A stretch of 64,000 bases of DNA from Monocercomonoides exilis PA203. Taxonomy: Eukaryota; Protista; Preaxostyla. The DNA lies in contig LSRY02000004.1 in assembly GCA_001643675.2 (NCBI GenBank), forward strand, positions 1,550,001 through 1,614,000, given 5' to 3'. This document shows, one piece after another, positions 1 through 64,000 of the stretch. The stretch's first letter is position 1. Each line of letters opens with the position of its first letter. Below the pieces are notes generated by a model that saw only the letters and a list, made by a program, of their open reading frames with translations, was not told the DNA's origin and did not search any database. A program made the position numbers and the translations under genes.

Positions 1-3000
1 TGATGTTTCTTCTTTTTTGATATCTTCTTCAACAAGTTCAAAAGCAAGCATTTTGTTCAAGCCTGAAATAATCGGAAATAGCAGAAATGCAATTCTCGAA
101 GCCACACACCAACTAGCCGTGATATTAATTTCGTTTCATATCCCTTCAGCATTTTCTTCAAATGTCGACTGCCTCATATTTGCATCAGACACCCAGCTCA
201 GAATCGCAAATAGTTCCTTCATCCAGAACGGAACAGATCCACTCTTGTTTGCGCTAATTCGGACATCTGGAGGGTCCGTTGAAGTGAACTCCTGCAATAT
301 TTCGGCGATAACTGCCAGATTTACTCCATTTGCCATTTCAGGTAACCTCTATCTTGCAGATGCGCAATTATCGCAACTAAAAGTACCAGAGTCCCTTAGA
401 GGAGGGGCACTTGACGTTTGCCTCTCAGAAGATAATGCTGTTTCGCTGAAGACAAGCGATCTTTCGTTTTGTGAATGCTCTCGAAATGAAGGAAAAGGAG
501 GATTTTTGTATCTGGACTGCACTCTGTCCGCTGCTTCTCAGCCTCTAAAAATTGATGCAATTACTGTTAGCAGTAATATGGCACATATTGGCAAAAACAT
601 TTTTTTGGAAAGCAAAAATTTAAATGAGAGTGTGACGCTGAATTCTTTTGCATTTGATTATTACAAAATAATGAATGATAGCAATGCCTTTGCTGGGCAC
701 GATTCAATTATTGGAGATGCTGATCTCTTCATGTTTGTTGTTGAGTACAGAAGCTCAAATATATATGTGGCACACACAGGCTTTGATGTGAGGAGATGCG
801 GAAGTAAATTTGAGCCATGCAAAACGGCTTGGGCTGGCATGCAGCATTTGACTGGAGAGAACCAATTCCTCCAGTTGCTCATCACCAAGGAAACTATAAT
901 TCAAGATGCTTATGACGTAAGCGGCTATATTTTGGAAGGATACTCACAAACATCCGAATTAACAAATCACACATTGTTTTTTTCGAAAAAAAATGAAGGT
1001 GAATCCGATCCGTTTCTTCTCAACTCTAGATATTTGACAATCAGAGATTTGCTTGTATTTGTTTCTTCGGATTTCGGAAACAGTAAAGGCGGAGTGATTA
1101 TGAACGAAAACGGAACCATCGAAGTTTTGCGGAGCGGCTTTTCTTCAGAAGCAACAATCGGAACTGAAAGTAATTGCTCATTTCTGTTGATGAAGCGAGG
1201 ATACCTCCGAGTGTCGCAATTTGTTGTGTCGTCGTGTAACGTTGGAAATAATATTTTTGCTGTTTCAAACAATAGCGAATGCACCTTTAATGAAATGACA
1301 ATATCGAACGTGAACATAACTGAAGCGTGCATATGTCTGGTTAATTACTCATCAGTGGCAAGCGTCAATGAGTTCGCTGCTGGAACAATAACTGTGGAAA
1401 ATTCTTCATTTACTAGCATTGCCAGAAGTGATAACGGCTCATGTATTATCGCATCTTCATCTGAAGGAGGAATTGTCAAGATCAGAAATTGTTCATTCAG
1501 AGAATGCAGGTCAAGAGATAGCGAAAGAGGTGGGATGGCATTTTTAAATCTTGGTGTAAATTCATCGTTCACATTTTTGTCGTCGTCGATAATTCAAAGC
1601 TTTTGCAGTGAAGAATATGGCAAAGGAGGAGGAACCTATCTTTTATTCGGCGAAGTTGGCGATCTGAATTTTCTTTTCCAAAACTCAACATTTAGTGGAA
1701 ATTCCGCGTTTATTGGGCGAGATATCTTTATTGAATGTTTTAGCCTTTCTTCTCAAATCAATGAAAGCCAGTTTAGATTGGATCTTCGGGAAAGTGAGTA
1801 TCACAGATCAAATGCCATTTACGGAATAGACAAGACAGACCATGCTTCAACACCTTTTGATTTAATGGAACTCATTACAATGTTCCAGAATGATCGTATT
1901 GTTGTTTCATCAAATTTTGAAGCAGGCGGAGATAATAGCAAACAATGTGGAAAGGTTAATTATCCTTGTTTGACAATCGATTATGGCCTGAAGCATGTGA
2001 CATATGATTTATTAACTCAAGTGCTAATAGATATTTCTTCGTCTCTTGAAGCAGAAATTACGCTCGATGGGATAAGTGTCATGTCTCTTTCAAAGAATAT
2101 TTGCGATGTGACAGTCAATCTTAGAAATAGGGGCAACTCAAGTTATGTCATCACAACAAATTTGCAAAGTTCCATTTCTGACATTAGATTTCTGTTAACC
2201 TCCTCTTTGTCCAATTTTTATTTCTCATTCATTTTTGTGGAGAACGGTTTTTTGAATATTAATAACTGTGCCCTTGCTCCAGTGTTGCATGACATCGCAA
2301 ATCAAAGAAATATCCCCGATAAGTTGTTGTTAAGTGCGCATATAATTGAGGTTGAAAATGGATTCTTGCTTGTTAATTTCTTGGAAATTAATAGTTTTTC
2401 TTGTTTGAAATCAGTAATCAGGCTTGGGAAATCCGAAAATAACGTAGCTTTAACGGGATTGTGCATTAATGATGTAGACATCTCCGATGCAAACGTTATC
2501 GATATTCATCAAACAAACGCTGGAGGCCAAAAAAATACTCCGATCGTAAATATAACTCTTTCGGCATTATTGCTCAAAAATATAGTCGTTTCAACTTCAA
2601 ATAACTGCAACATTATTTCGTGTTCCGATGTTCCTCAATTACATGTACAGAACTGTACAATAAGTAATTGTTCGATGCCAAATGGAGGTCACGTTATGAA
2701 ATATGAAAAATGTGAACACTTTTATTTGGATTCCTGTTTGATTGATGGTAGATATGAACGCAATAAAGCAAATAGCAATGAACGAGACAAAAACTATGCA
2801 TGCTACTGGAATGAATCGCTCATAAGTATTGCTAATTGTTCGGCAGAAATCAAGGACTCTTCTTTTTCAAACTCCATCAAAGGTGGACTAACAGTTTTGG
2901 GTAGTAATGTTACGATGATTGATGGGAAATTCGAAAATAATAATCCACAAATATTGTTATATCCTTCGATTCGCCGTAATATATTTTGCTCTAGAAATGG

Positions 3001-4807
3001 GGTGTTGAATATAGAAAGTCTAAAGGGAGGAGACGGATTGTTACATAACTCTTCTTTATGGATTCTAAATGAAGGATGCGAGCTTTTAGGAATGCCATCT
3101 GAACGCCAGTCTCCGTTTTTCATTCCAACTTTGGAAAAAGTCGAAAGTGAACGCATCGAAGAAGAAATCAGTTTTATAATGAAAGGAACACTTCTTCTTC
3201 CTTGCAACTTATCTTTTCAGATCATCACGACTGTTGACGACACAGACTTTATCGTGAACCATCAATTTTGTGATGATGGCTTTGTTTCAGAAGAAGAAGT
3301 GGATTGCACAATAGGCATATCGGAAATTCCAGTTATTCCCGAGCCAGCCAAGGTTTCTATTAGAATTCTTTTTGGCGATTTGCAGTTTCCAAAACACACC
3401 AATGCATTTATCTTGAAGAATGGAAGTGAGCTTCAGATGAATGGAGAAGAAAAAGTAGCAGAAGGAGGAAATAGTCAAGGATTATCATGGAGCACAATTG
3501 TTCTGATAGTGCTTCTATTTTTTGTGCTTGTGGTAGCAATTGCTTTTATTGTCCGTTGGAGAAAGCAAAAGAAAAGAACAGAAGAGCTGGAGGTAATTGT
3601 GGAAGACACAGTGAAGAAGGACCCAAAAGCATTTGAGATGGTAACGATGGAGATGTCTCCAGAAGATCAGTGGAGAAGAGCTGAGAGGGAAGCAGAGAAG
3701 AAGAATGAAGAGAGGATAAAGAAGAGAGTGAATGAGAAAAGCTTGGGACATTCGGAGTCATCAGAGCATCTTCTATCTGAGAGTGGCTCCACCGAATATA
3801 TTTTGGGGAGAGATTCAGACAAGATCCCAGAATGGGCATTGGAGAAAGTTGATGATGATGATGAAACAAGAAAGAGAACGCCATCGCCATCTATTTCATC
3901 CACTTCAACCACAGACACTTCAGACACAGAATCCACATTTGTTCGGAGAGAGGATCTGTGCCCAACCACTTCATCCATGTCGAATCTGGCGGATGCAATG
4001 GCATGTTCTTCTCCTCATGAGAAACTGATTGTGGATCTGAGAGATTCGCTGTTCATGCTGCTGCACGGAAGGAATGAGAAGAAAGAGATGGCAATTGGCA
4101 CGCTTCAGGAGAGAGAATATACAGCTGTCCAAATCCTGTTCTGGGTGGCCAACCTTGCTCTCCACTCATTTGATGAGATGGACAATCCTCTCTCTTCACT
4201 TGCCAATCTGAGTCCTCACATTGTGTTGTTCTCAGAACATATGGTCATCTGCGTTGTCATGCGCTCCGACTTCTCTTCTGATGATTCAGATTCATCATCT
4301 ATCTCTTCATCAACTGTTGTGACATCTGCAAGCGACGACGATGATGATGACTCTCTGCCCTCTTCAGCATTTGAGGATGAGGACGATTACAAAAAAGAGT
4401 GTCTGAGATGGAAAGCACCCGAGCTGCTGATCAACAAGAAGATGGGGGCAACAAAGGAATCTGTTGCCTTTTCAATTGGGATGATGCTGTGGGAGTGCTT
4501 GACGCTGAAGATCCCATTTGGGGAGTATGAGGCCGAGGTGGCGGGGCAGAAGATTGTGAATGGAGAGAGGCCAAACTTGGAAGCAATCAAGAAGCAAACG
4601 CTGAAAGCAATCATAAAAGGATGCATTGCAGGTGAAACAGCGGAGAGATATTCCATGTCTGCACTGAAGCGCGAATTCATCCAGCTCTTTCCGCCAGGAG
4701 CTGTGATGCTCACAATATCTGATGCAGTGGATTATGACGAACCGTCCGTTCAAGATCAAACGCAATACAGGACTGGCCCAGAAAGCCAAAGTATTACCAA
4801 TCCCTGA
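1..4807 (+). CDS. 3' part (5'-truncated by window) of giant single-pass membrane protein: beta-helix/Pmp-like Cys-rich ectodomain, TM helix, C-terminal kinase-like (pseudokinase) domain; left-arm copy
   Basis: Open frame to TGA at 4807. Contains GG[A/G]hh and G.D...CG....PC.T motifs, a hydrophobic TM (STIVLIVLLFFVLVVAIAFIV, ~3491-3553) followed by RWRKQKK, and kinase C-lobe motifs RWKAPE and FSIGMMLWECLTLKIPF. Reverse complement of 11271-16073. Confidence 0.85.
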   Translation, partial: DVSSFLISSSTSSKASILFKPEIIGNSRNAILEATHQLAVILISFHIPSAFSSNVDCLIFASDTQLRIANSSFIQNGTDPLLFALIRTSGGSVEVNSCNISAITARFTPFAISGNLYLADAQLSQLKVPESLRGGALDVCLSEDNAVSLKTSDLSFCECSRNEGKGGFLYLDCTLSAASQPLKIDAITVSSNMAHIGKNIFLESKNLNESVTLNSFAFDYYKIMNDSNAFAGHDSIIGDADLFMFVVEYRSSNIYVAHTGFDVRRCGSKFEPCKTAWAGMQHLTGENQFLQLLITKETIIQDAYDVSGYILEGYSQTSELTNHTLFFSKKNEGESDPFLLNSRYLTIRDLLVFVSSDFGNSKGGVIMNENGTIEVLRSGFSSEATIGTESNCSFLLMKRGYLRVSQFVVSSCNVGNNIFAVSNNSECTFNEMTISNVNITEACICLVNYSSVASVNEFAAGTITVENSSFTSIARSDNGSCIIASSSEGGIVKIRNCSFRECRSRDSERGGMAFLNLGVNSSFTFLSSSIIQSFCSEEYGKGGGTYLLFGEVGDLNFLFQNSTFSGNSAFIGRDIFIECFSLSSQINESQFRLDLRESEYHRSNAIYGIDKTDHASTPFDLMELITMFQNDRIVVSSNFEAGGDNSKQCGKVNYPCLTIDYGLKHVTYDLLTQVLIDISSSLEAEITLDGISVMSLSKNICDVTVNLRNRGNSSYVITTNLQSSISDIRFLLTSSLSNFYFSFIFVENGFLNINNCALAPVLHDIANQRNIPDKLLLSAHIIEVENGFLLVNFLEINSFSCLKSVIRLGKSENNVALTGLCINDVDISDANVIDIHQTNAGGQKNTPIVNITLSALLLKNIVVSTSNNCNIISCSDVPQLHVQNCTISNCSMPNGGHVMKYEKCEHFYLDSCLIDGRYERNKANSNERDKNYACYWNESLISIANCSAEIKDSSFSNSIKGGLTVLGSNVTMIDGKFENNNPQILLYPSIRRNIFCSRNGVLNIESLKGGDGLLHNSSLWILNEGCELLGMPSERQSPFFIPTLEKVESERIEEEISFIMKGTLLLPCNLSFQIITTVDDTDFIVNHQFCDDGFVSEEEVDCTIGISEIPVIPEPAKVSIRILFGDLQFPKHTNAFILKNGSELQMNGEEKVAEGGNSQGLSWSTIVLIVLLFFVLVVAIAFIVRWRKQKKRTEELEVIVEDTVKKDPKAFEMVTMEMSPEDQWRRAEREAEKKNEERIKKRVNEKSLGHSESSEHLLSESGSTEYILGRDSDKIPEWALEKVDDDDETRKRTPSPSISSTSTTDTSDTESTFVRREDLCPTTSSMSNLADAMACSSPHEKLIVDLRDSLFMLLHGRNEKKEMAIGTLQEREYTAVQILFWVANLALHSFDEMDNPLSSLANLSPHIVLFSEHMVICVVMRSDFSSDDSDSSSISSSTVVTSASDDDDDDSLPSSAFEDEDDYKKECLRWKAPELLINKKMGATKESVAFSIGMMLWECLTLKIPFGEYEAEVAGQKIVNGERPNLEAIKKQTLKAIIKGCIAGETAERYSMSALKREFIQLFPPGAVMLTISDAVDYDEPSVQDQTQYRTGPESQSITNP

Positions 4808-7800
4808 ATGGATACATACACATATTCCAGAAAGTTGTGCACTTCTTCTGATATCCTCACAGAATTTGCATCACCAACATGAACTATCGCAAAGGATAGA
4901 GCACGAAGCACGAAGGATGTTGAAGGCATTTTATTTCTTGCAAGATTTCCGTTTATCCTCTTTTCGCAATTATGCATTCTTCTTCTTTTGTTTTTTAATA
5001 TATTTTCATATCACCAGATTTTGTATTTGCCTTTTTCCGAAACATGCCGTTCGGCATCGAATGGACTGCCAGTTTGCTTAATCTCAGATTATTTCCCTTT
5101 TTCATTTGCATTCAAAACTTTAAAAATATTCATCAACTGATGCCGCAATACTGCCAGCAGGAAGACAACTGCAATCATACAAATAAATAATAAAGCAATA
5201 TGTTTCATGCCATGACATAGCGCACCGTCCAATGCAATTGTCTTTCCATCTCTATAAGAATGGCATGATGCAGAATACAAATCCCCATTGCCGTTCGTTC
5301 GATTGTCTGCTCCTTTGATCTAATTGCTTCAGAATACTCAATAATACGGTGGTAAGAAAAAAACTTTCGAGATGGCCTCTTTGTGGAAGATATCGTTATC
5401 TTTTCTCATCATCGAATTAAAAAAGCTCAAATCCTAAAGGGGCACCAAATAAAGAGAAGCTTGACGTAGAAATGCTCTGCACGGAAGAAGAAACAAAGTC
5501 CATTCTTTTTGCATTCGGCTGCACTTTCGAAACAATGGAGAAAAAAATTACTTGTTTCCATTTTGCATAAACGTATCGCATTGCCCTCTTCAGAAGCAAA
5601 TCCATTGCCATTTAATAGATTTTCATGCCCTCACTCAAGAATCTTGAGAATTTCGCTTCATTTTCCCTCCCCCTCAACTCCGCAAATGTTTCCTTTAGCA
5701 GTTCTTATCCCTCACAATTCCTTCTTCTCCTATTGTCCATTCTTTCGCAAAATCTTCAGTTCTCTCCTATTCCTGACCACTTTAGCCACAAATAGCATAG
5801 GTAATTCTTCTCTGAAAGACAAGACAAATCAAAACAAAATAAAGGCCTTCTCCTTTCTGTTTTGCTTTGTTAACTGAAATGAAAGCTACCTGTCGAAGCA
5901 TTGGAAAATGTCGAAAAGTCATCATTTGCGTGATAAATGCGCTAATATTTCTAATCCGCTTGGCAATTGAGAAGAGAAGGTAAATCCGGCGCAAGTGACT
6001 CCTGGAAAACACCACCAGTAAACTTCACATTATCTTCGCAAGTTTTTCATAGAAAACTGAAAAGAATAACAATTTATGCAAATAGAACGCTCAGATGCCA
6101 ACGAAGACGCAGAAAGCGAACCTGTAAATGATGGCAATGAATAATTTTTGCTGATGCCCTTGACTTCGTGTCTTTAATGAAGCGATTCAAAGCAAAAGCT
6201 GTGTGCTCGATTGAGCTCTTATCAACGAAAAAGAAGATACCCAACCACGAGGCAGCCGTGGACACGGAAAAAACAAAGAAATGACATTGCTGGAAAATAG
6301 TTAATTCTTGTATATCCCTTGGGTGAATAATGAATGCCAAAATACCTTTCTAAGGCTGAAAATAAGAGAAAATAAGCTGCACATGGCATAAATGCCGATT
6401 CTGTGAACTGATGATGTTGCCCGACAAATTTAGTTCTGAGCATTGCAACAAGCATCTGGAGCAAATTTTACTAACAAAAAAATCACAAATAAAAAGCCAG
6501 AACACGAATGGAAAATATGCGCACAAACCTCCTGAGCAAAAAATAATACACTGACCAACACACACCAAGTCTTTGAACGGAACGAAAAATAAAAAAAAGG
6601 TAGACAAGAAGAAAATAAAATAAAAAAGAAAATGATAAAGAAAACGAATAACAACAGCAATAATAACAAAAAATACCTTTTCAACAAAAAAATTGTTTGA
6701 AGCACGCCAAATGCAGTCAATTATCTTGCAGTGAATTCTGCTGGCACGGCAACGGATAAACAAAAATCAAATAATAAATGCAAAGAAGCAAAATCATGAA
6801 TTTTATTATTATTATGCAGATAAATAAATGTCTCCTTCTTTTTCCTGATGATTCCCCCAAAAACTCTTGCATTGCATTCCGCAAATATTCGTTGAACTTT
6901 TGCCCCTGCCAATGCAGATTGCATGAACAACGGATTCAATCCCGGAGCACAGCTACCATTTTCGAGGCCTGGGGCTCTTGCCACAAATTAGAACCTCTTC
7001 CAGAACATCAAATTCGAAAAAGAAAGAAAGGAAGGAAGGAAACATCCAATTTCTAATATGATCGCAAAAAGATGCATTTCGAACATATAGATCCGACACA
7101 TTTCGTGCATTAGCTGCCTGCAAATTATCCGGCTCCACCATGTTTGTATTATCTTCCTCTGCTTCCATCTTCGAAGCCTCCTTGAATTTTTGAGTCGGTC
7201 CATTCTGCTCCACCCTGCCTTAAAGTCGCTCAAATCGCTTTTCAGATTCAGTCCATTCAATATGATAATAAAAAAAAAATATCGCTGCATTCACGCCTTG
7301 TCTTCTGCAGACACGCTGAAACGCTCTCCATCACAGCTCCTGCCTCTCTGCTAAATCTGCTAAATCTGCTAAATCTGCCATACCGCTTTGCTTTCATTTC
7401 ATAAGTTTGACGTGGTGCTAAAAGTGGTTGCGCAAAAATAACTGCACGAAAAATGATGTTTTCAAGAATATACAAGCTCCGTGCAGCCATGCTTCGCGCA
7501 GCTCCAGCCTGCGCTCTTGCTCCGTAAAAATCAAGCGTTTTCATCTTGTCTCAATTCTTCACATCCTGTGCGTTCAAATCAGTTTGTGCTCTGACTGCTC
7601 TTTTGTCTCCTTGTTTCCTCAGCCGGCTGGCAGAGGGCAGCAAATCGCGCAAACCTCGTGGGTGCTTGCAGTGAGACATTGCGTGCATTCTGCTCGCATT
7701 GCCAGACCCAGAGCTTCGCACAAAAAGTGTTGAATCACAACAAAGCTATTCAAAATATCACTTGCCAACATTTCTTTTCAATAATGGAGCCTCAAAAAAT

Positions 7801-7851
7801 AAAATCATCGGAAGATGTTTTTTGTCTTCCATAGAAATACACGCTGATGCA
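1..7851. repeat. Left arm of giant inverted repeat (continues beyond the window start)
   Basis: Base 1 pairs with 16073. ORFs are mirrored throughout (e.g. 136-336/15738-15938, 5089-5280/10798-10989, 7257-7544/8536-8823). Confidence 0.97.
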
Positions 7852-8225
7852 CAGGTCTAAAAACTTATTTGTTAAAATCAGAATAAAAATATATTTTTTG
7901 TTATATATTTAAATTCATAATGTTATTCTTTTGGAATTTTTTAAAACACCATTTATATGAAATTATCAATTAAGCATTGCTCTTTGAGGTTCTTTGCTTT
8001 AATAAAGGGGAAAGGATTTAATTTTTTTTTTAAATTGTTTTAACTGAAAAAACCAAAAACAGTTTCAATATAATTTAAATATCAAAATTGAGAATAATTG
8101 AAAAGTGTCATCAAATGAAAGATATTCATTCGAACTAGAAAAAAATAATTTGAAATATCAGAAAAGCAAAATCACAAAATCAATTAGCTCATATTTTGTT
8201 TCAAATTTGACTCAAATTCCACACA
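7852..8225. other. Unique AT-rich spacer (loop) of the giant palindrome
   Basis: Arm complementarity decays from ~7810/8270 and ends near 7851/8226. The intervening ~370 bp is non-palindromic and very AT-rich. Confidence 0.85.
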
Positions 8226-8379
8226 TGCATCAACAAGTATATTTCTGTGAAAGACAAAAAATATCTGTTGATGATTTTATTTTTTGAGGCTCCATTATTG
8301 AAAAGAAATGTTGGCAAGTGATATTTTGAATAGCTTTGTTGTGATTCAACACTTTTTTTTGCGAAGCGCTGGGTCTGGC

Positions 8380-10990
8380 AATGCGAGCAGAATGCACGCA
8401 ATGTCTCACTGCAAGCACCCACGAGGTTTGCGCGATTTGCTGCCCTCTGCCAGCCGGCTGAGGAAACAAGGAGACAAAAGAGCAGTCAGAGCACAAACTG
8501 ATTTGAACGCACAGGATGTGAAGAATTGAGACAAGATGAAAACGCTTGATTTTTACGGAGCAAGAGCGCAGGCTGGAGCTGCGCGAAGCATGGCTGCACG
8601 GAGCTTGTATATTCTTGAAAACATCATTTTTCGTGCAGTTATTTTTGCGCAACCACTTTTAGCACCACGTCAAACTTATGAAATGAAAGCAAAGCGGTAT
8701 GGCAGATTTAGCAGATTTAGCAGATTTAGCAGAGAGGCAGGAGCTGTGATGGAGAGCGTTTCAGCGTGTCTGCAGAAGACAAGGCGTGAATGCAGCGATA
8801 TTTTTTTTTTATTATCATATTGAATGGACTGAATCTGAAAAGCGATTTGAGCGACTTTAAGGCAGGGTGGAGCAGAATGGACCGACTCAAAAATTCAAGG
8901 AGGCTTCGAAGATGGAAGCAGAGGAAGATAATACAAACATGGTGGAGCCGGATAATTTGCAGGCAGCTAATGCACGAAATGTGTCGGATCTATATGTTCG
9001 AAATGCATCTTTTTGCGATCATATTAGAAATTGGATGTTTCCTTCCTTCCTTTCTTTCTTTTTCGAATTTGATGTTCTGGAAGAGGTTCTAATTTGTGGC
9101 AAGAGCCCCAGGCCTCGAAAATGGTAGCTGTGCTCCGGGATTGAATCCGTTGTTCATGCAATCTGCATTGGCAGGGGCAAAAGTTCAACGAATATTTGCG
9201 GAATGCAATGCAAGAGTTTTTGGGGGAATCATCAGGAAAAAGAAGGAGACATTTATTTATCTGCATAATAATAATAAAATTCATGATTTTGCTTCTTTGC
9301 ATTTATTATTTGATTTTTGTTTATCCGTTGCCGTGCCAGCAGAATTCACTGCAAGATAATTGACTGCATTTGGCGTGCTTCAAACAATTTTTTGTTGAAA
9401 AGGTATTTTTGTTATTATTGCTGTTGTTATTCGTTTTCTTTATCATTTTCTTTTTTATTTTATTTTCTTCTTGTCTACCTTTTTTTTATTTTTCGTTCCG
9501 TTCAAAGACTTGGTGTGTGTTGGTCAGTGTATTATTTTTTGCTCAGGAGGTTTGTGCGCATATTTTCCATTCGTGTTCTGGCTTTTTATTTGTGATTTTT
9601 TTGTTAGTAAAATTTGCTCCAGATGCTTGTTGCAATGCTCAGAACTAAATTTGTCGGGCAACATCATCAGTTCACAGAATCGGCATTTATGCCATGTGCA
9701 GCTTATTTTCTCTTATTTTCAGCCTTAGAAAGGTATTTTGGCATTCATTATTCACCCAAGGGATATACAAGAATTAACTATTTTCCAGCAATGTCATTTC
9801 TTTGTTTTTTCCGTGTCCACGGCTGCCTCGTGGTTGGGTATCTTCTTTTTCGTTGATAAGAGCTCAATCGAGCACACAGCTTTTGCTTTGAATCGCTTCA
9901 TTAAAGACACGAAGTCAAGGGCATCAGCAAAAATTATTCATTGCCATCATTTACAGGTTCGCTTTCTGCGTCTTCGTTGGCATCTGAGCGTTCTATTTGC
10001 ATAAATTGTTATTCTTTTCAGTTTTCTATGAAAAACTTGCGAAGATAATGTGAAGTTTACTGGTGGTGTTTTCCAGGAGTCACTTGCGCCGGATTTACCT
10101 TCTCTTCTCAATTGCCAAGCGGATTAGAAATATTAGCGCATTTATCACGCAAATGATGACTTTTCGACATTTTCCAATGCTTCGACAGGTAGCTTTCATT
10201 TCAGTTAACAAAGCAAAACAGAAAGGAGAAGGCCTTTATTTTGTTTTGATTTGTCTTGTCTTTCAGAGAAGAATTACCTATGCTATTTGTGGCTAAAGTG
10301 GTCAGGAATAGGAGAGAACTGAAGATTTTGCGAAAGAATGGACAATAGGAGAAGAAGGAATTGTGAGGGATAAGAACTGCTAAAGGAAACATTTGCGGAG
10401 TTGAGGGGGAGGGAAAATGAAGCGAAATTCTCAAGATTCTTGAGTGAGGGCATGAAAATCTATTAAATGGCAATGGATTTGCTTCTGAAGAGGGCAATGC
10501 GATACGTTTATGCAAAATGGAAACAAGTAATTTTTTTCTCCATTGTTTCGAAAGTGCAGCCGAATGCAAAAAGAATGGACTTTGTTTCTTCTTCCGTGCA
10601 GAGCATTTCTACGTCAAGCTTCTCTTTATTTGGTGCCCCTTTAGGATTTGAGCTTTTTTAATTCGATGATGAGAAAAGATAACGATATCTTCCACAAAGA
10701 GGCCATCTCGAAAGTTTTTTTCTTACCACCGTATTATTGAGTATTCTGAAGCAATTAGATCAAAGGAGCAGACAATCGAACGAACGGCAATGGGGATTTG
10801 TATTCTGCATCATGCCATTCTTATAGAGATGGAAAGACAATTGCATTGGACGGTGCGCTATGTCATGGCATGAAACATATTGCTTTATTATTTATTTGTA
10901 TGATTGCAGTTGTCTTCCTGCTGGCAGTATTGCGGCATCAGTTGATGAATATTTTTAAAGTTTTGAATGCAAATGAAAAAGGGGAATAAT
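8380..10990 (+). pseudogene. Possible decayed or unknown intron-containing gene inside the palindrome arm (mirror copy at ~5090-7700, minus strand)
   Basis: Purine-rich exon-like blocks alternate with T-rich blocks ending in polypyrimidine-CAG (e.g. ~9722, ~10021, ~10266). The frames contain stops and no family was recognised. Confidence 0.25.
8702..8733 (+). repeat. Short tandem repeat (GCAGATTTA)x3.5; mirror copy at ~7347-7378
   Basis: Read directly: gcagattta gcagattta gcagattta gcaga. Confidence 0.9.
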
Positions 10991-11270
10991 CTGAGATTAA
11001 GCAAACTGGCAGTCCATTCGATGCCGAACGGCATGTTTCGGAAAAAGGCAAATACAAAATCTGGTGATATGAAAATATATTAAAAAACAAAAGAAGAAGA
11101 ATGCATAATTGCGAAAAGAGGATAAACGGAAATCTTGCAAGAAATAAAATGCCTTCAACATCCTTCGTGCTTCGTGCTCTATCCTTTGCGATAGTTCATG
11201 TTGGTGATGCAAATTCTGTGAGGATATCAGAAGAAGTGCACAACTTTCTGGAATATGTGTATGTATCCAT

Positions 11271-14200
11271 TCAGGGATTGGTAATACTTTGGCTTTCTGG
11301 GCCAGTCCTGTATTGCGTTTGATCTTGAACGGACGGTTCGTCATAATCCACTGCATCAGATATTGTGAGCATCACAGCTCCTGGCGGAAAGAGCTGGATG
11401 AATTCGCGCTTCAGTGCAGACATGGAATATCTCTCCGCTGTTTCACCTGCAATGCATCCTTTTATGATTGCTTTCAGCGTTTGCTTCTTGATTGCTTCCA
11501 AGTTTGGCCTCTCTCCATTCACAATCTTCTGCCCCGCCACCTCGGCCTCATACTCCCCAAATGGGATCTTCAGCGTCAAGCACTCCCACAGCATCATCCC
11601 AATTGAAAAGGCAACAGATTCCTTTGTTGCCCCCATCTTCTTGTTGATCAGCAGCTCGGGTGCTTTCCATCTCAGACACTCTTTTTGTAATCGTCCTCAT
11701 CCTCAAATGCTGAAGAGGGCAGAGAGTCATCATCATCGTCGTCGCTTGCAGATGTCACAACAGTTGATGAAGAGATAGATGATGAATCTGAATCATCAGA
11801 AGAGAAGTCGGAGCGCATGACAACGCAGATGACCATATGTTCTGAGAACAACACAATGTGAGGACTCAGATTGGCAAGTGAAGAGAGAGGATTGTCCATC
11901 TCATCAAATGAGTGGAGAGCAAGGTTGGCCACCCAGAACAGGATTTGGACAGCTGTATATTCTCTCTCCTGAAGCGTGCCAATTGCCATCTCTTTCTTCT
12001 CATTCCTTCCGTGCAGCAGCATGAACAGCGAATCTCTCAGATCCACAATCAGTTTCTCATGAGGAGAAGAACATGCCATTGCATCCGCCAGATTCGACAT
12101 GGATGAAGTGGTTGGGCACAGATCCTCTCTCCGAACAAATGTGGATTCTGTGTCTGAAGTGTCTGTGGTTGAAGTGGATGAAATAGATGGCGATGGCGTT
12201 CTCTTTCTTGTTTCATCATCATCATCAACTTTCTCCAATGCCCATTCTGGGATCTTGTCTGAATCTCTCCCCAAAATATATTCGGTGGAGCCACTCTCAG
12301 ATAGAAGATGCTCTGATGACTCCGAATGTCCCAAGCTTTTCTCATTCACTCTCTTCTTTATCCTCTCTTCATTCTTCTTCTCTGCTTCCCTCTCAGCTCT
12401 TCTCCACTGATCTTCTGGAGACATCTCCATCGTTACCATCTCAAATGCTTTTGGGTCCTTCTTCACTGTGTCTTCCACAATTACCTCCAGCTCTTCTGTT
12501 CTTTTCTTTTGCTTTCTCCAACGGACAATAAAAGCAATTGCTACCACAAGCACAAAAAATAGAAGCACTATCAGAACAATTGTGCTCCATGATAATCCTT
12601 GACTATTTCCTCCTTCTGCTACTTTTTCTTCTCCATTCATCTGAAGCTCACTTCCATTCTTCAAGATAAATGCATTGGTGTGTTTTGGAAACTGCAAATC
12701 GCCAAAAAGAATTCTAATAGAAACCTTGGCTGGCTCGGGAATAACTGGAATTTCCGATATGCCTATTGTGCAATCCACTTCTTCTTCTGAAACAAAGCCA
12801 TCATCACAAAATTGATGGTTCACGATAAAGTCTGTGTCGTCAACAGTCGTGATGATCTGAAAAGATAAGTTGCAAGGAAGAAGAAGTGTTCCTTTCATTA
12901 TAAAACTGATTTCTTCTTCGATGCGTTCACTTTCGACTTTTTCCAAAGTTGGAATGAAAAACGGAGACTGGCGTTCAGATGGCATTCCTAAAAGCTCGCA
13001 TCCTTCATTTAGAATCCATAAAGAAGAGTTATGTAACAATCCGTCTCCTCCCTTTAGACTTTCTATATTCAACACCCCATTTCTAGAGCAAAATATATTA
13101 CGGCGAATCGAAGGATATAACAATATTTGTGGATTATTATTTTCGAATTTCCCATCAATCATCGTAACATTACTACCCAAAACTGTTAGTCCACCTTTGA
13201 TGGAGTTTGAAAAAGAAGAGTCCTTGATTTCTGCCGAACAATTAGCAATACTTATGAGCGATTCATTCCAGTAGCATGCATAGTTTTTGTCTCGTTCATT
13301 GCTATTTGCTTTATTGCGTTCATATCTACCATCAATCAAACAGGAATCCAAATAAAAGTGTTCACATTTTTCATATTTCATAACGTGACCTCCATTTGGC
13401 ATCGAACAATTACTTATTGTACAGTTCTGTACATGTAATTGAGGAACATCGGAACACGAAATAATGTTGCAGTTATTTGAAGTTGAAACGACTATATTTT
13501 TGAGCAATAATGCCGAAAGAGTTATATTTACGATCGGAGTATTTTTTTGGCCTCCAGCGTTTGTTTGATGAATATCGATAACGTTTGCATCGGAGATGTC
13601 TACATCATTAATGCACAATCCCGTTAAAGCTACGTTATTTTCGGATTTCCCAAGCCTGATTACTGATTTCAAACAAGAAAAACTATTAATTTCCAAGAAA
13701 TTAACAAGCAAGAATCCATTTTCAACCTCAATTATATGCGCACTTAACAACAACTTATCGGGGATATTTCTTTGATTTGCGATGTCATGCAACACTGGAG
13801 CAAGGGCACAGTTATTAATATTCAAAAAACCGTTCTCCACAAAAATGAATGAGAAATAAAAATTGGACAAAGAGGAGGTTAACAGAAATCTAATGTCAGA
13901 AATGGAACTTTGCAAATTTGTTGTGATGACATAACTTGAGTTGCCCCTATTTCTAAGATTGACTGTCACATCGCAAATATTCTTTGAAAGAGACATGACA
14001 CTTATCCCATCGAGCGTAATTTCTGCTTCAAGAGACGAAGAAATATCTATTAGCACTTGAGTTAATAAATCATATGTCACATGCTTCAGGCCATAATCGA
14101 TTGTCAAACAAGGATAATTAACCTTTCCACATTGTTTGCTATTATCTCCGCCTGCTTCAAAATTTGATGAAACAACAATACGATCATTCTGGAACATTGT

Positions 14201-17200
14201 AATGAGTTCCATTAAATCAAAAGGTGTTGAAGCATGGTCTGTCTTGTCTATTCCGTAAATGGCATTTGATCTGTGATACTCACTTTCCCGAAGATCCAAT
14301 CTAAACTGGCTTTCATTGATTTGAGAAGAAAGGCTAAAACATTCAATAAAGATATCTCGCCCAATAAACGCGGAATTTCCACTAAATGTTGAGTTTTGGA
14401 AAAGAAAATTCAGATCGCCAACTTCGCCGAATAAAAGATAGGTTCCTCCTCCTTTGCCATATTCTTCACTGCAAAAGCTTTGAATTATCGACGACGACAA
14501 AAATGTGAACGATGAATTTACACCAAGATTTAAAAATGCCATCCCACCTCTTTCGCTATCTCTTGACCTGCATTCTCTGAATGAACAATTTCTGATCTTG
14601 ACAATTCCTCCTTCAGATGAAGATGCGATAATACATGAGCCGTTATCACTTCTGGCAATGCTAGTAAATGAAGAATTTTCCACAGTTATTGTTCCAGCAG
14701 CGAACTCATTGACGCTTGCCACTGATGAGTAATTAACCAGACATATGCACGCTTCAGTTATGTTCACGTTCGATATTGTCATTTCATTAAAGGTGCATTC
14801 GCTATTGTTTGAAACAGCAAAAATATTATTTCCAACGTTACACGACGACACAACAAATTGCGACACTCGGAGGTATCCTCGCTTCATCAACAGAAATGAG
14901 CAATTACTTTCAGTTCCGATTGTTGCTTCTGAAGAAAAGCCGCTCCGCAAAACTTCGATGGTTCCGTTTTCGTTCATAATCACTCCGCCTTTACTGTTTC
15001 CGAAATCCGAAGAAACAAATACAAGCAAATCTCTGATTGTCAAATATCTAGAGTTGAGAAGAAACGGATCGGATTCACCTTCATTTTTTTCGAAAAAACA
15101 ATGTGTGATTTGTTAATTCGGATGTTTGTGAGTATCCTTCCAAAATATAGCCGCTTACGTCATAAGCATCTTGAATTATAGTTTCCTTGGTGATGAGCAA
15201 CTGGAGGAATTGGTTCTCTCCAGTCAAATGCTGCATGCCAGCCCAAGCCGTTTTGCATGGCTCAAATTTACTTCCGCATCTCCTCACATCAAAGCCTGTG
15301 TGTGCCACATATATATTTGAGCTTCTGTACTCAACAACAAACATGAAGAGATCAGCATCTCCAATAATTGAATCGTGCCCAGCAAAGGCATTGCTATCAT
15401 TCATTATTTTGTAATAATCAAATGCAAAAGAATTCAGCGTCACACTCTCATTTAAATTTTTGCTTTCCAAAAAATGTTTTTGCCAATATGTGCCATATTA
15501 CTGCTAACAGTAATTGCATCAATTTTTAGAGGCTGAGAAGCAGCGGACAGAGTGCAGTCCAGATACAAAAATCCTCCTTTTCCTTCATTTCGAGAGCATT
15601 CACAAAACGAAAGATCGCTTGTCTTCAGCGAAACAGCATTATCTTCTGAGAGGCAAACGTCAAGTGCCCCTCCTCTAAGGGACTCTGGTACTTTTAGTTG
15701 CGATAATTGCGCATCTGCAAGATAGAGGTTACCTGAAATGGCAAATGGAGTAAATCTGGCAGTTATCGCCGAAATATTGCAGGAGTTCACTTCAACGGAC
15801 CCTCCAGATGTCCGAATTAGCGCAAACAAGAGTGGATCTGTTCCGTTCTGGATGAAGGAACTATTTGCGATTCTGAGCTGGGTGTCTGATGCAAATATGA
15901 GGCAGTCGACATTTGAAGAAAATGCTGAAGGGATATGAAACGAAATTAATATCACGGCTAGTTGGTGTGTGGCTTCGAGAATTGCATTTCTGCTATTTCC
16001 GATTATTTCAGGCTTGAACAAAATGCTTGCTTTTGAACTTGTTGAAGAAGATATCAAAAAAGAAGAAACATCAACAGGCTCTTGAATATATGTTTCCGTG
16101 CCAATCAATATCTCCTTTTCGAAAGACTGCTCATTTAAATTTGTTGCTCCTCTTTTGAATGAAAAGCACGGATATTCTTCTGCTCCGCATCCGATCATGT
16201 CGTACCCTGTTTTAGATACATAGATGCTGGTTGCCTGCTTTTGATACAAAAACATGGCAAGATCCACAGAATCAGAAAAGTGTGTTCTGTCGCTTCCCTT
16301 GATATCAACAATTTCGATGCCCTCGCTGTTGTAAAACGGAACTTTGATGTTTGAAGGATAAATGCTCTCATTTAAGCTTTTGCAATCAACGAACATATCA
16401 CGCCCCTCATAGCCGTTGTTTTGATTGAAATCGATCTCTTCGAATAAAAAGTCCCGTATGGGTCTTTCAAATGCATGAATACTCCTCCTCCTTTGCCATT
16501 GCCTTCGTTTACGTTGCAGCATGTTATGATAGCCCCATTTATCAAGAATTGGCCATTTTCGCTCAACTTACAGCTAACAGCTCCTCCGTTGCCATTTGCA
16601 GATGAGCATCCACTTAGCATGCAATGTCCAGATATTACATTGCTCCCTGAACCGGAGACTTTATGGAATGAGCCTTTGGCTGTTTTGTATGTTGTAATAT
16701 TTGTATTATTTATCCGTGAGCTCGCTTCGTTAATGCAGACAATCAGGCTATCACTTGAGGTAGACACTGTGTCAACAGTAGATTTGTCGATTACTAGCGA
16801 ACCGCTGTTTATAGATGCCAACCCACAGCTCGACTGAAATAGTAGCTTTGCGACAAGAACATTGCCAAAACTAATGGAACTTCCATTCCCTTTCACTATC
16901 CACACGCAGCAGCGCTTTTCAACGCCATCAGGATCACCAAAGATGCACGAGACAAAATACACTTTTCCAACAGCTGCTTCAATAAATACATCATGCAGGA
17001 GTTGTTCTGCGGTTGTCTGAAGCGTTATATTTAGAGAAGAAACAGACAGATACGTTGCTTGCGAGCCTTTCAGCAATGTAATGCGGCCATTATTCATCAC
17101 TTTAAGAGCCGAGTTGATTTCTTCAATACCACAGATAGTCAAAGGATCGTCTTCGCAATGAATTGGCTGACTCAAATCAGCAGACTTCAATATGCTCAGT

Positions 17201-20200
17201 GTTGTTTTTATACTGCTCATTTGAGAAAATCCAAACGCCAATTCTTGACAAGGATTGTTGCTGTTTCCACATCCAGCATTGTTGCTGCTTTCTTCTCTAT
17301 CGACAAATACAATTTCATCGTTCGACACAAACAAGTATTTTAACATGCTAACATTAATTGAGGGATAGCTTTCGTCGTCGATGACCCACATTGTTTTAAG
17401 ATTAGCATCTCCTGGCTGTGCAGAGCCGGCCCACTTGTTCTTATCGATCATTATCCGAGGTGAAGGACAGATCAAAAAAACGTCAGAGCCCAAGCGTGCC
17501 TGATTTCCCGAGAATGAAATAGCAATCATCGAGTAATTTACTTCCAAATCTTCAAAGCTCAAGTGCAGCCCTCCACCGAAGCCATTTTCTGCATCAACTT
17601 TGCTGTTCGTCACCTTGTTTGAATCAAACAATAATTTCCCTCCTTTTCTCACATTCACTATCATGCTTCCTCCTTTTGAATGGCCATCAATGCATGCATT
17701 TGACGAAAAATTACACCCGCTCACAGTACATGCAGCTTCATCGCAGATGGTTCCTGAGATGGCACCTCCGTTCCCGTTTCTTCTTGCTGCACCTGTAAAA
17801 GATGAATTGGTTGCAGTTAACGACGACGACTCGCCCACAAATAGCATCGAATGATTCATGAAAATTGTTGTTGTGCAGTTTATCAAAGATTCCTCAAGCC
17901 CTATCACTCCTCCATTATTGGCGACAATCAATCCAGAGACTTCATCTGTTTTTGCTCCGTCGATGCTCAAACAAATTAACTCTGCTTCTGCTTCTCTGCC
18001 ACTGACTTTGATGGCAGCTGCCGTTGCAAATTCGATATTCAGAACTGTGAAATTGTTCAGCACAAGTTTTCCATTGGTGCAACAAGCAATCGAGTACGAC
18101 ACTCCTGAGCTGATGGCTTCCGTTATGCAATCAGCCACAGTCAACACGGATCCGCTGCACAATAGCAAGCAATTGCGGCTGATAGTGAAGGCCAAAGGAA
18201 TGCTGAACGATATTCCTGTGAACGAAACATCAACTCTAGCCTCAATTAAGCCACTTCCTTCTCCAAGGCCGTCACTTCGAACAGTTAATTTTTCCGAGTC
18301 ATCCTCAGCATCGATTTCCATCTCTTGTTGTGTAAACGCAATGCGATTGGAAAATTCGAATTCTTTTGCCAACCTCACCTTTCCTTTTGCGCTGCCATAT
18401 CTTGCTGTTCCAGCATAGTTAATGGTTTGACAAGGATAATCTTTATAACCACACATTCTGTAGTCTGTGCCAGTGTTGCTAATGAATGCTGGTGAAGTGA
18501 AATTTCGGAGGAATAGCACCAGCGGGATGGCAAATGCTGTATTGCCTCCTTCAAAGCCGGCTAACTCGCCGAAAGATGAATTACTGCTTTTCTCGAACTC
18601 AAAATTCAGGGATTCGCTGGTAATTGCGGAGGATAAATTTATCGCTTCCACAAACACGCAACTTCCTCCTCTTGTCGCGTTGCATTCAGCAAACGAAATG
18701 CTGCTCATTATAACTCCTGCTGAGCTATCAGTCATGTGCAAATATATTCCGCCGCCTAGTCCTCCGCTGGAACCAATTTCTGTGGATGTGCATTTGGCAA
18801 ACATCGTGGGTGCATTGGTTGCATTACCAATTGTCACTTTTCCTCCGTAATTCCCTCGGACATATATCCCTCCTCCGTGCCCCCCATCTGCTCTGCATGA
18901 CTCAAACGTGCCACCTTCAATTCTTAACCTTTGCTGGTCATTCACTGTGCAACATATGGCCGAGCCATTTTTCATATTATTTGCAAATCCCTTCATTGAT
19001 GTGTTTGAGACATCGATCGCATTTGCGTTATCAGAGAAAATTAAGGTGAAATCTTGACTGGCATGCTGCGACAATAGTGTAGAATCGTCAATGAAAAGAG
19101 AAGCATTCTGCGATGAAAGGCTTATCAGTCCATGTTGTGACGTGGTTTCCACTTCCACCAACGATGCTGATTTCATGTGCACTGAAGCAAAGCCTGTTGC
19201 AACAAGAAATGAAGCATCTCGCAGAGGAATGTTTGCAGCTGCAACTGTGCTGATGGTGAGGGTCCCAGACAATGCTGAGATTAAATTATAAGAAAGAGGG
19301 GGTGATTCATCTTGGGTCTCAAAAATGGAATCTTGTAGCACTAATTCACCTTGTGAGTTTTGGCAGGCAAAAGAGGAATGTGTTTGGAGCTTATCTGGCA
19401 GTCTGAACCTGATAAATGCCATCACAGCAGTTGGGCAATTTTCGCTCATTGTTATCACTCCGGGCTGTGAAGAATTAGATTCGTGAACAATAAACAAGGA
19501 ACATGAGCCAACGCCACTTATGTGAATTCCGTATTGATCAGAAAGCACCAATTCTTCACGCAGCTCGAATGAAACGGAAAGGCTGACATCTTTTGCCTTT
19601 GTCATCTGCTTTGAAAATGAGTAACTCAGAGTCTGGCACGGATAGTCTGTGAAACCGCATGGAGCAACATTCAGGCCCTTTGATGAATCTGCATGAACAG
19701 TGCTGCCAGCATCGCAAATGAAATAGATAAGTGGAATTGCATTCACTCTGTTCTCTCCATCGAAGCCCTGCAAAGAGTTGACTTTTTCTGTGCCTGAACT
19801 GTGTGCAAATGGCATTGTTTCGTTTGTAATGCTTGTGGTTAAGTTTGGTGATTGCACAAATACATCATCTCCGTAATATGCGCTGTTTGGCAGAGATGTA
19901 CTGAACAATGGTGCTAATATCTTGAATGCAATATCTGCTTCGTGCAAGTCTAGATAGGTGCCTCCACCGTAACCAACTGTATCAGAGCTTGGGGCAGAGC
20001 AATTCCCGAATTGACATTCTTCAACAAGCAGTATTGCCCCGACGCCCAAGTCGCATTTCAGTGCGCCTCCTCCACTGTTAGTTTCCTTGACTGAGCAATT
20101 CTCAAATAAGCACTTTTTAATTGTCGAAGCACTCGCTTGCCCATCAACGCATGAACAATGGATACAGCTTCCGTCTCCTTCTGTGCGCTCGATTGCAGAA

Positions 20201-23200
20201 AATGTCACATTTGATGCAAGCAGGATGTTTCCTTCCTCGTTTTCAACTATTGCCGAGTTTTTCATTTCGCATGAAGTCATTGTGTTGTTCTCCATTTCAA
20301 CTGTTCCACCCATGCAAACATAGATGAGCGCATTGCTTTCAGTCCCTCTCAACTCCTTAAACTCTGAGCATTGCACAAATGCTTTTGAATTGCTCCCAGA
20401 GACAATAATAAGGTGCGAAGTGCTAATACTCTCTGATGCAATTTCGAATGATACCAAAAATAGCTTTCCTTTTGCAACCTCTGCAAAAGATGTGCCAATG
20501 CTTCCGCTTTCCATTTTCAACGAGCAATTCGTAACAGTCAGAATACTGTCTGTGCACAGCATCAAGCACTCAATGATGCCTTCGATTGAAGAAGCTGCGA
20601 AAAAGCTCATGTTGGATATGCTTACGAGGTTCTTTGTCTCAATCATACTCACAGCCTTTTGATTTTGGGAGAGATCCACATTTATTTTTCCGCCTCTTTC
20701 AATGCATCTAACGTCCCATTCTCTCTGATCCATGGTGATGTGTTCTGTCCATCGAAAGCTGTCATGAAGTTGGATTTCCCGCTTTTGGGATGGGAACTTT
20801 AAGTTCACAACCCAGCTGATTGTTTCACAAGGATACACAGACGATCCACAACCTTTGAAATCTCTCTTGTTTAAGCCTCCTACGCACCCACATCCGTCCT
20901 CTTGGAGTAAATAAGCTTTTAACGGAACAGGCTGTGCGCGGAAGTCAGCCTCAAACCCCATAAGATCGTCGTCATTCATTTCATCCATATTGAAGTCAAA
21001 TGTGGTGTTCTTCACAACAGCACTGAGCTCGACTGCATCGTAAAACACACATTTCCCTTTCCAGCCATCGCAACCAGCAAATGATACTTTGGATAGGCAC
21101 GCATCACAGATATATTCTTTTGTGTGGATGAAAATCCCTCCACCTTTTCCTTTGGATGCCTCGTCTTTAGGAACTGTGCATGCTGAAAAAGTGGCAAATC
21201 CTGCTAAACCTTCGACTCGGATTCTGCCTCCACTTTGGTGGACTATTGAGATACCTCCGCCGTTGCCTTTCGAGCACTCGCACCCAACTAGCGTTGTGTT
21301 GTTTGATACAAACGAGTTTTGCGCACCAACAGAGATATTGATCCCAGCACCGCTGTCACGTTCCGACTTCATGCTTGAGAGAGAGCAATTCGCACAAGTC
21401 ATGCTCGAATGATCGCAGAGTATTGCAGGACAGCCAGAAAACGAAAAGTTAGCCATATTGGTGTTGCAAATTGTTGCTACGCCTCCATTTCTGCAGCAAA
21501 GCAGGGCAGCCTGAAAAAGTACTAAAGCATCTGCTGTCGATCGTTTCACACTGATGGAATCAAGAGTCATTGTCCCTGTTGAGCTCAAGAAAAACAGAAC
21601 AGAACTACCACTTGATGGAGCGTGCACAATAGTGAAATTGGCAGCTGTAAGTGAACCTGTTGAAACGGCGAACAACGGATGAGCGCTTGGAAGATGCGCA
21701 GAGCTAAGCATCACTTCTTCTCGCCCGATTCCCGTTATCTGTCTGGTGCTTGTCCCAACATTGATTGTGTCTGGCTCGCTGTCAAAAGTTGAGTTCAACA
21801 GAATAATTGAAGATGAATTGTAGCGGAGTAGCATGGCAAAAGAATATGCTATGGTCCTGCACGGATTGCCTTCAGATACCCCACAGCTTGCTGATCTGTT
21901 GTTCCCTTTGGTTCCATCAGTATAAATGCCTGCATGCGTCTCGAGCCATTCAGAGTGTTGGCGCAGCTGATCTGTGTATATGACAAGCCTTGTCGAAGAT
22001 TTTGTCTGTGATGCGCATCCGCATAATGGATTTGCTTGAAGGCGGAAATAACCATCACCAAAATAGATATCATCCCCATTTGGTGACACATTATTGACAA
22101 AAAGGCAATAAAACAAAAGTGTTGCATTTTCAGGCGTCAATTGATGCACATTGTAATACAATCCTCCTCCATATTGCCGTGAATTGCATTTTTGATACAA
22201 ACATTCACGAAGAACCGGATATTCGTTGATCGGCTCATATATCGACAGTCCACCACCATATGTGCAAATTGAGTCACAACCATTGAACGAATAGTTGAAT
22301 AACATTGCACCAAATGAGAGTGAATCGTTATCCAAGGTCACATGTTTTCCTGCGTATCTCCAACTCATTCCTCCACCAACACCTGTTGTTGCATTGCATT
22401 TACAATTACTAATGTTAAAAAACGAAATAGCACTTGCTATTTGACCACAGAAAATTCCACCTCCGTAACAACTTGTTGAGTTTTCAATTCGAGAATTTTT
22501 AATAACTTGTTTTTTTATATTAACAGTGTACAGGGTCCCACCTTTGTCAAAAGAAAAACAATTTTCAAAAACACAGCAATCAATAACAATTGAACTTGTT
22601 AACTGATTTTCAAAAGAAATTGCACCACCAGTATAATCAGAACCAGAGGAATGCCACTCACAATCTTTGAATAAGTGATCTCCTTCTTTTATTTTGATGT
22701 GATCCATTTGTTTATTGTTTGTGTAATTGTCATTGGCAGAGCGGAAGCAAGAAATTAAGGTGTTGTTGCATGAAATGAGCGAATGGGAAGGATCATTGAT
22801 GGATTGGGCAATGCCCCCATCAAACACATTGTCAACCGTGTGAAAATAACAGCTGCATAAGATGGAAGATTGTTTTTCTGGATTATGTTGCGATTGATAT
22901 TTGGAGAAGTTGGCTGTAATGTTTGCAAATGAAGAGTCCCACACATGAACAAATGATAGCAATGGTGCAGACAAAAAGGGACAAGAAAGCATTGGAAATG
23001 ATGAAAAGGAAGAATGCGACAGTTCGAGTGAAGAGCATGATGTGGAGTCAAACGATGGAAGAACACTGGCCAATGGAGGAATTTCCATCTTTTTGTTGAT
23101 GGGAGTTAAACTAATGTTTCTAATGGAAAGGCTGCTTTCTAGAAGTGACAAGTCTGGCGCATTTGTATTTTCTTGGAGGAATAAATTACAGTGCAAAAGA

Positions 23201-23496
23201 AAACTGTGTGAAAGCTTTAAAGAAAGAGCACAGTTCTGGCCAATGTGCTGAAAAGTTATTTCAGAAAAGTTCACCGAAACATTTTGCCCAACAATAAACG
23301 TGGCCAGGCTTGTGCCTTTGTGCACCAGAATGCTTGTGAAACAGTGATTTGAAGAAACTTTTTTGCAATTGTGATTGCATTTTATTTCTGAGCTGTGACA
23401 AACAAATAACTCTCTCTGATCCACATCATTTTTTTCGGGGATATCCGAGGCACAAATTGCTCCATAAAGAACAAGAAGCAAAATGAAAGAAAACAT
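11271..23496 (-). CDS. Full-length copy of giant receptor-like membrane protein (~4,070 aa reconstructed): signal peptide, 8 Cys/beta-helix modules, TM, pseudokinase; broken in this sequence by 4 frameshifts
   Basis: ORFs 16372-23496, 15452-16522, 15081-15470, 11672-15043 and 11271-11636 join end to end. N-terminus MFSFILLLVLYGAICASD looks like a signal peptide. Frameshifts at ~15470, ~15090 and ~11685 are homopolymer contractions relative to the intact left copy; the one at ~16454 is fixed by adding one G to a G run. No introns are needed. Confidence 0.85.
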
Positions 23497-24282
23497 GAAA
23501 GAAATAATGCTTTTGACTGTTTTTTGTGCAATTCCTGCCCCTCTTCAATAAATCGATCAGTGAACAGATTCTTTATAATGGATTAATTGATAAATGGAAA
23601 CTATTTTTAAATTTAGGGAACAAATAATTTCAATGGTTCGAAAATATATGAAATGAAATAGTGTTCATATAAAATTTTTCAAGCATGCATGACAAAATAT
23701 TCTCATCGTATGTGTAAAATATTCTGAAATTTCAATTAAATTCGAGAAGAATATGATGCATCTGATAGTTTGGATTGCACTATAAAACATTCAATAATGA
23801 AGAAGAAGAAATCAATTTGGAAATGAGAATATTTAATGTTTGATGCATGAATGATTCGTGTAATGCGACTCAAACATAACAGATATTTCTTTTCGTAAGA
23901 CTTCTTAATAATATTTTGGTTAATAATGCTTTTTCATAAAATTATTTCTTTCTAAATTTTTTTTTCTATAATATTATTCAATATATTACACTTTTTTATT
24001 TTTTATCAAATTTTGTTTCTTCAAATTTTCATCGAAGAAACAATTAAAATCTGTGTAATCCTTTTAAAAAAGAAGCAAATGTTTTATTCAAAAAAAAAAT
24101 ATCTTTCATATCTTCTTCAAGAGATATGGAATATCAGCTATAGATCCATCTCGATTAGGTCAATCAATATTATTGATTTTTGAATATCTGATGGTTGTTA
24201 TCATCTTGTATTATAAGTTGGAAAACGAAATGAAAAGAAGATAGAGATCGAGAGTTATTGCTGACACTCTTAGGGGTTTATC

Positions 24283-24546
24283 ATGATTAGATATTCAGTG
24301 ATGTTCTATAAAAATGGAGTTATTGATAGGTGTAATCGATATGTATCTATAGCTGATATACCATATCTCCAAGGAGGAGAATTAGCTAAAAGATTAACTA
24401 GAAGATTTGTTAAAGGTGTTCAAGTTGGTAAATTAATGGTGAAATTGTGTGTTATCATTGATGAAATACATGAGTTGTATGTTGAACGTGTTACCGTTGA
24501 TGGAAATAACAGGTTAAAGAGTGTCAAAGATGGTAAATTTGTGTGA
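24283..24546 (+). CDS. 87-aa hypothetical protein in left TIR
   Basis: ATG-to-TGA ORF. A diverged partial paralogue (IRYS...SIADIPYL) lies on the opposite strand at ~24121-24200. Confidence 0.4.
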   Translation: MIRYSVMFYKNGVIDRCNRYVSIADIPYLQGGELAKRLTRRFVKGVQVGKLMVKLCVIIDEIHELYVERVTVDGNNRLKSVKDGKFV

Positions 24547-24613
24547 CAATTAGTGTTATCGTTTGTGAAATCGCAAATAAAAATAATTGATTAAGTTTTT
24601 TGTTTTATAGTAA

Positions 24614-24857
24614 ATGGGTCGGAAGAAGATATACACAACTGTGGAAGAAGCGAAAGCTGCTCAACAGAAACAAATTAAACGGTTTCAAAAAAAAATGAAA
24701 GGAAGAAACTAAGTATTACAATGAACATGTATCTGAAAAACAGAAGAAGTTGATTAAGATCTTGAGGAGAAAGCTTATCGAAAGTGATGAGCTGTTAGAT
24801 GAGTTGATGGAAAAAGTTAATGGTTGTTTGCCTGCACAGGTTAAGCTGATCAGGTGA
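24614..24857 (+). pseudogene. Small basic/helical protein (~81 aa) with one frameshift, in left TIR
   Basis: MGRKKIYTTVEEAKAAQQKQIKRFQKKM, then after removing one A at ~24699, KEETKYYNEHVSEKQKKLIKILRRKLIESDELLDELMEKVNGCLPAQVKLIR*. Preceded by an AT-rich gap. Not in the ORF track. Confidence 0.5.
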
Positions 24858-25421
24858 TGTGGGAGATGCTGTGGCGTGGAAATATTGAGTTAACTCTCCG
24901 TGCTGGAAGTGTGGACAGGTGGACAGGACTGGACAGGATAAATTTCATTCTCAAAAATAGGTGGGCAAACGGGCAAAGTGAGCAAAGTGGGCAAAATACA
25001 ATTAATGTGAAAATTGATGAAATGTAACAGACTACACACGTTCGTTGTATCATCAGTTGAATCAAACAGTAGTCACGATGACGTTATAGTTGATTGCCAA
25101 CATCAATATTTTTACTCGGAAAAAGTGAAAATCGGTAGGCCGGATACCAAATTGTGGCAATATCGAGATGCTGGGGGAAGGGAAATATTGGGTAAAATCT
25201 CCGTGCTGGAAGCGTAGTCCAATAGCCCGGTTGTCCGGATCTTTTTATTTCATCTGAAAAGAGCTGCCAACATGCCATTTCTGCCAACATGGATGTTTTC
25301 CCCTTAATTTGGCATGATTATGAGGGTTTTTTTTATTTTCGATTGTTTCATCATTTTGCTCCATTGCCACACGAAATAGTTGGTGGCATTCGTTCGTTGT
25401 ATCGTCAGTGGTTAACATCAG

Positions 25422-27832
25422 TTATATCGTTGATGGTGTTAATATTGTGTTGTTGATATATAAATGACTTCTTAAAAACGAATATGTTTTGTTAATCAAG
25501 ACAGAACAGTCAATGTAATATTCATCTTCCCGTCGTTTGAGGAGCTGTTCATACTCTGACTTAAGTTCATAACACCACACTTGATTTCCTCTTCCACTTA
25601 TTTGTTTTCTCTCACATCTGTCTATAATTTCCAATTGGAATGAGTGATCGTTCTTGTATTCAGCTGGTCTGAAACATGGTGCATCAGAACATCCCCACCC
25701 TTCTTTGAGTTTATTTCAATGCTCCTGTCAGAACACATCGATGATAGAGAGTGATGCTGCAAGGATGTCTTCCTTTGCCTCCGTTGTTGGAATAGCCCTT
25801 GTGTTGAATTCAGAAAGATCTTTACTGAGGAAATAACAGAGAAGTTGTTCATAGAATTCATTATCGAAAGAGCTCGTGAAATCCTTGAAGAATGTGAGAT
25901 TGATCTTATAATTTGAGTCACAATCACAAACAACATATCTCCTGTCACCAATCTCAACCTTGACTGGGAATGAGTGATTTGTCACAAATATGAAATTGGC
26001 TTCGTTCTCAGCTGTTCTTCTTGGCTGATTCTTTTCATTGATTCTGATTGTCGAATCAGTGATTATACTCTTCAAGGCATCGAAGTCAGCTGTTCGATCA
26101 TCTCCAACATTCTTCAATTCGTTAAGTGCAATGAGCATTTTCCCTTCAACGATGGAATTGAACTGTCCTGTCAGTTCTGCAATCTCTGTGACATTCGGAC
26201 ATGAATATCCTTCCAACAGTTCAGCAAAAACATTTGCCCAGACATTCTTTCCAATACCTTGTAAACCTTTGAGAACAAGTGATGTTTCTGATTTTTTACC
26301 AGGATTTTGTAAAATTGACACAATCCAACAGAGGATGTATTGATAGAGTTTTTCGTTGTTGTTGGTGATAACTTCTCGTGTGAAATCGAGGAACGGTTTG
26401 ATGCTTTCGTCATTTTGTTCGTTTACCATTTGATATTTGAACCCATGGAACAGAGAGAATATTCGAGAGTTATCTGAGAAGAACTTTACCCTATCAATCG
26501 ATAGAACATGTGAGTATTGTTCGAAAGCTATCTCAATTGTGAGAGTCTTTTTGTCATCATGCCAGCGTTTTATTGTTTTGAACAGTTCGTTCATTGCTGA
26601 TTCTGTCTTGAATGTAATTGAATAACAAGAAGAGTGAATGTCAAATTTTTTTTTACAATGAATTCCATCCTTGCTTCAACAAACCTCAGAACTTTTGTGA
26701 GATCTTCAGCGACTTCAGACAGTGAGGAGTATTGTTTTCGACAAGCTTTCTCCCTGATTCAAAAGAACGAGAACGATGAGTTGAGATCAATTTCATGAAC
26801 AGTAATCTCTCGTGGAGGTTATTCCTTTTGCTCATTCTCTTTTCTGAGGAGTGAAATGATCACATCGTTGTTATATGTTGGATTCCATCTCTTGACAATC
26901 TTTTGAAGAACAAATGGATGTGACTTGTTGTCTCTGTTCCTGTTTCGTTTCTCTTCGTAGTGAATGATTGCATTTGCTGTTAGAGCAGCTGTCTCTCTGA
27001 TTTGATAGAAAAGAAAATCTATTGATTCGTTGTCGAAACCATCAATGTTGACAAGAGAGATGAGAGCTGCAAATAACTGGAAAAGAGATAACTCAGAATC
27101 AAGTGAAAGAGAACCTGTATCGTTATGTATTTCAACATCTTTCAGTCCATCAACAAGAACAAGAGCGACAGTTGAAGATATATCAACGATTCCATCTTGT
27201 GTGAGAAGATTGTGTGGTTCAGCTGCCATTATCGCTGATGTATTCTCTGTTTTGAGGTCAATACCGAAGATGTCAAGAACACTCTCGAGTGATGAAAGAT
27301 CTCTGAGCTCTCTGTAGTTGTTGAGGGGAATGTATTTGGTGATGATTCTCTTGCCGGCTTTCATCTCTCTGTATGAAGAGTTAGCTTAAACAACAAGCCT
27401 CTGTTTTCCATCTCCTATATATGAAAAAATGTCGATATCGTCCTCTGGACTCGTGAACACTTTGGTTTGTGATGAACATTTGAGGGAATGACCGCACAGC
27501 TTAAAATAAATGCGAAGACAACCATGAGCTGTTTGAACAAGTCCGACATTTCGGGGGAGTTTCTCGAGAATGGAATTCCTGATGGTTTTCGTTTGTTCAG
27601 CTTGAAGTGATTTGTTAATGCCAACATCAACGACACAAAGATCCTCACATTTGCTGAAATTGACAGCTGTTCCAGTGTGTCGTTGGCCCTGCTTTTCGTC
27701 AGAATATTTCTTGCAGTCGAACAAATCAAAAAGGTGATCTTTCATTCTTTCTCCCAGCGTTTGCTGTTCTGTTGAAATTGAATCAACTTATTATTGGATT
27801 ACATTGTCAGAGTCTGCTTGGGGGTTTGTCAT
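25422..27832 (-). pseudogene. AEP-superfamily primase-polymerase fused to D5-like superfamily-3 helicase (~800 codons), inactivated
   Basis: One frame from ATG 27832 with 7 stops (TAA 27791, 27788, 27386, 26819; TGA 26759, 25728, 25716) and one shift in a 9-nt run (26646-26654). AEP motifs LCVVDVG, QTAHGCLRIY and DIDIF. Helicase Walker A GLQGIGKN (26244-26267), Walker B LIALNE, motif C FIFVTNH, and DRRY. Confidence 0.88.
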
Positions 27833-28299
27833 TTTGTGAAAATCAAAAAATCATATAATTTTTGAATCAGATTTATTTTGAAAACTTCAATTTGCAGGGA
27901 AGATGATGTTGAGGTTAATGTCGAACTTTGACGGGGAACAGTTAATATTCGCAACAAACAAAAAGCGAGCAGAACAAAAATCGGTTTGGTAAACGGTGAC
28001 ACAAATGGTTTCTTGTGTTGTGCTTCGTGTGAAGACAATTACGTGTTTTGAAACGATTTTCACCTGTTATTCACAACTTTTGCATCATTTTTAATGCAAA
28101 AAAAAACGATATTTCACTGAAAGTCATATCGGAACAAGCTGTAACAAGTAACTTGTCTCATCAAAAATTTCGAATTTCTTCCTGAAATAATGGCAACGGA
28201 GGCAAAGTCTCTTGAGCAACGTAGTTGCAAACTGATATGTTCCACTGACGATATAACTGATGTGCGCCATTTAATACATACCATCTACGATACAACGTA

Positions 28300-29548
28300 G
28301 CAATGGAGCAAAATGATGAAACAATCGAAAATAAAAAAAACCCTCATAATCATGCCAAATTAAGGGGAAAACATCCATGTTGGCAGAAATGGCATGTTGG
28401 CAGCTCTTTTCAGATGAAATAAAAAGATCCGGACAACCGGGCTATTGGACTACGCTTCCAGCACGGAGATTTTACCCAATATTTCCCTTCCCCCAGCATC
28501 TCGATATTGCCACAATTTGGTATCCGGCCTACCGATTTTCACTTTTTCCGAGTAAAAATATTGATGTTGGCAATCAACTATAACGTCATCGTGACTACTG
28601 TTTGATTCAACTGATGATACAACGAACGTGTGTAGTCTGTTACATTTCATCAATTTTCACATTAATTGTATTTTGCCCACTTTGCTCACTTTGCCCGTTT
28701 GCCCACCTATTTTTGAGAATGAAATTTATCCTGTCCAGTCCTGTCCACCTGTCCACACTTCCAGCACGGAGAGTTAACTCAATATTTCCACGCCACAGCA
28801 TCTCCCACATCACCTGATCAGCTTAACCTGTGCAGGCAAACAACCATTAACTTTTTCCATCAACTCATCTAACAGCTCATCACTTTCGATAAGCTTTCTC
28901 CTCAAGATCTTAATCAACTTCTTCTGTTTTTCAGATACATGTTCATTGTAATACTTAGTTTCTTCCTTTCATTTTTTTTTGAAACCGTTTAATTTGTTTC
29001 TGTTGAGCAGCTTTCGCTTCTTCCACAGTTGTGTATATCTTCTTCCGACCCATTTACTATAAAACAAAAAACTTAATCAATTATTTTTATTTGCGATTTC
29101 ACAAACGATAACACTAATTGTCACACAAATTTACCATCTTTGACACTCTTTAACCTGTTATTTCCATCAACGGTAACACGTTCAACATACAACTCATGTA
29201 TTTCATCAATGATAACACACAATTTCACCATTAATTTACCAACTTGAACACCTTTAACAAATCTTCTAGTTAATCTTTTAGCTAATTCTCCTCCTTGGAG
29301 ATATGGTATATCAGCTATAGATACATATCGATTACACCTATCAATAACTCCATTTTTATAGAACATCACTGAATATCTAATCATGATAAACCCCTAAGAG
29401 TGTCAGCAATAACTCTCGATCTCTATCTTCTTTTCATTTCGTTTTCCAACTTATAATACAAGATGATAACAACCATCAGATATTCAAAAATCAATAATAT
29501 TGATTGACCTAATCGAGATGGATCTATAGCTGATATTCCATATCTCTT
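28300..29548 (-). repeat. Right terminal inverted repeat (1,249 bp), carrying mirror copies of the two small ORFs (29121-29384 and ~28810-29053)
   Basis: Reverse complement of 24119-25367. Confidence 0.97.
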
Positions 29549-30124
29549 AGTCATATTTCTGGTCCCTCTTTGGAATCAACACAAATACATATACGATAAC
29601 AATATCAAGGAATAGCTTCCATTTTTGTGAAATTTCATGAATATGTGCAGAAAATTGATAAAAATATGTGATTTTATAACTTGGAAATTTAACATTTGCA
29701 ACTTTTCAAAAAAAAAAAAAAAAAACCATGTTTTTGAAATAAATACGACATTATTTTTTCTGAATTGTGTGATTATTTTTGACAAAATTGTTTTTGTGCA
29801 GAAAATTTCGTTATGAAAGATTTCTTTAAATATTTCTATAGTTAAAAAAAATAATAATAAAAAATAAAAATAAAATAAAAAATAATAAAAATGAAAAGTG
29901 AAAAAAAAAATACACATATTCATTTTGACAACGCTCATCCACACATTGTTTTTACGGAAAAGAACTAATCTGATAAGAGTCAAATGAATATTTTTCCTCA
30001 TCTACTTTATTGTTCGAACGTTGAGCCATTTGTTTTTATGATTTTTGGCTATATTTTGCAGGTTTTTGAAGGGGAAAAAATATTTTTAGTGATAAATAAT
30101 AAATTGATATTTTATACACGTATG

Positions 30125-30367
30125 ATATGAAATTTCCATAAGGCTGATTTTTTTTGAAATCATTCCTTCGTTCGAGTCTTGATCTATATTTTTATCTCAA
30201 TGGGATTTTAGAAAAATAGAGCTTAAACTGAAAATTTATATTGTTCATAATGTTATTATTAAAAAACCAAAATTATTACAAAAATCCCATTGAGATGGAA
30301 ATTTTGATCAAAACTCGAAAGAAAGAATGATTTCAAAAAGGATCAACCATATTGAAAATATTCATAT
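30125..30367. mobile_element. MITE-like imperfect hairpin (~85-bp arms, ~70-bp spacer)
   Basis: 30125-30209 (…tttgaaatcattccttcgttcgagtcttgatc…atctcaatgggatttt) is the imperfect reverse complement of 30281-30367 (aaaatcccattgagat…gatcaaaactcgaaagaaagaatgatttcaaaaa…). The inverted repeat is certain; mobility is inferred. Confidence 0.55.
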
Positions 30368-30471
30368 TTCAGAATATTCTGAATGGGCATTTGATTTAGC
30401 TAATCAAAAAAAATTAAATCCGAACGATGTTTTTTTATTTAACTAATTTTGTTCCTCTCATATGAACATTT

Positions 30472-30598
<127 letters not shown>

Positions 30599-31078
30599 GT
30601 TTAAAAATTTATTTATTTATTTTTCTTCACTTTATTTAATTTTTCAAAATTCTTTTTGTTGGGTTCGGCTTCAGAATTTTCATCGTAATGTTCCAGCCCT
30701 CCTGAAAATAAGTCAGATTTTGAGAATATTTCAATTTCATCTATTCTTAAAACACTTTGTTAATAAGAAACACCATTGGTTTATGTATTGATATATGAGA
30801 TTTGATCAAAAAAATTAATTCTTTCTTTTCAATAGATGAACAAATATGGGTCAAAATTTTTTCATTTGTGAAAAAAACAACTATTTATTCCAAACTTTTT
30901 CTCCATCCTTATTATTATTGTTTTTTCATTCCCATGTCAAAAAAATACAGAAAAATTCATAAATTGAGAAAAATATTTGTTCGAGTAGAATGGAACAATA
31001 TTCATAAAGCAAAATATTTCATCCCATATTTATTATTTGATACATAACTTTTCCAAAATGAAAATCATCAATTTTTCT

Positions 31079-34000
31079 TCATTTATCAAATTTCGTCTTG
31101 TTAAGAAGATTAACTATTGAATTACTCAAAATTCGCTCTTGTTCTTCCTTTGCTTCATTGCTCAATGACCGCAGAATTCCTTTTAGCTTGGAAAGAAGAT
31201 CAAGATCCATAAGCAACGAACGAAGAGATTCATTCACAGCACTTTGGTTTTTTGAAGAAATCAAAAATGTGTGGATGAATGATAAGGAGGAAATTCGTAC
31301 TTCTTGAACAGGGCAACTGACAAAAATGAAATAAAATTATTTTAAAAGATAGAAATTATGAAAGTTTGATAAGATTAAATCAATAGATATACATACTCTA
31401 ATAATGAAATTATGTAAATTACAACTTCGTTTTCCAAGACATATGAATGCATAACTATAGTTTAAATTCAAATGTGAAAAGAAAAGACAATAAAAAACAT
31501 AAATATTAATATATTTGTTGAAAATGAAAGAAATAGAAAAAATTTTTCAGCTAAAAAAAAACCATAACTTTTCAAAAATTCAGTAAAAAAGCATTGAACA
31601 CGCACAAAAATTTGCAAACCTGAATATCTTGAAAGAAACGAATATATTTCTACGAACAATTTGGTAATTTTTTGATTCTGCAGGTTATCCATTTGAGAGA
31701 AAAATTTCTCAAAAACAAAGCAAGTTATTCGAGAAAGAAGAGAAAGAATAGAAGTGTGCTGGGATCCACTTGATGAAATTTGACGCATGCTTGTTGAAGT
31801 TGGCATTGAACTTTCAAGTTTCTTTTTCATTTCCACATCTGAAAGAGAAGAAGGGAGAAGAAGAAGAAGAGAAAGAACGGAGTAATAATGCATTCGATTG
31901 GTTATCATCGGGCTGAAATTTTTTTGATGAAATGGTTGATGTGAAAGGGTGATGATCTGATTCATAAGTGAACTGATAAGGCTGTGAAATGGATAATTCA
32001 GTTGGTGCTCAGAATTCAACAAAGAAGAACTTTCATGTGATTGAGAGTTGGCAGTATTCACGTACGTAGATAAAGGCTGGGATGAGAACAAGCAATCAAA
32101 TAACGATGATTCGGACAAATTCAGGCTTTGTTGAGGATGCTTTTGATGACTCAATTGCTCTGATTGCTTGCAATGGAGATGCGACAAGAATGAAAGAAGA
32201 AAGAATAGAAGTCGATACAATCGCCATTCTAACTCCTCACTTAAACTTTCCTCTCGAGCATTCGCTTGATCATTCAATTCTTTTTCCACTTCCTCGTCAA
32301 ATGCAGCATTTCTTGCTTCATCACTTTCTTTCTCATTATGCTGGCCCGTTTTCGCATTTTCTTCTCTCTCCATCTTTTGCTCGAGTTGAATCATCTCTCT
32401 TTCCCATCTTTTCTTCTTCATCCCTTCCAGCAAACACAAACTGCATTCAATAGATTTTAGCATTTGATAAAACCAGAAAAGCACTTTTACTTTAAGCAGA
32501 TGAAAATTTCCTTCTTCTTTGCTACCTTCAGCTTCATCTTCTCCAATTCTTGAGTTTTTCAAAGCCTCAATTCCAAACACTTTCTCAAGCAAACTACATT
32601 TCGAGCAATCGATAATAACCTTTCTCCAAAATTCAATCACATCAACAAACAAACAGTGAGAGTTTGAATTCACAAAAAGCGAAGAAACAGAAGATGAAAA
32701 ACTTGTGTCAGAAAATGGAATTGAAGACAAGGGAGACGAAGAATTGTAATATGCACCTCTTTTCAGTAAATACTCCTCTATTTGTGAATTGCTTCCATCA
32801 AAACCGGATGCTGCATTAAGAGTATCATCTGGAATGCTCAAGAAAGATGAAATTGATTGAGACTTAGTTTTTCTCCTATGCTTTTCATTGAAAGAGTTCG
32901 CAAAATGATTGAAAGATGGATTGAAAGATGAAGAGCTGCTATTTGAATAACTCGTATCATTTCTTTTTGTCTCTAACTCTTCAATCGAATAAAGTACGCT
33001 TTCTTTCTTTTCTCTTCTGTAAGATTTGCATTCTTCAAGCAGAATAATCAAGGAACTGTCAAAGAGAAGAGCAACTCGATCATTCGAAATCCATTCAAGC
33101 AATATGCTTTCTTGTGAATTCAGTTCAATTTCAGGAGTTGAAGCTGAAGAAGCTGAAGAAGAAGAAGAAGAAGATGATGATGACGATGAGTTTGAAATGG
33201 ATGAAGATTGTTGTGATGTGAAACAACATTGAAAAGCAAATGCCAGTGTCATAAATAACACATTGCTTAACTGCGAAATATTTATCAATGATTCTTCGGC
33301 TTTATTAGTGATATGAGAAGAATGATTATGCGATGGCAATCCTTGCTTAGCAAATACATTTTCGACTGTTGATGATAACAGCCTTAAGAGAATGTCACTC
33401 AAAGACAGTTCACTTTTTGATATCACTTCAGAGCTCGAAGACGAAGGAACAATTGAAGAGGAAGATGACAGAGTAGAAAAAGCAGAATTGGTGGCTGAAG
33501 GAGAAGACGAGGCTTGCACAGAGGAAACAAAAGACAAAATAGAACGCGATCCATCATTCTCTTTCTTCAAATTACCAAAAATGCTTTCTGCAAATGCAAC
33601 TGAATGACCGTCGAGACGAAGAAGAGTGCGTATCAAATCAAGCTGGTTCAGAACAATATCACATGATCCGTGCCTAATGAAGGAAATGTTGAAAAGCCAA
33701 ATAAATTCAAATGAACAAAAATATAAATATTCAAAATAAAATGAGGAAAATTTGATAATTTTTTATTTGAAAGAATGACAATCAAAAATACGGAAAAAAT
33801 AGAAAATCATTTTGATTTCAAAATACAATATTCCGTTAGCCAAAACGAAAAAATAGTCAAACCTTATAAAATTCACAATTGTATTTCCATCCATCACAGA
33901 ATCGAGAATTTTCTTTAAATACAGAATTTTTGATTCATTTCCCTTAGCTTCCGTTTTCATCAGCATTTTGCACGCATTCACAATTCCGTTTAATTCAATG

Positions 34001-37000
34001 CTTTTCCCTTTCAGTGCTCTTGTTTGAAAATAATAGAGAATATCTTCATTGGGCGAGGCTTTTCCTCTGTAACAGTCAACAACTAGCAACAAAAAGCAAA
34101 TATTTCTCGTTCCTTCGCTGATATCTTTTTGAATAACTTGCTTTGCTTCTTTGAATAAAGACGAAATTGGTATCGCTAAATCCGTTTTATCAAGCACATT
34201 TCGATTTTTCATTTTCGTTTCTTTTTCATTAAACATATTCGCCATGTTTGAAGCCTTGCTTTCTTCTTCTTCTTCTTTTTCCTTATCTTCATTCTTCGTA
34301 TCGTTTTCTATCCATTGATCCTCCTTTTCGATCTCAGCTGCTATTTCTTTTGTAACCAACTGCAAAATATGTCCCTCTCGAATGTATTGCAATGTTGTTG
34401 CTATTTTCTCTGGGAAATTTGATGAAGAAGTGTGCAAATGTGTTTCTTCTGGTGCTGAAAGCGAGGCTTCTGGTTCTTTCGCTTTGAGTCTGTTCGAATT
34501 CAATGAACCATCTGTCGCTTCATTCTTCGGCTTTAATGAATGCATAAGCCCGCACTCAATAGCTGCACTAAGAAACAGACTAACAATTTTTACTGCTTCA
34601 CTCGGATTGACCGAATTAAACTCTGTTTGATCCAAGTTTTTTGAGCCTTCTTCAAATTCTTCTTCTTCTTCTTCTTCTCTTTTTTCGTTTTTTTCATTCT
34701 TTTCATTCTGTTTTTGTGAATCAGATTTCCTTATCAAACGTAATTTTCTATTCATTTTTACATTTTTCTTTCGACTGACCCATTTTGCAAGAAGTGTCTC
34801 AAACATCTCAATCCATTCCAAGCTGAGCACATCAAGGCAGACTTCTTCATTTCTCATCCCGACTCGTACAATGTGTAGCATCACTATCACAATATAATCA
34901 TTAACCCAATACTTAAAATTCACTCTTTTCCTGTTTTCCTCATCAGAACATATCCTGTTTGTTTCATCCAATTCAGCTGAATCCACATCAGAAATTCTCT
35001 CTTTGAGACATCTTTTGATGTCTGGAAAGCTGCCAAGTGCGAAAGAAGTGCTGATCAGATGAGGATAATGTCGAGTCACTGATAGAAGGAAAGAAGATGA
35101 AATCATCAGTTTTCTAAAAAAAGCATCAGAATATGAAAATGCACAAGACGAAAGTTGATCAAGCTGCTGGCGAAAATATGAGTGATGGAAATGAATTGAG
35201 TTTTGAAGTGCGAATGAGGGTGAAATGGATGAAAGGGAAGAGGAATACTGAAGAACCGGATCCAAATGAATGGTCTCTGATGATTTATCCTCAGAAGCCA
35301 TGGAAGATGACTGGAATGAGATGTGATTGCTTTCAGACCGAGACATTCTTTGTGATGGACTGACTGAAGAAGAAGACGAAAGCAGAGAAGACGGTGAAGT
35401 TGATGAGGATGTGGATGAGGAAGAGGATGATGATAAAGGAGACAATTGAACTGGCAATGATTCAGGAAGTTCAATATCAGGACTCAGAAGCTCAGCAGGC
35501 ATTTCACTAGGAGATGCATCGTCAGATATTGGAGAAGGAATAGAAGAAGAAGAAGAAGATGAAGAAGAAGATGAAGAAGAAGCAGAAGAAGAGCTTGAAA
35601 ATCCATGAATTTTTTGTTCGAATGGAAGCTCACCAGAAGGGTGATCAGAAATTGATAAATGAGCAATCGATGAATCAGAGTGAGACGCAAAAATGTCTCC
35701 AATGATTCGATAAAGAAGCGGATGTTCAGCTATAAAACTACATTTGAGTTAAAAATTACGCAAATTTGTATTCAAAATAATGAAACATGAAGAGAAAAGT
35801 TACATTTTTCATAAGCCAAATTGAAAGCAGAATTTTATTCTCAGCAAACTTGTCGTCTATCCCCTGTTCTGCCTGCTCACATCTTTTTTGCAAGGAAAGC
35901 AAAGCTGGTTGGAATGTCGCATGCATCAGCAGATTACCAACGGACTGTCACAGAAAAGCATCAAAATAACAAAGTACAGAAATGAATATAAACAAACACA
36001 TTAAGAACACATTAATAAACAAATAAACAAAATTAAATACAATTTTCAACAGATTTTTATAAAAAGACAGTCGAAGCAACATCAAAAATCATTTTTCTTT
36101 ATTTTTTTTTTAAAAAAAAATCCTATTTTTTCATTTAATAAATTATCTGTTACATACCAAGTGACTTTCAGAAGCGCATGCGCATCGAATCCATTCAAAG
36201 AAATTTAAAAGATCATTTGCATTTTTCAATTCCCTTTCAATTCTCTCTATTTTACTATTTGCATTTGCATTATCTGATCTTTGTGAATCATTATTTGTTC
36301 CTTTATGGTCATCTGTTGCTAAAGCATGAATTTCTGAGTTGGATGTTTTCTTCTTTTTATCTTTATTCAGTTTAACAGTCAAACGTTTCACATGGCGCTC
36401 CAAAATAGCACGAGCAATCCGAATCACAGATTCAATATCATTTATTTCTTGTATTCTTAAATATATTTTCAAACGAACAAAAACATTACAAAATAAGACG
36501 AAATAGAAATAAAAATAAATAATTATACACATTTAATTATGATGGAAAATCCATTCTGCAATCAAACCTTTTAGCCATTTCTTCTCGTTGAATTGGAGAA
36601 ATGCTAATTGAATCAATACACACCTTTGCGGAGAGTGATTTCTTTGAAAGATGTCCTGAAAAATAAGAAGAACAAATAAACTGTTTTGATATTTCTTCAA
36701 AGTTAAAAGAAACATTTCAAACCTATTCTCACAAAATTTAATGAATCGAAAAAGATATTTTCTTCAGATAATGGAGAATGAGGAACGCCATGCGAAACGA
36801 GAGTGTAAATCCCTATAAAAAGTTCTGTGGTAAGCGAAATGATTTGCTTTTATAAAAAATACATTTCCATCAATCATCAAAAAGCAAAAATATTTAATTC
36901 ACCTTCACAGATCGTGCAATATGACGAATTCCGTCAACTTCAAAAAGATAAGCTAACGAATAATCATATTTTTCTGGTGTAATCAAAATCGTATTGCCAT

Positions 37001-37130
37001 CAACAGAGCATGATTCAGATTGCTGAAGAAAAGGAAAACGTGTTGTTATAAAGCGATAAAGATCATAAATCTTTCCATCATATGCAATATCCTTCATAGA
37101 TATAGCATATGATTCACTATCACTCTCCAT
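31079..37130 (-). CDS. Large multi-exon protein of unknown function (helical segments with Ser-rich low-complexity inserts); exon boundaries approximate
   Basis: Colinear minus-strand coding blocks (~36900-37130, ~36540-36660, ~36150-36455, ~35800-35965, ~33860-35730, ~31620-33675, 31079-31320) separated by short AT-rich intron-like gaps. Confidence 0.65.
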
Positions 37131-37251
37131 GATTCCTTTATATTTTTTTGTTTTCAAGGAATTCACTAAACAAAAATTCTCAAATTTTATATTTTATAAA
37201 GGTTATGTATGCATAATAAAAATTTTTATAAAAATAAAACTATTTTGCTAA

Positions 37252-37645
37252 ATGGAAAATGAAGAAGCAATTGCGAGAGGAGCGGAGAGAGCATACGAAA
37301 ATGAAAGTGCGCTTCTTCTTGAAAAATCAAAACGAAGGGTGCAAGAAGAAATTGGAAAACTTGCTAATTCGTTAAAAACTTTTATATTGGTATAATATGA
37401 AAAAGAATTTACTGATTTTTTATTTTATTTATATGCAATATTTATTAGGATCGCTCTCAAACATGGTCTCAACAATTGAAAAAGGACATTGATGAGATTT
37501 TTGAAAAAGAAAATTCCCTTTTATTTCAAGAATTTGAAAAAGAAGTTTGTAAGTTAAAGCTGATTTGCAATATATATTTAATTATCACTAGACTGAAAAT
37601 GTATTTTGTTACGTCGATGATCACAAAGATATTAAAGAACAGTGA
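37252..37645 (+). CDS. Small 3-exon, ~95-aa charged helical protein
   Basis: Exons 37252-37389, 37449-37544 and 37592-37645 join through phase-0 GT-AG introns into one open frame: MENEEAIARGAERAYE...KTFIL|DRSQTWSQQL...FEKE|TENVFCYVDDHKDIKEQ*. Confidence 0.55.
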
Positions 37646-38227
37646 ATGTTCCTCATTTTTGTTAGGAATGCTTAAGAAGTTAATACGAGCACGATCCATT
37701 TGAATAGCAGGAGAGAGCATTAATATCGAAGTTAGTTGATTTCGCATGAATATATAATCATAATCTTCGAAGTTTGTATTGTTAAAAGCTCTTCGCATGC
37801 CGTTGGTTAATGAACAAAGATGAGCTCCTTCGTTTTGAATTCAAAAGATCATAAATTAAAAAATTATGCTGCTGACGATGAATACACGCTGAATTCTAAT
37901 TCTGTTCTGTTTTACAACCAAAAACGATTAAAGATGATAAAGTTAAAATTTTTGAATAAATGATAATTTCTGCAGTAGAAATTTCTTTTTCTGCGTTTTT
38001 ATAAAACTTTGATTTTGAATTTGATGAACAATTCGATTTTAATGCTTTTATCTCAACAATTAATTCGAAGGCTTACAATTTTCACAACATATTTTTTTAA
38101 GTGAAAAAATGAAAATTTAGAATTTTTAAAGGTATTTGATCAATATATGATTTTGTTTTTTTTTAATTAGAAGTGTTGTCAAAAAAAGAATATTCATTTA
38201 TTTATCAAAATAAAATTTTCATTTTTG

Positions 38228-39691
38228 ATGGCACACGAAAGTCATGGGACAATTTCACAAAATACAGAAATGGAAGTTAAAGAATCTCAAAAAGAGTTAT
38301 CTCTTTCTCATTTAAACATAACGCAACACGTAGAACATAAAGAACCACTTATTACATACGTAGATGGAGAAATGAAATTTGTTTGCCCTTATGAAGGCTG
38401 TACAAGCTCATTTACAAAAAAATATTCATATAAAATTCACGAGTTGCATCATACGCATGAGAGGCCACATGTTTGTCCTTTCAAAAATTGCCACAAAGCA
38501 TACACGCAAAGGTATTATTTAAAACTTCACATTGCTTCAAAGCATAAAAATGCAAAGAAACAAAATCTTGATGAAAAAGAGAGAAATGAAAATGATGAAT
38601 TTTCTGAAGATGACGAAAATGATTATTTTTCTGATGAAGAAGTTGAAAGTACAACCCAAATTAACGATATGGAAGAAGAAGAAGAAAAAGAAGAAGAAGA
38701 TCCAACCAAGCAAGATCAAACTTCTACTCATCGTCAAAGAAAAAGGATTGAGTCACACAAATTGTGCGAAGAGGATCAGCTTACGTCATCGCTGATATAC
38801 ACAGCAACAACAACGTTCCCATTCCATTCTTTTGTATATGGACCTCGCACAGATACACCAATTATAAAATCACAGCCAACTTTTTTTCATGCTCATTATG
38901 GAATTTACAGCAATATTTCTACGAAACATTTTATGGGATCAATGAAAAAGCAAAAGATTAGTAGGCAAAACGAGTTAAATTGCAAAGGAGTATTATTTGA
39001 TGATGATAACGAAAAGTTAATTTTTCAAAAAGAAATGCAAAAGCAGCGTCAACAATTTCTTTCTTCAAGAGAATTGCATTTTACACCCATTGACAATGAA
39101 TTCGATTGCCAGACTAATTCAAATAATGATAATAGGCTTTCATCTTCACAAGGTTTTTCTAGAGAAGCTGCAAAATTGTGCGAATTTGAACCTTCGCAAG
39201 GTTCATCTCTTCCTCATAACTCAATTGAAGCAGATTTTATTCTAAAGCCTCCTTCCCAGGTGGATATCTTGAAAAAAGACGTTGAAACTTTTGACAAGAA
39301 AGCAAGTGAACAGCCTGAAATAAAAGATGAATCTGCTCCACCAATGGACATCAGCACCTTTCAGAGCGGTTTGCATACAGATTTGTGCAATTCGTTTTTC
39401 TCTGCATACGATGATTTAAGAAGTGTTCAAGCAGAACTCGAACAACTTTCGCATAAACACTGCAATTCATTGCAAGATCTGAAGCAGACCCTTCTTTCTC
39501 TTCAGAATTCAATGAATCAATTTACCGATATCTATCGCATTTCTGATCTTAGAAAGCAAAGTGATGATTTGCCAAGTTCATTGTGCTTGGAAACTTCTCC
39601 GCTTAATCATAATATTTCACTTGAATCTTTGTCTATTCCAGCTGTGCATGAGACAGCCTCAACAAACTTCAATACAAAAGCTATCACTTGA
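38228..39691 (+). CDS. C2H2 zinc-finger protein (two tandem fingers, acidic tract, C-terminal coiled coil); likely transcription factor
   Basis: CPYEGCTSSFTKKYSYKIHELHH-THERPH-VCPFKNCHKAYTQRYYLKLHIASKH, with a TGEKP-like linker. Confidence 0.9.
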   Translation: MAHESHGTISQNTEMEVKESQKELSLSHLNITQHVEHKEPLITYVDGEMKFVCPYEGCTSSFTKKYSYKIHELHHTHERPHVCPFKNCHKAYTQRYYLKLHIASKHKNAKKQNLDEKERNENDEFSEDDENDYFSDEEVESTTQINDMEEEEEKEEEDPTKQDQTSTHRQRKRIESHKLCEEDQLTSSLIYTATTTFPFHSFVYGPRTDTPIIKSQPTFFHAHYGIYSNISTKHFMGSMKKQKISRQNELNCKGVLFDDDNEKLIFQKEMQKQRQQFLSSRELHFTPIDNEFDCQTNSNNDNRLSSSQGFSREAAKLCEFEPSQGSSLPHNSIEADFILKPPSQVDILKKDVETFDKKASEQPEIKDESAPPMDISTFQSGLHTDLCNSFFSAYDDLRSVQAELEQLSHKHCNSLQDLKQTLLSLQNSMNQFTDIYRISDLRKQSDDLPSSLCLETSPLNHNISLESLSIPAVHETASTNFNTKAIT

Positions 39692-40169
39692 AATATTATC
39701 GACAAAATTTTGTCATTTATCTTTAATTTCAGAAAGATCAATCTAATTATGATCAAAATAAACAAACATCATTGTTCGAGGCTAATTCAAGGGCAATATG
39801 TATTTTATGAACTTTTCGTCGTGTCAGATGCGAAGCAACTTGGACGAGAGTTGCTAGTTTGCGTTCAGCAATGCTTAATAATTAATTTTTGTGAAAATGT
39901 TACATATTTCAAACCATTTTCTGAATAAGATTTTTGATTGAATGAATGAAACTTTGTAAACAAACGTGAATCTTTTTTGTTTCATAAAAAAACTATCCCT
40001 TGTTACAGATTCTTTTTATTTTTTTTTTGATCATTTCTTTTTCGATAAAAATAAAGGATAACAATAATTAAAAAGAAAGAATGGGGAAATGCTTTTTGAA
40101 AAGACTGAAATGAACAACAAATAAAAAAAATAGATACAATTGAAAAATTATTCTTTTCATGATTAAAAA

Positions 40170-43100
40170 TTAAACTGAAGGGGATCTTAATTGAGGAAGT
40201 CCATAATAACACAATCCAATGCAACTCCTTCCTGCAATAAGAGAAGGATCTTCTTCTCCATTTCCTTCGGCATCATTCAACTTCTGTTCAGTCGCACTCA
40301 GCCTCACTGAAGATTGAAGAATGCTTTCGCTCACACTCAATCCTTTTGGAAGAGACTCAGCAATGTCACTCACAGCGCTAATTGCAGCATCGCTTGTTGA
40401 ACCAAATAGATTGACACCAACGCCAACAACTCCACATAGAGAAAGAATTGCTGCTGTAAGACCACATCCTCCGCTGCCAAATGCCTTTAATCCAGTCCAT
40501 CCAGTTAAAGAGTCTTCTTCTTCTGTCCCGTTAGCATTACTTTCACCTCCTGTTTTTTCCTCGCTTTTTGCGTTGCGAGCACCATTTTCTCTTTCTCTGC
40601 TGCTTCGCTTGTGCAAAGTGCTTCTTGTTTCAGCGCCTCCCACACACATCACAAACTGCGGACCAAAGAAACCTGCTGAAAGAAGCGTGGGAAGAGGAAG
40701 ATAATCGAACAGCTGGCCTGTCAGTGCAAAAGCGACATTTGGAGATGATCTGCTCAGCTCCAACATGGCAGATGGTGTAATTGGAGGAAGAACCGTTCGA
40801 GTGGAAGCAGTCGCCGAATTAGCTACCGATGATGCAGAAGTTGATGGAGTTGGTGCAGCTTTAGACGAAGAAGGCTCAGAAGGAATTGATTGCGAAGAAG
40901 CAGAAGTTGCTCGTCTGCTTCTAGCACTTGAGGTCGGACGCCTTTTTGGTGAAGAAGCACGACGAAGAGGAGACTTTGAGGGACTTCTGGAAACAGAAGC
41001 AGCTTGTTCTTCAACAGAAACAGATTGCGCTGATGGATCCGACAATGACGATGCAGGAATCAAATGCGGCGGAAGAGCTCCAAGCATCTTTTGAATGGTG
41101 TATGGAGTGATTATTCGCACGGAATCTTTCTTTGCTCGCCCTGAATCAACAACTCCAAAGACCATATCCTGCAGAACAACTCTTCTTCTAAGCCTCTTCT
41201 CCATAATAAGGGTATTAGCTCCTTCAGCTTCAAAGATGCTTCGCTTATTCAGAACATACATTTGTCTTGGATTTCGTCGTTTGGACACAAGTTCCTCTCC
41301 TTCTTCATCTTCGATGCTTATACCCTTTCCATCAAGCAATCCCATTCGGCTTCTCCATCCCTTTTCTGCTTCTTCGCCATTCAAACCGCTTCCGCTTGGA
41401 GATGCATCTGTACCACCTTTCCCTTTCTTTTCCTCTTTCTTTGTACCTTCTTCATTTGTTGTTTTTGTTCCTTTTGTTCTCTCTTTGCTTCGTCCTCGTT
41501 CTTTTTCTTTCTCCAAATCTCTTGTGCTTTCAAATTCATTCGCACTCGACATTCCATCCAAATTGCTGTTCTGCCTTCTGAAAAGAGAAGACACAAGCAA
41601 CTTTCTCTCTTCGCCACCTCCTTCTCCTCGCACAATATTTCCTCCTTCACCAAATCTGCTGCTTCCCATGTCTTCATCATGAGGGTCAACAATAACTGTA
41701 AGTTTTGGTCGAATCGATTGCAAATCGGAAGATGTCGAAGAAGATTGTGCAGCAGCAACAGCAGATGCAGAAATAAGTGAATGAATGCCTGATGACCACA
41801 AGCGATGCCTGTGATATCCAAGATGATAAGAAAATTCACGGCAGATGCAGCTGATTGAAGAAACCCAGCGAGCTTCATTTACAACCGGAGAAGCATATGA
41901 GACCGAAGATTTTGATCGTGAGGTTAATTGTGTGCGACTCAATGATCGAGATGTGAGAGATTCGATTGAAGGAGATGAAGAAAGCGATGAAGAAGACGGA
42001 ACAGCTTTCTTCACCAAAACAGGATTTAGTGCAGACAACGATTCAAACGGTAGTGAATGGAATATCAGATCTGCTGATATCACAACTGGACGAGGATAAT
42101 CAGGAGAAATCAGTCCAGATATGCATTTCCCTACGAGATCTCCAATCAATCCATCCATTTTCCTGAGGAGATTGTTGTATGTTCTCATCATTTCTCGTTC
42201 TTTTGACATTTGCTTTCGGATCTCTCTGACTGACGGCATCACAGATCCTCCATCAATCTCTTCGCCCATCATCAGATTTCCTCTTGTCTCGCTTCTTCCT
42301 CTCTTCTCGTCACTGCTTCTCTCATTCTTCAGTACTTCTTCATGTAACGCCACCAAAAGCATCTGTCGTTCGCGGTTCCACTCGCCAAACTCCTTTTTCA
42401 GCATCATTAGCTCTCTCAGTGGAATGCATTTCTTTTTGATGCGTACATCGAGGAAAATGTGGTTCAGAGGCAGTGAAGGAGGAGGAAGTGCGACTGGCAA
42501 TGGAAGTTTCTCAAACACAGCTTGTGCAGGCGGCTTCGGCTTTGTTTGCATAATTTCTGCTAATTCCTCGTCCATTTGTTCGCTTTCTTCTCCAGTAAGA
42601 GAATTGTCAGATGACAAAGCTGTAATTGACTTTGATTTTTCTTTTGAAAGACGTGAGGATGTTGTTGGCCGCTCTTTTCCTTTTGTTTTTGAAAGGTCTC
42701 TCTTTGATTCATCTGTATCTTCTTTCAGTGATTTTTGAGATGCTTTCAGTTTTGGTGTGTTTGAAGCAGATCCGATGCGCTCTTTCCTTTCTGAACTCTT
42801 TCCACGCTTTTTCGGAGTTTTACTTAAATCTCCATCTGCATCATCTGCTTTCATCTGGTCATCGTCAGCAGAAGCAATGTGCTTCAGCTGAGGTGGCGGA
42901 GGAGGTGGAGTGAATGGCAAGGGAGAAGCAACTGAGGCGCAAATCAGTTGGCTTTCCTTCTCATCAAAGGAAAGAAGAAGAAGGATTGTTTGTTGCGGAT
43001 AGACCGACATTATGTCTGTGATTGAGATATTCTTCATCGATAGTAGCATCTCAGCAAACGATGTTCCCAATGGATTGGATTCATTCATAAGCAATGCATT

Positions 43101-46100
43101 GAGATAAGATTGTTCAAGTGGAGCTGTGCCTGGTCGAGGAGGAGGAGCAGAAACAGAACATGGAAGAGTGGATAACTGAGCTCCACTCATCTTTGCATTT
43201 TCATCTGCTCCTGTGTCTTTCTTTCCTTTCTTTGCATCTTTCTTTTCCTTTGGATCACTTTCTTGGTCAGATCCACCTTTCTGTAAGTTAGCTGAGTCTC
43301 CAATGTCTGTGCCAACGGATGCAATCGATAGCTTTTCTTGTCCAGCAGACGAAATGCCAAGCCAACGCCTGAGCCGATCTTGAGAGATGCTTCCGATACC
43401 GCCTGGTCCTTTCATTATATTGGATCCGACGCTGCAGAAGGGAGATGAGGAGGATGAAGGAAGTGAAGAGAGAGAAGGCGAAAGTGCAAGTGATGAAAGG
43501 GAAGGTGAAGTGCAGAGAGACAGTGAAAGAGAAGACGGAGCAAGAGAAGAGCCAGAGACTGCAGATGCAAAAGAGGATACAGGTACAGGGCACAATGGAG
43601 AAAACGATGCATCACACAAAGAGCTCTCGGATGCAAGATCGCCAAGAATCGCTTGTTTGAATGCAAGTGTTTGTTTGATCATCAAAGATTCAACAAGCAA
43701 TAATCGCTGAACAGTTAGAGATAATCCTCCTCCAATTACACCACTTATTGTTTGAAGCATATTAACCACTTGTGCAAATGGAGATCGACGATGGAGTTTA
43801 TTCGCGAACGGTGCATTCTGACTGGACGAAGGCTCCTCAAATTCAGAAGAAGAGAGAACTGTTACTGGCAGCTTTGATCTCAAATTAAGACCAGATTCGC
43901 GCGATGAATCAGAAACATCACAAAGTACACTTTGAGCAGAGTTTGGTCTTTTAGATGTGAGCGGTGAAGAGTGGCTGTCAACAGTCATAACAGATTCAAC
44001 CTCATTTTCAGAATCATCATCTGCATTCATCTGATTCTGCCTTTCTTTCAAAGCTTTGATCGCATTGAACATTTCCTCCGCTTCTGAAAGTGGAGCAATA
44101 TGAACTGGAGAAAATGAAGGAGCTGTGATTGATGGGTAGTTTGTGGTTGGTAGAGGAATATTCAGAATCTGCTCAATGTTTGGCGTTGGAGGAATGTCTT
44201 TAAATACATCTGCTTCTTCTCTGTCCGCATTTCGTTGTGTCTCATTCACTTCAGTGTAAGTCGTATATGTAGTGTAATGTGAACTCCTCAGTTTCCTTTC
44301 TGCTTCTGAAGCATTCTGCGAGGCATTGAAAGATTCGTTCCGAGAGAACGCTGAGCCGACACGTTTCGGCTTTGGAGAAAGCTGCTCAGGCTGCTTAAAA
44401 CTCTCGTCTGTTGCATTTTCTTTGTTTGCGCCTTCTTCTTGTGCCTGAAGCTGCTGTTGCAATCTCCTCTGCCTTTCTTCTTCTCTTTGCATTCGCCTCA
44501 ACTTCTTTTGTTCGTAACGCTTCACTTTCGCCTCAAATCTTTGCATTTTTCTTTCGTATTCCATTTCTCTCTGTCGCTGCTTATCAACAAGATACTGTGG
44601 AGCTACAAAGAATTTGTCCTTCTGCTTCACCATTGATAGAGACAGTCTGAACAACACATCGCTATGGTGTGGAAGATGGAGTGATGCACTCAATAAAAGA
44701 TTCGTCCCCTTCATCGATCCAACAGCTGATAATCTGTTAACAAGTGGAGTTGATTTGGAGATGTTTGACAATTGTGACTGTGATGCTGCCATTGAAGAGA
44801 AGTGAGAAGATGCCTTGTTGTGTTGCATTGTTATCATCATTCGCAAAGTGCTTGTTTTCTCTGCAGGATGATATTTGCCTTCTTTTTCATTCCTCTTTCT
44901 TTTCATTCCAGATAGTTTCACACGAGTCAATGGTGCATATGCTGCAAGAAAAGCGCCAAGCCATGGAGCGAAAAGCCAAGAAGGCATTGGACTTGACACA
45001 GGAACTGCAGAAAGAGAGGTGGAAGGAGTGAGATAAGGAGGATGTGTAAAAGCAGATGAAAGTGATTCAGATGAGAAGAGTGAAGTGGAAAGGAGCTGTG
45101 GTGGTGGAAGTGTAGATTTTGAATTGAATGCTGATAGAGTTGAGGAAGAAGCTGAAGTGGTTGGAGATGAAATGAAATAGGAATGGAGAAGTGATAAAAG
45201 AGGAGAAGTTGAGGAGAAATAGAAGTTCACTGTGAGTTTTGATTGATGAGGAGGTTTAACCTGAAGTGGAAGTGTTTCAAGTGCCATCAATTCTTCGTTA
45301 GTCATCTCTTTGTCTTCATCTGTTCCTTTTGCACCTTTCTTGTCATCGTCTTTCTTTCCTCCTTTTGTAGCTTTCTTTTTAGAAGCTTCACTGCCAGATG
45401 AGGGTCGCTCTTTCTCTGTTGTTTTCTCCGCATTAGCTTCGTTTGCGACACCTCCTTCGATTTCTCCTGTTTGGAGATTTAGCGGCTGAGTGGGTGGAGG
45501 CAGAGGAACAGGAATGCTGTTGGCAATAACAGCAGGAGAAGGAGGAGCTGCGTCAACTGATGATTTTGTTGGAGTCAAAGCCAGAATATTTCGCAGACCG
45601 CCAATAAGTCCAATGAATTGATTTGCAGCTGTAGGTGTTGATTCTGAAGCTAAGGAATCTTCTGTTGCATTTGCTCGGGGAGCAAACGATGGTGTAAGAA
45701 GTGTTCCAAGATATGAAGCTCCTTCTCGTTCGATTTCTTCACATTTCTTTACGTACATTTCGTGATATGTCTGCATTAAATCTTCTTCAACTGCTTCCTC
45801 TTTCGCAGCATCTGCTTCGGCATCTGCTTCTTCTTTTCCTTTCCTTCCACTGCTCTTACGTTTCTTCACTTCTTCTTTCTCTTCTTTCGCTTTTCCTTTA
45901 CCTTTTCCTTTCTTATCAGCTGCATCTGCATTTTCTTCACTTTCTTCCTTTGCCTTTTTGATGGCTTCTCTCTCCTTCACCAATGCTGGGTCTGCTGTGA
46001 GAAGGAGGAACGTGTCAGCAAAAGCATCATTGATAAACGAACGAAGAGAAGAGCAGCTTTCTTCACTGGGAAGCAATACAGAATTTTGAAGTGGAGTCAA

Positions 46101-49100
46101 GTTGGATGGAAGAAGTGATTCAGGTTGAGAAGATGAAGAAGAAGCAGAAGAAGAAGCAGAGGAAGTGTTGTTACTCTGATCAATTAAGGAAGATGTTTGA
46201 CCGGTTTGAAGAAGAGGAAAGTCAGCAACTGGATCTGATGGCTGCTTAAATGGAGCAAGTTCGATTTGCTCAGAACTATTTGGAGCAACGTCATTTTCAG
46301 CAACTTGAGCGAGTGAGGCTGTGCTGGAATTCTCAACAGTTGAAGAGTCTGCTGCATTTGATTTTGTCTGTGTTACGAAAGAGGACTTACTCAAAGATTC
46401 CGAAGACAAAGCAGCATTCTCTTGCATTTTATTCTTTTGCTCTTCGCTTTCTCCATCAAGTGATGTTGGAGAGATGCTGAGTGCAGTTGACTGGAGTGGC
46501 TGTGAGCGCAGAAGCGGCGGCGGAACAAACGGGAGCAAAAGTCCATTCCGCTCGTTCCAATCAAGAAACTCTGCCATGAGTGTTGCGCAGAACATGAGAA
46601 GATCTGTTTCTGAGTGATCGAAAGAGGCACAGACTGCTTCAGAAAGATTTGACATGAGCATCTTAAACTGTTCAGATGGGAACGAAGACGGAAGAGCAAA
46701 AGGAACCAGAGTGTATCTTGGGAATGACGGAACAAGGGATGAAGGCAAGGGCTCTGTCAAGAAAGGTGATGGAGGTAGTTTTGGATGATCTGAATTTTCA
46801 TCATTGATCTCATCGTCCAAAAGATCATCCAGTGAATCTTCTTCAGAATCAATGTCTGTTTCATTGCCCAGCTCGTTTAGCAGATTTGAACTTCCTTTGC
46901 CTGCTTTTGAAAGCCCAGACTGTTTCATTTCTGCTGTTGACGATCCCTTTTTCAGCGGCTTGGTTGAATCTGGCCGTTTTTTCGTCTTCTTTGCATCGTC
47001 TTTGGCTTGTGATGCCTCTTTTCCTTTATCCTTCCCTTTCCCTTTCTCTTTCTTTGTTGCTTCTTTCTCTGCTTCTTCCTCAGCGATTCGGCGAGCTTCA
47101 TCCAATTCTTGTGCTTTCTGCCAAATTCTCCTCTTCTCTTCGTCTTTTGCAGCATAATAAAATGCTTGACACACATCATTCCACGCTTTCTGTCTTTGAA
47201 TATATGTGTTTTTAACCAACGAAGGTGTTTTCATTCTGGATGTGCGGTTTTGTGCTCGCTGAATGAAGTAAGCGATATGAGATTGGAATCGCTTCAACTG
47301 AAGAGTTGACTCGTATGTTGAAGGCGACGAATGAGAGGACTGAGAAACAGCGATTTGTTTGGGGATTGAAAGGGATTCGAATTCTCTTTGAGTGACAAAT
47401 AGAGAAACAGCTGCTGAAATGAATGAAGAAAACGCAACAAGACGTGGCTGCTGCTTTGAAAGGTTCAAAGCAGAGTTGCATAAATGAAGTGCTTCAGTTG
47501 CAACAGAAATAACAGCATCGAGTTCATCTTGTGTGTAAGGAGTGGTAACAGATGGAAGCAAAAGTGCCTGGGAGAAAGGTGATGGTTGAGAGAATTGATG
47601 AGGAAGTAGTTGCGGTTGTGTGAAAGCTGATATTGCTGTGTTCTTTCCTGAAAAATCTCTCTCTCTTGCAGAAGTATCGTTCGTGTTGCTTTCATCGTCC
47701 AAATCTCTTCCTGCCTCTCTTAATCTTTTCCTCACCTCTTCTTCATCTTCACCATGTGCCAAGTATTCCTCCACAGCTGCAGAGTTCCGTCCAGCCACGT
47801 GTGGAAATGCAACACCTATCAGATCCGTGCTGTGATCATATTGTGGATGCCTAAAACGCTCCGGGAAGTACAGCGAGTCAAAGAATTGCGCATCAAACTG
47901 CGATTCAGAATCAGAAAAGGCGGAGGAAATAGCTGCAGAAGGAGGAGCTGTTGCGCTTTGTGGTTCTAAAGATGATGGCTCTTGTATGGACGGATCATCA
48001 GAAAGTGCATATGAGTTGCTTTGTTGTGCGAGAGGCTTCATTCTGACAGCTGGAATTTGAGAAGGTGCATTCAATTCTCTTTCTATCACTCTTCTATTTG
48101 CTTCTTCTTCTTGCTCGGCCTCTTCTACTGTCTGTGCATTCAAAAATTGCTCAATTACAGATGCGTCTCTTCCAGGTACTTTGGGGAAGTTGTGATATTC
48201 TTTGCGTTTTTGTTGCTTCGTGTTCAGTGGAGCATATGAAGCATCTGAGGTTCTTTGCCATCTTTCTTGTTCGTGTCTGTTTGGCTGAGACATTTCATCT
48301 GTCTGCCCCTGTTCTTCTCCAAATTGAGTTTGCCCTCTTTCTTCAGACTCCTCTGAGGCAGAAGGCGAATATCTCGCTGATTCTCCTCTGCTCAAATCAG
48401 TACTAGGCTGATTTTCAAAGCTTGGAGAAGGTACAAAATTATTTGTATCTCCAACTGTACTATCAAGATAAGTGTTCGAATTTCTTGAGTTTTGTGCAGA
48501 TTTCTGTATTTTTGATGAATATTTAATTGTTGCCATGATTGGATTAACGTGAATCATTGTATCATCCTCATCGTTATCTTCTTCATTTTGATCATCATTA
48601 TCTGTTGCGTTTCCTGTAGATTTTCCTTGTTGTTGTAAAGAAAAACCTCTTTCTCTCACTTCGTTTGGATTTACAGCAGTATCATTTCCTTCTTCTTCAA
48701 TGCTCTCTTCTGAAACAGCAGCATCGTCTTCTTCGCTGTTGTCTTCATCCACCTCTTCAACAACTGCACATCCCAAAACCGGCTCAACATCAACCACTTT
48801 TCTTCTTCCCAACTTCTCTCTCTCTGCTTTTGCCTTCTCCAGCATCAGCAGAGCACGAGCTAGCGAAATGCAAGTTGCCATGCCGCGTGCAGGAGATAGC
48901 TCTGTTTCAACTAATGTGGACAAAGTCACTGGATGAATTAAAGAGCCAGCTCTGTTGTAGAACGAAGAAGGAGAAACAACAATTGGGTTAACATTTGCTT
49001 TATTCATCATCGATGCAACGCCTTCACTTGAAACAGAAGCAGATAGAGACACATTTTGCTCTTTCTCATCTTTCCCTTTCTTTTGAGCTGTTGCTCTAGC

Positions 49101-52100
49101 GCTTCCTGCTCTTCCGCGACTCGATGGACGCGAAGTCTGTCCTGCAACAGCTGCATTTGCTGATGAATTCTGCGCTTCTTTTTGTTCATTTTTTTCGAAG
49201 TTCACTCGCATTCTCTCTTCTCTTTCTTGCTCTTCGACAATTCGCTCCTTCTCTCTTTCTTCTTCCTCTGCAATTTCTGCAATCACAGATGCAATGCGCC
49301 CTGCATCGTTTGTGTTGATGAGGTCTCCAAGACAATCATCAGCAACTCTTTGTGCTGAATCAAGGAGCTCCAATGCAGATGCTATGTCCTGTGAATGAGA
49401 ATCGTGAAACGCTCGATAGAAGTTCAGCGATGATGAAGAGCTTGATTCATTTGATTCTGAATCACCATCAAGATTCATTGAGATCGATTTTTTGTTCAGT
49501 TGCAACCAACAAAGCAGCATAATCACGTAAACAGAAAGGATTGATGAACCTTGTGAATCTGTTATCTCCTTCGCCTTCACAATAAGCGCCTCAGCTTCAT
49601 CCACAGCAGAATATGTGGACGTTGGCAGAGGCCAGCGGAACGTCCATTTTGCAGATTGTATTTTGTTCAGTGCTTCAACACAGCTAACAAAAGATGCCAT
49701 AATCAATGCGTCATGCGAATGAGCAGGCAGAAGAGCCGGAAGCTTCATTCCCAGTTCTCGCACATTCGACAAGAATGGTGCTAGGAACTGTTGGATTGGA
49801 ACGAGATTGGCACCTTTCTTTGCACTGGATCCACACAAAACACGAGCAGTTGGGTTTGAAGCAATCCACACAACAAGGCGAACGACACTCATCCACTGAA
49901 GAGGTGTGCTCTTGAAGCGCAAAAGCGATTGAATGTGCACAAGTGCTTCATCATCTCTTCCCTGCAAGAAGAGAAGAAGAGCAATTCCAAGTCGGGATCG
50001 GAACTCGGCAGTTGGACCAGAGCGATAGCCCATCAATGAACGAATGAGCGCTTCAGAAAAGAATGATTGTGCCTGTGTGAAAAGAGACAGTTCGAACAAA
50101 GATTCTCCGATGGAAATGAATATCTCGTGCAATTCTGGTGGATGCAATGAATGCTCAAAGAGATATGACATTGCAGAGCCAGACGCAGATGAATTGGCAC
50201 TCTTTCTTCTGACAGCCTCTCTTCCTTTGCTGATGTCATCATCTCTCCAATCACTCATATGAATCAAATCAATTCCTCTCTCTCTGTTTCTGATCGCTTT
50301 TTGCAGAAGAACTTCTGCATCAAACAAGAGCGAGTTGAGATCGAGTGCAGAGCGTGGACGTCTGGGCAGAAGCTCTGCAGTCTGTGTTTGTACAGCAGCA
50401 AAGCGAGAGAGTGAATACGGTGTGAACTGTTGGGAGAGGAGTGATGCCATGTCTTCGGTTGAAAGGGAAGAAAATGGAGAAGGAAAGATATAACGTGGAA
50501 CTTGTGTATTTGTATCGGATGTGCTGTTTGATGCATTTGTTGACTGCGATGAACTTGCTGCATTCTTATTGCTAACCATACCAGAAGCTGGTCTGCTTCC
50601 TTTTCTTTCAAGTTCTTTTCCTTTTGCACCACCTTTTTCTCCTCCTCCGCTTCCAGCAGCACTTGACCCAACACCTGTATTTCCACTTTGACCGGCTTCA
50701 GAAGAGATTCCATTTCCTGCGTATTGTTTCATTTCGTCCATCACTTGCTGGTAATCGCGTGCTTGGTCAGAACTAAATCCTAGCTGGTTCCACACTGACT
50801 GAGAATCAATAGGCGGAGAGGAAGAAAGAGGAGAGCTCAACAAATAAAGCGGAAGAGAGAAAGAAGAAGAAGGGAACGGGAATCGAAGAAGATGTGTTGC
50901 AATTGGAACTGGAAACACAGATGCGATGATGCAAGCCCTTCGCAGTCTGGCTGCCAATAATTGAGGATTCTTGCTGTTGTCCTTTGTTGTGTCTTCTTCA
51001 ATCATCTGCTGCCAACCTGATTTTGAACCAGTTTTATCCGTTTGATTGCCATTGGAAGAGGAAGAACTGTTTGAATCTCCCTCAGCTCCATTGCTTTCAT
51101 CAGGCAACCCTCCAACTTTGCTTCTCTGGCAGAGTTCGATTATTAATTCACTCAGCACCATTGCAGGTCCAGTTAGTTGTGCAGCACCCATCGCTCTGAA
51201 TTTGTCGATGAGACATGACAAGTAAAATACGCTTCTTTCCGGCTTCGGGAACGATCCTCTGTTTATTCCTCTTCCTGGTGGAAGAGAATGGAGTGTTGTT
51301 TTGAAAGGAGCAGAAGGATTGAACAGCAGCCATGCTGCTTCAGTCATTGGCAAACGATATGTCACTCCGAGAATTCCAGGCTGTTGGGAAAACGCATTCG
51401 CCATTGGAGATGGAGTGACAGATGGAGTTGTTGACTGATTGAGTGATGGAGTGATGGAGGAGCGCATAGCAGCATTATCCCCGTTTCCTTGTTGTTGTGT
51501 CTGACTCATCATCATTCGTCTTTGATATCGTCTCGCTTTCTCTTTCTCCTTCAACATTCTCATTGCCAAGCGAGAGGCTTTAGTGTTCGCTGCCTCTGTT
51601 GCCTTTTCCCAGATGTCGTTCACAGCCTTCATTGCAATAAAAAGGCTTGCTCTTCTTCTCCCTTCGTCTGCAGCTATCTCACTCAGCATCATGTTGACTG
51701 TGATCATCATCTCTAGATGTCGTATATCCAACTTCTTCGGCATCTTCGACTCACCTATCTTTCCCTTTCCGGGAATGCCTCGCTTCGCTCCTCCGCCAAA
51801 TCCTGCTGCTGTATCCATCATACTTGAGCGGTACGTGCTGAGCGAATCAAACGAAGCTAGTGAAGTGATTGAGCGCTGTGTTGACAAAAGCGCTTGTGAA
51901 GTAGTTCTTGCAGAAGACAGAGACATCAGACTGTCGTTGCGATGGAGAGCAGAGTTGGAGCTTGCTGTCATTGAAGAAACAGAGCGAAAGCCACCATAAG
52001 GTGATGCTCGTCCACTTGCTGCTGAGACTAGCCCGCTTCCAAAATGAGGAGAAGGAGAAGGAGAAAAAGAGGATGTGCCTTTGAATGTGGAACCTTTCTC

Positions 52101-55100
52101 CCTCTCTCGCTCTCTGAGGAGCTCCTTGTCTGCTTCTTCTTGCTCTTCAACAGCAGACAGAATGTCGTGTGCTGCACAAAGCACGTCTTCTGCATCTTCC
52201 ACTCTGCCTTGCATTGCCAGCCACGAAGCAAACAGTGAAAGTGGTTCGACCTGGTTTATATCACCTTCCAGTGCGCAAACAGCCTTCTGATAAAACATTT
52301 GTTGCTCTTCTTTGTTGTCTGTAGCGTCTGCAAGCTCCAAATACACCATCGACTGAAGCGACGGCGCAAATGCACCGACACCTGCAAGCTCAGCGTCTGC
52401 ATTCGCACCACTTCGACGCAGGAACACCACACGCGATGCGATGCAAGTGGCTGAATGAGAAGGCGGAAGCAGTTGCAGGCAAAGAGTGCTCACAGTGACA
52501 CCTCTCTTTGCTGCCTCGTTGGAGCTGGAAGATGTTCTGGAGACAGACGAAGGAGTTCGAAGTGGAGTCGGAGGAGGAGATGCTAAAGAAGAGGATGAAT
52601 TGGCAGCACTCGAAGAAGACTGTTGTTTGAGGGAGTTGAGTGCGAAAGTTGTGAGAGCAGAAATTGAGTCGATATCTTCGACAGTCAAACGTGATGTGAA
52701 GGCATCAGTCAAATCTTTTGTAAAAGCAGGCGGAGAACATAGACGAGCAATTGCATTTTGAGAGGCAGTGGCTGGATAGGAAGGAACATTGTGCTGAGTA
52801 GCAGATGATTCAGCAGATGTTCGCTGAGATGCTGGATTCAAAGTGATGACTGGAGGATTTGCTTCGTCAGAGCGATACACTTCTGGTGCATCTGTTGTTG
52901 ATCTCAGTCTTTCCCTTTGCAACTGCCTTTCCTTTCTTGCTTGAATCCTCTTCTCCTTCTTCTCTTCCTCATCACCCATCCCCCACCACTTCTCCTCTCT
53001 CATCACTTCCTTCTTGAACGTCTTCAGATACTTCTCCCAGTTCTCTCGCGCTGCGCCTTTCATCGCCTGCGGGTCCATCAACAACACAGACGCTGCACAC
53101 ACACGAAGCGCTTCAAGCACATAGGCAGCAGCACCTGTGATTCCGCCCTTCAAAGCAGGTGGAGATGATGCAAACAGAGATACTTCAACGACGTCGTGAT
53201 TGAAGTCGCTCATGTTTGCTTCGGATCGACTGCTTTTGTCTGAAGAATGTTTGCCTTTCACAAGCTGAGACAAGTTATTTACACTCTCCTGCATCTGCGA
53301 CAATCTCGAAGAGTTATCTTTGATTGCCTTTTTCTTCTCTTCTTCGTGTTCTGTCTGCATCAGACTCTTTCTCTCGACCGTCACATCCAAATCTTCTGCA
53401 GCAGCAACAACCCGCTGCATCACTCGCTCTGCGTAAAGAGTTAATCGCAGATCGCTCAGCACTGCACTCAAAACAGCAGCAGCCACACAATGCTGCCCAG
53501 CCTCCACAAACAAACGAGAGGCATACGAAGGATCAATGGTTCCATCACTTTCTTTGGATTTTTGCTGAGAAGTCATCAAGTTGGTATCAGATTCATTGTT
53601 TGTCTTATTGTCATCTCCATTATAATTGTCACCACTTCTGCTGATCTGGCTGCGTGAACTGCTGTGCAGCTGCCCGCAAATCGATGAGGCATAAAGCGAA
53701 TGCAACTGAGAAGCAGATCTGACAAAGACAGCAGAAGTTGTGGAGAGAAGCGATGTCACGGGGATGGGCGATAATGTTGGTGGTACAAACTCCATGTCAG
53801 ATGCAAATGAGGAAGTGAACTGTGAATCTGTTGGGAATGAGAAGGTGAAAGGTGTTGATGTGACTGAATTTTGAGATGAAGCATTTGTGGGCTCTTTTGG
53901 CTTCTTCGCACCTTTGTCAGCTTGGCCTTGCTCTTTCACTATTTTTTTTCCTTCAGAAGACGCTGGCCGCTTGTCGTCTCCTGCTTTTGCTGTTTTCTTC
54001 TTTGCCCCAGCTTCGTTCTCTTTTCCATCCGCTCTTCTTCCTCCTGTTTCATCAGACAGCAAATCTCCATCTTCGTCTTCGTCTTCCGCATACCCTTCGC
54101 CCAATGTTCTCCATTGATCTCCATATTTCTCTCTCATCCTTGTCTCTCTCACACACGCAAGTCCATTACGAGAACAGCGTTGTGCACAGCGCATTTCGTC
54201 TGCTTCGATGCAGATGTTGCTCAGCTCTGCCCAAACAGCAGTGGAACTCGCCATCGCAGCCACTTCAGTGGCATTCTGCAGCAGAGATGAAAAATGCTTC
54301 AGAGGAAGAGAAGTCAGAATCTGAGAGGGATTGGAGGATCCTGCTGATGATGATGCAGACTCTCCAAGAGAAGAAGTTGATTGCTGAGGTGCTGCTGATG
54401 ATGCTGATGGAAATCCCAGTGAATCCATCGGGCTCTTTTTCTTTTCGGGCGCTCGCTCAGAAATCAGAATTTCGAGTATTTCGAGAATGGCAAATGAAGA
54501 CAGGAGCGGAGTTGGTACAGCAGCTGAGGCTGAAAGCATCTTGAGAAGCTCAGACGTTGGTGGAAGAGGCTGCAATTGAAGTTGCATTGACTGATCAGCA
54601 GTCGATGAAGATGAAGAAGATGCAGAAGATCCTGCTGCCAGTTGAGAAGTCGAAGCATTTGCTGAAGCAGAAGCAGAAGCTGCTGTTGCTGCTTTCCCTT
54701 TACCAGCTGCTTTGGTTGTAGTACTTTGTTCAGGCACAGTCTCATTCATTTTCAAAGCGCTGCTTTCCTCTTCTGCTGAAATGCCCAATTTCGCTCTTCT
54801 CTTCTCCTCTCTCTCTTTTCTCCTCTGCTCCCTCACTTGCTCCTTCACTTTCTCCTTCTCTCTCTCCTTCTCCTTCTCTGCTGCTATGTCTGCCAGCACT
54901 TTTGTCCCCGGGATCCATCCATTCATCATCCACCACGCACGAGCACGATGCTGAGCCAAGCGGCGCAGTCGGTGCAGGTCTGTGCTTTCACTCAGGGGCT
55001 GTCTGCCATCAACGTCTTCTTTGCAGAAGAAGGCCAAGACAGCATCACAGATGCGGACACACTCTTGGAGCTCGTAGCTGGATGGGAGGTCGATTGGCTG

Positions 55101-58100
55101 AGGTGGAACGTCAGCTGGATTTTGCGAGGAATTTGCTGAAGGTGAAGAAGAAGAAGAAGATGATGATGATGATGCAGAAGATGAAATTTTTGTGTGATTG
55201 ACTGGTGGAATAGTGTCAACAAATGGATGTGAAAGAAGGCGAATTGCTCTTCGAAGCAGATGCTCATGCTGCAAAGGAATCGAAGAGTCTGTTCTTTTTT
55301 GTTCATTGGCTCTGTCTCCAGACGATGAACCGTCTTCGTCCTCGTCTTCGCTCCCCTCTTCTCCTTCATTCTCCAAATCATCTTCGCTTTCATCATCAAA
55401 AATATCATCATCTTCATCATCGTCGTCATCTTCATCGTTATCATCATCTTCTCCTTTATTCGCATTCTCTTTCTTCTTCCTTTCTTCTTCTTCCTTCATC
55501 TTCTGCTCTCTCTCTTTCTCTTCTCTTTCTTTCCTCTCTCTTTCAGCAGACGCGGCTCTGCTTGCGTCTTTCCTTGGCGATGTTCCTCTTCCCGCTGCTG
55601 CTTTCGCCTTCGCTTTGGGATCCTTTTTTGCTTTTGCAGCAGCCTCTTCCTCTTCTTTCCTCTTTCTTTCTTCCTCTTCCTCCTTCAACTTCCGCTCTCT
55701 TTCCTCTTCTTCCGCTTTTCTCCTTTCTTCTTCCTCTTCTGCTTCCACATCAATCCCCATCATCCGCTTCCTTCTTCGCTCTTCTTCTTTTCTTCTTTCT
55801 TCTTCTTTCTTCTTCCTCTGCTTCTCCAACTTCCTTGCTTCCCTCTCTGCCTCTTTCTTCTCCCTTCTCGCTCTCCTTTCTTCTCTCAATCTTTTCTTCT
55901 CTGCTTTCTCCTTCAATACTTTCGCTGTGATACTTGGCGGAAGTGGTATCTTCTCCTCTTTGTATATCCTCTTCATGCCTTCTTCTTTCACTTTCCACAA
56001 AAACGTCAGCTGAAGCGACTCTGCATACAGCTCAGCCACAGAAATGAGGACGCGAAGCCTGTCTGCGAAATAAGGATTCGAAAAATCAAACGACGAAAGT
56101 TCAGCAGGAGGCGAAAGAGACGGCGGAAGATGATTCTCGCTGAGTCGTGTGATTAATGTGGTGAATGGAGCATATTTACTGAGCTCTTTCTTTTTGCCTT
56201 CTTTCTTTTTGTTCTGTTCACCACTTACATCATTTGCTCCATTTTTATCTCCGCTTTCTTTTCCTGCTCCTTCTCCATCGCTCATCTGTCTCAATGGGCT
56301 TTTGTCTCTTCCTTGTTCTCCTCCTCCTCCTCTTTTCCCCTTCGCAGAGCCTGGTTTGCCTCCACGCGATGCACTTGTCGCTCTTCCTGTGCTGTTCTTG
56401 CTGTCTTCTTTGCCTGCTGCTGTTGCTGCTCCAGTTCCGTTTTTCGATGAATTGCCTTCAGCCGCGTTCTGTTCAGCTGATGCGACAGAAGGAGGAATTG
56501 TGTTGATGCTGGCAAATTCAGCTCCCGACGACATCAGCCCAAACAACGCTCTGAAAGTGATGCGCGAGGGCAGGCACAGATGCAGCAGCGAGTGCTTAAT
56601 CACATCGTTCCTCGAGTAGTTGCAGACGTAGCTTGCTCCGTTCGATACAAACGAGATCTCTGGAATTTGAGCCGCCAGCGCTGCGCCTTTCGCAATGAAC
56701 ACAAACGACTTTCTCGTTTGTAGCGCTTCTGCTTCGATTCCTCGTTGCTTCAGCAGCTTTTGGCTCTCCTTCGTTTTCTTGCTCAGCCAGGTTGATGGAT
56801 CAGTCGATAAGAAGTTTTGCTCGTCTTCTTCTTCTCCGCATGCAATGAGTGATTCGCCTTGAATGAAGAAGTCCTGTGCCATCATAATCTTAATGTCTCT
56901 AATGTTCTGTTGAATATGAGGATTCAGTTTCTGTAATTGAGCAGAAGCTGAATTGGATGAAGAAGCAGACGGAAGTGCAGACGAAGACGAGCTGTTTTTG
57001 AGAGCGCTGCTTGGCCTTCCTTTCGATTTGGGTGAAGTTGCCATTGCATTCCTCTCTTCTTTCTTTGGAGTTCTCAATTCACCTCCTTCCTTCACTCCAC
57101 CTGTTTCTCTCTCATCCCCTTTTTCTCCTTCACCCGCTGCTCCTTTGCTCCCTCCAACTCTTTCTTCTGAGCAGCCAAACAGCACTTTCTCGCCAATCCC
57201 GCACTGAACATAAGCAAAACGCAGGGCATTTAGAGAAGCCTGTTGAGCTACACGGAAGAGGCGTGCCTGGTGGGCGACAACAGCAGCGTCAGTCCAGAGA
57301 CGGAGGAGAGAAAGAAGACGCATTCCGACGGCTTTGCTGTCGTGCTCGGATGAAGATGAAGGGGAAGAAGAAGAGGAGGAGGAGGATGGTGATTGTGATG
57401 TGGATGATTGTGCAGACTCGGCATTCTTTAAAATAACAAAATCATTAATCAAGAAAAAAAGTTTAATATTCAAAGAAAAAAGAAAATAAACATTAAAAAA
57501 TGAGAGAGAAAGAGAAAAAAAAATTGAATCAAACAGCTGCAGATTGTTCAGCAGTGCTGCAAATGTCAGCGGAGGCAGCAGCTGTCTCAGGTGGGACAAC
57601 GATGTCTGGAAGACTGTCTTCACTTCCCTTTTCAGCACGCGTCAGAGCAGCCATCGCTCTTTGGAGAATTGGTTCAACACTCATTGCTCCTTTAATATTT
57701 TGAAAAAGGATAAAGTATTAAATATTTTGAAATTGCAGATAAAGTCATAAATATAACGTTAATACAAATAAAACATATAAACTAATTAATTAAAAACCTT
57801 TTGCTTTCCCAGACTCATTCTGAAAAGCTCCCGCCCCTGCTCTTTCTCCACTTGTCATTCGAACAGAATCCTTCGCTCTTGCAATCAACAGTGCTGCCTG
57901 CTCCAGTGCACTCTTCTCTTCTCCCAGCGGCGCCAGCTTCAGCCTCACCTCCTCTTCTGCCACACTCACCAGGCGCTGCAAGTAATCAGAGCCGTAAATG
58001 CCTCTCGCTTCCCCAGTTCCTTCCACATCTGCTGCTTCTGCCCTCTTTAGCAGCAAATGCGCTGGAGGCAGCAGATCATTCTGCAAGTCACAGAACGCAG

Positions 58101-61024
58101 CTTCTGTTTGAAGAAGCGCCAGAAGCTCGACTTTGTTCGACCCGATGGCAGAAAGCGCGTTCACAGCAGAATGAAGTGGGTTGGAGATGAGTGGATATGT
58201 GGCTGGTGCAAAGAGGGGCAGGCAGATCTCATAGAGAACCTCACACCCGCGCTCCACAATAGCTGCTTTTCCCTGTGAATAGTCCAGTCTCAGAGCAGAC
58301 CGCAGGCATTCCCCGACTTTCTTCACGATACCCACACGCCACTCCACACATTCTGCTTCCATCCGCTCTGCATTTTTACCTCTCTGTCGCATCTGCACAC
58401 ACAGCTGAGTCAGCTCCATTTGTGTCTTTGTGGCTGCACTCACACCCGCTGCAGAGGAGGCGAGGTCGATGAGAACAGAGCAGCAGAGTGGATACCCCAG
58501 CCACTCGAATATCTTGGCACATTCAGCAACAACCACCCACAGGACAGACACGGTTGACTGCTTGGGAACAACAATGGAGTGCGATGGAAGAAGGGAAGAG
58601 AGTGTTTGTGGCTGGGAAGACGAAGCTGAGAAAGATTGGATCAGAGAAGATGAACTTGAGGCAGATGAGGGTCTTCCAGAATCTGAAGAATCTTTTGCTT
58701 TGCTTTTATCTTTGGATTTCTTTTCTTTCTCACCAGCTCCTCCTCCTAAACTTCTTTCTCCTGTCCATCCATAGATCGTATCTCCTCCAAACTGGCACAG
58801 CTCATCTGCATCGTCTTCTCCTTCTCCTTCTTTCTCTTTCTCTTTCTCTCCTTTCTGTGTACCTGTTTTGGTCTTTGGATCCTTCTTGTTTGTATCGCTG
58901 CCTTCCATTTCTCCCTTTTCTCTCTCCTTTTCTCTCTTCTCTTCTCTCTTATCCAGTTCTGCCTGAGTTAAATTCCATCCAACAAGACTCTTCATCTCTT
59001 CTGGTGCAAACTGACTCGTTGTCATTCGAAATCTCATCCGTTCAATTGCATCTCCTCTACTCTCTCTTTCTTCCTCTTCTTCTTCCCTTTCTTCTTCTGA
59101 ATCCGTCCCCACTTTTCTCGCAGCTGTTCCACGTGCTTTTATCCTCCTCTCTCTTTCGATCCTTCTTCTTTCTCTCTCTTTCCTCTTCTCCTCCTCCGCA
59201 AGTGCCACTACTCTTCTCTGCAGAAGCAGCAGAGTCTCTTCATTCAGTCCGCATTCACACAGCACACTCCACACGGCATAATGTGCAGCTGAGACTGAAG
59301 ACTGCGCAGAAGGCACGCTTCCGCAGCTGATCGCACACAAACGAGAGAGAAGCGACGAGACAAGTGCGGGTGATTTCTGAAGGGTAAATGGTGGAGTGAT
59401 GTCTGATTGAAGTGATAAAGAAGAAGAAGAAGAAGACGCTGCACCTTTCGTTCCTCGTTCGCCAGATGCCTTTGCCCCTTTTGTTTTGTCTGCCATTGGA
59501 GAAGCAGTGACAATCGTGTCAGACATCTGTCCAGAGGAGGAAGAGCCATCTCTGTTCAAAGAGGCCTGTGCAAGCTCGTCGGCAGCAGCAACCGGATTTG
59601 AAATGAAAGACGGCTGCTCAGAAAGAGTGAGGAGGATCTGTGCGCGGAGTGAAGGGCGGAGTGGAGATTCTGGGTGGAGATAAGGGGGAAGGAGGTCAAT
59701 GATAGAGTGACGTGAAGAGGAAGAGGAAGTGGAAGTGGAAGATGATGATTGTGATGATTGTGATGATGAGGCAGAAGCTGAGACTGCTGATGAAGCAGCT
59801 GATGAAGGACGAGATTTTGTTCCAGAAGAACCTGGTCGTTTGCCTTTGGCCTTGTCTTTCTCTTTTTCTTTCGTTGCTTCTTTCCCTTTCGTTTTGGATA
59901 AGCTTGAATCGTTTCCCCCTTCGCCTTCTCCTTCTTCATCAACCAGTCCTTCTTCTTCAGCAAATGCACGAAGCAATTCAGTTTCAGTCTGTTGAGCAAG
60001 TTGTAGTGCATCTGCAGCCACTTTTCTTGAACTTTCATATTGTCGAGTGTCTAAATATGCCCGTGAAAGTTCACTTTTTTTTTCACAAATTTCATTCAAA
60101 TATTAAATTGACATATTTTTGTGGTATTATTTAAAAAACAATATTGTAAAATATGTGGAAAAATTTTCAAGGTTTTAAAAATGATATAAAATGGCAAACA
60201 TCATAAGTTCAACGCGATACACATTACCGTTAGCAATGTGAGGAAAGGTATATCCCTCCTGCAATGAAAGAGGTGATTGCCTTCTTACTGCGGTCACTCC
60301 CTTATCATTTGCGTTTTCTTCTTCTTCTTCTTCGCTTTCACTACTAGAAGTCCACTGATTTTTCCAAATGGATACATCGTTTGCAGTGTCCATCAGCAGT
60401 TGATTGCATATTTCGTTCATTTGTTCAAGAGAAGAAATTAAATGTTTCCTTCGTTCAGGTCTCATAAGGGGTCGTGCACATCTAAAGAAGTGCAAAACTC
60501 CAGAAGCTATTAGATGATGATATGAAGAACCATGTTCTTTTGATAATGATATTCCTTCAAGTATCTTGGCAATTGAATCTAAAATTCGTGTTATCATCGC
60601 CTTTTGATTGAAAAATCAGCGTAATTAAAAATACATTTCATGAAAGAGCATTAAACATCAATTTCAGTTGAAATTACTTTTAGAAAAATATTCTATAACC
60701 TGTTGTTTTAAACTTACAGCTTCAGCAGCATAAACTTCCGCTTGTCCATATAACGCGCGAATCATAAACTGATCCTTCGGTGGCGGAGGATAGCTGCTCA
60801 TAAATGTATCAAATGATACTTTTGCTCTTGGTATATTGCCATTCTTAAATCATAAAAATTGAAATATGTCGAAATCAAGAAAACAATCATTCATTTGGAA
60901 CCTTCAAGTATTCTTCTCCAGTAAGAACAAGAGGAGCACCAAATTGTTTTTCATTTTGGTTTGATGCTGTTTGTTTTGCGTCACGCTCGGCATAACCAAC
61001 AGGACGCGTGAGGGTTTTTATCAT
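40170..61024 (-). CDS. CFAP46: Cilia- and flagella-associated protein 46 (TTC40/FAP46) homologue, ~6,700-6,800 aa, about 6 exons
   Basis: Blocks recognised in CFAP46 order: PLVLTGEEYLK, DQFMIRAL, YHHLIASGVLHFFRCARPLMRPERRKHLISSLEQM, LYEICLPLF...LLALLQTEAAFCDLQND, LWTDAAVVAHQARL, and the C-terminal ADLIFHSLPFESL...SICREFS and YYGLP. Exons approx. 61024-60902, 60843-60700, 60600-60200, 60072-57800, 57690-57537, 57425-40170. Confidence 0.8.
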
Positions 61025-61078
61025 TTCGAAACGTCTCCCTTACTTTTAAATTTTTTCATTTTTGAAAGCATTTATTTT
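61025..61078. promoter_or_regulatory. Putative minimal bidirectional promoter between CFAP46 and the LRR gene
   Basis: Divergent ATGs at 61024 (-) and 61079 (+), 54 bp apart. Confidence 0.5.
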
Positions 61079-62302
61079 ATGAACAGTAAAGAACCTGTTT
61101 TTTCAGACTTATGCGTTTGTACGCATGTTCATTATGGAACATGTGTAGCGCGTAGTCTCGGTCTTACGGATGCTTCTTTTGTCTCTGACCACAGACATTT
61201 GCATAAGGTATTTTTCTTAATTATTCTAATGATTATATTTTTGTTATTATTGTGAAAATAGATAGATGTTTCTGATAATGAGATTGAGAGTTTATCTCCA
61301 TTTGAAGGATTGGAAGAATTGTTATATTTGAAAGTTACTCATAACAAAGTGAAAGCTTTGGATTTCGAACCTTTTATTGTGGAAGTTCTCAATGTATCGT
61401 TTAATTCACTAACAAAAATAACATCTTTTTCTGCAGCATTTCTTACTGAACTCGATCTTTCTCACAATGAAATCACTGAACTTGATGAATTAAACCTTCC
61501 TCACCTCAGATACCTCAATCTTAGCTTCAACAAAATCACTTCTTTAGAATTTGTTCCAACTCTTCCTGCCTTGCGCACTCTCAATGTGGTTTGTATTATT
61601 TTAATAATTCTTCAAACGATTAAAAAATTGATTTATTACAGTCTCACAACATGATAGACACTTTCCAGCCAATAGTAGGACATTCCGAAATAAAAACCGT
61701 TGATATTTCACATAATTGTCTTGCATCTTTATGCACTCTTGTACCCCTGTACTCTCTCCAAAGCCTTGATCTTTCATCAAATCAAGTTTGAATATTTTGA
61801 TATTTTAATCAATAAAATATGTTTATTTATAATTAATTCTTTATTACTATTCTTTCAGTTGTCAGATCTGCGTGAAACAATTGACAATTTGAAGGATGCC
61901 ACTTCTTTAAATACACTCGATGTACGGGACAATCCATTTTGCTCTTTTGAATCACTAAAGGTAATGTTCACTGCACCCCAGCAAGATACTGCTGCACCTT
62001 CCATTCCATCTTCTCCCTCGTTTGGGGCTTCCTCATCTTCATCAGCTGCAGCCTCCTCATCTTCTTCTGCTCCTGTTGGAGTTCAGCAGACAGACCCAAC
62101 CTCTCCACGAAGCATCTGCTCGAAGGCAACAACTTCTTCAGGGAATCCGAGACTGACACAGCTGAGAGAAAGGCTAAGAGAAGAGTTTCTGGTGGGTCTT
62201 CCCCTTCTTATCCAGATGGATGGAACTGAAATAACTGCAGAGGAAAAGGTGCTTGCTATCAACCACAAATCTCTCTCTTCATATATTCCTCCACGTGTTT
62301 GA
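61079..62302 (+). CDS. SDS22-type leucine-rich-repeat protein, LRGUK/LRRC23-like (LRR region only), multi-exon
   Basis: LxxLxLSxNxI repeats (LTELDLSHNEI, LRYLNLSFNKI, LNTLDVRDNPF), an N-terminal GLTDASFVSDHRHLHKIDVSDNEI segment, and an LRR cap LPLLIQMDGTEITAEEKVLAIN. GT-AG introns near 61209-61261, ~61589-61641 and ~61786-61858. Confidence 0.75.
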
Positions 62303-63152
62303 ATATAAAATAATTTCTAGATTTTTTCTTTAATTAAAATGAAAAAAAACATTTTAAAAATCAAAATTATTTCAAATGTTTTGATATTATTTTGACTTTC
62401 CACAATAATTCAGTGATTTTGTTGTCTCATCCTTCTTTTGTTATTTTTTCATTATTCCACTCATTTCATAAATGATTTTCTTTGCGTTTATTTTTTTTAA
62501 ATTTTTGTTGTTCTTTGATGTTATGCGACTTTGAAATATACTTGAATAAAAACTGAAAAAAGAAATGAAAAAGAAAAATGAAAGTCAACCTCAGGAAATA
62601 ATATCTGATAAGTGGAAAACAAAAGAAAATTAATTCAAAAATGAAAAACAAAAACTCAAATAAAAAATAAAAAGTTTACATTTTAAGAACAATTCCAAAG
62701 TGAACTGATAAAAGAAAACAAAAACTTATTCATTCAAAAAACAGTAACGAAAATGCAATGATAGAAAAAGCTCAAAAAATCTTTCAAATAATCAATAAAC
62801 AGATAAATATAATATCAATGTTAACCCACACACATAGAAAATCGAACACTGTACAAAAAAAATACCATTTTCAAATTTTTTGTGGAAAAACTTAAAAATA
62901 TCCAAAAAAATACTTAAAAAACAAAAAACACAAAACATTAAAAAAGCGATACATGTTTCTACTCAAATATTTTCGAAGATTACATAATTCAAAGCTTTAA
63001 CGAAAAAATGAAACATAACTATTCAAATGTGCATATAACTAATTCCTTTTTATTTTTATTTTGTATTTAATATTCTTTTATTAAATAATTTCAATTCTCC
63101 GTAATTTAGCAACAAAAAGTGCTTTTCAGTTTTGTTGAATTATTACCAATGT

Positions 63153-64000
63153 TCATTTCGTAGCCTGTTTCATACGATTCTCCTTGACTCTCCTTTCCTT
63201 CCTCTGCTTTGCCTTATTTGGAGGAATAACCAGCGGCACATCTTCCGGCTTTAGCTTCACAAAGTGCTCGTCAATCGGCAGAGTCACAGGCTCTGGCGTT
63301 GTCACACGGAGAGGGCAGTTCTTCTGCACATGGCCTGCTTTCTTGCACAGAAAACAGACTCTTCTGTCTTCGTTGGGGCAGTCGCGGGAGATGTGGCCCA
63401 TCTGTCCGCATTTGTAGCACGCGGCTCGTGTGAGCACCTCGTCTTTAGAGCGGAAAGGGCAGTCTTCGAAAGAATGGCCGACCGCAGAGCAGCGAAAACA
63501 GCGGATGCTTCTGAAAAAGGAAACAAACGAATTGTATCAAACACAAAAAATTAAAGAAAGAAAAGAAAAGAAAAGAAAAATGAATTTTCAAAATTATCAA
63601 AAATGAAATTGACATTTCAATGATTCAGAGATGGTTTGAATAAAAAAAATGAACAAAATCCACGATATCACGATGAAACAAAAATTATAGAAAAATGTAT
63701 CTCAGCATACGGTTGGCTCTGAATAATCGGAATTGGAGAAATTGGTTTCGGAGGCAATTTCGGTAGTTGCAGAGGCAAACCATCGGAAACATAGCCAAAA
63801 AATGGTTTTTTTCTCAGATGTGATGGGTCATCCTTTGAATTATCATCAGAATTGGAAGGTGTTGAATGATTAGGTGCAGTTTGTGGTGTTGCTGAATTAG
63901 ACGGACTCAAAAAAACAGACTGAGGTTGCGTATTGACTTGTGATAAAGAGCGTTGCTGTGGTGTTGATGATGTTAATGCCTTTTCTGTTGAAATGAGGCA
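63153..64000 (-). CDS. 3' end of a CCHC zinc-knuckle nucleic-acid-binding protein (start outside the window)
   Basis: Last exon (acceptor tttcag at ~63511) encodes CFRCSAVGHSFEDC, CYKCGQMGHISRDC and CFLCKKAGHVQKNC. An upstream Ser/Pro-rich exon runs off the window. Confidence 0.85.

Follow-up and report, generated by a model that had tools for sequence, protein, structure and literature searches.

What is a 5.4-kb stretch of Monocercomonoides exilis DNA in which a single replication gene lies between two long, identical inverted arms? Within the window (the whole 64,000-nt stretch of contig LSRY02000004.1 that was analysed), positions 24119-25367 and 28300-29548 are exact reverse complements over 1,249 nt, the first mismatch falling at position 1250, and a looser repeat search stretches the match between the arms to 1,271 nt at 99%. 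These terminal inverted repeats (TIRs) make up 46% of 5,430 bp and enclose a core of 2.9 kb. An earlier note had given these coordinates and sizes and the 46% share, all of which were reproduced with a correction of one base at the tips. The tip common to the family, 5'-AGAGAT, most likely sits at 24120/29547 rather than 24119/29548, a placement preferred because contigs with foreign flanks break about equally at 24119 (at least 19 across four runs) and at 24120 (at least 20). With the tip set there, the element measures 5,428 bp, with 1,248-bp arms and a single large gene.

Arms, core and a decayed gene

The features of the element and its flanks are listed here by position, with the strand where one applies.

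24114..24119, + strand: left 6-bp flank TCTTCA, a possible decayed target-site duplication
24120..25367, + strand: left TIR arm, 1,248 bp, starting 5'-AGAGAT; the exact match continues to 24119
24121..24369: tip fold-back, in which 24121-24169 pairs with 24321-24369 (49 nt, 86%)
24283..24546, + strand: ORF1, 87 codons, open; putative coding
24614..24857, + strand: ORF2, small and basic, split by a frameshift near an A-run at ~24690; putative
24863..25215, + strand: inner-arm repeat region, a candidate origin
25473..27832, - strand: Prim-Pol + SF3 (NrS-1/D5-like) helicase pseudogene, intronless, filling the core; 3' limit approximate
27833..28299: spacer upstream of the gene, from ~27930 mostly rare across the family
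28300..29547, - strand: right TIR arm, identical to the left arm
28810..29053, - strand: mirror copy of ORF2, by symmetry
29121..29384, - strand: mirror copy of ORF1
29298-29546, in the right arm: mirror of the tip fold-back
29548..29553, + strand: right 6-bp flank TAGTCA

The two flanks agree at 4/6 positions (chance of at least four, 0.09, with 24 tip/length pairs examined), and the likelihood ratio of this match for a target-site duplication is only 0.4-3.4. An older, decayed extension of the arm past 25367 was considered and dropped, as its score of 38 was not significant (shuffles reached 41), and Rfam gave no matches across 23500-31000. The window also contains another near-perfect palindrome, with 7.85-kb arms at 99.7%.

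The core had been read in the earlier note as one intronless AEP and SF3 helicase gene. Its domains and position were confirmed, but what fills the core is a pseudogene, with seven in-frame stops (TAA at 27793, 27790, 27388 and 26821; TGA at 26761, 25730 and 25718) and one frame change near 26650. An alternative genetic code (table 6), suggested by the four TAA codons, was rejected: three TGA codons and the frameshift would remain, other copies read through those of the stops covered by the contig comparison, and the window's host genes stay open when read in the standard code. Both primase motifs, DxD and GGxH, are altered (D71 and H107 changed), and the Walker A, Walker B and RR motifs of the helicase remain. 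In the alignment of the Prim-Pol family, D69 and D71 occur in 49/49 rows, H107 in 46 and D134 in 45; on these residues the element's family is predicted to encode a fusion of Prim-Pol (DxD, H, D) with an SF3 helicase, which the studied copy is not. Judged from its reading frame and motifs, the studied copy is dead and cannot replicate itself.

The helicase part is of the DUF5906/VapE SF3 type, not superfamily 1. In fold comparisons of near-whole paralogs, which included Foldseek, the N-terminal fold matches pRN1 ORF904 and the NrS-1 Prim-Pol (E 1e-4 to 9e-4), the match for the C-terminal part being the NrS-1 helicase (Z 26.9, rmsd 3.9, 365 residues); the Prim-Pol of these paralogs scored 0.97 in the Atlas, with PF09250 on 23% of members. 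The protein shares domain order and folds with pRN1 ORF904, the NrS-1 polymerase and the SaPI5 primase-helicase at 12-20% identity, and by analogy it likely works as these one-protein replication modules do. Those modules belong to a prokaryotic plasmid, phage and satellite and are circular or recombinase-integrated, whereas the element is bounded by TIRs in a eukaryote.

The tip of each arm is predicted to form a single-strand DNA hairpin (z = -5.6), and none of 200 shuffles was equally stable. Two small ORFs had been described in each arm, of which the 87-codon ORF1 is indeed open and ORF2 is broken by its frameshift; other copies carry an indel at 28972, the mirror place of that frameshift. 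ORF1 and ORF2 are putative genes at most, since neither has a convincing relative: nothing was found in Pfam, the best Atlas score was 0.76, a search of PHROGs gave just E 0.02-0.08 for one piece, and exact ORF1 was absent from the protein collection searched. A tblastn match to locus L061 (E 0.005, 44 residues) was judged to be chance. The inner arm carries a direct repeat of 51 nt, with its units at 24863-24912 and 25165-25215 (82%). Tandem motifs of 8-10 nt form two clusters at 24911-24990, in which 11 overlapping 6-mer matches were counted against a shuffle mean of 0.17, with none of 200 shuffles reaching 11. Tandem 9-mers at the related locus L069 were considered as a parallel origin and dropped, since they translate into SQS repeats of a possible small ORF.

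The element had further been described as having no integrase, polymerase B or capsid, and this held. Eight Maverick-type queries found no integrase, PolB or packaging ATPase in the window, where four integrase queries, the PolB-like ORF of L069 (by tblastn) and three ATPase queries had no match, and the element's ORFs contain neither a Pfam rve domain nor a trace of a transposase. A capsid gene is taken as absent because the 2.4-kb Prim-Pol-helicase gene takes up the core and leaves no coding space. With its one large gene, the element falls short of an autonomous Maverick (10-28 kb, at least 10 genes).

A dispersed repeat family

Other copies were followed in contigs from four runs (X1-X4) of one sample, possibly the source of the assembly. 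Contigs with unlike flanks at the tip number at least 12 in X1 and at least 11, 9 and 7 in X2-X4, and loose-end agreement at the tip was 0.52-0.57 in 4/4 runs. The summed depth of the gene is 14-78 times that of unique pieces, a rough figure in which summed depth does not equal copy number. In the X1 contigs, the spacer has a summed depth of 122 against ~2,800 over the gene; it is rare in the family because other copies fuse the gene's upstream end directly to an arm, with joints at 27925-28652 and 27934-28763. At least three junction types place the arm ~100-470 bp from the gene start, and arms on the gene's 5' side come in at least three lengths (~785, 896 and 1,248 bp). The common tip at many flanks and the arm-to-gene junctions that recur elsewhere identify a multi-copy, dispersed family with a sharp terminus common to its copies, and rule out the one-off local inverted duplication that the earlier note had set against its own reading.

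Seven M. exilis proteins, on at least six distinct contigs, are annotated as relatives; near-whole paralogs are 83-84% identical, one being nearly whole at 804 aa, and the majority are truncated or gapped. Among the pieces listed, other copies diverge by ~10-17%, and the stop at 27388 was seen at single-copy depth (34.8, X1). For other copies, the median depth of arm pieces was 75 against 30 for gene pieces in X1 (unique 36) and 155 against 103 in X2 (unique 84), a roughly twofold ratio drawn from 4-8 pieces per set among thousands.

Maverick relatives and the origin of the element

Close relatives of the gene with visible neighbours all adjoin Maverick genes, the informative loci being only three (L002, L009 and L069). 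The L069 gene is 40% identical over 670 aligned residues and is accompanied by an A32-type ATPase, DUF4108 and an 837-aa ORF with PolB-like motifs, a call made from motifs read by eye, with no match in Pfam, PHROGs, NCBIfam or PDB; L002 has an ATPase upstream of its Prim-Pol-helicase relative, and L009 an rve integrase downstream. A Trichomonas vaginalis relative, 42% identical, belongs to a 198-member cluster named 'Prim-pol domain family', and a Streblomastix relative is 38% identical. We infer that the T. vaginalis protein is the TvMav3 'primase', which PMC12289875 places in 91.8% of 1,705 TvMav3 copies, alongside DUF4108, DUF4106, ATPase, PolB and integrase. For M. exilis itself, a published survey records six Maverick-type capsid hits, which are candidate helpers, in a cluster column shared with Streblomastix, Trichomonas, Histomonas and Tritrichomonas (PMC10120064, Tables S1 and S4).

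A tree of the helicase part, built by a quick method from 107 rows (those with <200 aligned residues dropped) with a midpoint root and without a clade test, puts M. exilis within the Maverick-associated clade and names no donor; the M. exilis rows group in a shallow cluster that is mostly unresolved, and the studied copy has its longest branch (0.12). By sequence and neighbourhood comparison, the retained gene is a member of the Maverick clade. Viral contigs held 30 related loci, all distant (22-32%), none of which carries the ATPase or the T. vaginalis protein. In an ATPase search for a helper, no M. exilis was named among the 120 of 594 matches listed, and the L009 integrase search gave 4 Hexamita inflata proteins and none named as M. 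exilis among 10 of 164 matches. DUF4106 had no match in the genome behind L069; the control was also without a match anywhere.

The element is probably a miniature, non-autonomous derivative of metamonad (TvMav3-type) Mavericks, made up of one end module and a copied-back end and inserted in trans. A parent virus would have carried its Prim-Pol-helicase near one end and lost its remaining genes, and the lost end would have been rebuilt as a copy of the surviving end, by template switch or arm-to-arm recombination. Such rebuilding would explain both the ORF-holding arms and the three or more arm lengths on the gene's 5' side. The short form may have reached tens of sites via a helper's rve integrase recognising AG-type tips; AGAGAT has 5/6 letters of (AG)3, a motif that comes from vertebrate Mavericks and may not be that of metamonads. 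Copies would have decayed independently, the arms of any one copy, 2.9 kb apart, probably being kept alike in place through gene conversion, to which the roughly doubled depth of arm pieces in other copies would point, so that arm identity would be no sign of recent activity. The earlier note's suggestion of a derivative of a larger virus-like element mobilised in trans is thus favoured by gene clade, AG-type tip and host capsid hits, and its headline of a new class of element or an integrated linear plasmid found no direct support, the studied copy being incapable of self-replication. Protein-primed PolB defines eukaryotic linear plasmids, and this hallmark is missing here, with no query match in the window.

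A rather unlikely alternative is that the family is a one-gene satellite, bounded by TIRs, copying itself from an origin in the arm, using a Maverick or other virus for integration and packaging, and outnumbering that helper. As predicted from the folds, the sole gene retained could prime, extend and unwind, and a satellite stage is conceivable because this protein type unites primase-polymerase and helicase folds. The short tandem motifs and tip hairpin, far in excess of shuffles, the nearly whole 804-aa paralog and the recurrence of compact junctions among other copies would all fit, and panhandle-type replication also yields identical arms. However, both primase motifs are dead in the studied copy, most annotated paralogs are damaged, changes private to one copy, seen at roughly single-copy depth, and a divergence of 10-17% argue against a young burst among the pieces listed, and on the short contigs available no context-bearing close relative stands alone between repeats. 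A successful satellite, too, would be expected to leave tens of compact copies beside just six capsid hits. Old full-size Mavericks might instead have shrunk in place, by deletion and arm-to-arm recombination, with no compact family at all. This is improbable: while the copies are old and decayed independently, their arm-to-gene junctions vary, M. exilis has its capsid hits, and the imperfect 6-bp flank match would suit an old integrase insertion, at least three junction types nonetheless put the arm within the short distances given above, gene copies appear several-fold more numerous than capsid hits, and one short ancestor is more economical than repeated independent shrinking onto the same gene.

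Long, internally repetitive arms of variable length recall Galileo and foldback elements, and in some bins the outer arm has more than double the depth of the gene, which hints at arm-bearing elements without the gene. A non-Maverick long-TIR transposon (MULE- or foldback-like) that captured a Maverick Prim-Pol-helicase and was moved by an unrelated transposase would account for both, and the 6-bp flanks do not match perfectly; yet the tip is AG-type, no trace of a transposase was found in the element and none of the tip offsets tried gave a duplication of 7-10 bp (best 5/8), and such a capture is improbable. Finally, it is hardly credible that the perfect inverted arms are an artefact of assembly or polishing. 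Although a second near-perfect palindrome lies in the window, and no contig spans the element or bridges its junctions by 31 letters on both sides, difference-free unique contigs stop 29-30 letters into the arm at three junctions (23541-24148, 25338-25758 and 28052-28329), as a 31-letter graph should do on reaching a true repeat, and copy-private arm letters occur at about double depth at several sites, not all (X1: 84, 81 and 95 against 35).

Known systems and significance

The element shares with TvMav3 and the 'Metamonada' Maverick-Polinton/PLV group a Prim-Pol + SF3 helicase of the same clade, TIRs, and many chromosomal copies in a gut metamonad (PMC12289875 and PMC10120064). According to PMC12289875, TvMav3 is 15-26 kb against 5.4 kb here and has PolB, integrase, ATPase and DUF4108, all four missing from the element, whose gene is dead in the studied copy; its TIRs are 100-130 bp against ~800-1,250 bp, and its primase comes fourth in the gene order rather than at an end, so the parent layout proposed above is an assumption. 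Vertebrate Mavericks/Polintons have the AG-rich tip AGAGAG (AGAGAT here) and an arm range, 46-1,447 bp, that includes the element's, and most loci there are decayed too, but their core set is eight genes, with PolB in place of a Prim-Pol-helicase, and their intact copies show perfect 6-bp duplications (PMC8097293). In the 'end modules' of PLVs (entomopoxvirus-associated PLVs, Gezel-14T), a primase-helicase adjoins the TIR with repeats nearby, as here; as described in PMC11296320, a tyrosine recombinase or nuclease is also part of these modules, which lie in capsid-bearing genomes, and, unlike them, the element's module is by itself, with a copy of the end on either side. Transpovirons and Tetrahymena Tlr1 likewise belong to the Polinton network, are small or lack a capsid, and are built around a helicase, but of SF1 rather than SF3; transpovirons, which accompany mimiviruses, have 6-8 genes (PMC3671162). 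The long TIRs of Galileo and foldback elements grow by recruiting inner sequence, although these are P-superfamily transposase elements without a primase-helicase (PMC3573991).

There seem to be few descriptions of miniature Maverick derivatives that have been amplified: a lizard survey notes their apparent absence from the lizard genome, no account of the element's family was found in the literature searched, and PMC6759080 contains nothing about transposons or viral repeats. If the family were a satellite, Mavericks would have parasites of their own and a single Prim-Pol-helicase would suffice for a eukaryotic mobile element, one that would correspond to SaPI and other phage satellites. Within the Polinton network it would be the smallest integrative DNA element of the self-synthesising kind. 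Because perfect long TIRs here flank a gene broken by seven stops, TIR identity is unusable for dating such insertions. If the element is instead a miniature Maverick derivative, then Maverick ends would be movable in trans, a helper would once have been active in an oxymonad, and part of the 35% of the M. exilis genome that is unclassified repeat (PMC8767320) would have a name.

Structure and decay of the element

The element (24119/24120-29547/29548) comprises two inverted arms around a 2.9-kb core.

24119-25367: left arm, exact reverse complement of the right arm
27832-25473, minus strand: Prim-Pol-helicase gene, the one gene of the core
28300-29548: right arm

Both the terminal inverted repeats (TIRs) and the single core gene claimed in an earlier note were recovered, and the arm had no further match anywhere else in the 64-kb window. 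The same note placed two small ORFs in each arm: one, of 87 codons, is indeed open, and the second, small and basic, turned out to be frameshifted. Searches with either gave no convincing relative.

A near-whole paralog, an 804-aa M. exilis protein, is 83% identical to the core gene and aligns with 27832-25473 in two frames. The core gene contains a frame change near 26650, TAA stops at 27793, 27790, 27388 and 26821, and TGA stops at 26761, 25730 and 25718. Its primase motifs are altered at the second aspartate of DxD and the histidine of GGxH, residues that are nearly invariant among 49 relatives. Judged from its sequence, the window copy cannot encode a working primase.

The near-whole paralog was modelled (pLDDT 84), and its best match was the NrS-1 helicase region (Foldseek E 3e-19; Z 26.9 and rmsd 3.9 over 365 residues on superposition), followed at lower rank by SaPI5, ASFV PrimPol and poxvirus D5 (Z 15-19). 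Folded alone, the N-terminal part matched the Prim-Pol of pRN1 ORF904 and NrS-1 (five hits, E ≤0.001) and scored 0.97 against Prim-Pol clusters (Atlas). These folds bear out the proposed combination of AEP and SF3 helicase, more exactly a Prim-Pol joined to an NrS-1-type SF3. Prim-Pol-SF3 proteins of this type can prime and extend DNA unaided.

Several other features of the window were recorded.

186-16073: palindrome centred at about 7843-8236, whose arms (each about 7.85 kb) are 99.7% identical
578-4807: receptor-type tyrosine kinase gene, doubled by the palindrome as an inverted, frameshifted copy
16372-23496, minus strand: 2,374-codon host gene
30133-30357: 225-bp element of high summed depth, its inverted arms 82 nt long and 83% alike
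40170-57323, minus strand: open frame of 5,717 codons

The element sits 620 bp upstream of where the host gene starts (gap 23496-24119), and therefore inserted in or near that gene's promoter region. Nine contigs carry unlike flanks at 30151 in the 225-bp element, which is located 585 bp beyond the right tip of the larger element and is probably a miniature transposon in its own right, present in many copies. The palindrome may be a real inverted duplication with arm conversion, or an assembly fold-back.

Copies, ends and arm identity

The closest proteins to the core gene are from M. exilis itself (83-84% identical), and seven of them lie on contigs that have six or more different lengths, the majority truncated or gapped. 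Depths were taken from contigs of four sequencing runs of one sample (X1-X4), which may be the assembly's own source and do not count as independent evidence. Summed depth was about 35-80 in the flanks and rose to thousands at the tip, the outer end of the arm; over the gene it was 14-78x that of unique pieces, a ratio to be read only as "tens of copies" and nothing finer. At least 12, 11, 9 and 7 tip contigs in the four runs continued into mutually dissimilar sequence that also differs from the window (agreement 0.52-0.57). Since these diverge at 24119 and 24120 about equally often, the family's common end is most likely 24120, 5'-AGAGAT.

In other copies the arm directly meets the upstream end of the gene, through a junction from 27925 to 28652 in all four runs (the shorter side covering at most 55 letters) and another from 27934 to 28763 in one contig; a loose end at 27950 resembles the arm near 28660. 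Given the likeness threshold of 85, these contigs were assigned to diverged copies. Arms elsewhere therefore measure about 900 or 785 bp on the gene's upstream side, the side to which the junction evidence belongs, and the 1,248-bp arm of the window copy would have taken in inner sequence. No contig in the four runs spans one whole copy. The earlier note had allowed for a one-off local inverted duplication; the tips of other copies at unlike flanks, together with the arm-gene joints, show a family instead.

The AGAGAT end is one letter off the (AG)3 tip motif of vertebrate Mavericks, which have TIRs of 46-1,447 bp and 6-bp duplications (PMC8097293). Next to the refined tip, 4 of 6 positions agree between the two 6-bp flanks, expected by chance 9 times in 100; a decayed duplication is at most 3.4x likelier. 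The first 250 bases of the arm are predicted to self-fold (z -5.6), and in the inner arm tandem motifs of 8-10 nt form two clusters, exceeding 200 of 200 shuffles; this putative fold-back and the motifs could have a role in replication or integration.

The core gene differs by 10-17% from other copies, whereas the arms differ at 0 of 1,248 bp. The stop at 27388 is private to the window copy, at single-copy depth. Identical arms point either to a recent move of a dead copy without a clean duplication, or to arm-to-arm conversion in place. Among the listed pieces of diverged copies, in small, tool-selected sets, arm depth tends to double and gene depth to be single (medians for arm, gene and unique pieces of 75, 30 and 36 in X1, and 155, 103 and 84 in X2), a hint that every old copy carries its own arm sequence twice. 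We favour in-place gene conversion as what keeps the arms identical.

Maverick context of the relatives

A longer-protein search gave 99 hits, mostly of 730-890 aa on metagenome contigs, with Trichomonas vaginalis and Streblomastix strix as the named organisms. The T. vaginalis relatives were taken as the primase of its Maverick type TvMav3 because their cluster is named "Prim-pol domain family". TvMav3 elements are 15-26 kb long with TIRs of 100-130 bp, and carry the primase in 91.8% of 1,705 copies alongside DUF4106, DUF4108, ATPase, PolB and integrase (PMC12289875). Three close relatives (L069, L002 and L009) had informative neighbours.

L069:1-9384: 9.4-kb TvMav3-like Maverick piece with ATPase, DUF4108, PolB-like ORF (QIDS in motif C) and Prim-Pol-helicase
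L009:12-4079: table-6 Prim-Pol-helicase, then directly an rve integrase whose nearest relatives among the matches listed are from Hexamita inflata
L001:14-2039 and L002:1150-2876: helicase without Prim-Pol domain (499 aa in L002)

The L069 gene is 40% identical to that of the element over 670 residues; its ATPase is of A32 type, and the 837-aa ORF beside it, in which PolB-like motifs were recognised by eye, gave no family hit on searching. This contig is filed in a bacterial MAG from sheep colon and is likely a contaminating protist virus. L002 has an A32 ATPase upstream of the helicase gene, L009 is a diplomonad-type Maverick module, and in L001 only an HNH gene was in view beside the helicase gene. 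In the L001/L002 helicase, a 33-nt piece of the 5' part is repeated inside the downstream HNH gene; upstream there are tandem motifs of 20 nt. The relatives' contigs, all of them short, showed no long inverted repeat.

A quick tree built on the helicase part groups the M. exilis sequences in a single clade (SH-aLRT 100) within the set of relatives, and the window copy has the longest branch in that clade. M. exilis has six capsid hits in the same cluster column as Streblomastix (820) and T. vaginalis G3 (over a thousand; PMC10120064). According to a 2026 preprint (10.64898/2026.06.19.733378), these groups often have a Prim-Pol-SF3 fusion in place of PolB, and metamonad elements are still ungrouped.

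Origin of the element

The element cannot be classed with autonomous Mavericks, with transpovirons or with PolB plasmids; a known virus group is the source of its gene and probably also of its ends. On balance, we read it as a miniature Maverick derivative. The family, its tips and junctions, the gene type, the decay and the Maverick context of the relatives are observed. An end module with the Prim-Pol-helicase would have been retained from the parent and the second end rebuilt by copying; the integrase of a helper, a proposed full-size virus, would insert the short form, and conversion since then would keep both arms alike. Galileo arms are described as growing in a comparable way (PMC3573991), and PLVs as having primase-helicase end modules (PMC11296320). 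As to the helper's genes, neither the 120 ATPase relatives listed of 594 nor the ten integrase relatives looked up included one named as M. exilis.

The main rival, a self-copying satellite, would explain why the gene retained is exactly the replication gene, but neither young whole copies nor a free form were seen among the listed pieces, so that it lacks support, and we regard it as rather improbable. In-place deletion seems unlikely, and capture by another transposon slightly more so. An assembly artefact is scarcely credible, because unique contigs without a differing letter reach 29-30 letters into the arm at three junctions, although they fall short of the tool's bridging rule.

No account of the element's family was found in the literature searched, largely open-access and Repbase aside, and the available parts of the M. 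exilis genome papers (PMC8767320, PMC6759080) do not mention Mavericks. TIR-bearing Polinton remnants are known from C. elegans (10.1101/2024.01.15.575659), and a study of the anole remarked that no amplified non-autonomous family occurs there (PMC3014272).

The L069/L002 ATPase has at least 594 relatives and the primase-helicase about 90 full-length ones, both on metagenome contigs. These relatives amount to a large pool of metamonad-type Mavericks, most of which are unclassified.
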